Assembly (NCBI GenBank): GCA_964187785.1 | Contig: OZ076414.1 | Span: 4,278,001 to 4,342,000, forward strand | Length of the DNA: 64,000 bases | From: Amphiscolops sp. MND2022 | Taxonomy: Eukaryota | Direction of reading: 5' to 3' | Shown here: piece after piece, positions 1 through 64,000 of the stretch | How the letters are laid out: the number at the start of each line of letters is the position of its first letter | How positions within the stretch are numbered: the stretch's first letter is position 1 | Notes under the pieces: model-generated | The model's input: only the letters and a program-made list of their open reading frames with translations | Database searches by the model: none | What the model was told of the DNA's origin: nothing | Translations under genes and position numbers: made by a program

Positions 1-240
1 GACAAGTTAGTACCTTACTAGACACTAATAGAGCTTCCGATATTACGTCCTGGAAAACAACTATCGAGTTGAAGAAGTTTTTGTCCGGCTGAGAAAGGCA
101 TATGAATCAGAAAGAGGTCAAAATAATTTACCAACTTACGGTTAATATGATAGCCAAAAACAGCCCGTCATATTCAGGTGATATGGTAAACAAGGTATTT
201 TCGTCAAATATGTCGAGACTACATTTACAGATAGTGAGCT

Positions 241-285
241 AAACAAGACGCCCGCTAAACACCGGGATGTTTTCCGCCCTCTTCG
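241..285 (-). repeat. Terminal motif of a small dispersed repeat (also at 5693-5726, +)
   Basis: The reverse complement CGGAAAACATCCCGGTGTTTAGCGGGCGTCTTGTT nearly matches CGGAAAATATCCCGGTGCTCAGCGGGCGTCTTGTT at ~5693. Confidence 0.6.
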
Positions 286-361
286 CCTTCACCAACTGAG
301 CCCTAGCTATTTTGGTAGGTGGGAATAGGATTTAAAGTATACGATCTAAAATTTGGTGGTT

Positions 362-460
362 TTGGATCTTATTCCCTTTAGAAATTATTCCCGTCCTTAA
401 ATTTTAGATCTTATTCCCTTTAGATCTTATCCCATTTTTACTTTAGATATTATTCCCTCC
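362..460 (+). repeat. Imperfect short tandem repeat of (TAGATC)TTATTCCC units
   Basis: About five variants of GATCTTATTCCC in ~100 bp. Confidence 0.6.
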
Positions 461-509
461 TCTCAGTAGGGAGGCTGGGTAGGAAAACTGAGTAGGGAGA
501 CTCAGTAAG

Positions 510-610
510 TGGAGTAAGTATAAGGTGGAGTTTTGGCAGAATTTGGAAATAAACGCAACACAGATTATGATTTTCGTCCCCCATTTATGTGGGCGCAAAA
601 TAATAAGGAG
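510..610 (+). repeat. Dispersed repeat R3 (copies ~5510-5560 reverse, ~16123-16225)
   Basis: GTGGAG..TTGGCA.AATTTGGAAA.AAACGCAACACAGATTATGATTTTC..TGTGGG is shared with 16.1 kb; its 3' part is present inverted at 5.5 kb. Confidence 0.7.
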
Positions 611-1214
611 ATAAGAATGATGTTCTTCGACCGAGTTTTGAAAACATGTTAATTCATGTGAGTTTCATATATATAGAGAACTGAAATAAAATCTAATTAG
701 ATTTTCAATATAGAGGCATTTTCGATATGGCATAAACGAATTGAGTATTTGGCCTTACTTTTGGTAGTTGCGGAGTGAAATTTTTTATAATTTACGAGGA
801 GTTTTGTTTCATGTTGAGGTTTTCGAGTTTTCAGGAGTTCCACTTCATTAGAAGAGTTTTGGTTATTTTGCTTTCGAGTAGTTTTTTCATGGATTCTTTC
901 TTCTTCGTATGGTTCGAGCAAACCGTTTTTGTTAACGTCAAGGTAGGTATGCGTTCAGAAAGTATGACTTTACGCCTGATTGTTTTCAAATTTCTAGTAG
1001 AGAAGTTTGTTGGTTTACCATTTTGTGGGAGTTTTGATTGACTCATTTTCCGTTTGGGGCATTTTCAGATTGACGTATTAATACCTGTTTAGTTATCTTA
1101 GCCGTCTCTTTAGCTAAGCGCTCTACCGTTGTAAAAAAGACTAAACTTGAAAACAAAAATTCGAAAGTCTCTCATTGCCGGAAAGAACTTTAATCTCGCA
1201 CGGTATTGCATGTT

Positions 1215-1405
1215 ACGCAAAAAAAAAACGAAAAACCTTCATGGTTCAGTTCCCCGGGCCAACAGGTACAATTTGGCGCCTTCCTCTAACTTTTCTAGAA
1301 TTTTTGGTAGAACTATTTTGGTAACTTCAAGTGTATCGAAAAAAACACTGACAAAAAATCATGACTATAGTCGACTTTTTTCTTAAGAAAAACCCCGACT
1401 AAAAA
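1215..1405 (+). mobile_element. Non-autonomous dispersed repeat R2 with palindromic end (copy at 35699-35870, reverse)
   Basis: GGTTCAGTTCC..GGGCCAACAGGTACA..TTGGTAGAACTA..CATGACTATAGTCG matches the reverse complement of 35.70-35.87 kb and ends in TAGTCG..TTTTCTTAAGAAAA..CCGACTA. Confidence 0.7.
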
Positions 1406-1648
1406 GACCATCAATTTGAAATTCCATGGCAAAATAAAAGAAAAAGAATACTTTAGTGTGTCTTTGTTGTTCAAAATTGGCGGGTATTTGGAGTATATTT
1501 AAAAACATTGAATCTGTCAATTGGTGTTCCTTATCATTGAAGCAGGTGTTGATTGAAGGTGAGTAAGGTTCTTGCTTTTTAGACTTCATCTTTCGTAAAC
1601 GAACGTATGTTTGATTTGATTTAAATGTACAAAATAGTTTGTTATTTT

Positions 1649-1683
1649 TAGTCGGCGCTTTTCTTAAGAAAAGACCCCGACTA
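1649..1683. repeat. Imperfect palindrome TAGTCGGCGCTTTTCTTAAGAAAAGACCCCGACTA (R2 terminus)
   Basis: TAGTCGG/CCGACTA arms around a TTAA-centred core; the same motif occurs at 1368-1401 and 35699-35730. Confidence 0.75.
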
Positions 1684-1711
1684 TTACAGTCACTCGTTTT
1701 TTTTTCTTTTT

Positions 1712-1935
1712 TTTATTTAAGACAGACTTGAAGCGACGAACATTAATGTTCAGGATCTTCAACTAAACGAAAACCCCGGAAACGCATCTAAGTTATTCCA
1801 AAGGGTCCCCCCTTTGGTTTTTTACTTTTTATTTACTTTTTCAAGGAAACCCCTCAAACCGGACGGGCTCAAAGGGTCCCCCCTTTGGATTTTGTCGGCA
1901 CTGTGCGACTTTTTTTGAAAGAAAAAATTTTTGAA
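1712..1935 (-). mobile_element. Dispersed repeat R1 (GGGGACCC-motif family)
   Basis: AAAGGGTCCCCCTTTGG twice and TCGGCACTGTGCGAC; reverse-complement similarity to 19.9-20.2 kb and 52.2-52.5 kb. Confidence 0.65.
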
Positions 1936-2759
1936 AGAAAACACGTGACTATATAACATCATTCAAAAACGAAATCAAACTACAGCTGCATGTGCTGTGT
2001 AACGGCTGCTTGCCCTTATTCGAGCTGAACCTTGACAAGCTTCGTAGTCCTGATCCGTAGTTTAGTACTGTGGACCGTTACTAAACAATCATGGTTTTCG
2101 TGTGTGTAAAGAAATGTAGCTTTTGGTTGGTGGGTTCGATGTGATCTGTAGGATCTCCTGCTATCCCGCTTCACTCTAGGTTGGATCTTCTGAGACCCGT
2201 CACAACTTTTCGCAATGTATTTTCAAGCGCTACAATTCTCCAACTATGAGAGTAGTTTATTGTTCGGTCTGACTTCCAGGCGAAAAGATGTAAAGATATT
2301 TACTTTAAGAAGTTACTTTGTCTCTGGGCGTCAGACTCAACTTGACTACAGCTATTCAGTCGTTAAAATCTCTAAATAGTTATGGAATAAGTTTGGCTTA
2401 CAAATCGCCAGTGAAAGTAGATCAAAATAAATTAAAATAAATAAATGACATTTAACGCATAATACGAAGTTATTGGCTACGTACAAAAAACTATGTGGTG
2501 GATTTGGTTTTTGTCAATCATGATTGATTGTACGGCTACAACGTTTGTTTACACAGGGTAAATATACCAATTCTAATAGATTTACATTTCCTTCAAGGTA
2601 GTAGGGCTAGAAAGTATTTTTACACAATAAAAAGATCACCAATTCTAATATAATTACATTTCCTTCTTATGTGATAACCACAAAATAATTTTATCGCCAG
2701 ATTTAGCATTTAAGGGATCGACTCACACTATTTTCCGTGCTAATTGCCCCGGACCCAGG

Positions 2760-3400
2760 GGAGGTACGAGGTCGGGTGATGGAAGTCAAAAGTTGCGTAA
2801 GCACACTAGTATACACTATCCAAGTTTGGAGTGATTGAATAAGTGCTTCTCAACTCAAAATTGGGGTGGCCTTTTTCCAAAATCACTATTGCTGCTGAAC
2901 TTGTATTTTTCCAACTCTTGCCAAAGTTTATACCTCTCAGCGTCCAACTTCGTCGTTGCCTTGAGCATTTCATGGGCTCTCTCATCTTCTTTCCACCTCA
3001 TAGATACGCTGCTGTTGGAAGCATACGATTCCATACTCCGCCAAGGTTTCACTTGATGCGCCAATGAACCCAATTCTTCTGCAACTAGACTCCCAGTTGC
3101 GAATTTCGTAGTCTCTTGTTGTAGCCGAGTATCTTCGTTGGTACTGCCCAAGACTTTGCGTTTCCACAATTTGTATACTCTGTTGCTCACTGCCCGTGAA
3201 AGATGCCCGAGGCAATGGCTCATGTTCTTAGTGCTAACGTTTTGGTTTTGACCACGGGGATCAAACTCTTTTCGGTGAAAACAATTTGTTAGATTGATAT
3301 TAAAATCCCATATCGAGTCAGAAGGTAATATTTTGACAGGATTTATCAGTAAAATCTAGAGTGAATCCTGCTGTTCTCTTGTGGAACTAGCCTCACCTTC
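2760..3400 (-). mobile_element. Bel/Pao LTR retrotransposon pol remnant (protease-RT linker)
   Basis: Minus ORF 2855-3223, WRSMESYASNSSVSMRWKEDERAHEMLKATTKLDAERY, parallels WFDMESY..RSDADARAERILEDTTYHDGCRY of the Bel/Pao remnant at 12 kb. Confidence 0.65.
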
Positions 3401-5428
3401 AAAATGTATTTGGTGTCATTAAGTATTCTTCGAAAGCCTTGCGCTAAGCACCTTGAGGCCTATGTTTTTTTGGAGTTGAAAGAACGCTCCAGTTCGACAA
3501 TGATTGCTTTGTGCTTGTTTGCGTTCTTGAAAAAATTAATGGAAAAGCATTATAAAGACAAACCTACCCTTGGGTGATGTTTAGGAAACAGTGTGACTTC
3601 TCTTTTCTGATCTCTTCAATGACTCCTCGACACTACGAGTAGGAAAACACGATTCGATTTTTTCTAAAACGATTGATCGGGAAGTTTTCCTTTAAAATTA
3701 AAATATCTATACTATTATTGTCAAATTATAATAACCAAGTCATTTGGCTTCTCAAATTAACAATTTGCTTCTCGCTTTTGCGAGTAATAACGAACAGAAA
3801 TTGATTGATTGTGAAGATGAAACACAACGTTGCCTACACATATTCATTGAAAGAACAATGCCATGGATCCATCTTTTGATGTGAAGGTTATCATTTGCGG
3901 TTCCCACAACGCTTTTCAAAAACAACTTGAAGTTTTCGCGTAGAGATGTGTTGTTCAGAGCATGAACATAATAATTGTACATACAACCATTAGTTTTGTG
4001 GAACATTCAATTGGAAACTTCGTTCTTCTAAGAACATGACTTGTCAAGTTTCATTATCAAAAACTCAAATGACCTTAGGCGTCCCTGCAAGTCGGTCGGA
4101 ACAGCAATCGAGAGTTGGTTAAATAAATCACTATCAAAAAGTTTCAATGCACACTTTGCATTTCAAAAATCACAAGACAAAACTGTTGCTGGAAAATCTC
4201 GAATTAAATATCCACCAAGCATACTGAAGACCACCTTGAGTGTGGATTTCATTTGCTACTATGTTGGACCAACACAGAGAAAAACGAATGAAGCTGTTCT
4301 CCAAACTGTAGCAAAAGAGGCGAGCGTACGTGGCTTTGCTTCAGAAACAAGGGTGTAAGTTTAAAGAGGTACCGCCGAGAGAGATAATGGCCCTAAGATT
4401 CTACTGAGAAAGCTAATTGATACTAGAAGCCACCTCCCAATAGCTTAGGCCTCGAAGTTGTGTAGTTTGTAAGTGTTGGTTCAGTCCGGTCTTTGGAAAA
4501 CTTAGGTAAGCCTAGTTTTCGGAAATCACAAATTTTGCAAAACTCTGCCTAAATTCTTACCAATGATGCATTTTTACAAGAATCTTACAAGTTTGTACAA
4601 AAATCGCAATTTTTGCTAATTTGTTAAATGTTGAACATCTCTTATAAAATTTATGCATTTTTTGTACCCTTTTCAGCTGAAATTCGCAATGTTTGCCAGA
4701 ATCTTATAAGAGTTAGTGTCAAATAATGCATTTTCTTACAAGAGTTTTTGTAAGAACTTTGCGAAAGATGTGAATTTTTTCAACTAGGTAACCTTCAATC
4801 TGGTGTCAATCAGGACGTCAATACCAACACTAACAAGCGATGCTGCGTGACACCGCCATTGTTTCTGATTACTCTGCTACTGGCAATTGAAAAGAGACTC
4901 TTTCGGGTCTCACTTGCTTGATTGAAACGATACATAGGAACTTTTTTGAAACCTAACTTTCATAATCAAACTTGTCGTTTATGTTGTTCTTTATGCTCAC
5001 CTCAAATCAACTTTTTTATTCAACTTCGACATAATATTCATGTAGATGGTTAATTCAAAAGGAGAATGTGGTTGAAATGGAAATGAGTTTTTGTCAGGTT
5101 TTCTAACATGATGAAATTAATCAAGTAACTGCCAAAGCAAGCATCGTGCGAAAAATACATGAAATTACTGGAGTCTCAAACTACAGATCGTTTTGCAAAA
5201 GAGTTAAAAAAATGAATGGTATATTTCAAACTTTTCTGTTTTTATCGGATGCAACGTTATCACTCACAATGGTCACAGTGAATTAATTCATACAACTGAA
5301 AACATAACAAATTATTGTTTACAAGTAAACAGCAAACATTAATTAAAGTTTCGAGATAGCAAGGTCAAAGTTTCTTGCATATTATTTCAAGAAGTATTTT
5401 ATTCGAAAACGGTACTTTAGTAATTTTA

Positions 5429-5485
5429 CCGAACTCGATACCTTATGTTTGTAAAGCTAGCGCTTTAACCATTGGGCCAAACCGT
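5429..5485 (-). pseudogene. Degenerate tRNA-like sequence (SINE head or pseudo-tRNA)
   Basis: Reverse complement TGGCCCAATGGTTAAAGCGCTAGCTTTACAAACATAAGGTATCGAGTTCGG has an A-box-like D arm and a partial B-box; there is no acceptor stem. Confidence 0.4.
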
Positions 5486-5559
5486 CTTATTATTGAACTG
5501 TCTGAATTTAATCTTATTATTTTCCGCCCACATGAATGGGGGAGGAAAATCATGATCTG

Positions 5560-5672
5560 TCACCGTGGCCTGGCAGACACGAGGTCATGGGTTCGAGCCC
5601 GTGCTGGTGCTTGAATTTTTTTGTTTCTCGGCCAGTAGGTCGTGGGTTCGAACCTCTCTTTCGCCATACTTT
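5560..5672 (+). mobile_element. Two tandem tRNA 3'-half (B-box) fragments ending in a T-run; SINE-like
   Basis: GAGGTCATGGGTTCGAGCCC and TAGGTCGTGGGTTCGAACC fit the B-box GGTTCGANNCC, followed by GCCATACTTTTTTT. Confidence 0.5.
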
Positions 5673-6280
5673 TTTTGCAATAAACGTTTCGCGGAAAATA
5701 TCCCGGTGCTCAGCGGGCGTCTTGTTCTTATTTGCTTTGTAACAATACAGTTTCAACAATTACGACACTACCGTGCGAAACGCCAATTCAAGTGTTTTTG
5801 CTATTTTCTCTTCGTCCATTCATGTCGTTCTACTTATACGTGTTGTTTACAAATTGTAAGTTTTGGTTCAAAGTAGTCCAGAAAAAATATATTTGTACAC
5901 CCTAAATGTAAGCTTTGAACTGGACAAATTTTCCAAAACAACTTTGAAAAAACTGGAACGAAACGTTTCATCGAGAATCATGTTCAAAAAATGTAAACAC
6001 GCTGTAATCAAAAGGTTGTTTTTTTTCTAATCGTATTAAATTATTTACGATTACAAATCAACAGGAGTCATACTTTAATGGTTTATTCGAACTCAAAACA
6101 AAGGCAATATCATCCCTACTTGGGCTAGATAATAGGATCTTGGAAACAAGGAAAATAGAGGAGAATCTTGAAACAGGGTAAAATAGGTTTAGAGAAAGTC
6201 AAGGAGTTGTTTCAAAGAAGGTTTTTTTTGAGATTCAAGAAATTGCTGTTCTCTGACGAGTAGCAGTGATGAATAATCAG

Positions 6281-6324
6281 TCGTAATCGTAATCGTAATC
6301 GTAATCGAAATCGTAGTAATCGTA
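6281..6324 (+). repeat. (TCGTAA)n microsatellite
   Basis: TCGTAATCGTAATCGTAATCGTAATCGAAATCGTAGTAATCGTA. Confidence 0.9.
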
Positions 6325-6456
6325 CGAGGCGATAACGAAATCATGATATTAGTGTTTTACTACGATAAAAATCTGTGACTGAATTTGTTTGACAAACCAG
6401 AAAAAAACTCGGTCATTTTGGAGTAGCACCATTTTGGAATCAATTTCGAAACTATC

Positions 6457-6616
6457 TTTCCAACTGGTGACAACGGAAATTTCTTGTTTTGGAGAAGTAA
6501 TTTGCGAAAAATGAAATTCTACTGTTGCTTACAAACTGTTGTTTCCAACTGGTGACAACGGAAATTTCTTGTTTTGGAGAAGTAATTTGCGAAAAATGAA
6601 AGTCTACTGTTGCTTA
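6457..6616 (+). repeat. Two-copy tandem duplication, period 85 bp
   Basis: TTTCCAACTGGTGACAAC..CTACTGTTGCTTA at 6457-6531 and 6542-6616, with one mismatch seen. Confidence 0.95.
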
Positions 6617-9299
6617 AAGGTGCTGGTTTTCTGAGACGATACCAGCAATTAGGCCATGGGATAATCCTTGATGCAAATGTTTTCAAACCTTTTCTCAAGC
6701 AATTTTTTCAAGCGATCCTTCAGTCAAAAGTTCTTTCTTCTTGAATTTGTTCTGTCAGTTGAAAAGTTTGGAAAATGAAGTGCAGAAAAAAGGAAGATCA
6801 TGATTTCAATTAAATATTAACCCCAATCGCCATTAACGACTGCTTCTTCCCAATCGATCTGCAAAAATTTCAAGTAGGTTTTCTTTCGAAAAACGCCAGG
6901 CCATTGGATGGATGTTTGTGAAAGAGGTCTCTTGAAAAAAGTCGTTTCAATGAACTTTGTTCACAGTTTCCAAAACAATTTTTTTCGAATGTCAGGAAAA
7001 TGTTTTAAAAATCAGCTAAAGAAGTGCAAAATCGTTTTCTTGACGTCTTACTTGTGATATGACTCTCATCTCAGTAACCTTTAATCTTCTCTATAAATAT
7101 CTAGACTTTTGATGAAAACAAATATTTAATACCATATTATGACCATATTATCAACCAATAGAAGAACGCACTTGATGTTTACGCCATCGAATTTAAACCC
7201 CCCATCCCCGACGAAGAAGAAATTCCTCTCTTATCAAGTTGTTCTTAAAGAGCTGACATCTGCAGCTCTGTTAGCGTCTTTCAAATACCTTCTTACCCGT
7301 CGCGCTTGAAACTGGAATAAAGAAAACATGACAATCTCTGATATCTAAACGAAACGGTCAAAAACTAGATGGTACTGTAACTGGTGCGACCATTGAGTTT
7401 TTTTCCATTCATTTCTTTTTTCAATTTCATTTTCTACTAACCATCTGATTCGAATTCGCGTCTTTTCTTCTCTGGTAATCAATTACAATTTGGCTCGATT
7501 TTTTAATAACGGTAGATATTTCTTCTACATTAACCATCTCAAAATGGTTCGATGTCTTGTATCGGCCCAATTTTTGCTACTGACCTCAGAGACGCTTACA
7601 CTCTGTCGATAGACCTCTTCTGTACTAACCATTAACTTGGTTTGACTTTTACAGTCTTTACCACAAGCTTTCTCTACCAACCAAGGTATAGGTGGTTCGA
7701 CATTGTGTAACGGCAAGCTCTGGTACAGCAATATCAACCGACATGTTTTGAAATTTTGTCAAAAATTCGTTCAAATTTGACGTGGCACTCAAAAATGCTC
7801 AAGACGAAGTACTTGCCAGAAAAAGCACCCCAAAAATCAGAAATCGCCGCTCGCGACGAACAGGCACCGGAGACGACTAAAAAGACGTCCCCAACGTATA
7901 CAGAACACGATATTGTGTCCATCTCTAGGAGATATCCGTTACTACAGTAGAGAAAACCAGTGTTCCAGATGTTCGCCTGAGTGTTCCTGCGGTATCCTGT
8001 GTGGCAACTAGCGCTAGCGCTGGGAAGCTGAGGTCAATTTCCATCAAATGACTCTGAACTCTTGATTTCTTGTTGTATTTTTCAATGTGATAAATTAACG
8101 TGCTCGAGAGCTGTTATCTAACATCTGTTTATCCAATTTGGCGATTTTATCAGATTCTCCAATACTACAGTTCAACCTTCACCGATTTTCAGCCCGATTT
8201 TTAAAGGCTAGTTGAGCAGTGGTCTTGAGTCATGCAAGATGCCTGTTACTTTTAGCAGTTACAGACTAGGACCAGGCCAGAGAGTATCCTACAAGACGGT
8301 TCCCCCACCTTGGGACTGGCTCCTTCGGAGGGAAAATGAGCTAGGGCCGCGGAGATCTAGGTCCCAGATTATATTCGCTGTTCTAGTTCCTCCACTCTAA
8401 GTTGCGGTTCAAGCGCCAGCGCTTATCGTTAAATTGCCGTCGCTGCAGTACAAACTCCATTCCAACTTCCAAAACATCTCTTAGAACACATCAATCTCTT
8501 TTATATCAACGTCCACGTTTATTCACTTCTCATTCCCCAAAACCACAAGAGCTCCACAAAACGGTCAAGATAAAGTTTGTTAAGTTATTTGCATCTTTGT
8601 TGAATTTGTTAAGAACTTTGTTAAAGTTGTTTTTATCGTTTCAAGCTTGTGGACTTCTGCTTTTCATGTCCGACAAAGATAATGAAAAAACCCTGCCATA
8701 TATACCTCGCCGGACGATCCTGTAAAACTATTTTAACTATCCAAATTTGAATTGACGAGCACTGTAAAATTCAGACTTTTTCTTACACTGTCAGCCATAT
8801 ACAATTCTTTTGCCACAACCACCTACTTCAGATATCACATAAAGATTTTCTTCACAAATTCTTTCGTCGACTTCGAACATACTATTCTCCACACACGCTA
8901 CTGTCACACCTCATCCTAATTTAGATCCTCCACAGGTCCCGATGATTACAACCCATTGTTCCAGGTTAAATTTACCCAAACTTACACTGATTCTTCATAT
9001 CCGTCTTTTTCACTGACTTATTACAAACTACTTCTATTACTCATAACACTACTTTTACAGCTAAACAAATCCTCCCCAAACTTTTTCATTTATACCAATA
9101 CTATAACAGCAAACCTCATCAGCAACCCCTTCTACATCAAACAGCCATTTATTTTCCTCTAATCTTTTATCTAATCAAATACCACCCTGAATACATTCAA
9201 ACTTTCCTGCCTTCTGCATCTATGCACCTTACGTTTTAAACTATTTCACAACCATAAACTCATCCTCCATTAACACCAAGTCTTTACCCCCCCCCCCCC

Positions 9300-9593
9300 A
9301 AAAAAAAAAAACCACTCCATGTCCATTACAACCTTCTTCAATAGAAGTACAACAAATGTGAAGGAACCCTTCGGTTCCTTTTGAAGCTCACTCTAATCCT
9401 ATAAAACGCTTTGTTGGATACTCGGTCCTCAATGTTTAACATACAAGCATATTTTAGATGCTTCCTCTTTGCAGCTTTATCACAGGCAGAGCCTACGACT
9501 GCTGCTTGATCGCCTACCTCAGGTGTTCCGGGAATCGAACTCCAGACCTTTGGAATATAAACCGAACGCACTAACCTATTTCGCCATAGCGCC
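9300..9593 (-). mobile_element. tRNA-derived SINE-like element with a tRNA-Asn-like head (9522-9593)
   Basis: GGCGCTATGGCGAAATAGGTTAGTGCGTTCGG..AAAGGTCTGGAGTTCGATTCC has A and B boxes. The acceptor stem does not pair. A ~210-bp body ends in a T11 run. Confidence 0.6.
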
Positions 9594-11285
9594 TTGAGAT
9601 TAGTTTGTTTCAATCCAATCATACTGTGTACACAACATCAAGTGTTTGAAAACAAGTGGTATTTCTTTGCCAAGTTGGCCAAGTGTTTTCAGAAAACAAT
9701 TATAGTCTCAGTGACTTGCCTACCAATTCCAAAAAGAATCTCTTTCGCTCGTCATGATAGAAAACGAGAATATTTGTCACTTTGAATTGAAAGTCGACAT
9801 TGTTGTTAAACAAAGCTGCTACAATGAATATCATTTAACAAGTAATCTTAAACCTGAAAAAACACAGGTGAATCATTTTTCCTGCGCTCTTGGACCTTAA
9901 ATTCTGTTTCAAGCTCTGTTAACATGGTTGACTCTGAAGAGAAAACTCTCTGTTTTCTGAAAAAAAACTAGTAAACATTCTAATACAACTGATTGTTACT
10001 GTAACAACAATTCTTTTCAGAAATACAAAACACTGTATCGCCCACCATCTGAATGTTGCTTTGAGCGGAACCGTCGTAGATCAAACTCTTGTTCAAATCT
10101 ATTTAACCAATCAATAATGTATACCATTTCGAAGAAACACACCATACCTGTTCTCTGATTTGAACCAATTTCAAGATACATATGTATCAACCACCCTCTC
10201 ATGACAAAAAAATGGCTGGTCAAATTGTAATACGAACGCAAGCAATTATTCCACAATTTTGCTCTGTGAATTTTTGCACATTTACAACTCCTGATGGCCA
10301 ATCTCTTCGTTCTAGACTAGAGCTCATATTTCCCCAAAAAAGCGGTAGTTCAAATTCAGCTATGAATTTATATTTAACTTTCACGACGTTTACCAAAACT
10401 CCACGCCTACTATTCAGCCACTCTCTCAACAGGTTACATTGGTCATATCCTGCCACCAATATTAATGAATGAACTTTAATGAATATCAATGAATGAATAT
10501 TAATGAATGAACTTTATTATATAACAATCTTTAACCTTCCCCAGAAATTCAGAAAGCACTTACCTACACTACAAAGCACTCTACAGAAAGTAACGAATTC
10601 TTCAAAACGTTCAAATTTCCGTTTTGAGACGTCAACAATGGCGAATTGAAACAATTGAAACCATCCCAATTCAGCTCGTGAAAACTGAAGAAAGTTCTTG
10701 ATGAATGAAAAACACAATTTCATCACCCAGGCTGGCTCAAATCCGAAAGAAAACTCGCGTTACGCTACAACACTTGTGAATCCTCTCATCTTTAAAAGGG
10801 ACACAATTAAAATAGTCTTGAGCACACAGCTTTTACACAAACCCCAGGTGCGGCCAGGCAGAGGAAGGAAAGCAATCAGTGACCCAAATGAAAGCATCAC
10901 CTCCAGATTGTTTCTTTCCAAAAATGTTCTAATTGATTTTTCAAATCTCCGAAAACTTGCTTCTATCGCTTTTTTACACATTTTAAAATTGATTCTTGAC
11001 CTGTCTTTTTAGCAAGCATCCCATGATAGCGTACGTCACCCAGTTTACCGTTTCAACGAGATGCCCCGGTTCAGTTCTAGACGTGTGAACGGGAATACTT
11101 CAAACTTTATCGGCACCTCTAGAACGAACATCAAAAGCGCAGCAATTCATTCGTACAGAAGAGCAACATTGCCTGAATTGAGATACTAAGTTGAGTCGTA
11201 CCCGTTCCAATAGCTGTACAAGGTGGCAATTGTAGCAGGCTGCAACATACACTAAGACAGTGCTACAGTTTTTAGCGAAGATTGA

Positions 11286-11579
11286 GGATATCTTAAGCAG
11301 CTCGTAATCTGTAAATTTAACCCCTCAACCCTTGGTATCCCTAAAACCAACAGCACCTCCTATAATAGAAAATTTATCAGTGAAATTTCTAATTCGAAAA
11401 AAGCCATCTTCAATTTAATTAACTCTCTGCCCCTGCTAATATTCTCGCCTAATTCCAGTGTCAATTTTGACAGTGAGATTGTTTCACAAGACGGTGTCCA
11501 TTTTTCAACTTTTGGTAAAATTATTTTTCAAACTTTTGGAAAATTTATAATTCCAATGATTCTCCCATCAAGTTGTTAA
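11286..11579 (+). pseudogene. SGNH/GDSL esterase-like C-terminal fragment (possibly from a LINE ORF1)
   Basis: 98-codon open frame without a start codon: QLVICKFNP..IVSQDGVHFSTFGKIIF, with DGVH at 11490-11501. Confidence 0.4.
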
Positions 11580-11599
11580 TACGGACATGGCGGTGCTCA

Positions 11600-14500
11600 A
11601 GTGGTCACGGGTTCATTCGGGAGGCTCTTGCTCCCTTTCACCGTCAAACCATACGTCCGAGGAATCCTGATTGTGGGAATTGATACTATTGACGTGAACT
11701 ACCTGAAAACCAAGTATCCTCACTTTGAACCAATATCTTTGCAGAATTACAGCTACGATCATTGGTCAGGACGTGTTTCACTTTTTCCGCCCACTGCAGC
11801 ATTTGCAATCCGACCGAAAGAAAGCTCCAGTTGCCCTCAATCTACCGTTGAGCTCTATAAAAACAAAACCTTCTCTATCTGCTTCTGGGTTTCATTCGAC
11901 TTGTTTAAAGGCTGTTTCTTTCATCAAGGACGTTCATTCGGAACTAGTTGACCAACTCCGTAGCTGGTTTGATATGGAATCATACAGAGCTTTCAAACAA
12001 GTGGATTCCCGTTCCGATGCCGATGCGAGAGCGGAGAGGATACTTGAGGACACGACATACCACGACGGGTGCCGATACCAGGTTGGTATGCTTTGGGCTG
12101 AGGACGAAAACAGTTTACTGAACAACAACTTTTCTGTCCTCGTTCAGCTCAAATCGCTAGAACGCTGTCTCGCGAAAAAAGTCATATTTGAAAGAATTAT
12201 ACTCCAAGCGATTCAAGACGACATTTCATTGTGAACGTCGACAGTGCCGGTTGCTTCATTGTGAATGAAATCTGCGAGTGGTACTTTCCGCACCACACCA
12301 TAATTCAACCTCACAAATCGGGCAAAGTTCGACGAGTGTTGAACGGCGCTGTCAAGCTTTAAGGTCAGTTCTCTACAGAACCTTATTCACAATTTGATTC
12401 GAAGCCGTCAACATCCAGACGCTGGGTCCGCTGACTATGAGGGAATGTTCCTACATCATTTCGTTTCCTGTGGTGCAAAATTTTCTAATTTCCCGAAGTT
12501 GCCGAAAACCGCATTAACAACTTACATGGATGACTACTTACAATCCAGCCCACCGCAGAAGAAGCTACCCGGAAAGCTAAGGATCAAGTAAAATTGTTTT
12601 CGATAGGTGGTTTCAAACTAGCAAACTTCGCCTCAAACGTGCGTACCATCCCGCCACAACGAGACACCGACCTCAAGTCACCAACCGAACGCAAAGAAAT
12701 CCCCAGCACCGAAACATTGTCACATGTGTTGGGACAAAAGTGGAACCACAGTGCCGACACCCTCGTAATCAGCCGTGTCACGACGTCAAGTCGAAACTAG
12801 TTCAAAGGATCGTTTTGAGTTTCATCTCTTCAGTGTACAAACCGATTGAACTTGTCAAAACACGCCTACTGCTAAAGAATTTCTGGAGATTACGTGATCA
12901 GCAATGGGATGATGAGTTACCGCCTAAATTAACAACCAAGTTCCTTGACTGGAGAAAAAAACTATCACCTATCACGTCTGAGCGACATAGTCATTCCACG
13001 AGCTTATTTCCAGGGAAAAGTCAAACATTGGAACTTCGCCTATTCGGTGAAAGTTCACAAGACCTGTTCAGCGCTGTCGCTTCGCTAAGTGCTAGAGTTA
13101 TCAAGGAAATTTGCAAGCAAAAGCGCAACTCGCCTTCGTGTTAGGAAAGATCAAAATCGTACCCATGAAATTCTTGACAGTTCTAAAACTTGAACTATTG
13201 TCGTCTTTACTAGAAGCGAAGCTTAGAAAAGAAGTTTAGAAAGTGTTGACACTGGAGATGAGTATGACTTTCAATAGGACCGACGGCACAACGGACTTGC
13301 AGTGGATACACTTTCTGGATATGCAGCCAGTCGTTGTTGCGAACCGTGTCGCGGAAGTTTTGGACCTCAGCAAAAAACTGACCCATGCAAGCACGCGAGG
13401 CCTGTCAGCAAAGGCATTGGTGTAGAGCAGTTGGCTCAATGAACCGGAGTTTTCGGCAAAATCCGACTCGCAATTCAAACTATTGAAACCACCAAAATTT
13501 AGAGTGAAACATTGACAATAACAACCACAGTGCCGAATAGACTTCTCCCGAAAATGAAATGGCTCTCAGATCCATTGCAAGCATCAACACATCAACTTTC
13601 GAGTGGCATAAACATCGCTCTTTCGAGAAACTTTTGCATGTTGTTGCCTACCTGATGGCTCTAAAACCCAAAAAAGAAGCCTATCGGTAAAAAAGGTATC
13701 ATCTGAAAAAGGGATCATCACGGACCCAGTTGAACTTGAGAATGCACAAACGGAGCTTCTCTACCTGGCACAATTGGAAACATTCTCCATATAAAAGAAG
13801 CTGGTGCTGAAGGACTCAGCACTTAGCAGTTCCTCTAGAAGTTCACAGTTTTCCCCCTTCATTGGACCCAAAGGTATATCTCGGGCAACTGGCGGAACAG
13901 AACAACTTGACTTATCGAGTTTTGATGTAGAACATCCTGTCTCGCATCCCATCCAGTTTTAGTTCTGAGATGTGCAACTTGTCGAAAAGGTCGAGCTGAG
14001 ACTATCAATCAGATGATGGTTGACCTTCCACAAGAAATACTTGCTTCCAGGGAGCCTCCGTTTACCCACATTGGCTTGGACACTAGCAGCTGCTTAATGG
14101 GAATTGAAAGGTTTACGGCCGGTCAGCGTATCCTATCAGTTTTATAGTCTGATAAGGGAACCAAAGTCATAGCCAGTGATGAAGAACCCCTACATAACTT
14201 TTTCACTTGGAAGTCAAAAGTCTTGTTTGAAGCTCTCGTCAAAAAACGTCTTCTCTAGAAGTCCAACCGACCTAGTTCCCCTCACCATGATAGCCTCTGG
14301 AAACGATTGATTAGAAGCTTCAAACACGTTTACTACGCAGTTCTCGGAAACAGACGCTTAACCGATGAGGTCTTGACAACAACCGTATGCCCTCTTGAGC
14401 AAAGTCTGAATACACAACCGCTAGTACCAGATAGACCTGATGCCACGGATTTGTACGCTTTGACTCCGAACCATCTTTTGCAACAAACTGCGTGTTCCGT

Positions 14501-15074
14501 TTTACCTTCCAATTAGCGTGCTGAAGTTTACCATGGAAAGCGCTATGGAACCGAAGGTTGAAAGAATATGAGCCTTCGCTTTAAAGACATTCGAAATGGT
14601 CCAGCCAACCATAGATACAACTTAAGGCAGGAGACTTAGTTTGGATCGTCGAGTCAACGAGTCCAAGATGACATTACCAACTTGCCCCAGTTGTTAGATT
14701 GAACTTCGGCAGCAGGTTTCTTAGGTTGAACTTCGGCAGAAGTATGTTTCGATGTTCAAACTTTGCTATTTTGAAATTATGTTTGATATTATTTGTCAAC
14801 AAATATATGTTTTTTGCCAGTTGTGCTATTTTGTACTGAGTTAATGTATTATCATTGTTGCCATTAAAACATATGATAATTGAGTGTTGCTTTCCTTCCC
14901 ACTTCCAAAAACGAGATTTAGTCTCCGAGGATTACATTTCTTTTAACGAGTGTAAACTTCATCACCATTAAGCTCTTCGTCACAACTCTACCCTCGTGTT
15001 GTTGACACTCCTTGACCCAGCTTCGCCCTTAGAATCCCAACTTGATAATATACGAGCAACCTACTCACCCTACA
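11600..15074 (+). mobile_element. Decayed Bel/Pao LTR retrotransposon (5'-truncated pol plus putative 3' LTR)
   Basis: Motifs in order: IIGQDVFHFFRPL, YQVGMLW, QWDDELP, ELRLFGESSQ (RNase H), FVLGKIKIVPMKFLTVLKLEL, DGTTDLQWI, VANRVAEVL, PPFTHIGLD, LTPNHLL (integrase). Many stops and frameshifts. Confidence 0.9.
14745..15074 (+). repeat. Putative 3' LTR of the Bel/Pao element
   Basis: TG after GGCAGAAGTA, ending ..CCCTACA. No second copy is present to confirm it. Confidence 0.4.
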
Positions 15075-15557
15075 TGTGACGACCTCTACCGAAACGTTAC
15101 TTCAAGCATTCTCAACATCGTTTAATTGTCTCTCCATTGACACGCCATCATCTGCTTGGTTTCCAACGTTTCGGACAATGAACCAAATAGTTGAATATAC
15201 TACATTCCTTCATCAATGTCTAAACTAGATATTATTTAATCTTTTTTATTTATCTATTTCCCAGTCACTTCATAAAAACTTACCTCCTGACTAGTCGGGT
15301 CTTCATTGCTTCTTCTGTTTGACATATCTTATACCTACTATATTTCATAACTGCGCCACTATGTTATATGCTTCCATCCTGGTTTTTCGGGTGATTGGTC
15401 AAACTGACAAAAAACTTAGATTATTCAGCTTATTCTTTGTATCAAATTTAGGTAAAGTTTGATTGTGATATCTAAAGAAAACATACAAAACTAATAGGTA
15501 CTTTATATGGCGTATTTTGAACTTTTTTTTACTGCTATCGAGATAGTGAAAATCTTT

Positions 15558-15853
15558 TCAAAATTCGAGGTGAAATTGTTTACTAACAAGAGTTTGAAGA
15601 AGCTCATATCGTGAAACAAAATTATCAGCCCGAACTTCTAACTCTTCTCCAAATGCTTCTACGTTATCCATGTATACCGCGTTATTGTGAACCACAATTG
15701 CCGTGCTGTTGTGAGAGCCACAGAAAAACGTCATTTTCATATTTCCAACATGCACGATGTGTGAACTGCAGGGTTGGCATCTTTCTGTCACTGTTTTTTC
15801 GTAATAGAACGTTACATTTGGACATAAGTATACTGCTAATGTTTCTTCACATT
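15558..15853 (-). pseudogene. F-type-lectin-like gene, domain 3 C-half exon
   Basis: Acceptor CATTTTTCAG at 15854, phase 1. ETLAVYLC..CQPC..FFCG..VYMDNVEAFGEEL aligns with domain 2 (GTLVFVC..CFPC..HC..EIEVYGEEL). The 3' boundary is uncertain. Confidence 0.6.
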
Positions 15854-16598
15854 CTGAAAAATGTTTGAAAAACAAAAAATTATGTGAAGATAAAAATGAA
15901 GGGTGACTTTTTAAAAGAGTTTACCTTAATAACAAGACGCCAGCTATGCATCGGTATATATTCCGCCTTCATTCGCTAAGAATAAAGGCTTAATTGAAAA
16001 TATACATCCTTCTTGGTGAAACGTACTACGTATTCTATTTCGGATATAACGTCAAAAGTTCGGAAATTGCGTGCTGGGACAAATGGGAGCTCTCTTTCCA
16101 GGCACCAGGATAATAATAAAAAGTGGAGTAAAAAGTGGAGATTTGGCAAAATTTGGAAAAAAACGCAACACAGATTATGATTTTCCTCATCCATTCACTA
16201 TTAACTTTGTGGGGGCGGAAAAAACTGTTTCATATTTCATCGCTGATTGGCGGTTATTCACATCACCATAAATTTTCTACAGTTTGGGTCATTGTGTTTT
16301 CGTGAAAACCAATGATACATCCATGATATATCGATAAATCTTTGGTGGGATTTTTTATTCATGCTGTGAAAAAGTTTTCTAGCGAAAATCTTGCAAGAAT
16401 GAAGTACTATCGGTTCAAAAACTGTTCTAAAATAAAATTTTACATATAAGTTGAAACCTTTTTGTTTAACTTGAATTAGTTTCGAAGCTTTCACCTCTTT
16501 TTTTAAATTATCGGTTGAATTGTTGATTTTTGACCTAGAGTAACTACTAAGGATTTTAATGACCAGCGAGTAATTTTTTCATTCAGCGATTGACCTAC

Positions 16599-16754
16599 CT
16601 TTAGGATATTCGGATTTGAAAGTAATCTGCACTCGATGAATTCTTGCCAAATAATGTTGATAAGAGGCTTCAGTTCCCTAACAGCTCTCAAGGGATCCTC
16701 CGTTGAATGAGCTCTGAGCGCCGCCTGGAAGGTCGATCTGTTTATTTCCGCGAT
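16599..16754 (-). pseudogene. F-type-lectin-like gene, domain 3 N-half exon (156 bp, phase 1-1) with in-frame TAG
   Basis: TTTTCTTTCAG acceptor and AG|GTAGGT donor. Translation DRGNKQIDLPGGAQSSFNGGSLESC*GTEASYQHYLARIHRVQITFKSEYPK. Confidence 0.6.
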
Positions 16755-17644
16755 CTGAAAGAAAAATTACAAGATTTATAATCGTAAGATGTATAATATT
16801 GGGCGATACTTTGGTTTTTGAAAAAACAGAGCTTCACTTTGAAAAATTATTCTATAAAATATAACACTTTTGCGCAAAAGGAAGACTGTTCAAGCTGAAG
16901 AAGTACTTTTCTCTCTGAAATAAAAACGCATTTTCTTCACATTTAGGGAACAAACAATTTTAGTTTCAGCTGGGGAGATATTTGTTCTACTCTTTTTCTG
17001 TCACAAGTTTCTGTCATAACTTCTACATCTTGAATTCGAATGCAAGGCTGGAAGCCACTTGCATAGAAATTAACGTGAGTTTCCCTTCGTGATAAGTTAG
17101 TTTCTCTGTGTGTACTTGTGTTCGAATCCCACCCTATTTGATTTTTTTGTCTGCGAAGGTACAGGAAAGACCATATTGTCTAAAAATTGGCACAATAAAA
17201 TTTTCCCTGAGTTACTTCAATCGAAGGGGGTCCTTCGGAATGTTTTTGCTGTAACCGTATATGACAAATATCGCAGTGCTACTGCGCCTCTTGTTTCAAA
17301 ATAGTTTCGAAATCTTCAAAGTTCGGAACAAACTTTGAGTGGTGCAATCAAGGGCTCTTTTCGGTTTTCCTCCACCACCAGTTTTTGATAAGGAAATCAG
17401 CCGCTTCCTGTTTTGAGTCACAAAATCAGTTAATTTTCAACATAATCACAGTCAAAATCTATGAAAAACGTTTTGTTCAAACGAAAACTAATCCAACAGA
17501 AGATAAGTTCCTGTTATGGGAAAAAAATCATTTTACTTCGGCCTATCTGAAAAATACTTGTATGAAATTTCGTAATAAAATTAGTAGATGATATTGGGGG
17601 GGGGGGTGGTAAACAGAAAAGAGCCCAATCAAGTTCTAGTTTAC

Positions 17645-17848
17645 CCAGTTCTTCGCCGTACACCTCGATTTCGCACACAGTCAGGGGCCCGTAATAGTTG
17701 ACGAGTCTGACTTGATTGCCTTCTATCATTCCAGTTGTGCAGTGCACAGTAGCCCATGACCCTGGATCTTCTTTTCTAACTGGTCCACAGGGAAAACACT
17801 TCTCGACATATCCAATTGAGCAGACAAACACCAAAGTGCCTTCGATAG
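17645..17848 (-). CDS. F-type-lectin-like gene, domain 2 C-half exon (204 bp, phase 1-1)
   Basis: CTTCAG acceptor and G|GTAAAC donor. IEGTLVFVCS..KCFPCG..VHCTTGMIEGNQVRLVNYYGPLTVCEIEVYG matches the FTP-domain ending L.LCEVEVYG. Confidence 0.8.
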
Positions 17849-18144
17849 CTGAAGCAGATGAAGATGATTTTAAGAGCAAGATACCTTCGTAGATTAGGAT
17901 TGGATATCAAAGATGAAATCCAAGGGGAAATGCTGCTTTAGAAAAACGAAGGCATGTTAACTCGTTTAATTTTTTTTTCACTTTGAGGGATATTTGGCTT
18001 TTCAAAATGGTTCTTCAAGACATTATGTAGACCTACGGACTTACAGTTTTTTTCGGATTGAGCTTGAAAATTTCTGAAGACTTAGACCCGAAGCATTAGT
18101 GCTCATCGCTAATTGGAGTCCATAATATGATGTAACCCACTAAC

Positions 18145-18348
18145 ATGCTTTGTCAGATGATTTCAGAAGGGTCACATGTGTTACGTAAGAATGTGGAATT
18201 ACGACAGCGACCTCGGCAGCAGCCGCGGTTTGACTAGACACAAAACAGTCATCATTTCCAGTTGTCAAGAATCCGTCATACATCTTGGAGAGACTGTTTG
18301 TCGGCGAGAGGGATTCCCCTCGAGGAAAAGATACAGGGAGCTTCCGAA
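18145..18348 (-). CDS. F-type-lectin-like gene, domain 2 N-half exon (204 bp, phase 1-1)
   Basis: CTGCAG acceptor and T|GTTAGT donor. RKLPVS..SKMYDGFLTTGNDDCFVSSQ..VTHVTLLKS splices in frame to the 17848 exon. Confidence 0.75.
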
Positions 18349-18975
18349 CTGCAGTCTCGAAAATCACTGCCAAAAAGTCAAATGGTTACTAAAAAAGAAG
18401 GCGTAGATTAGTACCTTGGTTGGAACTGCATGAAATTTTTACAAGTTTCTGTAGGTTACAAAACTAATTCTCCATGAATTAAAAAAAATCAATAAAAACG
18501 TAACCGACAAATAAAAAAGTTCACTGAATTGATTTAATTTTATCAGGCTGCCTATAAGATTCATCCTAAATTTGGCGGCAATTCTGCGCCGCAAAGTTTT
18601 GCAGGTTTTATTAAAACGCCCTTCTAATTTTGAAAGTAACTGAGACCGTCATCATTTTCAATACAAATAAACTTCAAACACAATAGAAGTTTCAAAGTCG
18701 CGCCATATTCAGCGTGCTATCTGACTAACGGTGATAACATAAGATACTTACTTAAGAAGCTTACGCGTGAAAAGAAAGTGATCGCGGCGGTGAAGAAGTG
18801 AAAAAGTTTTCAGTTTTTATTGAAATAATGGAAGCTGCATTGTAATACTACAAAATGTTTCCCCGCATGGTCCCGGAATTTTTGTGAAAAAATTGCCTGC
18901 ACGTTTCCATGCAGCATGTGAAAAGTTCAAGCAATCTCGACTAGGGTAATGATGATGAATAGAGGAGAGACTTAC

Positions 18976-19440
18976 CATGGCCAAAAAACAGGATCTCGCA
19001 GAAAAGTGCAGCTTCGTTGACAATCGTCATCTTGACTAGATTTCCTTGAACTCCGTTATTTTGACAGAAAATGTGTCGGTACCAAAATGTGTTGTCATAA
19101 GTGACAATCTCAGCAAACTCGTAGTGCAGAAAAGAAGCGGACCCACAAAAAGAGCAAGAACCGTCCTTGTTGGAACAAATCTCGAACCGTGCAACTGTTT
19201 CTTCCCATGGGGGTGTTATTTTATGCAGGACAGCAATTAACGTTATATTCGCCCATGGAATTGAATAGGTGATACTAGCACGTTTCAAGGAAGTAGGGTT
19301 AAATTAGTTTGACTAGTGGCAATGCAAGTTGCAGACAGATTTAAGTGAAGCCCATCAGAAATGGTTGCACAATTAAAGTAACATTTTTCAATTTTGCGCC
19401 AAGGTGGAAGCTGTAGAACTTTGGCAAGTTTTTTTACACT
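18976..19440 (-). pseudogene. F-type-lectin-like gene, domain 1, with apparent frameshift near 19300
   Basis: One frame gives VKKLA..ATISDG..TCIATSQT; a shifted frame gives ASITYSIPWANITLIAVL..CSFCG..FCQNNGVQGNLV..ALFCEILFFG, then donor G|GTAAGT. The 5' boundary is uncertain. Confidence 0.65.
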
Positions 19441-19859
19441 TTAAAATCGAAAAGAAACGTCTTGGGCCTTTTCCACAACGATTGGATTTTTAAACAAATC
19501 TTCCTTGGTTCAAAAGATATACACAAGTACACAATTGACAAGTAACCAGTGACGCAGTTTTATTTTGCGCACAGTGGGTTTGAAAAGTTTAAAGGATAGA
19601 CGAAAAACTGTTGTATTTTTTGTTTATTTATTTGTCGTATTTATTCTATTTTATTCGTTTACATTTAGTTAAAGTAGTTGCTTCTCCGAAGTCCAATTAT
19701 TTAGAATCAAAAATTGCAACAAATGATGTAGGTTCAAGTTATTTAGACCCGAATTATACAGGATCAACAAGCCGGGAACAGCATAAATCGGCGCCATATC
19801 TAAGGCTCGAAATTACCAAGAGGACTTCAAAGTATCAAGTATTTTTTACAGTACCAGAA

Positions 19860-20250
19860 AAACTCAAACTTTGACCGAATTGACGAATTCACGCGACGGA
19901 GGGACTCTTCGGTGTTTTTAAGCATCCATTTTGTTGCAAAACATAAAGAAACAATGAAAGTGGATTCTTCGGAGAAACAAAAATTTTGAAAAAAAGTCTC
20001 ACAATGCCAAAAAATCTGAAACGAGGGTGTTTGGGATTTTCCATTATCCATTCTGTCTCAAAATACCAAAAAAATTGAAGGGGACCCTTCGGAAAAAAGA
20101 TCGGAAAAAAATCTGACAATGCCAAAAAAATGAAAGGGGGAATTCTTTAGTATGTAGTCGGTTTTGTTTGTAACGCTGAAAACGAGAAAACTTTCATATT
20201 TCAGCTCCTCGTGCCAAATGGTCCACTTTGGCACCTTGAAGTTTCGTAGA
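19860..20250 (+). mobile_element. Dispersed repeat R1 copy
   Basis: AAAAAAGTCTCACAATGCCAAAAA, GGGGACCCTTCGG and AAAGGGGGAATTCTTTAGT match 52.2-52.45 kb. Confidence 0.7.
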
Positions 20251-22033
20251 ACTTTGTAGAACTAATTTTGAAAAAAAAGAGTCAATATTATAGTTGTGTT
20301 TCACTTCGTGAAGCGTCGACCAAAAATGACCTTCTCATCGTAAACTTGCCAATAAAAATTGGCCGGTTGACTTGGCTTTTTTCTTCCGGAGCACTTTGTG
20401 CTCCTCCAGGTCGGCCTTCGCTGAAACCTGACACTGACGAAGTAGTGACACGTCGCTCTGCTTATTTCGTTCATGCATCTAGGACATTATATGTATGAAG
20501 TCATAGTAACAGAATTTTCACCTTTTTCGATCCTAGACAAAATCAAGTCTCAATGCGGTCGAAGATTAGTTTTGCCAAGTTTGTGATGAGATGTAATTCC
20601 ACTCTGCAAAGAAACCTCAATTTAACTACTGATGTTAAGAACGTTCATGGGCACTAGTTTGATGTTATCTGCATCTACATGCTTTATTTCCAACTCAGTT
20701 CGGAGAAAAACTTCTAGGGATAACCTAGATAACTGTCCGATGAACTTTTTTACTTTTTTACTAGAAAACTTTGGAAAAAAATAATTCGGGTCCCCAGTCC
20801 CTTGTGCCATTGGTTTGGTTGTGGATACATATTTTGCTTTCATCAGCAAGGCCGTTGGTTCGTTCATCACAGTAGTCACAGGATACGTAGGGGTCTTTGT
20901 TTTGTATATAGATATTGGAGAAAGCACCTGAAGCGTAAATACTAAATATTTTTTCCTTTTTTACGTGGCTGGTTTTGCGTAAGCTTCTTCCATTCATTGG
21001 TAAACCAAATACGATTCCCAAAGATGAATTCTACAAAACATTAAGCAGTCAAAAACACTGAACTTTTCAACCCATTGCCGAACACTAAAACGTTTGAGAC
21101 AATTGTGGCTGTTTTGCGTTATTAGTTGAAACTGCTGGAATGTAACGTCATCAACAAATTTTTGACATTTTTTTGAAAAATTCGTTGGAAGCTGACGTGG
21201 CCCTCGAGCATGGTTTTGGCAAAGTACCTGTCAGAGGAAATTATAGAGAGACAGAAGGAGAAGTGCCCCGCGAAGAGAGAGCGAGAACAAAACGCGTGTT
21301 TAGCACGAACAGGTCAGAAGAAGACAGCAAAGTGCCTGTATCCACGGTGTTTGCCTGCTGAAATCAAGTTTTGCAGGACTAACCCGGAAATCAGCATGAC
21401 GGCTTGATTGCAGTACCCGTGCCCGTGGGTTCTGCCCAGCCCGAGCACTGGTGCCATGCCGCCCGAAAGCCCACCCGCTTCGCCAATCTGGACTTTATTG
21501 CCGTAATTGATGTATTTGTTTGATTAACTATTAGCTCGAGGGCTACTCTTACAATGTGCTTTAACCCAGATTCCCGCTGGTAAAATTCACTTCTACACTA
21601 CCTTGTTGTTTTCAGGTGTGATTATGGCATTTTTGGGGAGAAAAACCAGTAAATGCATGTTTTGTGATGTTGTGATGTGTTAGCCCATCAGCGGGTAGAT
21701 GTTTTGTAGGTTTTAGTAGTTACCGTAGCACATGGCTACGGGTGTTTAGCAGGTATTTCCAGCTATTTTCAGTTTTTTGAGCTATGCAAGACAGCCGCCG
21801 ATGGAGGAAAAGCGACCGAGGGACGAAATGGAGTGTTGTGGTTCGTTGTTTCCCCTTTCTCGAGGAGACGTCCGAGAGGGACGATTTCTGGTGGACAGCC
21901 AGTGCAAGTGCTGACGATGTTAACGGTCTAAACCGCAAGTCTCTAGCTGGTCGGGGTGTGGAGAAATTGCGTGGTGAGGGCACGTCACTTTGGACCAGAA
22001 GTGTCGCTCAGATGGGTCATGGTTCCCGAAAAA

Positions 22034-25000
22034 TTTGAGTTCGCACTTTTTTCGTGGGGAATCATCGGTGCAGGTCAGTGACAGTTTTTTGCAATGTAAC
22101 GACACCCTATGGAACGCTTTTGAGCGAAGAAAACAGATTTTGTGCAATTTTGTGTCTTTTGGTGTTTTCGTTGGTTGGAGCACGAGTGCTCCGTAAGTCC
22201 AACGTAGCCATGCAAAAAAGAGCAAAAGTAACCTCGAGCCCTGAGGAACTCGGGAAAATAATTGTTAACCCTTCCCGCGGCTCTTTCAGGTAGAAAAGAA
22301 GTGATTTGTAGTGAAAAAGTGCGAAAAGTGGGAAAACGGGCGAAAAATTACCTAAAACCACAGGTGTAGTCAGGTGTAAAAGCCTGGGGAGCCGTTGCAA
22401 AGTAGTTTCTCAAAAAGCAAAACACAACCCCAGGGCACTGGAATCAATTTTTGTAGGAAGTTTAGCCGCTCGTGAAACTGCCATTTGGGGCCCTGTAGAG
22501 CACATAGTAGAAAGCTCAGCAGAACAAACCTTAGATTGCACGGGAGATCTTTCGCGCTCTTATTTTCTGTTTTTGTAGTAAAAACAACGTGTGACGGTGA
22601 AAATCGCATGTGAGAATTCCCCATCAGTGCTGAGAAAAGTAGAAAAACGCACTGAATTCGACCAAATTTCCACGAAACCGGACTGTCCAATTGTTACAGT
22701 CGGGTCATAGATCACCGAACCCTGGCCAAAAAATGGTGGCATTATTGCAACCACCACAAGATTCAACGCTCGTGCCGGAAACTTGATGAGACTAATGCTG
22801 ACCAAACTGGAGTAAAACTCTGACATTTCGACTTCAGAAAGTACTGAAATAGCCGAAAAAAGCCAAAACTGTAAGACCGATAGTGATTCCCATCTATCAG
22901 GCATCACTGATTTAAGGCTCGTGGTAGTGCTGTGACTAGTGGGGTTAAACCCATTTTGCCTGCAGTAACATTTGTAGTGTCGACCCTTGTAGCCAGTTTG
23001 TGAAAAAAGTGCAAAAAAACTGTTTTTGCTAAGATAGTGTCGCTATCAGGTCAAGACATTAGGTAAGCTCTCGGGCTTCCATCGAATCATTGAACCAGCA
23101 TTGTGAGGGCCAGTTGGCACCGCTTACCAAGTTTTTTGTGCAGTAGTTGTTGAGAAATTGTAGAAAACGTACTGCATGAAAAGAGGTGCAAAAGGGCAAG
23201 TTTTTCGACATTTTTTGGTAGTGCCTGTACACCTTAGCCGAAGAGTGGGGACGAATTGTAGTCCACTAACAAAACTTGTGCTAGTTGATGCACTGTTACC
23301 GAGAACACCGAACCGCTAACTGATACCAGTGTTGGGAAATTGTGCAAAAAGCGTGCATTTTGACTCCTACTGATACATAGGTGTACCGCACGTCTGTACC
23401 AAGGCGAAATTGTGTACAAGCATCGGAGCCCGAATCGACGTTTACCACCGTGATTCTACGTGTGCGTAAGATCCTCAGGCCAATTTTGAGCCGACCCCGA
23501 CCCTCCTGTGACGAGTACGAGCCACTTGTGTTTTTTGCACTGTCCGAGGAAATTCAAAAATTGTCATAAACCGTTCAGTGCTCGCTCCAAGGAACGCGTA
23601 GCCCCTAATCGAGCCTAATTTCTGATTTTGTGGTTTGAAAGCCCCAGCTGGACTCACTTTGAGCTCGCTACGACCCCTAGAAGCGATTTCGAGTCTTTTG
23701 AGACGGGCCGAAGGCGAATTTTGGTTAATTCCTCACTGGAACGATCAGCAGTCGCGCACCCTCAAAAGACCCCTAGGTACGAAGCATTTGGCCTCTGGGT
23801 ATACCTGACTGCCTGGTTAATCGACCAGAATGGCACACGGCCTTCCCACCCGCAAACGTGATTATTTGGGATTCGCTGGTAACCCCATTAGAGTGCATAG
23901 GCAAGCTAAATTAGCTCAAAGCACAATTTTGTGCTTTCATTATCTCGTACTCCAGGACCATCCCTTTAACCGTCCAAAATTGGCAAATTACGTCATAGCC
24001 TCGGATTCCACGACAAGCAGGAAAATAACTTGCCTATGCACTGTAATGCCAGTGGTGCTTTCGTCGACGGTTCCACTTGCCTCCGCACACTTCCTTACGT
24101 AATAAGTAATTGCTACTCCATGTTTTGGGCTGGCAAAGCGGTCATTGCCCACTTGCTTACGAGCCGTTCAACCGCCACACTCGAAACGAGCGAATCTTGT
24201 ACCTCCGGAGCCACAGGAACGGGCGAGACACAGGAAGTGAGTTCAATTCAACGCGAAAGTTCCGGCAGTGACAGTAACTTGAGCCTGCGGGAATGGCCCT
24301 CAGTGAACTTTTTAGTGACCAATTCCTCTTTTTCAGAAGCAATGTCTGATAGAGTTACTCGACCAAGAGTGGAAGGAAGAGCAAAATGCCATGGCTCTTG
24401 TCTGAGACAATTCATCAGTTTCGGTGGAACTCCTCCCCACTGGGCAATGGATCCAAGACACCAGTAGCGGGTTGACGTCACCACAAACGGGCGGATTTTG
24501 GCCCAACTCAAATAAAACGGCTTTCGAGGCCCCTCCTTTACGAGAAGGGTGCTCGAGGGCAGTCGATGAAGGTAGCAGTCCTGGCAGCACAGCTACCGAT
24601 GCTATCCTTGAGAGCATGACGTATGTGGGCGGCATTAACTATGCCAAGTATCGCTTGGAGGCCAGCCGTCCGAAGGCCTTCGGGAAGCAGGAGAAGGTGC
24701 GTCCTCCGACATTGTGCATGCAGGACGAACTGGACCGTGACAATGCACAGTCAATTCGCGATGGTACCACCTCTATCGCCTCGTCACGGCGATCATCGGC
24801 GTACCGCGCCGCAGAGGAAGCGACAGCAGCCAGAACCGCGATGTTGCAGGCGGAAGCTGAGACACAGCGAGCTTTGGCACGCTTAGTGGATAACCGTGCT
24901 GAGTGCAATGAACAGCATAAAGTCATGGCCGCGGAGCTTGAAGCCATGCAAAGCTCTGTGAAGAAGAGCCTGGGGGCTACTAATCAACAGCACACTGTGC

Positions 25001-28000
25001 AATCTGCAAAAATGAATGCTATGGGGTCGCACTTTGAATTCGCACTTTTTTCGTGAGGAATCATTGGTGCAGGTCAGTGACAGTTTTTTGCAATGTAACG
25101 ACACCCTATGGAACGCTATTGAGCGAAAAAAACTGAGATTTGTGCAAAAATTGCAATTTTTCGTGTTTTTTGGTGTTTTCGTTGGTTGGAGCACGAGTGC
25201 TCCGTAAGTCCAACGTAGCCATGCAAAAAAGAGCAAAAGTAACCTCGAGCCCTGAGGAACTCGGGAAAATAATTGTTAACCGTTCCCGCGGCTCTTTCAG
25301 GTAGAAAAGAAGTGATTTGTAGTGAAAAAGTGCGAAAAAATGGAAAACGGGCGAAAAATTACCTAAAACCACAGGTGTAGTCAGGTGTAAAAGCCTGGGG
25401 AGCCGTTGCAAAGTAGTTTCTCAAAAAGCAAAATACAACCCCAGGGCAATGGAATCAGTTTTTGTAGGAAGCTTAGCCGCTCGTGAAACTGCGGATAGGC
25501 AAAAATCTTGTAACTTTGGCCCTTTTGGGCCCTGTAGAGCACATAGTAGAAAGCTCAGCAGAACAAACCTTAGATTGCACGGGAGATCTCGCGCGCTCTT
25601 ATTTTCTGTTTTTGTAGTAAAAATAACGTGTGATGGTGAAAATCGCATGTGAGAATTCCCCATCAGTGCTGAGAAAAGTAGAAAAACGCACTGAATTCGA
25701 CCAAATTTCCACGAAACCGGACTGTCCAATTGTTACAGACGGGTCATAGATCACCGAACCCTGGCCAAAAATGGTGGCATTATTGCAACCACCACAAGAT
25801 TCAACGCTCGTGCCGGAAACTTGGTGAGACTAGTGCTGACCAAACTGGAGTAAAACTCTGACATTTCGACTTCAGAAAGTACTGAAATAGCCGAAAAAAG
25901 CCAAAACTGTAAGACCGATAGTGATTCCCATCTATCAGGCATCACTGATTTAAGGCTCGTGGTAGTGCTGTGACTAGTGGGGTTAAACCCATTTTGCCTG
26001 CAGTAACATTTGTAGTGTCGACCCTTGTAGCCAGTTTGTGAAAAAAGTGCAAAAAAACTGTTTTTGCTAAGATAGTGTCCCCATCAGGTCAAGACATTAG
26101 GTAAGCTCTCGGGCTTCCATCGAATCATTGAACCAGCATTGTGAGGGCCCGTTGGCACCGCTTACCAAGTTTTGTGCCGATTCGTGCAGTAGTTGTTGAG
26201 AAATTGTAAAAAACGTACTGTATAAAAAGAGGTGCAAGAGGGCAAGTTTTTCGAATTTTTTTGGAATTGCTTGAACACCTTAGCCGAAGAGTGGGGACGA
26301 ATTGTAGTCCACTAACAAAAATTGTGCTAGTTGATGCACTGTTACCGAGAAAACCGAACCGCTAACTGACACCAGTGTTGGGAAATTGTGCAAAAAGCGT
26401 GCATTTTGACTCCTACTGATGCATAGGTGTACCGCACATCTGTACCAAGGCGAAATTGTGTACAATCATCGGAGCCCGAATCGACGTTTACCACCGTGAT
26501 TCTACGTGTGCGTAAGATCCTCAGGCCAATTTAGAGCCGGCCCTGACCCTCCGGTGACGAGTACGAGCCACTTGTGTTTTTTGCACTGTCCCAGGAAATT
26601 CAAAAATTGTCGTAAACCGTTCCGTGCTCGCTCCAAAGAACGCGTAGCCCCTAATCGAGCCTAATTTCTGGTATTGTGGTTTGAAAGCCCCGGCTGGACT
26701 CACTTTGAGCTCGCTACGACCCCTAGAAGCGATTTCGAGTCTTTTGAGACGGGCCGAAGGTGAATTTTGGTTAAGTCCTCACCGGAACGATCAGCGGTCG
26801 CGCACCCTCAAAAGAACCCTAGGTACGAAGCATTTGGCCTCTGGGTATACCTGACTGCCTGGTTAATCGACCACAACGGCACACGGCCTTCCCACCCGCG
26901 AACGTGATTATTTGGGCATCGCTGGTAACACCATTAGAGTGCATAGGCAAGCTAAATTAGCTGAAAGCACAATTTTGTGCTTTCATTATCTCGTATTCCA
27001 GGACCATACCTTTGACCTTCCAAAATTGGCAAATTACGTCATAGCCTCGGATTCCACGACAAGCAGGAAAATAACTTGCCTATGCACTGTAATGCCAGTG
27101 GTGCTTTTGTCGACAGTTCTACTTGCCTCAGCACCCTTCCTTACGTAATAAGTAATTGCTACTCCATGTTTTGGGCTGGCAAAGCGGTCATTGCCCTGTT
27201 GCTTACGATCCGTTCAACAGCTACACTCGAAACGAGCGAATCTTGTACCTCCGGAGCCACAGGAACGGGCGAGACACTGGAAGTGAGTTCAATTCAACGC
27301 GAAAGTTCCGGCAGTGACAGTAACTTGAGCCTGCGGGAATGGCCCTCAGTGAACTTTTTAGTGACCAATTCCTCTTTTTCAGAAGCAATGTCTGATAGAG
27401 TTACTCGACCAAGAGTGGAAGGAAGAGCAAAATGCCATGGCTCTTGTCTGAGACAATTCATCAGTTTCGGTGGAACTCCTCCCCACTGGGCAATGGATCC
27501 AAGACACCAGTAGCGGGTTGACGTCACCACAAACGGGCGGATTTTGGCCCAACTCAAATAAAACGGCTTTCGAGGCCCCTCCTTTACGAGAAGGGTGCTC
27601 GAGGGCAGTCGATGAAGGTAGCAGTCCTGGCAGCACAGCTACCGATGCTATCCTTGAGAGCATGACGTATGTGGGCGGCATTAACTATGCCAAGTATCGC
27701 TTGGAGGCCAGCCGTCCGAAGGCCTTCGGGAAGCAGGAGAAGGTGCGTCCTCCGACATTGTGCATGCAGGACGAACTGGACCGTGACAATGCACAGTCAA
27801 TTCGCGATGGTACCACCTCTATCGCCTCGTCACGACGATCATCGGCGTAGCGCGCCGCAGAGGAAGCGACAGCAGCCAGAACCGCGATGTTGCAGGCGGA
27901 AGCTGAGACACAGCGAGCTTTGGCACGCTTAGTGGATAGCCGTGCTGAGTGCAATGAACAGCATAAAGTGATGGCCGCGGAGCTTGAAGCCATGCAAAGC

Positions 28001-28073
28001 TCTGTGAAGAAGAGCCTGGGGGCTACTAATCAACAGCACACTGTGCAATCTGCAAAAATGGATGCTATGGGGT
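22034..28073 (+). repeat. ~3-kb head-to-tail tandem duplication (22034-~25030; 25033-28073)
   Basis: Continuous near-identity at offset ~3000-3046, with paired ORFs such as 24030/27076 and 24424/27470. Confidence 0.97.
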
Positions 28074-29660
28074 ATCGCTTAGAGGAGATGAAGGATCCAT
28101 GCCTCCAACTTGAACTTCGCATGGAAGTGAATATGGCTGAGGTCAGCACCAAGATGCACACATTGAGCACTGCCACTCATGCAACCCAACGCGGCAACCA
28201 ACCCAACGCAGATGAGCCGACTATATCCAGTAGTAAGGTGGTGCCTGCGCGCACCCCTGACCCAGCACTGATGCTGAAGGCTAGTCCCAAAACGGTGCCT
28301 AAAGCACCCCAGCCTCCCGAGGCAGCTAAGAAGCACACCAAGGTGCACGTGTGCGTGCCGAATTCGCTGAGCACTGTTCAGCTGCCACCCACACTGTCAC
28401 TGACTCGAAATTAGGATCGAGGAGTTGATTCCATGAACACCACCTCTTCGGTCATAGACCTGACTGACACGAAGGCGACGGCTGGATCCCAAACCAGCAG
28501 CGTGGAAGACGATACCTACGCCACCGCTATGGTAAGAACCACTGGAACTGGCTCAATGTTCCTACTCGCGAGCGAAGGAGTGCTCGCGGGCAACCCTTGG
28601 GCCAGTAGCACTCGCATAGTGGAACACTTGAATGGAGACTAAGGGTAGTCGGGACAATTCCCCAGCAACCAGCGACGGAAGGGAGGTAATCTCCCCTGAG
28701 CAGTTGCGATTCACCGCTGCAACATCCAAAGCCATGTCGAAGGAACTGGCCCTTTGCTAGCTGGCCATGACCCCTCTCAAACCCGGCCTAGTGTCTACTG
28801 AGGGTATAAAGAAGTCTCCATTGACGGCTGGATCTTGGTCTTGCCTTGCTATCTGCAACGTACGCAAGCCAGAGCGACTCCGGATGACAGAACTTGGAGC
28901 ATCATCAGTCACTTAGAAGGTGAAGCGCGCAACTACGTCATCAACAAGGCCGAGTCCAAACGGGACACGCCCGAAAAGTATTCGAGTTGCTAGCAAGTCG
29001 GTTCGAAACTGGAGGCAACAGGATGCAAGTGCGTCAAGCATTTGCCACTCAACAACAATACGAAGGGCTCCGTAGTCAGGGATTCCCTGATGAGCCCGTC
29101 ACTACTAAGCGTTATGAAATCCTGCAGCGCCTTATGGAGGGTGTTCGTGACGGTGTTTTGCGATGGGACCTTTCTATCCTTTACGCATCCGAAACCTCCG
29201 TAACTGACCCACCCACCGTGGAATCCTTGAGGTTTACCACCAGGCAGTTGCAGCGCACCCGGCCCAAGTCTTCGGAACCCAATGATTCCCGGTACGCTAT
29301 GAGGTCGAAGCCTCATCTTTTCGCACTGTTACCTTCAAACAAGATGGTATTGCCGCAAGGAGTACTGCCCCCACCTCCTCCGAGCAATGCACCGATTAAC
29401 ACGGCGGCTGCGTCACCTGCTGCACGCTAACCGATAGGTGCCTGTTTCAATTGTGGCAGGACTTTTCGCCCGACATTGCCCTACCAGAGATCAGTAGTGC
29501 CCAAGCCTGAAGATGTGAAAGCCACTGCTGAGGACGTTGTAGAGTGTATCGCGGAGAAATGCTCCGGGGTTCGCTTTTGCGCCAATTGTGGCATTGTAGA
29601 CTCCATCGCCTTGCAATGCGCGGATGCTCCTGCAAGCTCCGCTGACGTCATCGCTTAAGA
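27470..29660 (+). pseudogene. gag-like region of Gypsy A (disrupted)
   Basis: Broken ORFs 27470-27850, 27887-28414, 28433-28642 and 28987-29430 ending in CCHC-like remnants. Confidence 0.65.
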
Positions 29661-30055
29661 AAGTGTGCGGAAGTCGGGGCGGGTGATGATCAACACATGA
29701 TCGTATGTTGATGCTCCACCCAGCGGAACCTTCAGCCTTCCTCCCAACCCTCACCATAACTTGTGGTGCCAACCAAGTGCAAACGTACTTGGAGCCAGCA
29801 ACCTTCGACCTCCAAGGACGTACGCTCATATCCATCCGCTTGATGTTGGCTGTAGAACAGCTGCGTCGTCCGACACTAACTTTGGCGAAACTTTGGCTGA
29901 ACTATCCATCTCATACAAGTGAATGGAACTCCCTCGCCCAGAAGAGTGGTATGCTCCCGGAGGTTCTAACACATTGACCCTGTATTCTCCAGAGCCCATC
30001 TGTGCCACGATGGACGGCGTGGACGTGAAGTTTGAAGCCGAAGCCTGCGTGGTAG

Positions 30056-32484
30056 TTGACGTGTTCCCTCCCTGTATATGCCTGGGACCTCAAGAGCTCA
30101 AAGGCTACAGCATCAGTCGCCAGTAACCCACCGACGAAGCACGAATCATGCCCCCATACAGCACCAATTCCATTGCGAGGTCTGGTTGATACCGGTTCCA
30201 GAGTGTTTTTTCTTACGTTCTCTGCCTTTATTCGAGTCGCTGTCCAAATTAGGGCAGTATTGAAATCCTACCAGATCGACTTGTACTCCGCCAATGGCAA
30301 GACCATCAAAACGTTTGGATTGGCGGAGCGTGTGCGCTTCCAGTTAGGAGGCTACGAGTTGGAAACTAATTTTGTTGTGGTGGACGACGCAATGGGAGTC
30401 CAGGACTTCTTGTTAAGCCGAAACTTCCTCCGGGCGTATCAGGTCCCCGTTGACTTGACATCGATGAAGATCGTGGTTCGTGCGCCAGTCCAACCAGTGT
30501 GGCATCACGTCCATACCCATGTAGGTGACTCCATTTTAGCAGTTCCCGTCGCTTTAGACTGCGACCTAGTGGTGCAACCCTTCAAACGCACGGCTGTGAA
30601 AGCCAAGGTGGTCACTGCCAACCTAGGACCACTAGTGTTTCAAAACGTAGTGCTGAACGCCGCCATTGCGGACGCGTCACTACAGAATGTCGTTTTGTTT
30701 TAGGAGGACTGCGTTGCCACTGTCAGTGAGACAGGCCATGTCTTTATCAGCGTGATGAACCTCACAAGCAACCCACAACGTATCCGTGGCAATACCCACC
30801 TGGGACCTGTGGTACTCGAATTCCTGATGTAGCGAAAAGTACCCCAACAAGTGGATAGTCCAAAACCAAAAAGTGAGGTCGATAAAGACCATGTTGATTC
30901 TGTTATTGAAGTTAATGAGAAAATTATTCTCAGTACCGACTCTCAATTAACTTCTTCGTCGGAATTTGAGTTTTTGTCGTCAACAGATCCTACTGAGGAA
31001 GGCTTTTCAGACCGTGAGAAACGGAAACGCACAGATTCCGAGCTAATGGCTCCCATACCGGGACCAGAGTCGCAGCTACAGGAGGTGAAGGAGCATTTGG
31101 AGTTCTGAAGCGAGCACCTCTTTAGAGAACCTCTTGACCGAGTTTGATTGCTTGTTCATGACACGAAAGGTTGAAATGGGCCGATGCACCAAAGCCAAGC
31201 ACCCAGTAGAGGTTGAATCAGGTGCGTGCCGCACCGTGAAGGTGCCAGGCGTATGTCTCCTGAAAATCAGCACGTGCTAACCCGGAGGTGCGCAACTTGT
31301 TTGCGCTTGGAATGATCCAACATTCACTGTCCCTCTATCGTGATGGTTAAGAAAAAGAACGGTGAATTACGGTTCTGCTGTGACTTCCAGACACTTAACG
31401 AGGTAACCGTCAAAGACTCATACCCGTTGCCCCGAATTGATGAAAGTCTGGTCAGGCTGTGTAAGGCCAAGATCCACACCAGTATTGACCTGGCCTGGGA
31501 TTTCTGGCAAATCCCTGTCCGAAAGGCTGTTTGCCAGAAAACCGCATTTGCCTGTGAACTAGGGCTTTTTGAATGAAGCCACATGCTCTTCGGCAGGTGT
31601 AACGCTTCTGCCACCTTCCAAAGAGCGATAGCTCGAGCGCTACGCAAAAGTGTGAATCGAGAAGGTAGTATGGTGACGGCAATTACATCGACGACATTGT
31701 GATAGCCAAGGAAACCGTGGAAGACCACATGCTGGTCTGCGCGAAGTTTTTGAATGCCTGCGCGAAGCTGGGTTCAAAATGAGAGTTGCCAAGTGTGATT
31801 TCATGAAGTCTGAAATGAAATTCTTGGGCCACGTGGTGTCAGAGGAGGGTGTAAATCCTGACCCTAAAGCCGTTGCGAAACTACGAGGTTGGAAAATTCC
31901 CCGGGACAAAATGGAAATGCAAAGCTTTCTGGTCTTTGCCAACTATTATCGCTCATCCCTTGGCATGCCAAACTTGTTACTCCTTTGCACACCATCACTG
32001 GTGGGAATGCCACTTTCACGTGGGGGTCTGAATAACAGCTGGCCTTCAACGAAATCAAGAATGCGCTCATCGAGGCGACTGCTCTCGCGCAGCCAGACTC
32101 GGAAGGTGAATTTGTTCTGGACACTGACGCCAGTGCCGTGGGGATTTCTGGTATCCTACACCAATGGTAAGGTCCCCAGGAGACAGACGTCTACAACCCC
32201 TTGTCTACGGCAGCAAGAAGTTGACCGCTACCCACGCAAAGTAAGGGGCTCCCAAATTGGAAATGTACACCGCCTACCACTTCATTGTCAAGAACCACAG
32301 TTATTTGTGCCCGCGATGGATAATGGCACTCGAGAAGTACCACTTCCTTGTGGAACACCGACCACGGACACAACATCGCAATGCCGAAGGTTTGTCCAAA
32401 CGGACCAATGACTATCGGTGGCGAGAACAACCGCTAGAAAAACTACCATCTGTAGCTGATCGCTGGACGTTCTTGTATCGCTAG
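30056..32484 (+). pseudogene. pol: pol of Gypsy A (protease-RT-RNase H), disrupted
   Basis: GLVDTGS; VMVKKKNGELRFCCDF..YPLPRID; SIDLAWDFWQIP; YIDD (31684-31695); FVLDTDAS; HRNAEGLS. Confidence 0.9.
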
Positions 32485-33262
32485 ACGAATATGAGCGATA
32501 GCCCACTGCACCATGGTAAAGCATTTCGACAGGTGGACTACCGGTTACCGATGCCATCTCAGTGGTCAACGGGTGGGACTTGGGTGGACCATTGATTACC
32601 ACCGGTAGACTGTGATACATTACCAACCGGGGGGAACACTTTTACCACCATTTTAATGCCAGTCAACTCAAGTCACGCTTTCAACTCCAAACCAGCGTCA
32701 TATTCAGCCTGTTATTAGAGAAGCAATGTGAGTACAGAAGCTGAAATTGCTGAAATATTGTGCAAACAACAGAAGAATGAGATTTGCGGTTGTTGTAAGT
32801 CAGGGAGACTAGAGATTAAAAACTACCCTGACAATTTTCCGAGTTGCATTCTGACTGAAAATCTAACGAAGAGTACGAAGCGTCGCAAACACTCTAATCC
32901 AAAAAAGGCTCGAAGAAACACACCTTCAGTTGGCTTTTCCTACCCAGTTGTAAAAATGTCAAAAAAAATCATCAAATTGTCATTCTACAACAATATTTCT
33001 ATGTATTGGTGTGGTGTTATCAGAAAAAAACTACATTAATAATCAAATTCCTAACGAAAATGGCCTTCGCTTCTATTTTGGATAGTTTCCTTAGGTACAT
33101 GCTTCCAAGAGAAACAGTTTTTCGTAGAATTTTGCGAAAAGTAAAGTGGGAAGATTCTCACCGGTCTGCTTGTCAACTTCCCCAAACGCCGCTGACGTCA
33201 GCACCTGAGAAAAACAGCCAGTGTTCAATCCATATATGTCATAAGCATCGTCCGTGGGTTCG

Positions 33263-33622
33263 TCATTGGGACGCTTTTGGACTCGCTAACTTTTGAATTG
33301 TTTCTAGATTTCTCGTTTCGCAGAACTTAGTATTCATTTTCGGTCTCTCAGCCGGAACGTTCCATCCGCTTTGTATTGAGTGTCCCGATCCGGCCATTAA
33401 GGCATTTTGGATCTGGGGCAATAGTTGAATAATAATGGAATCATTAATAGCCCTTCGAATCTGAACACTAACACTATTCATCATCTCGTCCATCTCTCTG
33501 GATATCATAGAACTCAACTCTTTTGACAATCTGTTAATCTCAGCACTGGAGTTGGTACTTGTAGAATTCTGTCCAAGGCCGGCGTGATCGCCTGACTCAG
33601 TTTCTCTAGGATTCAAGTGCAA
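33263..33622 (-). mobile_element. Isolated gag-like N-terminal fragment of another retroelement
   Basis: Helical ORF EINRLSKELSSMISREMDEMMNSVSVQIRRAIND. Gag-like by recognition only; no catalytic motif. Confidence 0.4.
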
Positions 33623-35698
33623 GTTCTCTATTCACGCTTTCCTCCCTCTCGGAGTGTCTACCATCTCATCTGTCTAGGTTTTCTATATCTGAGAACATTT
33701 CTAGTCCTGTTGACTTTCTTGCCTTCTGCTTTCTTGTAGTAGGCATTGAAGAAACCCGAGTATAAAAATTTGAATACTTTTTTTCGGAAAACTAGTTTGG
33801 GTTTGTTGACCAAAGAACTGTTTAAATAGCACACTGAATCGTAACAAGCAAAGTTGGATTGTGTCCCTCTCAGAGGAAACATGGGTATATATGGGTGACA
33901 ATCACATTTCTTACTTTCTTACCTAAGTCCATAGAATATAGAATGCGTCTAAACAGGATCATTCCCAAAGCAAATACTAGCATCAAAAGGAGGCGGAAGA
34001 ATTTAACTTCACAACAATACACTAATAGTATTTTGACAGAATATTGAATGTGGCACTTCAAAGTTGTTTACAACGGAGGGAATGTAAACTATTCACGACA
34101 CGTGCCAGCGTAAGCAAGCAAACTCGACAAATCGACAGCAAATTTTCATGTAGTAACGGAATAATATGAGATTAGTAATGTTCAGCACTATGGACCGGTA
34201 CGGCCGTTTGACTGGAAACCGGTTAGTAGGGGCGGCTTAACTAGGCCTAACGACGGGTATTTAGATTACTACTGGACATTATTAAATACATCAATCAGAC
34301 CTGAGCGGCTTGTTAACATCTTCTAATATAAATATAGCGCTACACGACTTCAAACCATCAGAATCTTTTCTTTTAAACTATTGTAAATAACAACTAGCCT
34401 AATGCCCAAACAGAAAAGCACATATTGCTGTTAAGTTGCCATATGCGGCCAATTAAATTGAAAGTAGGTATAGCGTTGTGAAACGAAGAGGTTTGATTGG
34501 CTGTCACAATGAGCTCAAGTGACGTCTCCGGAGTAGAAGTTTTGTTCACTTCAACTCGTTTACGTTAAGCTACATAATTGCACGTTATATCTGCTGTATT
34601 GCTTACAACACTTATTTTGTATTACTGCAACTTTAAAACGTCAAGGATTTCAAATCGCAACTTTCAATGTGAACATTAACAGACTAATACTGGAAAACAA
34701 TAATATTGCACAGAACATATTGAATATCATAGTTCAAACGGAAATATGTTTTGATTTTAGATTTCAATATTTAGTAAAGTGCCGGGCATTACCTCTTGTC
34801 CGACAGAGGTCGTTGTATTTCTTGTGCCGTCACAGGCGGCAGCCTGCGACAATAAATTTGTTCTTTGATTACTGAGAAAGTTCTGCTGTATTAGCAAGAT
34901 TTTCAAAACATTACAATCAACATGCCCTGAGGAAAAGTTGTGTCACATTACCAATAGAAAATATTCGGAAACTGCAATTTATCAATTCATTTTGTAAAGA
35001 AACATTTTTGGTTTTTTGTTATCTCAATTTTCGGAATAATTTTCAGTTTACTCCATGTTTTTTTGATGTTTTTTGTTTGGGAGTTTTTTTATGTTTCTAT
35101 AATGGACTATATAACAGCCCTTTTATAATCCACTTTGAATGACAAAGTTGAGCAAAGAAAAAGTGATGTATTTTAGAAATAACAATAGGTCTTGCTTTGA
35201 AAAAGGTTGGGGCTCGATACTAACAAACTAACAAACATTTGTACAACTTAACGCTAGTTTCAAACTGAAGGCTAATAGCAGTTTTCAATATGATGATTAT
35301 AACATTGGTTTGCTTTTGAAACTAGCACAGAAAAACTGTTTTCTGGTCTTATGTACATAACAAAAGCAATTGGCCTATTTTCAAATCACTGACGCTTCAT
35401 CGGAATCACACCTCAAGAAGAAAGCGGAATTCGATATTTTTAATTTTCAGATAACTAAAATTAAATATTGAAATTGTCAATTCCTGAAACATGATCACGA
35501 GCCCCTTTGTGTTGTTTAATTCAATAAATGTTGTTGACCATAATGTGTGAATACTAACAGTTTTGTTGATAAACATCTCAGAAACGGTCATAATTGCAGC
35601 TATGACGACAATGATGAGCAGAAATGGAACGATCCTGTACATCCAGTTTTGCAATTCCATCGTCCACTATCAAAGTCTAAATAGAAGATGTAATTTTT

Positions 35699-35920
35699 TA
35701 GTCGGCGCTTTTCAAGAAAAGAGCCGACTATAGTCATGGCTTTTCGTCAGTGATTGTTTAAGATCACCTGAACGGACCAAACTAGTTCTACCAAAAGTTC
35801 TACAAAATTTTCAGAAGACGTCAAAATGTACCTGTTGGCCCAAGGAACTGAACCAAAAAAGTTTCCCTCGTAACATACAATACCGGGCGAGACGAAAGGG
35901 TCCGTGCGACTTTTAAAAAA
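35699..35920 (-). mobile_element. Dispersed repeat R2 copy
   Basis: Reverse complement of 1215-1405, including the palindromic end. Confidence 0.7.
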
Positions 35921-36039
35921 AAAACAGGTAGAACATCGCCTAAATTTAAGCACAAGGGATGATTGTCTAATTCGCAAACAAGGAAAGAAGCTAGTATGAT
36001 GACCTATTGCCCGGGACTGACGGTCTCAGGGTACCTGCC

Positions 36040-37071
36040 TGTCGGAACGTGTATCAGTTTCATTTGATGTGGTGATGTTAGGTACGTTCCCTTCTCTATT
36101 GCTAGAGGATGGCTTTTCATTAGACGATATTTTCTCGGTCAGAGCAAGAACTAAGTTTGTCAGTTCACTTATTTGTCTAGTCATTTCAGTAAATCTCTGA
36201 TTTACTGCTCGACGTTCTGACTCGCCACTGTAATCCAACAAATTCCCGTTGTCAAACTCACTCATCTGTTCTCTCGTGAGAACTTCTGGGACACTGCTCT
36301 CACTTTCGGTATCGCTATGCCGATCTGTTCGGCACATGAAGGTATGCTGGTTGTCTGTTACTTGGGATCTCGTATTAACCATTTTGAAGAGATATTGGAT
36401 TTTTGAGGTTGTATTGATTGATTATGAGAAAGGTTAAGTATTTTGGTAACAAATCGTGTTTAACTGAGAGGTACGTATTTAGCAACTGTATCGTAATCTA
36501 TCGCAAAATCTTCTGATGTTACTATTTCACCTGGTAATAATTATGGCGACGTTGGTCACGTGACCACATCAACCAATCATATTTCTATTTTTCGTTCGCA
36601 CCTTTGTTAGTAATTGCGCAATATGGTCGCAGCACCAAAATGAATGTAGTTACGTTGCTATGGTTACATGACTCAAATTTGGTATAATGATGTGGTTGCA
36701 CTACTAGCATCATATATGTAAATGGTTAATGTATATAATTGTTTACATGACTAACTGCACCAGAACGAAATCTGATGATGGTGTATCAGCCACATTACTT
36801 TCACTTTTAACTAAAAGTTCACGAGATTGATTTAAATAACATGCATGACAAATGTATGAAATATGGGAGATAATAGTAAAGTTATTTGGGGAATGAATAG
36901 AAATGATGCTTTTTAGCAGATTCGAGTTCGAGTTTTATGATGTGGTTGACTTCACCACATTCTTCCCTTTCATCATCATTCTTTTACTGTTTTGACATTT
37001 TGTTTCTAGTTCAGGTATGCAGGATGGTTGACCACATCATTGTTTGTTATTTTCATGCGTCAGGCATGACA
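36040..37071 (-). repeat. 3' LTR of element B
   Basis: TGTCATGCC...GTTCCGACA; about four differences from the 5' LTR seen by eye. Confidence 0.97.
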
Positions 37072-37090
37072 CTCCGGGTCTTTTTTTTTG
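37072..37090 (-). other. Polypurine tract of element B
   Basis: Minus strand AAAAAAAAAGACCCGGAG directly before the 3' LTR TG. Confidence 0.7.
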
Positions 37091-37207
37091 AAAAAGAACA
37101 TGTGGCTGAAATGGCGAAATGTCTCGTTCAGTTGGTTGGTAGATTGGACGCGGCATGCTAATGAGCAAGGTTGAAAATGCTGTATTCGTTAATTAGATTG
37201 AGCGCTC

Positions 37208-37365
37208 ATGTTGTTATGGTGACCACATTAGTAGTTGCGAGTTGACTTTGTGGTTGGAAATGAGCAGTGATGTTGTTATAGCAACAACATTGGTAGTGGC
37301 GGGATGACATCACGGTCGGAAATAAGCAGCGATGTTGTTATAGTAACCACATTGGTAGTGGCGAA
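37208..37365. repeat. Three-copy imperfect array, period 62 bp, with palindromic cores
   Basis: ATGTTGTTAT(A/G)G..A.CACATT(A/G)GTAGT(T/G)GCG at 37208, 37270 and 37332. Confidence 0.85.
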
Positions 37366-38055
37366 TTGATTTCGTGATTGAAAATATTCGAGTAGATTGT
37401 CGCTTCGGCTCGATATGGCGAGTGAGCGAAGAAAATGTTGGTCACGCATTGGCTGTTCCACTTCGGTAAAGAGTAAATATAGAGTCGATGTGGCGAGGGT
37501 AGCCACGTCATCCAATCGTGCGCATCGTTTGCAGTAAGAGAGTTAAAATAAGAATGAATTTGCCGGAAATTAATCTAACGTGGCAGCGTCATATAATTAC
37601 TCGGCTCATCCGGTAATCGTTCGGAAGTGGTTGTAGTGGAACATCGTGCGCTCTGTAAACAATTCTTCGTCGATGCCAATTACGATAAGCAAACATTTCT
37701 CCAGTATATTCTTTTGTGCGATTCTTCGGCAATTCAGTTCGGCCGCGGCTTACTGAGTGATTGTATCAATGATCAAGTGGGCTATAATTAGGATAAGCCA
37801 GGGAGTCGTATTGTGATTTTGGAGGATTTTTCCGGTAGGCTTTGGCCCTTTTTGGGGTAGTGTGGTTGGTGAATTTCAGGAATTAGGTTATCCCTTTGGA
37901 TTTTTTGGGTAGTTACTTTGCATAGACAATGTGGGTGATCAGTCCACATGATCATTGGAAGTTACTTTGAACCTCAGTAAATCGCAAACGACTGTGTGCT
38001 TTCAGTTCAATTGCCTCAAGTTGATTACTTTTCAGACTTGCTTGTTATTACTGTC

Positions 38056-38311
38056 ATGAGTTCACCGGCGCAGGAAGGGCCGTCCCAGGCTGATGCAGAA
38101 GTAGCTGCAGTTGTGTTGGCAGCAGAAGGAGTGCTCACCGAGCTGGAGCAGTTCAGTTTCTCTTCGATAGGTAGTGAATTGCCTGCTGCTGTCGAGGAAA
38201 CCCTGTCGGGAGAGCGTTTTGGAACGTGTTGTCGCTTTGCGGGCAAGGTGACTGCTTCCAACAATGAGGCAGCTAACACGTTGTTGGAGATTGCGCTATC
38301 GAGTGAATTCC
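38056..38311 (+). CDS. hAT/ZBED-like cargo gene, exon 1
   Basis: ATG at 38056 (MSSPAQEG..), donor C|GTGAGT, phase 1; an upstream TTTTCAG acceptor suggests a 5' UTR intron. Confidence 0.7.
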
Positions 38312-38583
38312 GTGAGTAGTCTCATTATTTCTTTTCTTTTGCCCTCGCTGTGTGTAATTAGCGCTCAGGTAGTTTTGTAGGACAGTGACATCCGTAGTCG
38401 TGGGTCACAAGTAGTTTTTTCGAAATAATAACCGATAAAGGTTATCTTTCCTTCAGAGCATTCTGAATTATTGTAAGCCAGTATGTCGTTTGAGCGGTAC
38501 TAGCATTGAGGCATGTGTACTTCCCGGGATCCAATGCTCTGGGTAACTGAGGAGGTGGTTAATGAGACATTATTGTGCTTCAG

Positions 38584-38718
38584 AAGATTTATCGCTTGTA
38601 GACGTCGTAAAGTTACTCCGCTCACTGCTGGCTTCGAAACGAGGTGATGCCGCGGGTGGTTCACCCGAAATAACTGCTGTGGAAGATCGCTTCAGTTCCG
38701 TCCTTGCTGGTGAACTGG
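38584..38718 (+). CDS. hAT/ZBED-like cargo gene, exon 2
   Basis: GTGCTTCAG acceptor, G|GTAAGT donor, phase 1-1. Confidence 0.7.
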
Positions 38719-38844
38719 GTAAGTGGTCGGTTGTCATACATCATATCGAGTATACTGCTAGTCTTGGTTCGGTGTTTGGGTCGGCTGTGGTCCGTATGTC
38801 GTGTGACACACGTCATATAGCGGAAAAACTGATTTGTGTTGTAG

Positions 38845-39234
38845 GAACTTCTGCTGGCGTGCCCGTGACAAGGGCTGAAATGGAGTCTTCGCTGGCACGA
38901 ATGACGAAAGAATTGTCAGAGACAATCAAAGCAGTAATAGATGCGAAGTTCGGAGAGTTGGGTCCTGTTGGTGTGTTGGCAATCGAAGACTGTGTGCAGA
39001 AGTTGAAGGCGGCTACGGGCCAACTTGCGGGGGTTGCAATGACTTCTGGGAGCGGGGCGGATCAGGTCGTACCAGCTGTGCCTCCCGTTCAGTTGGAAGA
39101 GTCGATCAGTCCTGTGGCCGTTAGTAGTGCAGCGTCCTTCACTCCAAGTCAGTTGTCCGATGTGCCAACTGCGTTCGGAGGAGTGCGGTCGTTGGTGTCG
39201 ACGGGTGGAGGAGCTGCTACCTCATCAAAACCTG
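38845..39234 (+). CDS. hAT/ZBED-like cargo gene, exon 3
   Basis: GTGTTGTAG acceptor, G|GTAAAG donor, phase 1-1; helical then low-complexity sequence. Confidence 0.65.
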
Positions 39235-39411
39235 GTAAAGAATCTCAAAAGATCATGGGAGGGGTTTTAGTAACAGTTCCCAAACTCAAGGTATATAGGA
39301 GACTACACACGTTTTTTTTTGTTTTTTTTTTGAATTTAACGGGGGGTTAGGAGTCGTTGCTAGCACTATTTTGGGTTGCTGGTTTGCGTGTGAGTGTGTC
39401 GATTATTTCAG

Positions 39412-39974
39412 CGCGAGTGAGGAAAGTGAAGACGTTGAAGCCTTCATACTTTGTCTCAGGCGTGGTCGGGACTTTCGTGGGCTTCCCCCGACACAAACGA
39501 GTGGTGGATGGCTACGCTAGATGTCTCCTCTGTAAAGTAGATCTCAGCATTGCTGGGCGTGGCTTGTCTTCGTTGTGGGAACATTGGCGAGGCGTAGGAC
39601 ATACGCGCCTTGAGCAAAAGTATCGCATAATGATGCAAATGCCACTACTTGATAAAGCTTGCCGCCCAGTAACCGCAGAGGAGGATAGACGAATTCGCCA
39701 AGAAAGGATGACAGAGCCTCCAGTGTATCTGGAGTCCGAGTTGAGTTTGTCCGTGGATGAGAGGGTCGCGATTGAAGAGGCCGAAGCGTCTGCTGGTGAA
39801 AGACCAACATTGCCTACAGAGAGTGCGGCTTACCTGTGGTTAGGCCAATTCATAAGCAGCATTTGCAATGTTGCTTCGTTCGGTTCTGTGATGAGGATGG
39901 TGGAGTCATGGCGAGATGGTATGAGTGCTGAGCTACGTGTCGAGTGTCGCTCCTTGACTTATGCCCGATGTCAG
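39412..39974 (+). CDS. hAT/ZBED-like cargo gene, exon 4 (BED-like zinc finger)
   Basis: ATTTCAG acceptor, CAG|GTACGT donor. ARCLLCKVDLSIAGRGLSSLWEHWRGVGH (C-x2-C..H-x5-H). Confidence 0.8.
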
Positions 39975-40144
39975 GTACGTGTATACATTTGCTGTTTTTG
40001 GGCTTTAGTACTGAATGCGTGTTTGCGGGCTTTGGTTGTGAAAAGGGGGGGTTTCTCAACGCGTTGATATGGGTACAGTTGTTTTTGTGTGAATCTATGA
40101 GGTGAAGGTGAGCTCCTCATTTGTGTGATTGGCTGTGTTTACAG

Positions 40145-40633
40145 AGTTTGGTGTTGTACGCACTGTACCGGTTCGTCGTCGAACAGTTGGACTGTCTGCT
40201 ATCCCGTGGTAAGAATGTTGGTTTGAGCTTGAGAAGACAGAACTCTGATTGGATCTGTGAGTGTCATGTGGTCGGAGACTGTGCGATCAAGACTGTGGTT
40301 TTTGGCGTAGTGGCCGCCGGAGCTGGGTGGGAGACGAGTATGATTGCCAATGTAGTACCAGTGTTACTCAGTTTGCAACATGCCTCAAATATCAAGATGT
40401 ATAGCACTGAGTCTGAGACCCGAATTGGACATGCTCTAGCAGCAGCAATTGGAATCACTGATCCCTTGGTTGTCGGTCGAGTGACCCAAATATGGTTGTT
40501 GGATCTCGTGAGGAAGCAATTCCTAGCGGAATTTGGCGGTCTCGACCCACTCAGCGTGTTGGACTACTTGCGTGTTCGTTTAGCCGCTGTAGTGCAGGAG
40601 GGCTTCATGGATCGATTGCCGAAACTTAGACGA
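40145..40633 (+). CDS. hAT/ZBED-like cargo gene, exon 5 (RNase-H-like core, degenerate)
   Basis: GTTTACAG acceptor, CGA|GTAAGT donor, phase 0-0. Confidence 0.8.
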
Positions 40634-40798
40634 GTAAGTACTTGGCATTATCGTTTATGATGTGGGTATGTATAGGACATTGGTTCGTTAATATATACAC
40701 GGATATATTTTATTGTTTTTGGTAAATTGAAACGTTAGGTGCGTAGCCTATGACAGTAAGTAGATTATGTCAAACTTTCAGCTGTGTTTTTTTTGCAG

Positions 40799-41009
40799 TT
40801 CATTCGCTTTGGAGGGAGTGATGTGGTTGTGTTGGCCTCATTGTGTACTGAAGTCGTTGAGCACTGGAATGATCTAGCTGTGTACTTTGGCACTCACAGG
40901 CCTAGCGTGACTTCTGAGCTGCGTCTGGTTACTCCGCTTGAGGTGCAAGTTTTCGACGATGCAATGATGCGCCCCCGGTTTGCTGTGTTACGACTCATTC
41001 TGGATTTGC
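40799..41009 (+). CDS. hAT/ZBED-like cargo gene, exon 6
   Basis: T-rich GCAG acceptor, C|GTTAGT donor. IRF..LCTEVVEHWNDLAVYF resembles hAT TRW.S..RILEQW..L..YF. Confidence 0.8.
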
Positions 41010-41202
41010 GTTAGTTGTCACACGTTTCGATTTTTTTTGTTTTTTTTGTTGATTTTTTTTGTTTGGGTTTTGAATTTGGTGTGATGTAGTAAGTGGCTAG
41101 ACATAGGCGCGTTTTTCAATATGACTCTTTTGGTGAAGTAATCCTAAGTCGGAAAAAAGAGGGTATGAACGCTGATTCATGTGTTTTGTTTTGTGTTTGC
41201 AG

Positions 41203-42539
41203 TAGTCGAGACTTGTCCGCGTTTGTGCAGAAGTGGCAGAGACAGTAACATGTTAGCAGAGCGCGAGCTGTCACAATTCGTCCGAAAACTTATGTGTTTC
41301 GTGTATCCGCCTTCAGTGATCCCTGCGGAATTTGAAGTGAGAGCCCTGCTGGCACCGGTAGACTGCGAGTACGCGACAGTGGACGAGGGCCTTTACAAGC
41401 TGCACTTCGGGCAATATTTCCGATACGACGTACGAACCCAGTTGCCGTTCTTTTATAGATCGGTTCAGAAATTGTTGGGCGTTGTTTGTCGGGAAGTAAC
41501 AGGAGCATGGGAGCAAGGTGCTATTAGTCACTTTAGTATGACCCCGTTTGATCCAGAATTGATTCACAGAGGATCTGACGATCGGTGTATCGATGCTCTG
41601 GTTGGCACGTGTGCTACTCTGTCGAGATATCAACTCCTTGATGATGACGATGTTACTGCTGTACTACGACAATATCGGGAAGTGACACAATTCTTCAAGA
41701 AGAAGTGGACGTTGACAGAAAATGCACCGGTAGTTGACGACGTGGTAACTATGTGGTTCTCTTATCCCTACTGGTCACGATGTCAAGAGTTGTTGACCGT
41801 GGTCAACATTCTGTTTGGGCTGAATGCAGTTGGGACTTATGAGCTAGATTTTGTCGATGATGTGGACGTTGCGATGCCGGTAGATACCCTACGTTCCAGT
41901 TTACATTTTGTTCGGAGTTGGCTTGCCAAGTCTTATGCGGGACATACGCGTCAAACTCTAACTGGATTGCTACGAGTGTGCGAGACGAGTGATATGCAGG
42001 TCACTCGATTATCCGATGAGGCTCGAAGTAGACCATGGGATCAGCTGATGAAATCTGGGTTAGGTGAAGCCTTGGCGCGTGGTAATGCTACTTTGTCCAA
42101 TGAACTGTCACTCCCAACCACGGTGCGGATAGATGATTACCGGTCGAACGTATTGGCGCAACTTGATCTTGTGGAAGTGCTGAGTCCTCCCCGTGCCGGA
42201 AGGCGTAGTAGCCCGGTTCTTAAGCGCGGTACCTCAGTTAAGAAAGTTGTTCGGCGACAAGAAGACGTTACGTTGCCAGCAAGTGGATCTACCCCTATTC
42301 GGTCGTTGCAGCGAAGCAGGACGTCAATTCGGAAAAGTGCGAGGAGCGCAGTTCGTGAAGGGCCGTCTACAAGTCGTCAGCCTAGCGGGCGCCGGACTGG
42401 TGGAAAACCTCGGGGCAAGAAGTTCTTGCAGTTAGCAACCGTTGGTGACTCCGATAATGACTCGGCTAATGAAGTGGTTGTGAGTGGAAAGAAACGGCAA
42501 AGCCGTTGTGCACTATACTCATCGGATGAGCAAGATTAG
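41203..42539 (+). CDS. hAT/ZBED-like cargo gene, exon 7 (dimerisation-like region and basic tail)
   Basis: TTTGCAG acceptor, phase 1. DDVVTMW..WSRCQELLTVVNILFGLNAVGTYELDF; R/K/S-rich tail; ATTAAA at 42604. Confidence 0.8.
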
Positions 42540-44138
42540 AAGAAACTGGATAGAGAACATTTCGTGATTGAGTCAATTATTTTGCATTTGTTTTTTTTTT
42601 ATTATTAAACGTTTGAAGTTGGGATATTTGTTCTTGGCATGTTGACGTGCCTTTTGCTGTTACTATTTGGTGTTTGTGTATTCCTCGCTCTAGATGCTTG
42701 ATGGTTTATATGTAGACTTTACATGCGTTGTTTACATACTTTTAGTAGTGCTGATTGATTTCTTGGCTCAGCTTTGATTTCACGCGTGAGCAGGTGGTTA
42801 ATTTACATGTTGCTTACGTTATACAAATTTTTTACATGGGGGCTTCGTTAGCTGGTTTCAATTTGTCAGGAAGCTGAGTAGAGTTGTTTTTTTGTTTCAG
42901 TGAGATTGTATGGTGGTTACTTGCGTAGCCACCAATTTAGACAGAGTTTCATTCACGGAGGTTTACCCACAGGTCTCGGAAAGTGGTATTGAGGCCCTGT
43001 GGTTACACCAAGGTGAATGAACGGAGCTGTACCGCTCCTTCCCAATGATCGAACTAGATGCTTTGCAGGCTATATATACTCTAAGTGCGTGTGTTTTAAC
43101 TGGTGTTTACACGCATAAGTGTCATTCTAAGGTGTCAATCATTTTTTTTGTTTTGCTTTATATGTGTTGTTATACTCGTAAAATTGAGCGTTAGTTCTGA
43201 CGTCGTCATCACTGATGTGTGTCATGAGACGTCATCACTCGTGACGTGTGTCAAATGGTAACGTCAATTTAATGGAAGATGGGTTTCCCCATGTCAATTA
43301 AACAGATTTTTTTTCTCTTTTACAAGGGGTGGTCTGATCCATCCCTTGTTTCGAATTTTCGGGTATGTAGTGATAGTGACTACATGTGCTTTAAGTACCT
43401 TGTTCTTTCTGACGCGAGGCGAGGCCTACGAATCACCAGTAATAACGAGGGTGTCACGACTTAATTGTCGGGTGAAGTTGGCGTGACGACTGCATGTTAC
43501 TGTCCTTAAGAAGTTTCGCTTTGCTTTCAGTTCATTTGGGAGGTTATTTGCCGTCGCAAAAACCCATTCAAAACTAACACCGAATCCACTTGCTAAAGAG
43601 CAAGCTTCATCTGAATGTTTGTGCAACCACACAGACGCGCTTTTGACGACGCACCCACACAGCCGAACCACATCATGGCTTTCTGGAGCGGAAGTGTGAG
43701 ACTAGGTTCTGTTGACGTAACTTAAACGAGTCGGCGTTTTCTTTTTTGTACTCAACTATGGACTGAGACGTGTTTGAAAACAGTTTAGTTTAGCTGATTC
43801 AGGATTGGTGGGTGCAGAATTACCGAGCAATTCCTTTGAAAGTGTGTGGTTGGGATTTTTCGTGAATTGCATAATTTATTAGGTCGTTTGTACGTGCTTT
43901 ACATGTACTTAACAATTTCCGGTTGGAGTGATGTGGTGTATGTGACTGCATTTCATGTATTTACTTTAGCGCTCAGCTTTCTCGGTAGAGAGTAACATTT
44001 TACTCTGCCGGTAAACTTGAGTATGTAGGACAGTGAGTGTCAGTCGTCACTGAATGGTGTAAAATAAATAGGATAATTCAATGGTATGATTGCTGCATGT
44101 GGTGATATAGACTACATTGTATTGATTGCATGTATTCT

Positions 44139-47100
44139 CTATTGGCTTTCAGATTTGCGTTGCATGAATTTTAAAAGGGCGGGCTTTGCTTGCAGTTCGT
44201 GAACGAGGAAGTTGTCGAACGTTTTAGGCACAGGTGCCTCACGAAGGCTGTATCGAGTAATGTTGTTGCGTGTTATCGGTGTAGGTGTTTCGGCAGATGA
44301 TGTGGTTGACTCCGCATCATTATGTGTCGGAATTTGTTTTTCAGACTCATGATTAGGCAGCGATGTAGGTGGTTCGTCAGATTGAATTTCAGTTCTATTT
44401 TGGTACGTATTTTCGGTGCGGATGGCTTCAGGAAGCGGGTTAGACAGAGGTGGGACTTCGTGAACCCGTTTGTGTTCATAATAAATTGTTCCGTGCTCGG
44501 AAGCGATTGCTTCAGTTTCGTTTGTGTCGAGTTCAAATGTGTTTTCAGCTGGCGGTGATCGTTCGATTGCAGGCAGATTATCGTTGAATATTGACTGATC
44601 GTCAATTGCGTCAGGATCACTGTAATGTCGGTTTACGTCATCAGTCACGTCTTCAATTTTGTCGTGAGGTACAAATGGGCGGAGCCGCATTCTATGTACG
44701 CACTGCGTCTTGAAGGTACCGACTTTTCGGATGATATAATTCGATTGTGTCAAGACCTTAACAACTTTGTAAGGTCCTTCCCATTTGAAAGAGTTGAAAG
44801 GGATTTTTTCTGATTGTGTGCTGATTTTAGGATTCAGTAAAAAAAACAAAGTCGTTTACTCTAATGGTGATGCTTGTGCCTTTCGGTCATAGTACGCTTT
44901 GTACTTGTGAAAGGCTCGGATGATATTGGTGTGAGTTTCTTTGAATTTGGTGTTCAGGTTGTCCACTAACGACTGTGTATCAGTGGCATTCCTCGGGGGA
45001 CTAAGAGGGTTGCCAAATTTTAAGTCTAGTGCGTTGTATGGCACGCGGCCGTGGAAGACTTCAGTCGGTGAACATTTCAGGGTTTGGTGGTAGGTCGTAT
45101 TGTGCGCCATCACAGAGAGGTTGACGTATCGGTCCCACTGAGGGCGGTCGGCAGAGACGTTTATTTTCAGAATCTGTTTCAAACGTTGATGCGACCTTTC
45201 GATCATCCCAATAGTTTGGGCATGTTTGATTGTCGCGTGGGAAACTTTTATCCCAGACTTTTCCATCAGTTCAGTTATTACTTGTGAGGTGAAGGCAGAA
45301 CCTTTGTCAGTGATGATGTGTTTTGGCACATATGCGTGTTTTGTGAAAATGTCTAGCAGAGCCTCGACGACAGATTTTGTGTCAGGTTTACGGATTGGGA
45401 TGGCAAACAGATATCGTGAAAAGTAGTCGCAGGCCGTCAGAATGTGTGAGTACCCATTAGATCGCGGTAACTCACCTACGAGATCAATTTCCAGGACGTC
45501 TTCAGGACCATTGCAAGGGTCGTATATCGGTTCAAGCGGTGGTTTCACGGTGTTAGGTTTCACAGGTTTAGCTTTAATACAGTCTTGGCAGTTGTTTACA
45601 AAGTTTTGGACCTTTTCAGCTAAGTTCGGGATGTAGTACCTTTTCCTTAGTTCAGCTAACATTTTGGAAGCGCCAGGGTGTCCCTGCATGGGGTCGCCAT
45701 GCATCGTCCTGATTATGGCTTCCGTAGTTTCTGGAGGAACTACAATTTGTCGGTAAGCTAAGTTTCCTACGTTGTCAAAAAACTGCCTGTACAACGCGTT
45801 GTTCACTACTTCAAGTCTTTTACGGTTCTTAAAGAGTTTTTGGAAAAAGGTACTTGTAAAGTTCACTTGGTTCGGAGGAGTTTCTTGGACAGTAAGGATC
45901 CTAATTACACGTTGAACGTCACTGTTTTCGCCTTGAGCCTTAACAATTTCTGAAGTCCCCGAAGGGCATACCTGATTTACCGCGTGAACCTGGTTCCGTT
46001 GGCAAAATCGGGTGAAGAACAGTGCTGGGTCAGAGGGCGTTACAAATGGTTGCACCTGGGTTTTGATGTCATCAATGCGTCTACGGTACTGTTCGTCGTC
46101 TTCGTGACACCATTGAGGGAACATCGCCAAGAGTGACTGCATCGTTGGATTTGGTGGTGTTGTAGCATCAGGCACATTCGTCGCGTCTGGAATGTAATCG
46201 TCTTCCTCATCGTCCTGTTTGGGTGTTTTTGATGCCAAGTCAATTTCGACCTTGAAGACTGGTATCTCGTCGTGTAGCTTGAGGTGGATCTTGTCCTTTG
46301 GGTGGATGTCGATTCTGGACAGGTAGTCAGCTGCTGGGTTCTCGACTCCAGGTACATGGGCCAGGACGAAGTCGAATTGGAGGGCTTGGTCGCAGTAGTT
46401 CCACAGTTTAGGAGGTATTCGTTTAGACTGGAAGAATCTTGTGAGGGCTTTGTTGTCAGTCATGACGATTGTCGGTTTCTTCACTCCCCACAAGATATGA
46501 GCGAACTCATCAAATGCGAAGTGCATAGCCAGGAACTCTTTTGCATACATCGTGAGCGACATCTGGCCCTCAGTAAACCTTTGTGAACCAAAGGCTACTG
46601 GTGCGTATGGCTTCGTCGGTCCGTCATTCGTCTCAGTGTAATCCTCGATCAAGAGAACGTATCCAGCTGCATGCTCGCTAGCATCGCACATGATCACTAG
46701 TTGTTTGTCCGGAAGTGGTAGTCGCAGGGACATCTTGGCTGCGTTTGCTAGGTTCTCATTGATGTCGAACATGGCATCTTTGTGGACTTGCGTTAGTTCG
46801 AATTTGGCGTCTTTCTGTAGGAGTTTGTAGAGTGGAACAAGTTTTTCTGCTAGGCATGGAATGTATTGGCGGTAGAATTGGACGAATCCAATGTATCGTT
46901 GTAAAGATTTCACAGACGTCGGTAATTTGATGTTTTTCAAAAACTTGTCAAATTTTTCTTCGATGGGGGCTACTCCCTTGGAGGTGATGCTACGTCCCAG
47001 GAATTCCATCTCAGGGTGTCCGAAAGCACATTTGGCCATCGACAGTTTCAGGCCAGCTTGTTTGAGTTTCATGAACACAGCCTCAATGTTGTCGACTAGC

Positions 47101-48788
47101 TTTTCGACATTGTTGGCTGCAATGCCGATGTCATCGACGTATTGGGCACATTTGTCGGCCTTGACCAAGGGGTCCAAGTACTCTCGAACAGTACTGTTGA
47201 AGGCTGATAGTGATCGATTCAATCCTTGGGCTAGTCTGAGGTAGGCGAACGTCCTACTTCCGAAGTTGAAAGCGAGTAACTGGACTGACTGTTCATCTGC
47301 CATTTGCAAACAATGGTATGCTTGTGAACAGTCCAGTTTGCAGAAATATCGCTTTCCTGCCATGTGTTGTGCTGCGTCTGCCATCGTCGTCACCGGATGG
47401 TTGTGCTGATTGTAGTCATTCTTCAGCAAGTGATTGATCCGTCTGAGGTCTACGAGGATTCTAAGCTTCCCATTTGGTTTGCGTTGGGCGAAGATGGGTG
47501 AAGAGTACTTGCTGTACGGCAATGTTGTGATTATGCCGTACTCCTGCATCAACGCCAATTCAACCAGTAAGTCGTCTTTCAGGTTCGTCGGTGTGGGTAA
47601 GCTTTGAGCATAGACTGGTTCGTCGTGTTTGGGAGTCAACTTTATCTTGAATTCGGTGTTGATCCCTATGTCCAGTCTATGTCTGGCGAATATATCATGG
47701 TACTTGACCAATAGGGCCTCGATTTTCTGTTTCTCGTGAAGGCTCAGTATTGATTGTTCCCACTGGAAATTTGCCAGAAATTCATGGCGTTGTTCGTCAC
47801 TTGCTGTTGGATCTAGATTCTCCTCGGCCCTGAGTTTGACGATTTCGTCATAGATTCGTTTTTCAATCTTGTTGAGTTTTGACGTGTCGTCACAAGTCTC
47901 AGGGGTAGGGTACCATCTTCTATCTGATGTGGTAGTCGGATCCTGGAAGATTTGGTTCAAGACAGCTTCGGCATCATCTGGGTACTGGGAAATCAGGTTT
48001 AGTTGGTGGTTGGTCATCGGTTGGAGGTTGTTGGCTTGCTTCGGTGTCATTATTTTGAATGAAGCCACTGGTGTACCCACATTGATGGTAATTTGGTAGT
48101 CGAGTGGGTTTGTGATCTGGACATGAGTCCGCCCCTCCTGGGTCTGGTTGAGAGCTGGAGAAACCAACAGATGTGAGCGTCTTTCAAAGGCTGGTAGTCC
48201 TTCGACAGTGCCAGTGATGTCGCCTAGGTCGCGTTCAATCACCACCGGGACGAACACTTGTTGATTGGGTTGGATCACAGTCTTCTGAGTTGTCTTCAAT
48301 TCGAGTAGTTTGTTTTTGAATTTCCCGTTGACTGATCGTAATTGGAGGGTGATGTCCGGGAATTTGACGATGTTGTTGGCTAAATCCAGGGTAACGGAGT
48401 ATTTTTTGAAGAATGACATTCCAATGAGTATATTCCCCATCGTTGGGAGGACCATGAATGTCTCTTCGAAGATTTTTCTCCCGATGAAGAATCGTAGTAG
48501 GACTTGTTTCCTCACTGGAACGATGTTTCCATTGGCGATATGCACTTTGAACTCCGGAGCAGGGAGTTCCTGGAGGAGGGCGGCTGGGTGTGCTGTGAGG
48601 ATGCGGCGGAGTTCCGCTTCTGAGAGAGCACTTTGGATTGCTCCCGTGTCAAGTAGTCCGAAGTTTTCATATTCGCGGAATTGAAGTGGTACGTATAACA
48701 TCTTGTCCTTTTTGTTGAGTTGCAGGGTGGCACTCAACTGGCGTATTTCGTACTTCGGTTTCTTCTGTTGGTTTCCTGGTTTTGACAT
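44139..48788 (-). CDS. pol: pol of element B (protease, RT, RNase H, integrase, GPY/F), one in-frame TAA at 44856-44858
   Basis: LLDTGA, QYVDDIG, VIMCDASE, H..GHPG..CQDC, IDLVGELP, TDKGSAF..IERSH, KWEGPYKV. Confidence 0.98.
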
Positions 48789-49069
48789 AGTGGTTCGTTT
48801 CTCATCATTCGGTTGGTCAGGCAGTGTGCGATATGAAATCGGGTGTTGGATGTTGTGGGCTTCAGGTCTTCGTTTGGTCTCCTTCGGTTTAATGGTGTAG
48901 TTGTCAGTTAAGTGTCTCGTGATGACGAAGTTAGTAGTTTCCTTAGTGTAAGTAGGAGGACGGGACTGCCACCCCGTGTGGTTTGCAGTATGTAGTCGGG
49001 TCAGAGGAGTAGTTTGTTGGTGTTGGTTTAGTAGCGCACTTTCGTATGTTTGAGGAGGATGACGTGGCT

Positions 49070-50605
49070 TTAGAAGTTTTTTGGATCTTCTACGTCATCG
49101 TGTCGTTCTGTTTCCTCAGCATCTTCGATATCGTCGTTGGCAGTGTGGGACATTTCATTGGCGTTGTAGACCCTACTGTTGGTCTGTTTGAAGTCCCTTC
49201 TAAATTGTCGGTTTTCCTCGGTCGATTGCTTAGGGTACGGGACGCTTCGGTAGGCGGACGTCCCCGTGTTCCTGTAGTAGCAATCTCGGGCGGAGTGTCC
49301 CACTTTGCTACAAGTTTGGCACACAAGTTTGGGGTTATATCTGGGCTTGATCTCTTGAGTTTGGGCGGGTTGGGTTGGTTGTTGCTGGTTTTGGCCATGG
49401 GGTTTGGTTTGTGCTTCCTCCCGGAGGCGTTTCCTGCACTCAACCCACTTGTGGCCATGTATTCCGCAGTGGCCACATTGGCCATCAAATTTTCGTTTTG
49501 CCTCCCTGGGTTGTTGGGTTTGGACGTTTGATGTCTGAGGTGTGGCTACATTCGGCAGGGGTGCGCTTATCTGATTGAATGGTTGCGCACTGGTTGTATT
49601 AGGAATGAGCTGCGCATACTGACATCTGCGCTGCACAAATGTCCTGATCTCCTCCATCGATGCATCATGTTTGCCTGCCATGGCCAAATCGTTTTGCATT
49701 TGAACGAGGAGTTTCGCAAATAGAAACGTCTCTGTAATATCGCTGGACTTGTCCCCAAATGCCTGCTTTGCGACTTTTTTGAACTTGTTGAGGAAGTCAT
49801 TGAAGGTCTCTGCTGAAGGGTCGTAGCGCATCTGGTCGAATTTGTATTTGGCCACTTCCTTCAAAACTTCTTTTGCGTATTCCTTCTTGAAGTAACGCAG
49901 TACTTGGGCCAGTGTTGTCTGGTTCGTTATTTTCAGCGATTGCCAAAATTCAATGGCATCGTCGCGTAACAGGCTCTGGAAGTATGTCAGTTTCTGTTCT
50001 TCTGACAATTTGTGTTGGTGTGGCCTGAGGTGGTTGAGCAGCAGGTGCTCAAACTCGTTGTACTTTTCTCGGTTTCCGCGGAATAGTGGGACTTGTGTGT
50101 GCAAAATTTTTGGATGTTGCACCGTGTCCGTCATCGTGTCCCTCAGGTGGTGAATTTCAGTGACAATGTCGTCGAACTGCTGAGCGGATGACTGAGGGTA
50201 TTGTGAGGTGGATTGGCGTGGTGGGTTCGGTAGTTGGCTGGTTGTTGGAACTCCTGTCACCATGTCGGAACGTGTATCAGTTTCATTTGATGTGGTGATG
50301 TTAGGTACGTTCCCTTCTCTATTGCTAGAGGATGGCTTTTCATTAGACGATATTTTCTCGGTCAGAGCAAGAACTAAGTTTGTCAGTTCACTTATTTGTC
50401 TAGTCATTTCAGTAAATCTCTGATTTACAGCTCGACGTTCTGACTCGCCACTGTAATCCAACAAATTCCCGTTGTCAAACTCACTCATCTGTTCTCTCGT
50501 GAGAACTTCTGGGACACTGCTCTCACTTTCGGTATCGCTATGCCGATCTGTTCGGCACATGAAGGTATGCTGGTTGTCTGTTACTTGGGATCTCGTATTA
50601 ACCAT
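49070..50605 (-). CDS. gag: gag of element B (511 aa, two CCHC knuckles)
   Basis: CGHCGIHGHKWVEC and CQTCSKVGHSARDC; uninterrupted ORF. Confidence 0.95.
   Translation of the reverse strand: MVNTRSQVTDNQHTFMCRTDRHSDTESESSVPEVLTREQMSEFDNGNLLDYSGESERRAVNQRFTEMTRQISELTNLVLALTEKISSNEKPSSSNREGNVPNITTSNETDTRSDMVTGVPTTSQLPNPPRQSTSQYPQSSAQQFDDIVTEIHHLRDTMTDTVQHPKILHTQVPLFRGNREKYNEFEHLLLNHLRPHQHKLSEEQKLTYFQSLLRDDAIEFWQSLKITNQTTLAQVLRYFKKEYAKEVLKEVAKYKFDQMRYDPSAETFNDFLNKFKKVAKQAFGDKSSDITETFLFAKLLVQMQNDLAMAGKHDASMEEIRTFVQRRCQYAQLIPNTTSAQPFNQISAPLPNVATPQTSNVQTQQPREAKRKFDGQCGHCGIHGHKWVECRKRLREEAQTKPHGQNQQQPTQPAQTQEIKPRYNPKLVCQTCSKVGHSARDCYYRNTGTSAYRSVPYPKQSTEENRQFRRDFKQTNSRVYNANEMSHTANDDIEDAEETERHDDVEDPKNF
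49076..49082 (-). other. -1 ribosomal frameshift slippery site A AAA AAC
   Basis: X XXY YYZ heptamer in the gag frame, two codons before the stop. The -1 frame is open into pol (both codon starts are 2 mod 3). Confidence 0.8.
50245..50262 (-). other. Primer-binding site TGGTGACAGGAGT..
   Basis: TGG immediately after the LTR-terminal CA. Similar, from memory, to tRNA-Leu-type PBS TGGTGTCAGGAGT; the primer identity is uncertain. Confidence 0.75.
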
Positions 50606-51295
50606 TTTGAAGAGATATTGGATTTTTGAGGTTGTATTGATTGATTATGAGAAAGGTTAAGTATTTTGGTAACAAATCGTGTTTAACTGAGAGGTACGTA
50701 TTTAGCAACTGTATCGTAATCTATCGCAAAATCTTCTGATGTTACTATTTCACCTGGTAATAATTATGGCGACGTTGGTCACGTGACCACATCAACCAAT
50801 CATATTTCTATTTTTCGTTCGCACCTTTGTTAGTAATTGCGCAATATGGTCGCAGCACCAAAATGAATGTAGTTACGTTGCTATGGTCACATGACTCAAA
50901 TTTGGTATAATGATGTGGTTGCACTACTAGCATCATATATGTAAATGGTTAATGTATATAATTGTTTACATGACTAACTGCACCAGAACGAAATCTGATG
51001 ATGGTGTATCAGCCACATTACTTTCACTTTTAACTAAAAGTTCACGAGATTGATTTAAATAACATGCATGACAAATGTATGAAATATGGGAGATAATAGT
51101 AAAGTTATTTGGGGGAATGAATAGAAATGATGCTTTTTAGCAGATTCGAGTTCGAGTTTTATGATGTGGTTGACTTCACCACATTCTTCCCTTTCATCAT
51201 CATTCTTTTACTGTTTTGACATTTTGTTTCTAGTTCAGGTATGCAGGATGGTTGACCACATCATTGTTTGATATTTTCATGCGTCAGGCATGACA
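50263..51295 (-). repeat. 5' LTR of element B
   Basis: Direct repeat of 36040-37071 (offset 14223-14224). Confidence 0.97.
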
Positions 51296-52164
51296 CTGCC
51301 CGTTTTCGTAGGCATCTCGGCATCTCGTTTGACTCCAATTTGGAAGGTTCACACTGTAGTCTGAAGTCCTTCTTTTTAAATTGAAATAGTTCAGTTATTT
51401 TAGATTATTTCAGAATAGGGATGCGAAGTACTTAAAGAAGACTCTAACAAATCTGCAGTTATTAGGTCTTTAAAAAACGGTAACAATTTGATGGTGAAAA
51501 CTTTATTTCACTTGTGTACGGTTATACATCAGATAATTGCTTTACGGTATAAGGTATTGTATTGAATATAAATTAGATACATTAAAACTCAAGATACATA
51601 ATTCAAGTCGAAACATCCATATAAAAGGTGGAGGATGATGATTGAATATAAGAGTATAGGTATATCAATTCAATCCTCGGGATGTTGGCACTGTAGCTAG
51701 TAAAGACCACATTGATTCTTCCAAGTAAATAGAGATGCGCTCACGCACTACCGTTGTCTGACTCATACACGTTCTCTATTTCAAACTTAGCTGGTGCCCG
51801 CCGTGTTCATCCGTCTCTTGATTGGCATGCCTCACCTCTAAGCCAGATTTGGCTGGAACGAAATTTTCACACTGTAGCTTTGCAGCCATCGATAATGAGA
51901 CTTTATTTATTTTCACAACTTTCTAAAGGTTTTTATTGTCCCCGTAACTGATCGGCAAAAAAAAAGAGCTTTGGTTGTTATGTTCTTGGGCGTAATGCCT
52001 TGACACCAACAAGCGCAAAGAAGTACTTGTTTATATGTTGTACGTTGTTGTTTAATGCAGATGGCGAATGAAATACGGAATACGAGGTGCTGCAGTATTG
52101 GGTCTTAAATACGAAAGCGTGAGGGAATTAAATTGTATCATTCGTCTGTTGCGGTATAAAAATA

Positions 52165-52470
52165 ACAAGACGGGAACGTCTCAAGTCGGCGCTTTATCTA
52201 AGGCTCAAAAAGCGCAAAACATTTTTTTTGGAAAAAAACTTGAAATTTTCGAAAAAAAAATTTCTTTCGGAAAATGTCGCACAGTGCCGAAAAATGTAAA
52301 AGGGGGGACCCTTTTTAATTTATAAACACGCAAAATAACAAAAAACTCAAAGGGGGACCCTTTGGGGACATTAAAAAAATTTTGAAAAAAAGTCTCACAG
52401 CGCCGAAAAAAATCGAAAGGGGGGGAACTTTAGTCCCGTCCGGGCTTGTATGTAACGTTTAAAAAGTAAA
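52165..52470 (+). mobile_element. Dispersed repeat R1 copy
   Basis: AACAAGACGGGAACGTCTCAAGTCGGCGC start, GGGGACCCTTT repeats, AAAAAAGTCTCACAG. Confidence 0.7.
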
Positions 52471-54120
52471 TGAATACAGGGCCTCTAATAACATATTTGT
52501 TCAATTTGGGTAGACATATTCCATGACCTGATGAGATGAAAGTTTTATGCAAATCAAATAAAAATGCATTTCCGTTTAAATATCTATTCTTTTTTCCTTA
52601 AATTAAGTCAGTGACCTCGTAAAAAGTCATGAGAGCACGCGTATTTGGATTTGATTCCATACAGAGGACTGCGTTATACACTTGGTTTGCGTTGAAAAAT
52701 TTAACCATTGGCTTGTCCAGAACTTCTAAAACACTTCACTGATGGATTTGAGAGGACCTATTAATAGATTACTCAGTAGTTATCGTTACCCAGTCACTCG
52801 TACATTTTCGTCACCATTCTAGAACAAGGGTACTGTAGTTTTTTTGTGCTTGGAGGGTAATCCAACTGGATCCCTAGCTTCATGACAATTCTGTTGCGGA
52901 ATGGTAAAACTAGTACGAAAAACACTGCGTTAACGTTATATTTTCTATAGATGTTCCAAAAAAAAACATTTTGTGAGTACCTCAGCGCCAAAAAACGATC
53001 CAAATTGAACCTTTTGGTAACATCTTTATTATCCTAAATATAATCAGAGGAGCGGAGCAATGTGTGTTCATACCATACTAACATACCCCGCTTCTTGTAA
53101 GTTTACCTGTAATGGGTTTGTGAGATCTCAAACTCTGATCATACCAGCTTTAAGTTTCTGTCGAATAAAGAACTATCGAATTCATGACTGCTCGCCTGTA
53201 ACTACCAGAAAAGTTGAAAAAATCACAACTTTTCGAATGAAGTGTATTCAAAAAAATTACCAGGATGACTTCACACGCCAATTACTTCAAATTCCAAATT
53301 GCAAAATGTTTCAATATTCAGGTAATTTTGATTAACAATGGTATTGAAGAAGTTTTAACAATGTCATGCTTCGAATGCAAACACATCTGCAGATGCTCAT
53401 GAGAACATTTTCCAAACGCCAGTTGCGTGTTTCGATATTGATTTACACCATTTACTGAGCCAGTTTTTGATAGGAAGATATTTAAATTCACTTACTTGCG
53501 TTTTACCAAAAATATGGAACAATTTAATCTGTTTAAAACCGTTTTTTTACTCTACAGCAAGTGAATGAATTTCCAATTAACGAATTAAGATTTTTTTGAC
53601 AACAATAGCAGCAGCGTTAAAGCGCTTTTCTTGCTTCTGTGGTTTTGTTTGAAATTGAATGTGTCGCCCTCATTGCAAAACGTCAATTATTGAGCATCTC
53701 GTTAATGCTCTAGTTTTCAAAGCATGCTGGATTCAAAGCACGTGAACACAAAAATCAAAGCAGCACTGCTTGTTTTATTCGCATAATGTTTCAAGAAGCT
53801 TCAGAAGAGCCTGATAGGTACCTGTTTTTCGCAATTTGACCGATATTGTGGGTGCGTTCCGTAAAAAGTTGGACAAGAGTAGCAAATTTGGCAAGATTGA
53901 TACAATAACCTACATTTTCTTCAAGATTCCGGTACTTTTTTTTCCAGAACTTGTGCCTGTTCGTTGGAACTTTTTACAATAAATGCGGTCGTTTTTGGAC
54001 GAGAAAAATAGGAACAAAAAGCATTCTGAATTGTCGCGATTCCTTACAGGGTTTTTGATCCATCAAGTACATGTTTCAACCATTTACATATATGAATCGT
54101 CGAATTAAGTGGATGTCCAA

Positions 54121-54720
54121 TTCAATTACGTGTTTGTTCAGTTCAATTACGTGTTTGAGCACAACCAAAAACGTATACTTTTATTAGGACGAAATCAATA
54201 GCTACAGTCATCACTGAACCACAAATTGTGGTTATGCAAATATTGGCAGAAGAGATTGTGATGGTAATACATATGGACATGTTGGAGGTTTTTCATATTT
54301 CGAAGCATATACCGGTAGAATCCGTCACAGTCTTTATAGGTGATTCGTTAAATGCCCGTTCTAATCAAGTCCATAAAGTGCTCATGGTTGTTAGGTTTTT
54401 TAGGCGAACTTCCATTTTGAGAACATGTTTTCGATGGGATTAATTTCAGGTGTGTATGGAGGGAGGATGGAAATAAGATGTCTGGCAGTTTAAAGAAAGT
54501 TTAACTTGAGCATTTTTATGAAATGCAATTGTCCAGTATAATTATACTGTTTATAAGATTGCTCTGCTTCAAAAAAGATATGAAGTGTTCCACAAATGCG
54601 AGAAACGTATTGATGTTGAAAGCGAAATCCTGCTGTTTGTGAAATTTGTCTCCATATATATTGATCGCAGCACAAACACTGATATTTCGTGACCGAATTG
54701 CAGGAGCTGATTTAATTGGT
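54121..54720 (-). mobile_element. Tc1/mariner (IS630-like) DDE transposase remnant
   Basis: RSRNISVCAAIN..AFN..F..IIILDNC[fs]FHK..ILPPYTPEINPIENMFSKWK; 16-bp direct repeats at 54121 and 54142. Confidence 0.8.
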
Positions 54721-55419
54721 CTTTCGCATGAAAATATGCAGGATAAAATGCAACATACAATGTGTAAGTTATGGATTTAGTATACAAGTTCTCACATAAG
54801 TAGATATAGTATACGTGCCCGCTAAGGCCCATCCATCTCTGGACCTAATGCACACACGGAATCCCACTTCGTCTAAGAAATTTATATTTCTATCCGATTG
54901 TGTCAGTACAAGGTCCTGGAAATATTCTGAGTATTCTTCTCGTTCATTTTGGATGGCCTCAATCTGGCCCTTTCAGTAACCACTTTCAAAATTTTAAAAG
55001 TATGGTGAAAATTCTTGAGGCATCTGTTAGTTGTAGCAATAGACAAAGTACCGCCGAAATGTTCAACAGTTTCTAGGGGCATAAATTGCAGCGAAATGTC
55101 ATATTTTTGTCAAAAAGGCCCGAATGTATTTGCGAGTTTCGTCTGTCACGTTTTCGTGCTGGTTTCCTCCTCTTTGCTTTTGATGAACCCGGTTTTCCTC
55201 CAGGTAGACATGTTTTATTGTGTCCACTGATGAAAGTGGCCTTGCAAATGCTTGGGCATTTCTCTGTGACCTTTTCTGGCATTGTTATTCTGAACTACGA
55301 GTTGTCTTTGTTCACTGGAATACATTTCTCGAGGAGCCACGCTTTATAACGAAGAAAGTGCGAGTTATCTCCTGGCTACGTAAATGAAGTGAACAAATAC
55401 CTATTGAACTGAACAAGTA

Positions 55420-58400
55420 GGCATTGTGAAAATGGACAAAATTAAAGAAGATGTGTTCCTACATCCCACAGTAAATATTGTCAAAAAGGACAGAAGCGTA
55501 AAAAAGCACTAGACGCAAGAGAATTAAACAAACACGTGGTTAAAGATAAATATCCCAAGCCCGTTTTAGATATTCTAATGGAAATGATCGCAGAACATGT
55601 GGCTAAGAAAAGTGGACAAACATTTTACTCAACACTGGACATGACGTATGCTTACGATCAAGTAGAACTGAGGAAGGATACAGCAAGACACTGCAACTAC
55701 CTAATTGTGGGCGGAGAAACAACATGGTTATACAAATTTATCACGGGGTTCTATGGACTCACCACGATGCCAATGGAATAAGAATTCATTGACGATATTC
55801 TCATAGTAACAAACGGCACCGAAGAAGAACACATGCAGAAAGTAAAAGAAGTCCTGGAGAGATTAGACGAAGCAAACATCAGTCTCAAACTTGAAAAATG
55901 TACATTCGGGGCGAAGAGCATCGAATGGATTGGATACAAGCTAACACAAGAAGTAGTGGAACCAATCAACAGTAAGGTCCAAGAAATTTCAGGACGACTT
56001 CGATCAAAAAGTTTAAACAATGAAGATCCTTCCTCCGTGCAGTAAATCAACTCTATAAACTTATACCAGACTTAGCAAAAAACTGTTATCCATTCAGAAC
56101 AATCTTAAAGAAAAATACCAGATGGAATAGGACAACAGAACAGGAAAACACATTTAACAAATTGAACACAGAAATAAAGAAAACAACGATGCTAAATCAT
56201 TTCAATAGAAACTGCCCTCTGCGAATAATCCGCGATGCAAGTACAGCAGGATTAGGCGCAGTCTTACACAAAAGAAGAAAATAACCAATGAAAACCTATT
56301 TCCTTTGCATTGCGATTCCTAACTGATTTAGAAACCAAATACTCAATGAATGAGTTAGAATTGCTCGCAATCGTATGGGCAGTAGAATATTTGCGAAGCT
56401 ACGTATACGGGTACCTTTCAAAATAAAATCGGACAATAAAGCATTAGCAACTGTTTTAAAGGGACAAAAAGCAAATAAAACATACTCAAGTAGATTCACA
56501 AGGTGGGTAGACTGGTTACTACTATTTGAATTTGAAGTAATCTACGGACCAGAAAAAACATTAGGAATAGCCGATTACCTCTCTCGAAATCCACCACCGC
56601 AAACAGATAATTCAATAAACGCAAATACATTATGGAAGGATTGGTTTACTGTTAATGTCGTTTCAGAAATCAAGAATTCAATACTAGCGAATCACCAAAC
56701 AATTAAAGAAACCCTAGACAGCAAAGCAACGCAATCAACGATGGCAAGCAATGGCAAAATTACAAAATTACATGAAACAGCGATAAAACCGTCAGAAAAA
56801 CGACAACTCAATCTAAACATAAACCTTGTGGATAACGAAACACCACAATGAAAACAAGCCTCGAAAAGATTGGACCAAACATCCTCGCCGCTACTTATTT
56901 GAGCGAAAATTACTTCAGAACATTATCAAATTACTAAAAAAAATTTGATAAAAAGAAATTGACAAACTACCCAAGATCTGGCAACAAAAGGTCAGGGAGC
57001 TTAGCTTAGATGACAACGACTTCATCTACACAGATAAAAAACTCGTAATACCACAGGAATTACGATTACCGATATTCAAGAGCTTACATTGGGGCCACCC
57101 CGGCAGGGATGTGATGATCCAAGCAGTGGCAGACATATGGTGGCCACAAAATCATCGCGATGTGGTACTACTCGTAAAATCGTGTACACAATGCCAAAAC
57201 GCTGGTAAAAAAATTAAAAACAATTCAAAACAATTCGAATACGGAAAATTTCCTGCGGCGGAAAACCACATAGACGAAATCGCAATAGACTTCGCCGGGC
57301 CATTTGAAATTGCACCAGACAATAAGAGATACCTGTTAGTATCATTAGATCATGAAACAAATTCGCGCGACGCAAACTTTATGCGAAAGCCAACAACCAA
57401 CAAGGTAATAGAGTTTTTAAACACACACGTAGCTGAATTCGGTATACCAAAAAGAAGAAGAACTGACGCCGCTACGATACTCCGCAGCAAAACATTCAAA
57501 CAAGTCTGTGAAAATCATTTCATACAACTTTAGAATGCCCACATCGCGACTGCCACGGAAACGGCAAGATAGACCGCCTCATTAGGACGCTGAACTAACG
57601 GCTAAGATCAGACAAAACAATCATTCTGAACAAAGGTACAGCAGGTCTATCGCGCCTCCTTTTCGCTCTGAGAACGGCCGCGACGACCAATGGCAACAGC
57701 CCATTCGAACGAGTACATGGCAGGAAACCAAAAACAATAAAAAGTACAATAACTGAAAAACCAAATAAATGTTTAGAAACGACAAAGAGCTCCAATTATC
57801 ACCAGAAAATTACCCCAGGACGGTGACTCCACAATCTTCCTGCGGGACAAGACCAAGAACACCAAACTGGAAAGCCAGTTCAAATAGAAATGAGGAACAA
57901 TCTCAGCGGAATCAAGTGACACAATGACACACTACGAGGCAGACAGTTTTACTCAAAACGAGACGTGATCAAGTCAACCACAAAAAACGAAAAAAAATGG
58001 AAAGTCAAATAGCTCAAAGTGAAACAACTCGGAGACAAACACTCCTTAGTAAGAAAACTAGCAGCACTCAAAGAAGCCGAAAAGCTAAACCCGAAAAAAA
58101 CAATCCAAGAAAACCCTTCTCCGCGAAAGACTACAAACAAAAAAAACCGGAATTTCTACAAAAACAAGAAAACTCCAGAAATTCGCTAGCTGGCCTACCA
58201 ATTAAACAAGACAACATCTACCCAGAGAGCTCATCGGACGAGGAAACAACACCAACACAAAAACCCGAAGAAACAAAACCGAAGTCAAAACCGAAATAGA
58301 AAGCAACACATTACGCCAAAGCGAACGCAGAAGGAAAAAAACCCGACTGGTTCGACAAAACGTCATAGTATCCAACGTCGAACGGGAGAAGAGAATAGAC

Positions 58401-58700
58401 AAGATGAAAACGCAGAACAACACCAGAACTTCACAACACTGGAACAAGAACTTGAGGCAGAACTCAACGCAATGCCGAACTTCCTTGAAATGACCAAAGA
58501 GGAAATCATTGATTGGATCAACAACTAACTGATAAAATCACTCAAACAAAGTGATTGGTAAAACATTCCCATGTCATTTATCAAACATTTATCAGCTACA
58601 TTAAATAGTACAAACCCAACTTCAGTTGTACAATTTGAGTTAAATCATTACGTTAACCCCTACAAAAACAGTACGTAAACTCCAACACGTAGTGGGGGGG
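55420..58700 (+). mobile_element. Decayed Ty3/Gypsy pol remnant C (RT-RNase H-integrase)
   Basis: STLDMTYAYDQV, FIDDIL, IRDASTAGLGAVL, ELELLAIVWAVE, HWGHPG..CTQC, IDFAGPF, RTDAAT. Ends in a G7 tract at 58694-58700. Confidence 0.9.
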
Positions 58701-58915
58701 TGTGGCAGAGAGCATCTGTCAATCAAAGAACAAAAAGGTGCTAAGGAAAACTAAGTTGTAAATATGTATCACAGATCTGCTAACATTTGTTGTCGCTGCG
58801 ATAGAGCGGTTAACCATTGCAGCAAGTTGCCTTAACGTTGTAAAGATACTATTTCAATTAAAGATTTCGTTAGTTCAATTGTTTTCCTTTAACATGGCGC
58901 TGCGAGTTAACAATA

Positions 58916-61100
58916 ATGAAGAATAAAATTGAAAGGGAGACCATGGGGAGTTTCGCCAGAACAATGAAAAACAAGAAATCCGCCACCGGTGCCATCTTCG
59001 TGTCGCCTCCGGGCTACAGGTACCTACCCAGACCAATACAGCAATTCCTATACCTGGTGCTAGAAGCATACGCGAAAAACTTGAGGTGTAGCCCCCAACC
59101 TGAGAGTCAACACAACGACATGGCGCCCGTGTGAAGCCTCGTATCCCGCTTTCCAGGCGGAAGCATAGACAGCCTTACAGGCTTGAACCGTGTACAAAGG
59201 AAACTCCCAGCTCCTGATCGACGAAGCCACATCTTACGACTTCGGGATGCAGATGGCGTACCGATCACTAGACGAACAGGGCGCACGCCAAGTAAATGAC
59301 CCCAATGAACAGGAACGGGAGAACCTGGTGGATAACTTATGGTATGTGCGGAGAGACGATTCTACGCTTGAGGAAAAAACTCATGAGGCGAAATTCCACA
59401 AGGAGTTTTCAGCCCTGTTCAAATTGACGAAAACCATCAAGAAAAACAGAACGAACACCACGGTGTTCCCTATTGCAGCCGTGGCCCTCGACGCACAGCC
59501 TGGAATTGTGTCGCCCACCCTAACACTCCTAGCAGTGATGGCTCAGGACCTGGCCCGCCTCAATGAAGAGGAACCAAGGCAAACCTACCAAACGTGGCAC
59601 CAATTACTACGCGAGCCACTAAATCACGTCGCAGAGCGGCAAAGTATCATCTCGTTCCCAGTGCTTCTATATACACGTTTCCCAATTCTGGCTCCCCAAT
59701 TTTGTACAGGCGGACTACAACCTACATGAGCAACAAGTACGCTTGTACTTGGAAGCTATGGAAAGGGCCACAGTGAGCGAACTACTAGCGTAACTGATGG
59801 CCGCCGGCCTAAACAAAGGACCCTCCAGTCTCCTGCAAAAGATGGTGTTCGACAAAGGAAGCGTGTGCCTCCTCAGCTTCCTAGTGTATGCCCAGAATCA
59901 GAAAAACCGGCTGTACGCGCTCATGGACGCTTCGGACCCAGCGGGTGTTCTGCAACTGAAAGCGCGGATAGACCTCAGCGTCGAAGCCATTCTCGTGTGG
60001 ATTTACTTTACATGGGTCAACCTTGCTGGGAATATGCATCCTCTGGTTGAAAACCCCACAGCCAATAGGGAGCTCACTCAGCTTCCCGGTTTCAGGTTTC
60101 AAATTCCATCACAAGTGGCCACCCTCATGCTGGTGGAAACCGAGTATCTGATCCCCCTCATCGCCCCCATAGTCTGGTCGATCTTCGGCGCAGTCAAGCT
60201 GCTAAGATAGATACCCCACGCAAACCCTCTGGGTTGCTGCTAGTACCCCAAATTGGTCCATTTTGCACTTCGTGAGAGCTTCGTGAGAGACAGGCGCCCA
60301 GTGGGCTACACTACCCGTATGTATGCGATACTTCTAGAATGTATTGCGATCGGGCGGAGCCCCGCGTCAATACCGCCAACACCCTGGAGACAACTACATG
60401 CTGGTCACGACCTGACCTAGTAGACTTGGTGGTTCACCAACTGTTCCAACGCCTGAGGAGGACGGTGCCCTCTGCGGCACGGGAACCTATCAGAAGAACT
60501 CTGTCAATCAGTGCCGAAACCCCCAGCAACCCGAGAGTCGCAATGGAAATATTCCTGAACCTGCACAGCAGGCAAAAGGAGCGAGAGAAGCCGGTAGGCG
60601 AAGATTATGCGCGCGGAATCCAGACTTTTAAGAGCCTGTTCGTTCAATACTGCCACCAAAAACTGGCTGACAGCCTACCTGAGCTCCCTCAAGGAAGCAT
60701 GACGGTTGAGACGAATGAAACGAGGGCAACTACATCTGTCAGTTCCCAATCTCCATCCCCCGAGATAGGTCAGGCAGACAGGGCAGAGATCCGCATGGAA
60801 GAAAATGAAGACACGTCGACAGTAATGCTGCCTGGTGAATTGATGACCGACGACATTTTCACCATGTCAGGCGCAGCCACGCCTGCTCAAGACGAAACCG
60901 ACACGGGCATTTCCCAAATGGAAGCTGCTGACATTGTGTCAGAATTGAACAGGCTCCTGACTATTGACGACCAAAGCCCGTCCCCTTTCATGGCGGCGGA
61001 TCCTATTGTCAACCCTGAGCCAGCGGCTACTGAATCAACACAGAACCTAGCAGACGATCAACCAGCTGAGCGACGGTGCCAAACAGACTCTGTCTGCTAA
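58916..61100 (+). pseudogene. Long disrupted ORF of unknown function downstream of Gypsy C
   Basis: Consecutive same-strand ORFs (58916, 59190, 59594, 59797, 60339-61100) with protein-like composition. No family recognised. Confidence 0.5.
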
Positions 61101-64000
61101 GAACTAATCACTTGCAAATATGAAATGCAATTGATTTCTGTTGCTTGATGATTCATCGGTGCTACTTCAGTTTCTGAGTGTAGTGCTTCGTACTTAATGG
61201 CTGCCTATGTAAATTCAATTTCATTGGTACACAGTGAGCGGGCCTTTAGCTGATGCCCTTCCGCTCCAAATTCATAAGTAAACTTTGCTACCAAGACCCA
61301 AACCACTATTATTGTTCTGGCCGCGCACGGCCCATACTATAAAAGAAGTTTTAACCTGATTGATCGATTGGTAAATAAAGTTTTTTTTGAACAAACTAAT
61401 TTTTAAAACAAGAAACCATTTTGCGAGAGCTGTCCAGAAAATTCCCACAAAAAGATGCTAGCAATTGTTTTTGACGGAATCCGAAATGTGCGGGCGGTAT
61501 CGAAATTGTTCAATATAAATGGCCGACCTAGCAGGTGCGAAAAAATGAACAAAAAAAGAGCACGCAGGGACAGGGTAAAGAAGGTGAACGAAAAAATGAA
61601 TAAAGAATGTCGACGATATCAGACGGGCAGATTCAAAAAGCCACGGCTTGTGCCCCTCCCAAGAGATGACGAATCGAACCCGACCCTGACGAAGATGTCA
61701 ACCCAGAAGTCCTAAATGTTTCCTAGGAACCTTGAAGAAGCTTTCCTGAAGCATCTCCTAGCTGCATTTGCTATAATCCTGTCTGAATTTTGGGCATTTA
61801 ATAACGTTGGGCCTAGTAGGTCAATGTTTGGTACATTTTGGATACCATTCCCCGAATTGATGTTTTCTAGCTAAACCTCTGTTTTTGACCTCAGAAGTAG
61901 GTAGTAACTCGCAGGATGCTTTAGGATTGTTTTTACAGGCTTGTGGGACGTGTTTGGACTTTGAGAGTGCCGGCGCGTCGTCTCGGAGCTCTAATCTGTG
62001 GAGACCTCTAGGAGACCATTTTGGGAGAAAAACTGATGTCTAGGGCTGTGGTAAGACAACGGTCTCCTGTTTAAGCACCCACCTTAGGCATTAGCCCACT
62101 TCCTGGATGTGCGCCGTTTAGACGGATGTTACACGTCTAACAAATGAGACTCAAGTTAGAGGAATTGGTGATGTTTAAGTTGAATTGCTCTCCTGAACAA
62201 CATTTGAGTGTACGCATTGATTACTTTTCATGTTTAGAGGTTGCGTTGAAATCATAAAACATCGAGTGTTGCAATCTTCTGGTTTCTTCCTAAATCGTCT
62301 TGTGACAACATTCGAAAACATTGGTGTGGTTTTGCCTTTCAGATTAATAAATTGATGCATTGAGCCGGATGAAACTCCTGAAATCATTCCATTAGATGTA
62401 ACAATCAGATCTCCGGCGTTCCTCGCTGACCCATTCTTCATATTTCGTGAAAAACTTTGAACCGTTAAACTTCTTCTCTAAAACTTAATCTTCAACGAAC
62501 ACGATGGCTTTGCAGAATACAAATATTGAAGAAATTTAGCTTCTATTAATTCTACAGACAGAGCCAATCTTCACCGGTAATTAGGTTTTATTTACAACTT
62601 TACAGCGAGACAGTGGTTTTCAGGGTTTTCAAACGAAAAACAATAAATTCCGAGAATAGCGTGTCCTTGGAGTCTGAAGGGTCACTTTTTTGCTAAGTTC
62701 AGTACTCTGTGACAATTTGAGAGAACTTACTTCACTATAAGACATCTCATACGATTTGAACTTTTCCGGTAGAAAACAAATCAGTTGAAGCTAAAAGATG
62801 TTCTCCTTTAGTTTTTTTTCCGTATTTTCCGGCTTTTTAACCAATTAGTTCCCCAAATTGGCTGTTAGCATCCAACTAGCGTGTATGCGAAAATTAATTG
62901 AACATCTGTAATTTTTCAAGCTGACTCTTATATATCACAGCTTTCGGATTCGACACTTCTTTCGAAAAGTGCGCTGTGTCAGAAATATTGACACAAAACC
63001 CGGATTTGAATGGTCTTGCCAGGAAGTATGCTGATCTCCGCATTCAGCCAGAGTCCTTAATTAAGAACTGTTTCAAATTGAATTATGATAAAAAAATTTA
63101 AAATAACGTATATTACGATGAGAGATGCGGTCTGTTAATGGGTCATTAACAACTCGATTTCCAAATTTTTCACATGGGTTTTGACTTTACTACCGAACAG
63201 TTAATCGACGAATAGAAATCGATGAGCCGTTTTATGCCGGCTATTTCATTTATTTTGCAAATTTGCCATTTCAAGACGTCGGCAGAAAGTTTGTAGGAAA
63301 ACTCAAGAACCCTAGGAAGTATTTTCACGTTCTTCTTCACGGGTGACGCCGCGGTGCTTGGAGATGTATAGCCTAGGCAGCCTAAGTATTTTCCCAGCTT
63401 TAGATCGGGCTCCTTTTGCTAGGCGTTACATGAAAATCGTGTGAAATATCCAAAAAATACACGCATGATTTATACTTTCGGCGTATGAGCTTTGAATTCT
63501 ATATTCTTCGGTGAAAATAGTTGGCTTCGTTAGAAACTGTTCGATGCCTGGAAACAGTGTTTAAACCATAAAGCTGAACTAGGAAAAGAAGTGATAAGAT
63601 CAAGCGACTCTGGGATGTCACAAGAATCAGGATTCCTGAGAAATGAGGCTGGGAGTTTTACAAGGCCGGAGCAATGGGATGAAATATTTTTCATCTTCCA
63701 AATTCGTTTAGCTTATCAGTTTTGTTAACCACTGTAGTCAGTTACCAGACAAAAGGGCACAAACCCCAAAATACGCAGTCAAAAGCGCTCTTGTCATAAG
63801 CACTGCAATGAGAGACTACAGAGGATTTGCTGATTCATTTCCACCGCCAATATTACGTCCTCACTCCAATTAAATAACATGATATTGATCCATTAACAAA
63901 TTGATATAGTCCGTTCAGAAATGCCAAAATTAGCAGTTAACAGTTAAAATCGCTTTCCATTGAGATTTGTTAGGTGTGAAAACGTCAAATCCTACATTAC

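Follow-up and report, generated by a model that had tools for sequence, protein, structure and literature searches.

The Ty3/gypsy LTR retrotransposon on the minus strand at 36040-51295 of the window (the whole 64,000-nucleotide stretch of DNA analysed here) harbours an antisense gene in the region separating its 3' LTR from pol; this gene has seven exons and six GT-AG introns and is under purifying selection. The reading favoured here, to which we assign a probability of roughly 60%, is that this spliced antisense gene is expressed from a promoter in its leader, and that its product is a hAT transposase, no longer catalytic, which the element has retained as a helper acting in the nucleus.

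The host element

The element has the features that define a Ty3/gypsy retrotransposon: two LTRs, a target duplication, a primer-binding site, a PPT, and gag followed by a pol with the domain order protease, RT, RNase H, integrase, gag and pol both lying on the minus strand. LTR comparison places the 3' LTR (TG...CA) at 36040-37071, supported by the 5-bp target duplication that flanks both ends of the element, and the 5' LTR at 50263-51295 (both minus strand); the pair differs by 3 substitutions and 1 indel, and the element is young. A PPT-like purine-rich tract adjoins the 3' LTR at 37072-37090 on the minus strand (a similar tract occurs in 13 listed elements), and element comparison locates the primer-binding site at 50245-50262, again on the minus strand. 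Domain matches define gag at 49070-50605, with its start inside the 5' LTR, and pol at 44139-49094; the pol of the window copy is interrupted in the integrase tail by an in-frame stop (44856-44858), and a search of pol against a phage collection gave no match. The window also contains a piece of a BEL/Pao element, a group that is to our knowledge restricted to animals.

Structure and conservation of the antisense gene

The LTR edge is 984 nt away from the ATG of exon 1 (38056-38311). Removal of the six introns (126-272 nt; phases 1,1,1,0,0,1) joins this exon on the plus strand to exons 2 (38584-38718), 3 (38845-39234), 4 (39412-39974), 5 (40145-40633), 6 (40799-41009) and 7 (41203-42539) in one frame of 1126 codons with a single terminal stop, 1600 nt from the end of pol. 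These positions bear out two statements of the sequence-only reading, namely that all six introns lie opposite to the genomic RNA and that the gene starts about 1 kb from the 3' LTR end. Exon 4 encodes a zinc-finger-like motif (C298-C301-H318-H324, at 39522-39602); exon 5 encodes a predicted RNase H-like core, seen in the structure model of a relative's frame; and exon 7 encodes a helical part resembling, in the predicted model, Hermes over its C-terminal half, followed by a basic, serine-rich tail (23% K+R and 17% S in the last 118 residues of the protein). Donor-like words number 59 on the plus strand vs 15 on the minus strand, and acceptor-like words 18 vs 0. Retaining an intron would add a stop or a frameshift in 34 of the 36 introns of six elements.

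Exon sizes and splice sites repeat across diverged families. In the 12 elements compared, exon 4 measures 563 nt in all 11 that were scored, and exons 5 and 6 measure 489 and 211 nt in 12 of 12. Among 16 pairs compared, the three between-family pairs with a defined (unsaturated) dS give dN/dS values of 0.06, 0.07 and 0.08, and 12 saturated pairs have pN of 0.09-0.38 vs pS of 0.75-0.87. When elements were picked by their pol, 18 of 20 carried the gene on the opposite strand (13 of 13 where the stretch included the 3' LTR); this is the placement of the aORF-3R class (antisense extra ORFs between pol and the 3' LTR), and conservation like that of a coding gene, which also characterizes the class, is found here too. 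Genes of the class are further marked by transcription from an antisense promoter of their own, the candidate counterpart here being the conserved motifs of the leader. Gene trees are discordant.

The longest open frames at gene matches are only 499, 507 and 477 aa among the 95, 100 and 150 scored, so that no scored match is intron-less, and precise intron loss was seen in none of 50 loci and none of 14 measured elements. Short exon spacings at four loci (L002, L051, L070 and L289) were considered as intron losses and rejected; they are deletions. As a separate observation, copies of the gene by itself, accompanied by a partial copy in inverted orientation (L113-L116, L121-L130), sit inside a large composite repeat, and a family related to them (K_C10) has gag and pol.

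A probable convergent, spliced transcription unit

The central proposal of the sequence-only reading, that the element runs two convergent transcripts, is upheld on the evidence of sequence: a frame readable only from spliced plus-strand RNA, selection on that frame and introns retained in every copy examined make a second, convergent transcription unit very likely. The fixed exons and splice sites, the low dN/dS and the absence of any intron-less copy argue strongly for a spliced antisense mRNA. It is highly probable that such a plus-strand mRNA exists and that its introns are preserved because they run backwards in the genomic RNA, which would carry them unspliced to reverse transcription; their persistence in every examined copy is what one would predict for introns that lie antisense to that RNA.

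Since the genomic RNA must traverse the whole antisense gene, complementarity would be complete, and dsRNA or mutual regulation of the two transcripts is possible. It has been proposed for plant antisense ORFs (in the accessible text of PMC7264820) that such a unit acts as RNA, and the antisense unit here might likewise act mainly by pairing with the genomic RNA to yield dsRNA and small RNAs. This account is very improbable: RNA-level regulation cannot account for codon-level selection, and a dN/dS near 0.07 combined with fixed exon sizes and phases and with protein homology across clades calls for a translated product. To judge by these signatures the product is a protein, more than a regulatory RNA, and dsRNA may be a side effect of the antisense unit.

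Leader and transcript ends

The 984-nt leader from the LTR to the ATG (37072-38055, plus strand) is the candidate internal promoter and 5' UTR. The longest leader word common to all compared families is the 13-mer AGCCACGTCATCC at 37501-37513, whose core we take to be CRE/ATF-like; it is present in 11 of 11 compared leaders, its first 10 nt recur in 15 of 19 elements, and it occurs in 11 of 20 pol-selected stretches and is missing from all seven stretches of another set; some families lack it. A small palindrome or hairpin about 120 nt upstream of the ATG (37930-37950) is found in 15 of 19 elements and in only 6 of 20 pol-selected stretches; two pairs of its 5-pair stem are altered on both sides in one group (4 of 10). 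The antisense promoter had been proposed to lie in or next to the 3' LTR. The second position agrees with the shared 13-mer, whereas the LTRs of 11 elements have only end motifs in common; a promoter is predicted, as likely, within the leader next to the 3' LTR. TGTGGT repeats were rejected as a promoter signal, being limited to some families, and a sigma-70 promoter scan, which is not applicable to a eukaryote, stayed at chance level.

The suggestion of a non-coding first exon, based on an acceptor at 38036, is not supported: the site is at that position in only 3 of 11 leaders (families A and B), the remaining aligned leaders have an AG elsewhere or none close to the ATG, and no common donor word was found upstream of the acceptor in the compared leaders. 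The ATTAAA noted at 42604-42609 (plus strand) is present, but as a functional poly(A) signal it fares poorly, occurring in only 3 of 19 elements (the three family-A copies); 16 of the 19 have neither AATAAA nor ATTAAA within 400 nt of the stop. A second ATTAAA at 43297-43302 (plus strand) is better shared (6 of 13 elements) and is an alternative poly(A) candidate. AATAAA is not depleted on the genomic strand (41 observed vs 36 expected in eight elements).

Likeness of the protein to hAT transposases

The hAT hypothesis was recorded before structure prediction. With the exon-7 model (pLDDT 79), Hermes ranked first of 48,161 chains (rmsd 8.2 over 172 residues) at a Z of 5.3 that is tied with unrelated rows and falls below the tool's caution line; the model is collinear with Hermes 368-608, and it gave no match in Foldseek. 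With the exon 4-5 model (mean pLDDT 48), Hermes took ranks 1-3 in Foldseek at weak E values of 1.5e-3 to 2.8e-3 and was absent from the VIA top 50. Overall, Hermes, whose group has an RNase H-like core interrupted by a helical insertion domain, came first in two of four structure searches, every score being weak. As to the BED-type zinc finger that hAT transposases have at the N-terminus, the C-C-H-H motif aligns with the finger of a host hAT family and is kept in 12 of 13 covering rows and in a distant clade; the match to zf-BED is weak, occurring in 5 of 27 rows with a best E of 0.025. The catalytic D-D-E triad is not conserved: its first D aligns to R478, in exon 5, the predicted fourth strand has no invariant acidic residue across families, and the third triad position is unalignable. 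The protein is probably a hAT transposase that has lost its catalytic activity.

Sequence searches with the antisense protein returned no Pfam family above the cut-off and no match to solved structures or to Ac-type host hATs. DUF4371 (Pfam) had no match in the genome, and neither did the control. No longer (fused or full-length) relatives were found for the exon 7 or the exon 4-5 alignment; the six longer relatives of exon 4 are all unnamed read-through frames.

The host hAT family has terminal repeats of 14 bp, duplications of 8 bp in each of four cases and a core consisting of one open frame of 578-616 aa without the introns of the antisense gene. It was located by a hypothesis-built pattern (209 vs 193 in the control, not enriched) and chosen by eye. 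Its alignment to the antisense protein, at the zinc finger and first strand, has a weak E of 0.029 and a score of 27.6 vs at most 19.6 in 12 shuffles; E is 0.0044 with both clades pooled and 0.16 with the distant clade alone, and exon 7 alone gave no match to this family. The distant gypsy clade itself (pol 42% identical) carries a homologue with common intron positions (profile match probability 96%, E 1e-9, 627 columns), and pol lies on the opposite strand from it in 16 of 16 fetched copies.

The weak scores of the fold and profile comparisons would also suit a chance likeness to hATs in a gene of other origin, or a recent hAT or host-gene insertion that is carried passively. We give this account next to no credence: the location of the gene is constant among elements with pol identities of 42-92%, it is under selection, no long inverted-repeat pair flanks it (window scan, minimum 60 nt), and hAT is indicated by three kinds of test. 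Under the favoured reading, an ancestor of the element would, quite probably, have taken up a hAT transposase gene in reverse orientation within its 3' region, after which the zinc finger and the fold stayed and the D-D-E triad decayed.

Spacer and role of the protein

Between the gene and pol lies a conserved non-coding spacer (43095-44138, minus strand), defined by cross-family alignment, with conserved blocks at 43199-43252 and 43526-43668. Its nucleotide identity is 77-82% in families B and C, and the blocks reach 83-87% in families D-G; for some family pairs the 1.1-kb spacer is more conserved in DNA than the gene (91-93% where the gene is 66-69% identical or unalignable). Stems are predicted in it on the genomic strand, and an Rfam search of the spacer gave no match. 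The idea that the spacer encodes a second protein was rejected, because similarity is equal in all frames and stops are many. No boundary common to the families emerges in the alignments of leader and spacer.

The conservation of the spacer and its predicted stems are in keeping with a protein of the same gene and origin that acts after transcription, binding the spacer of the genomic RNA for export or packaging in the manner of Rev or CERV, or joining the integration complex to guide insertion. The basic tail of the protein also fits, as does the requirement for CERV, the spliced accessory protein of Cer1, in genomic RNA export (described in the accessible text of PMC10309623). However, changes in the spacer divide the sequences 6 vs 4 with one event per site, and gene and spacer have been exchanged independently, which argues against a tight lock-and-key pair. 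In addition, hAT zinc fingers are known DNA binders. A post-transcriptional role is rated unlikely, though deserving of some weight.

More improbable is a role as brake or defence, in which the protein would repress its own element, or block host hATs as a dominant-negative subunit, and be kept for limiting host damage. The genome does hold hAT families with near-identical copies, and the spliced antisense product HBZ of HTLV-1 lowers sense transcription (according to the accessible portion of PMC3185765); however, similarity to host hATs is near noise, which makes mixed complexes unlikely, and the gene-carrying families have expanded recently (18 copies are 99-100% identical in exon 5).

Within the favoured reading of a dead transposase kept as a nuclear helper, the protein may, by a tentative analogy with VANC, bind the element's own DNA via its zinc finger and aid transcription or block silencing. 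If so, a transposase would have been put to a retrotransposon's own service by domestication, and an animal would offer a setting in which to test what antisense accessory genes do. A fuller scenario, rather doubtful as a whole, is that an ancestral animal gypsy element captured the hAT gene backwards before or across the split from the clade with 42% identical pol, that the antisense orientation allowed true spliceosomal introns to be both kept and remodelled, and that the disarmed protein became a sequence-specific DNA-binding factor sustaining the element's activity and moved between families as a cassette bounded by conserved blocks. One class of mobile element would then have domesticated the enzyme of another as an anti-silencing or targeting gene.

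Comparison with known systems

In Ty3/gypsy elements of plants and fungi, extra ORFs in antisense orientation are described from the interval separating pol and the 3' LTR, namely Grande gene23 (maize), RIRE2 (rice), Retand TRP28, bean ORF2 and Boty brtn (Botrytis). According to the accessible text of these sources Grande gene23 is preceded by a promoter of its own and yields a product located in the nucleus, and the Retand ORFs contain a Transposase_28 domain (PMC7264820, PMC11963269, PMC4093653, PMC8365987). The gene studied here resembles them in position, orientation, presence in most copies and conservation. It differs in its six conserved introns and its 1126 residues (the word "intron" is absent from the accessible portions of the Retand and bean papers), in its host, which is probably an animal, and from Retand TRP28 in that the antisense protein has no match to Transposase_28 (PF04195). 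The plant and fungal ORFs are without similarity to other transposons or viruses, as the review puts it in its accessible part (PMC7264820).

The gene may be likened to HTLV-1 HBZ, whose spliced, polyadenylated antisense mRNA converges on the genomic RNA and codes for a regulator; however, HBZ, as described in the accessible text, is a 206-aa bZIP protein that starts inside the 3' LTR (PMC3185765), whereas here the first coding exon has its ATG 984 nt beyond the LTR, and it is the leader that contains the conserved motifs. Like CERV of C. elegans Cer1, the gene would be an accessory gene that is spliced and resides in a gypsy element of an animal, but CERV is an RNA-export factor made from spliced Cer1 mRNA, for which the available part of the source describes no transposase origin or antisense unit (PMC10309623). 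VANC of Arabidopsis VANDAL elements is an element-encoded factor that acts on the element's own non-coding DNA; it serves as an analogy for the proposed job, with no homology claimed, VANDALs being plant DNA transposons, unlike the LTR element here (PMC5735166).

With hAT transposases (Hermes, PDB 8edg and 4d1q; host family L210, L213) the predicted protein would share an arrangement in which a zinc finger is followed by a helical region, an RNase H-like core and a C-terminal half that is helical; unlike them, it has no conserved D-D-E triad, resides inside an LTR element and has an extra 260 N-terminal residues. In its accessible text, a 2020 review gives the origin of most antisense extra genes of LTR elements as unknown and urges a search for antisense spliced transcripts (PMC7264820). 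Such genes are already known; the present case would add one with a traceable origin, a DNA-transposon enzyme, together with a six-intron structure, which on the sense strand would be lost in copying through RNA, and with many copies in two distant clades that allow comparison.

A young element with an intron-bearing antisense gene

The Ty3/gypsy retrotransposon at 36040–51295 is a young insertion; its LTRs (36040–37071 and 50263–51295) are identical but for three substitutions and one indel, and a 5-bp duplication flanks the pair. On the minus strand between them are the primer-binding site, gag and pol, the last encoding protease, RT, RNase H and integrase in the Ty3/gypsy order. The pol frame of this copy is interrupted by a stop in the integrase tail (44856–44858); read at the same point, eight of the nine other elements checked stay open for 212–265 codons and one for 87. 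The start of gag lies inside the 5′ LTR (50263–50605), so that every LTR holds more than 100 gag codons. Other decayed retroelements occupy 11580–13144, 22000–33600 and 55400–61100 (a BEL/Pao fragment, a gypsy-type element that contains a 3-kb tandem duplication, and a piece carrying integrase).

Seven plus-strand exons between pol and the 3′ LTR (38056–42539), delimited by alignment with relatives, join into 3381 nt (1126 codons, one stop) and are separated by six introns, all GT-AG. A genome search with exon 7 gave 1019 candidates, of which 95 were scored, falling into identity groups near 98%, 68% and 48%; with a distant database relative as query, more groups appeared near 40%. Exons were mapped in 18 elements and counted in 12, six truncated, broken or near-duplicate ones being dropped; leaving out seven of the 84 exons as broken or not located, 77 were kept. 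AG is found at 66/66 acceptors and GT at 65/65 donors, a count that is partly circular because the boundary search itself looked, within 45 nt, for AG and GT in phase. Less circular is the constancy of exon size: 563 nt for exon 4 (11/11), 489 nt for exon 5 (12/12) and 211 nt for exon 6 (12/12), where the end in four elements, for which mapping had proposed another donor, was reset to the window's length, with GT there in all four. Introns range from 109 to 272 nt, and retention would bring a stop or frameshift for 34 of 36.

Among 20 elements chosen by pol, 18 carry the gene on the strand opposite pol, and the two without it also lack an LTR in their stretch; no intron-less copy was seen among copies searched with the gene's exons or pol. 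Introns 1 and 3 hold short conserved words away from splice sites (38520–38545 and 39235–39270). In one copy (L041, C_C3, 4765–8401) internal duplications repeat exon 6 and some of the spacer. The gene is also present, without gag-pol, in a composite repeat that exceeds 30 kb and is ~98% alike on three chromosomes (stretches L113–L116, L121–L124 and L128–L130); this repeat further holds an inverted, internally deleted gene copy and a 77-nt tandem array, and could be a source of hairpin RNA; family K_C10, related to the composite repeat of L113–L116 and L121–L130, has gag and pol.

Selection and a probable spliced transcript

Exons 4–7 were compared in 16 pairs. Three between-family pairs have a defined dS and give dN/dS of 0.06, 0.07 and 0.08; one close pair, which has few changes, gives 0.28 (RT of that pair, 0.32); the remaining 12 are saturated (pN 0.09–0.38, pS 0.75–0.87). 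For exons 1–3 six pairs fall at 0.14–0.27 and the close pair, where changes are very few, at 2.46. Because a protein kept by selection has no other possible source, we infer that spliced plus-strand RNA supplies it. The antisense gene is a real feature, and the claim of the sequence-only reading that the preserved introns imply a separate antisense transcription unit is well supported, by inference, from the open spliced frame, selection and the introns kept in copies.

A homologous gene in a distant clade

Beside a compared element lies a second gypsy element (contig G000:C13, stretches L230–L231), which shares 42% identity in pol and 27% in gag with that of the window; it and its copies lie at G000:C13:17805583–17821000 (L230, L231, L134) and in L262–L277. 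It too has an antisense gene between pol and 3′ LTR, whose pieces fit the window-gene profile in order. A search with its last exon gave 7844 candidates (not to be equated with copies), of which 100 were scored, and in 16/16 copies compared pol is on the opposite strand. Profile-profile alignment of the two clades' genes covers 627 columns (probability 96%, E 1e-9). In the shared region the distant gene has four introns: two match introns 5 and 6 in aligned place and phase, one lies at most one codon from intron 4 in equal phase, and one is extra; its N-terminal part is a single long intron-free frame. This mixture of shared and differing positions argues that the intron-bearing gene is old and that introns were gained or lost while it rode antisense. 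Database relatives whose identity to any compared locus is 24–29% may represent further lineages; when the last exon of the distant clade was used as query, a sequence look-up found no match.

Likeness to hAT transposases

A Pfam scan of the antisense protein gave no family above its cut-off; a hAT-like pattern had been spotted by eye before structure prediction. Among 48,161 chains Hermes ranked first for the exon-7 model (pLDDT 79), with Z 5.3 over 172 residues at rmsd 8.2 (1–243 on 368–608); unrelated entries equalled that Z, and Foldseek gave no matches. The exon 4–5 model, built from a relative's natural open frame (exon 4, intron 4, exon 5), is poor overall (pLDDT 48), its better core comprising three strands, a helix and a strand; Foldseek ranked Hermes 1–3 (E 1.5e-3 to 2.8e-3), and VIA returned RNase H-like folds other than Hermes, along with helical pairs, Hermes itself not being among the matches listed.

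Host Ac-type hATs match Hermes at E 1e-26, and profile comparison of the antisense protein with them gave no match. Another host family was hand-picked from the hits of a degenerate pattern modelled on a hAT motif (209 hits vs 193 in the control). It has 14-bp terminal repeats and 8-bp duplications in 4/4 copies and matches Ac-type hATs at a profile probability of 93%; Pfam matched a hAT or transposase family in 0/8 of its frames. The family has near-identical copies (stretches L210–L213, L226 and L227). The antisense protein aligns with this family at the four zinc ligands and the first catalytic strand (E 0.029), and lower scores came from the reversed profile and from 12 shuffles; exon 7 by itself gave no match. 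Pooling both clades improves E to 0.0044 (reversed control 0.23), and when the pooled profile was run on 1249 frames, taken from stretches selected because they contain that family, the top five were its own. We put descent from a hAT at about three chances in four. The family's first catalytic D aligns with R478, and catalysis has likely been lost.

Probable exchange between families, and the spacer

Trees of the antisense protein and RT were compared by their support values in 10 elements, two without both sequences being left out. The antisense protein joins C_C3 to C_C1a (100/100), but RT places C_C3 with A, B and C_C12 (100/100). In element pairs with RT dS of 0.10 or 0.32 the antisense gene is saturated in dS, and similarity is higher in the spacer and in a 226-nt leader block than around them. 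Module exchange between families is the simplest reading.

The non-coding spacer (43095–44138) is 77–93% conserved between families. Its block 43526–43668 has a predicted fold on the genomic strand, with changes that preserve pairs, and may be an export or packaging signal; an Rfam scan of the spacer gave no family. A cluster of TGACGT-like words (43195–43270), conserved in 10/10 spacers, is a possible enhancer.

Candidate promoter and ends of the antisense unit

The promoter had been placed in or next to the 3′ LTR. When 8-mers common to at least 10 of 11 elements were compared separately in LTR and leader (37072–38055), the LTRs shared end motifs only, whereas the adjoining leader held a 13-mer (37501–37513, 11 elements) and TTCGGAAG(T), which sits elsewhere in the leader of families D–H; the second half of that proposal fits. 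Both words look like sites of the CRE/ATF and ETS types, as in TATA-less promoters. Some 120 nt 5′ of the ATG the leader has a small hairpin. Neither motif is universal: the 13-mer is in 11/20 and the hairpin in 6/20 pol-chosen stretches, and the 13-mer is in 0/7 stretches of a further set. An internal promoter in the leader is our best guess. Three 62-nt tandem units in the leader (37199–37384) are seen in family A, the extra unit being absent from other aligned families. The proposed acceptor at 38036 exists as an acceptor-like site but in just 3/11 leaders, and a non-coding first exon may precede the ATG.

The ATTAAA at 42604, pointed out in the sequence-only reading, is present only in three family-A copies of 19 elements, which does not support it as the poly(A) signal. 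A second candidate, ATTAAA at 43297, is common to 6/13 elements, five others have AATAAA ~1550 nt past the stop, and two have neither; no shared canonical signal was found on the genomic strand of the LTR among elements compared.

Proposed working and comparison with known systems

Genomic RNA from the 5′ LTR would cross gag, pol, spacer, reversed gene and leader up to the 3′ LTR; because it would carry the introns reversed, and hence unspliced, each new copy would retain them. The spliced mRNA would start from another promoter, probably within the leader, and run the opposite way; dsRNA could form where the two transcripts overlap. The protein likely enters the nucleus, where it would bind element DNA and favour expression. 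As rivals, it might act on genomic RNA or on integration, or serve as a brake on the element; favouring expression is the reading adopted here.

A literature search of partial coverage, judged by title and abstract opening, listed no paper on an LTR element whose antisense gene has several introns and descends from a hAT; intron-bearing antisense genes may appear in the original brtn paper or the 2011 survey of extra ORFs. An internal promoter has been described for gene23 of Grande (PMC7264820), and the predicted leader promoter of the antisense gene would be like it.

Follow-up and report, generated by a model that had tools for sequence, protein, structure and literature searches.

An intron-containing antisense gene conserved in a Ty3/gypsy retrotransposon clade, possibly derived from a hAT transposase

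The extra genes of LTR retrotransposons show how simple retroelements acquire a retrovirus-like complexity. In plants, antisense ORFs located between pol and the 3′ LTR and termed aORF-3R are known from Grande of maize (gene23), RIRE2 of rice and Retand of Silene and other angiosperms (PMC7264820, PMC11963269). Their products are predicted or were shown to be nuclear or to bind DNA, and the antisense ORF of Retand harbors a transposase-associated domain, Transposase_28 (PMC7264820, PMC11963269). Similar arrangements exist in retroviruses, where the HBZ gene of HTLV-1 is expressed from a promoter in the 3′ LTR as a spliced antisense transcript with one intron and encodes a small bZIP protein, a nuclear regulator of the transcription of its own element. 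Transposase scaffolds have also been reused by host genomes. In hAT transposases (Hermes, Ac, hobo), an N-terminal BED finger of the CCHH type precedes an RNase H-like unit and then a long stretch of helices. Domesticated derivatives of these enzymes (ZBED1/DREF, ZBED6, DAYSLEEPER) lost the DDE residues and are DNA-binding regulators. Here we describe an antisense gene of an LTR retrotransposon that can be compared with all these systems.

The window, i.e., the whole stretch of 64,000 nucleotides that was analysed, contains on its minus strand a Ty3/gypsy LTR retrotransposon of about 15 kb, hereafter element B (36040-51295). Its 3′ LTR (36040-37071, minus strand) and 5′ LTR (50263-51295, minus strand), both delimited by blastn, are 99.6% identical over 1,035 bp, end in TG..CA and are bordered by the target-site duplication CTGCC (left copy 36035-36039, right copy 51296-51300); element B is a young insertion. 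A polypurine tract, A10GACCCGGAG, adjoins the 3′ LTR (37072-37090, minus strand) and a primer-binding site, TGGTGACAGGAGTTCC, is found within the gag ORF (50247-50262, minus strand), both as read from the sequence. The gag gene (49070-50605, minus strand), recognized as an ORF and by Pfam, encodes a CCHC knuckle and has its start codon within the 5′ LTR; both LTRs hold the first ~114 codons of this gag-like ORF, which spans 36026-36382 of the minus strand at the 3′ LTR. The pol gene (44139-48788, minus strand; shown as a frameshift pair) encodes protease, reverse transcriptase, RNase H and integrase, with Pfam matches to an aspartic protease (residues 45-129), RVT_1 (436-598), RT_RNaseH (666-800), Integrase_H2C2 (1017-1075) and rve (1094-1186). 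Ahead of the GPY/F module pol is interrupted by a TAA codon (44856-44858), and Integrase_p58_C is found by Pfam in the next in-frame ORF; because the C-terminus of the integrase is broken, the copy in the window may be non-autonomous. The LTR pair ending in TG..CA, the short duplication, the primer-binding site and polypurine tract, and the order of the pol domains are all those of Ty3/gypsy elements. Measured on the plus strand, G/T skew is even over the whole of element B, and Rfam gave no match in the window or in the homologous loci.

The gene that is the subject of this report lies opposite to gag and pol, on the plus strand, in the interval from pol to the 3′ LTR. The first-pass annotation had described it as a stop-free ORF of ~1126 aa joined from seven exons through GT-AG introns. 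When the exon lengths (256+135+390+563+489+211+1337 nt) were submitted to an exhaustive GT..AG search of 38056-42539, this structure was recovered: four stop-free solutions were obtained that differ solely at two alternative junctions, among which we selected the preferred model according to the conservation of splice sites among homologues. It has seven exons, GT-AG introns and 1,126 codons plus a stop, and lies inside element B, as had been stated, enclosed by its LTRs and target-site duplication. All exons are on the plus strand. Exon 1 (38056-38311) starts with an ATG, encodes an acidic N-terminus and ends at the donor GAATTC./GTRAGT, kept in the four related elements L001-L004 presented below. 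Exon 2 (38584-38718), whose match in L002 is in another frame than that of exon 3, precedes a helical and then low-complexity exon 3 (38845-39234; conserved donor AAACCTG/GTAAGA). Exon 4 (39412-39974; conserved donor TGTCAG/GTAYGT) encodes a CX2CX16HX5H finger, a charged linker and helices, exon 5 (40145-40633) a predicted RNase H-like beta-beta-beta-alpha-beta-alpha unit, and exon 6 (40799-41009) a conserved helix, E(V/I)VE.W(N/D)DL.VY. Exon 7 (41203-42539) comprises a conserved all-alpha region, a basic disordered tail with an invariant GRRTGGKP motif, an acidic SSDE end and the stop codon, and a candidate polyadenylation signal, ATTAAA (42604-42609, plus strand), is located 65 nt further. 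The four motifs quoted by the annotation are present in exons 4, 5, 6 and 7. The reading frames of this region greatly exceed chance expectation: within 37073-44138, stop-free runs of the plus strand extend up to 1,368 nt, whereas 2,000 shuffles produced none longer than 684 nt, and four plus-strand runs reach at least 450 nt (shuffle mean 0.06); no run of the minus strand exceeds 348 nt. Upstream of the gene is a tandem repeat of three 62-bp units (37199-37384), which we rejected as a conserved binding array because it is not conserved in the siblings L002 and L003.

The gene is found at the same place and in the same orientation in four diverged elements of the same assembly, L001-L004. Three of them (L002, L003 and L004) are full-length siblings with the gene inside their own LTR pair, and L001 is a disrupted copy in which the gene lies beside an LTR remnant and adjoins a nested gypsy pol. 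The gene diverges together with its carrier: identities to the window for pol and exon 7 are 92% and 66% in L002, 88% and 49% in L003, and ~68% and 41% in L004, and thus decrease in the same order. In L001-L004, the matches obtained by tblastn with the spliced protein are interrupted where exon borders had been predicted; all six introns are at homologous positions, with conserved GTRAGT donors and polypyrimidine-CAG/TAG acceptors, and frames and splice sites are kept down to 40% identity. The exons are conserved, unlike the introns; intron 4, for example, is unconserved amid conserved exons even where it is open in frame by chance. No processed intron-less copy was found among the 285 fetched proteins. 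Exon 7 has 38 homologues (39-98% identity), and the 90%-identity cluster closest to that of the window (98% identical) contains 30 members, each on a single contig. When 1.84 billion representative proteins were searched with a profile, 179 matches were returned, all of them unannotated ORF fragments of at most 548 aa; neither a full-length annotated protein nor a hAT protein was found in that search. One homologue originates from a marine biofilm metagenome, and profiles of the finger and of exon 7 found no relatives among JGI metagenome contigs. For this gene, pN is 0.08-0.18 and pS 0.6-0.8, giving an omega (dN/dS) of ~0.06-0.12 with saturated synonymous sites. The antisense gene is therefore real, conserved, under strong purifying selection and part of the retrotransposon, and the view that it is a maintained accessory gene of a class I element is borne out by the three full-length siblings and the fourth, disrupted copy. 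That it is expressed and spliced is suggested by this conservation of frames and junctions.

The origin of the encoded protein is less firmly indicated. A decayed hAT transposase appears to be its most likely source, an opinion that we hold with about as much doubt as belief, because the order of finger, RNase H-like unit and long helical region fits such an ancestor. BED fingers follow the pattern Cx2Cx(n)Hx3-5H/C with aromatic residues upstream. The ligands of the exon 4 finger are invariant across homologues, with F.GF upstream, and among the weak Pfam signals zf-BED ranks first, although below threshold (detected in 3 out of 21 homologues; lowest E 0.0015); similarly, the single match of the finger profile to PDB sequences is the BED domain of ZBED2 (E 1.2). 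The finger is thus weakly BED-like, through below-threshold signals only. Exons 4 and 5 were modeled with AlphaFold using the L002 ORF that spans both, which yielded a mean pLDDT of 50.3 and one confident beta/alpha unit, the beta-beta-beta-alpha-beta-alpha unit of exon 5 (pLDDT ~80), whereas the zinc-finger region stayed below 50. The best 50 Foldseek matches of this model are mostly RNase H-like folds, including HIV integrase, RuvC and the RuvC of Cas12. Among these, Hermes (E 0.046, probability 0.63) gives the longest alignments, of ~200 columns with six chains; no match reached E<=0.001, and every Foldseek match to models of the antisense gene had E>=0.02. In hAT transposases the RNase H fold is split by an all-alpha insertion domain that holds a conserved tryptophan. 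An all-alpha structure is predicted for exons 6 and 7, but the model of exon 7 was too poor to test its fold (mean pLDDT 45.7) and Foldseek returned noise. The tryptophan of E(V/I)VE.W(N/D)DL is kept even in L006, a distant homologue that is 23-25% identical and conserves motifs at what we take to be the positions of hAT blocks.

Searches aimed at a recognizable hAT relationship were negative. Pfam found nothing significant in any plus-strand ORF, in three sets of 21, 25 and 21 homologues analysed individually or in distant homologues, and no hAT family at E<=10 in exons 5 and 7 of 46 homologues. Searches of PDB sequences with exons 4, 5 and 7, by phmmer and by profile, retrieved nothing relevant and no hAT protein. 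A regular expression for the S-E-R-x-F-S block located no real hAT transposase in the window or in the loci. The hAT dimerization domain that had been read in the C-terminus could not be confirmed, Dimer_Tnp_hAT being undetected by Pfam (E<=10 in 25 exon 7 homologues, and in distant homologues), by the PDB profile and by the profile run against the 1.84 billion representatives. As for the collinear hAT motifs proposed at the same time (the RW-like HWNDL and YP.W..C..L), they are indeed conserved in the family, and are resemblances only. The loss of catalytic residues was correctly recognized: the DDE triad is not conserved, since in homologues the beta1 position of exon 5 is occupied by R, H or T, with no conserved Asp, and the E of ELDF is replaced by N, S or R; conservation is limited to the acidic residue that follows beta4 (E, or D in L006). 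An active transposase is therefore ruled out, as expected of a dead derivative. Overall, the descent from hAT that the annotation had put forward retains the BED-like finger and the predicted RNase H-like unit in its favor, and lacks a significant hAT match.

The main competitor is that the gene is a genuine accessory gene encoding a lineage-specific protein that is not derived from hAT, with a finger and an RNase H-like unit that are convergent or came from elsewhere, e.g., from another transposase superfamily, a host nuclease or a zinc-finger gene. We regard such an origin as possible and somewhat improbable. It would readily account for the want of significant matches to hAT, Dimer_Tnp_hAT or Hermes in sequence or structure, for the below-threshold BED signal, for HIV integrase and both RuvC folds ranking near Hermes, and for the fact that the 1.84 billion representatives yielded unannotated fragments only, but against it stand the specifically hAT-like succession of an N-terminal BED-like finger, an RNase H-like unit and ~400 aa of helices, the length of the Hermes alignments and the placement of the motifs kept in L006 at the putative positions of hAT blocks.

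Two further explanations were considered. The function could reside in the antisense RNA, through double-stranded or small RNAs regulating the element itself, with a reading frame that is incidental or decaying. Micropia, TART and IAP do have known non-coding antisense transcripts (see the review PMC7264820), and some copies carry stop codons, as exon 4 of L003 does; this is nevertheless very improbable in view of the purifying selection acting on the protein while synonymous sites are saturated, of frames and splice sites that persist in distant copies, of the invariant zinc ligands and of open runs that, on a T-rich strand, greatly exceed chance expectation. Finally, even if repeat-rich genomes often contain nested insertions and L001 presents a nested gypsy pol beside the gene, a hAT DNA transposon inserted by chance in one retrotransposon copy can be dismissed as the least probable reading of all, given the same site and orientation in three diverged siblings with their own LTR pairs, the co-divergence with pol, the strand skew shared with the element, and the absence around the gene of terminal inverted repeats or an 8-bp duplication, the only inverted repeats being of 12-26 nt and at chance level.

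We thus favor, as probable on the whole, a long-held, spliced antisense accessory gene with a non-catalytic DNA-binding product acting in trans and preferentially of hAT origin. The Ty3/gypsy clade of element B would have carried this gene for long on the opposite strand between pol and the 3′ LTR, its introns being copied faithfully at each retrotransposition. They would survive this step because they are antisense on the genomic RNA and cannot be removed from it by splicing, a logic on which antisense-intron retrotransposition reporters are also built. The product, with its acidic N-terminus, BED-like CCHH finger, RNase H-like core, long all-alpha region and basic tail, would be a nuclear, non-catalytic protein that serves the element in trans. 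It would bind DNA in the nucleus, where it would most likely regulate transcription from the LTR or from an antisense promoter, or act on chromatin; a role as integration tether is less likely. More tentatively, and with more doubt than confidence, a dead hAT-type transposase may have been permanently recruited by a non-plant, probably marine, Ty3/gypsy clade, in which its scaffold for sequence-specific DNA binding and oligomerization would steer transcription, evasion of silencing or integration.

The family of element B is a clean case of LTR retrotransposons with an extra gene: young, multi-copy and present in several lineages, with a large accessory gene under purifying selection and conserved introns of the kind that only an antisense gene can retain through reverse transcription. 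If hAT ancestry is confirmed, a DNA-transposase scaffold would be in the service of a retrotransposon, and finger mutants and LTR binding would offer testable handles on how antisense accessory proteins act. If real, such a recruitment would put a class II protein to work for a class I element. Its presentation as a first class II-to-class I capture was overstated, because the antisense ORF of Retand already harbors Transposase_28 (PMC7264820, PMC11963269).

[quoted passage not shown] However, there is no sequence relationship and no Pfam match to Transposase_28 (PF04195) or others, and the gene differs by its seven exons, by introns conserved across lineages and by a far larger product (1,126 aa), in which a BED-like finger is followed by a predicted RNase H-like unit. 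Its host, judging from the homologue of the marine biofilm and from weak, indirect Pfam signals, is probably a marine eukaryote and does not resemble a flowering plant. Retroviral antisense genes, HBZ among them, similarly encode an accessory protein opposite to gag-pol and near the 3′ LTR, but the protein of element B is unrelated to HBZ and its gene has six introns in the coding region. Among animal elements of the Ty3/gypsy type, the ORF3s of bdelloid Juno and Vesta and CERV of Cer1 in C. elegans are extra genes captured downstream of pol; as far as the source reports show, they are on the sense strand, unlike the antisense, intron-containing gene of element B, and belong to other protein families, namely env, DEDDy, GDSL and coiled-coil (PMC5408684, PMC10309623). 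With hAT transposases, the product would share a BED-like finger, a predicted RNase H-like unit and a long helical region, without a significant match in sequence or structure and with no detected hATC dimerization domain. Lastly, known hAT derivatives are host genes, whereas the gene of element B is the cargo of a retrotransposon.

In a window sequence devoid of N runs, a direct-repeat search and blastn located the LTRs of the retrotransposon termed element B (36040-37071 and 50263-51295, each of ~1,032 bp), which are 99.6% identical, present TG..CA ends and are bordered on both flanks of the pair by a 5-bp target-site duplication, CTGCC. On the minus strand, a gag-like ORF (49070-50605), which encodes a CCHC knuckle, is accompanied by a pol ORF of 1,310 codons, in which protease, RVT_1, RT_RNaseH, Integrase_H2C2 and rve follow one another as in Ty3/gypsy elements, and by an in-frame continuation of pol matching Integrase_p58_C (44139-44849, minus strand). 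The 5' LTR is followed by the PBS, TGGTGACAGGAGTTCC, and the 3' LTR is directly preceded by a polypurine tract. Given these LTRs, the duplication, the gag/pol order, the PBS and the polypurine tract, element B is a young Ty3/gypsy element of 15,256 bp on the minus strand.

The gag start codon is situated ~340 bp inside the LTR (50263-50605, corresponding to 36040-36382), so that U5 and the PBS are translated within gag, an organisation reminiscent of yeast Ty1; the same 118-codon ORF start is present in the 3' LTR. Compared to L002 and L003, two full-length sibling elements, the window pol exhibits a 1-nt deletion followed ~20 nt further by a 1-nt insertion (44830-44880, minus strand). The out-of-frame stretch between them includes a TAA (44856-44858), and the integrase is therefore cut off before its GPY/F C-terminal module (FKWEGPYKV). 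This copy may be non-autonomous despite its nearly identical LTRs. Elsewhere in the window, a GC-richer region (22034-26480 and 30056-30703), presumably the 'element A' of the first-pass annotation, harbors a direct duplication of ~1.4 kb with a 3.0-kb spacing and 94-100% identity, as well as an ORF weakly matching a retroviral-type aspartyl protease; it shows no similarity to the antisense gene described below.

The ~7 kb separating pol from the 3' LTR contain no minus-strand ORF longer than 106 aa. On the plus strand, which is T- and G-rich in the gene region, a composition favouring stops, stop-free runs reach 1,368, 801, 714 and 546 nt; shuffling the sequence 2,000 times gave a longest run of 684 nt and, on average, 0.06 runs of at least 450 nt. 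An exhaustive GT..AG search that took the seven exon lengths of the first-pass annotation as input yielded four solutions free of stops, distinguished solely by two junctions for which alternatives exist, and the preferred one was picked by conservation in homologues. It holds all the motifs quoted in that annotation: 38056-38311, 38584-38718, 38845-39234, 39412-39974, 40145-40633, 40799-41009 and 41203-42539, encoding 1,126 aa. Immediately 5' of the ATG (37990-38055), two acceptor-like sites, tttcag and ttttcag, both kept in L002, suggest a 5'-UTR intron and a more distal start site, which may lie within the 3' LTR or close to it. Between the 3' LTR and the gene, close to the former, a 62-bp unit is repeated three times in tandem (37199-37384), a repeat absent from L002 and L003, and a partly palindromic cluster of CRE/ATF-like TGACGT(C/G) sites lies between the gene end and the pol end (43195-43255).

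The exon 7 ORF has 38 homologues of 39-98% identity, all in ENA assemblies, and a profile of its folded part retrieved 179 matches among 1.84 billion representative proteins; JGI metagenomes yielded no relatives. The 90%-identity cluster nearest to the window exon 7 (98% identical) comprises 30 members, one contig per member. Genomic context was retrieved for four homologous loci (L001-L004). When the spliced protein was compared to them by tblastn, match blocks began and ended at the predicted exon borders, with a change of reading frame from block to block, and all four loci show, at homologous positions of every intron, donors of the GT(A/G)AGT type together with polypyrimidine-CAG/TAG acceptors. 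Intron 4 is open in frame in L002 and in the P0043 family, yet encodes unalignable hydrophobic sequence flanked by well-conserved exons. Between the window and L002, exons share 71-79% nucleotide identity and most intron sequence has no blastn match. A Nei-Gojobori comparison indicates purifying selection, with a pN of 0.08-0.18 against a pS of 0.61-0.84, and an omega of ~0.06-0.12 where dS was computable. L006, a far more distant homologue at 23-25% identity that was recovered from a marine biofilm metagenome, is likewise divided into exons 5, 6 and 7. The antisense gene is thus a real spliced gene, and one that is presumably expressed, judging from its conservation. Its introns survive reverse transcription because it is antisense to the element. 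In L003, a premature stop within exon 4, just past the zinc finger (8515-8517), indicates that single insertions decay while the lineage retains the gene.

It is a robust conclusion that the element includes this gene as an accessory and that selection acts on it. As the first-pass annotation had asked of sibling full-length copies, it is found antisense between the 3' LTR and pol in each of L002, L003 and L004, whose LTR pairs are 99.3, 98.3 and 94.1% identical, respectively. Identity to the window declines in one common order from L002 through L003 to L004, both for pol (92, 88 and about 68%) and for exon 7 (66, 49 and 41%), so the gene has descended together with the element, at a higher evolutionary rate than pol. 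The strand skew of element B is uniform across the gene. A nested hAT DNA transposon was rejected, as no inverted repeats surround the gene and the full-length siblings carry it as well. In L001, the gene adjoins an LTR remnant, itself next to a 3.6-kb satellite array of 88-bp period (903-4498), and the element is broken up by a nested gypsy pol; this second pol directly follows the gene in opposite orientation, which suggests a copy that has undergone nesting or rearrangement. When the window is compared to L002, the gene is saturated at its synonymous sites, with some pS values above 0.75, whereas dS is 0.58 for pol and 0.41 for gag, and the LTRs are 88% identical. Recombination between lineages and constrained synonymous sites in gag-pol are both possible and could each explain this contrast; strand-specific mutation bias could also do so.

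Exon 4 encodes a CX2CX16HX5H finger, invariant among homologues and preceded by F.GF. The commonest weak Pfam family was zf-BED (3 of 21 homologues, best E 0.0015, under the gathering score), and the sole match of the finger profile in the whole PDB was the ZBED2 BED domain (E 1.2); the two results are concordant, neither being significant. For exon 5, an AlphaFold model built on the L002 ORF reading through intron 4 presents a beta-beta-beta-alpha-beta-alpha unit (pLDDT ~80), the rest being poorly modeled (mean pLDDT 50). Foldseek found nothing in the PDB at E<=0.001 for this model. About half of its top 50 matches, none significant, were RNase H-like folds, including six chains of the Hermes hAT transposase (best E 0.046, probability 0.63, ~200 aligned columns), the HIV-1 integrase core, RuvC, Cas12 RuvC, hexokinases and the RNase H of Ty3 RT. 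No acidic residue is conserved at the beta1 position, in agreement with the dead catalysis initially proposed, and the acidic residue after beta4 is conserved as E, or D in L006. In the 'ELDF' motif previously singled out, the E is not conserved; Y..DF is. Exons 6 and 7 are predicted, with low confidence, to be all-alpha and gave no structural match. Exons 5-7 matched no Pfam family, Dimer_Tnp_hAT included, in 46 homologues or distant relatives, and PDB profile searches were empty. At the C-terminus, a basic tail carries the invariant motif GRRTGGKP and terminates in acidic residues.

The order of a BED-like finger, an RNase H-like unit and ~400 aa of helices fits a decayed hAT transposase, and several motifs conserved in the family seem to fall at positions expected of hAT blocks. 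No search gave a significant hAT match or detected a Dimer_Tnp_hAT domain, and we consider the hAT ancestry advanced at first pass about evenly balanced. The product is probably a nuclear, non-catalytic DNA-binding protein; analogous cases, namely HBZ, the gene23 product of Grande and the TRP28 proteins of Retand, suggest that it might have a regulatory or tethering role.

[quoted passage not shown] Because of the latter, a link between a class II domain and a class I element is not unprecedented. In our literature searches, no LTR retrotransposon turned up for which an extra ORF of BED-finger or hAT-like type had been described. New here, compared to these plant systems, are the gene family itself, devoid of annotated relatives, the size of its product (1,126 aa), the conservation of six introns within the coding region, the BED-like and RNase H-like units and, probably, its presence in a non-plant, likely marine, eukaryote.
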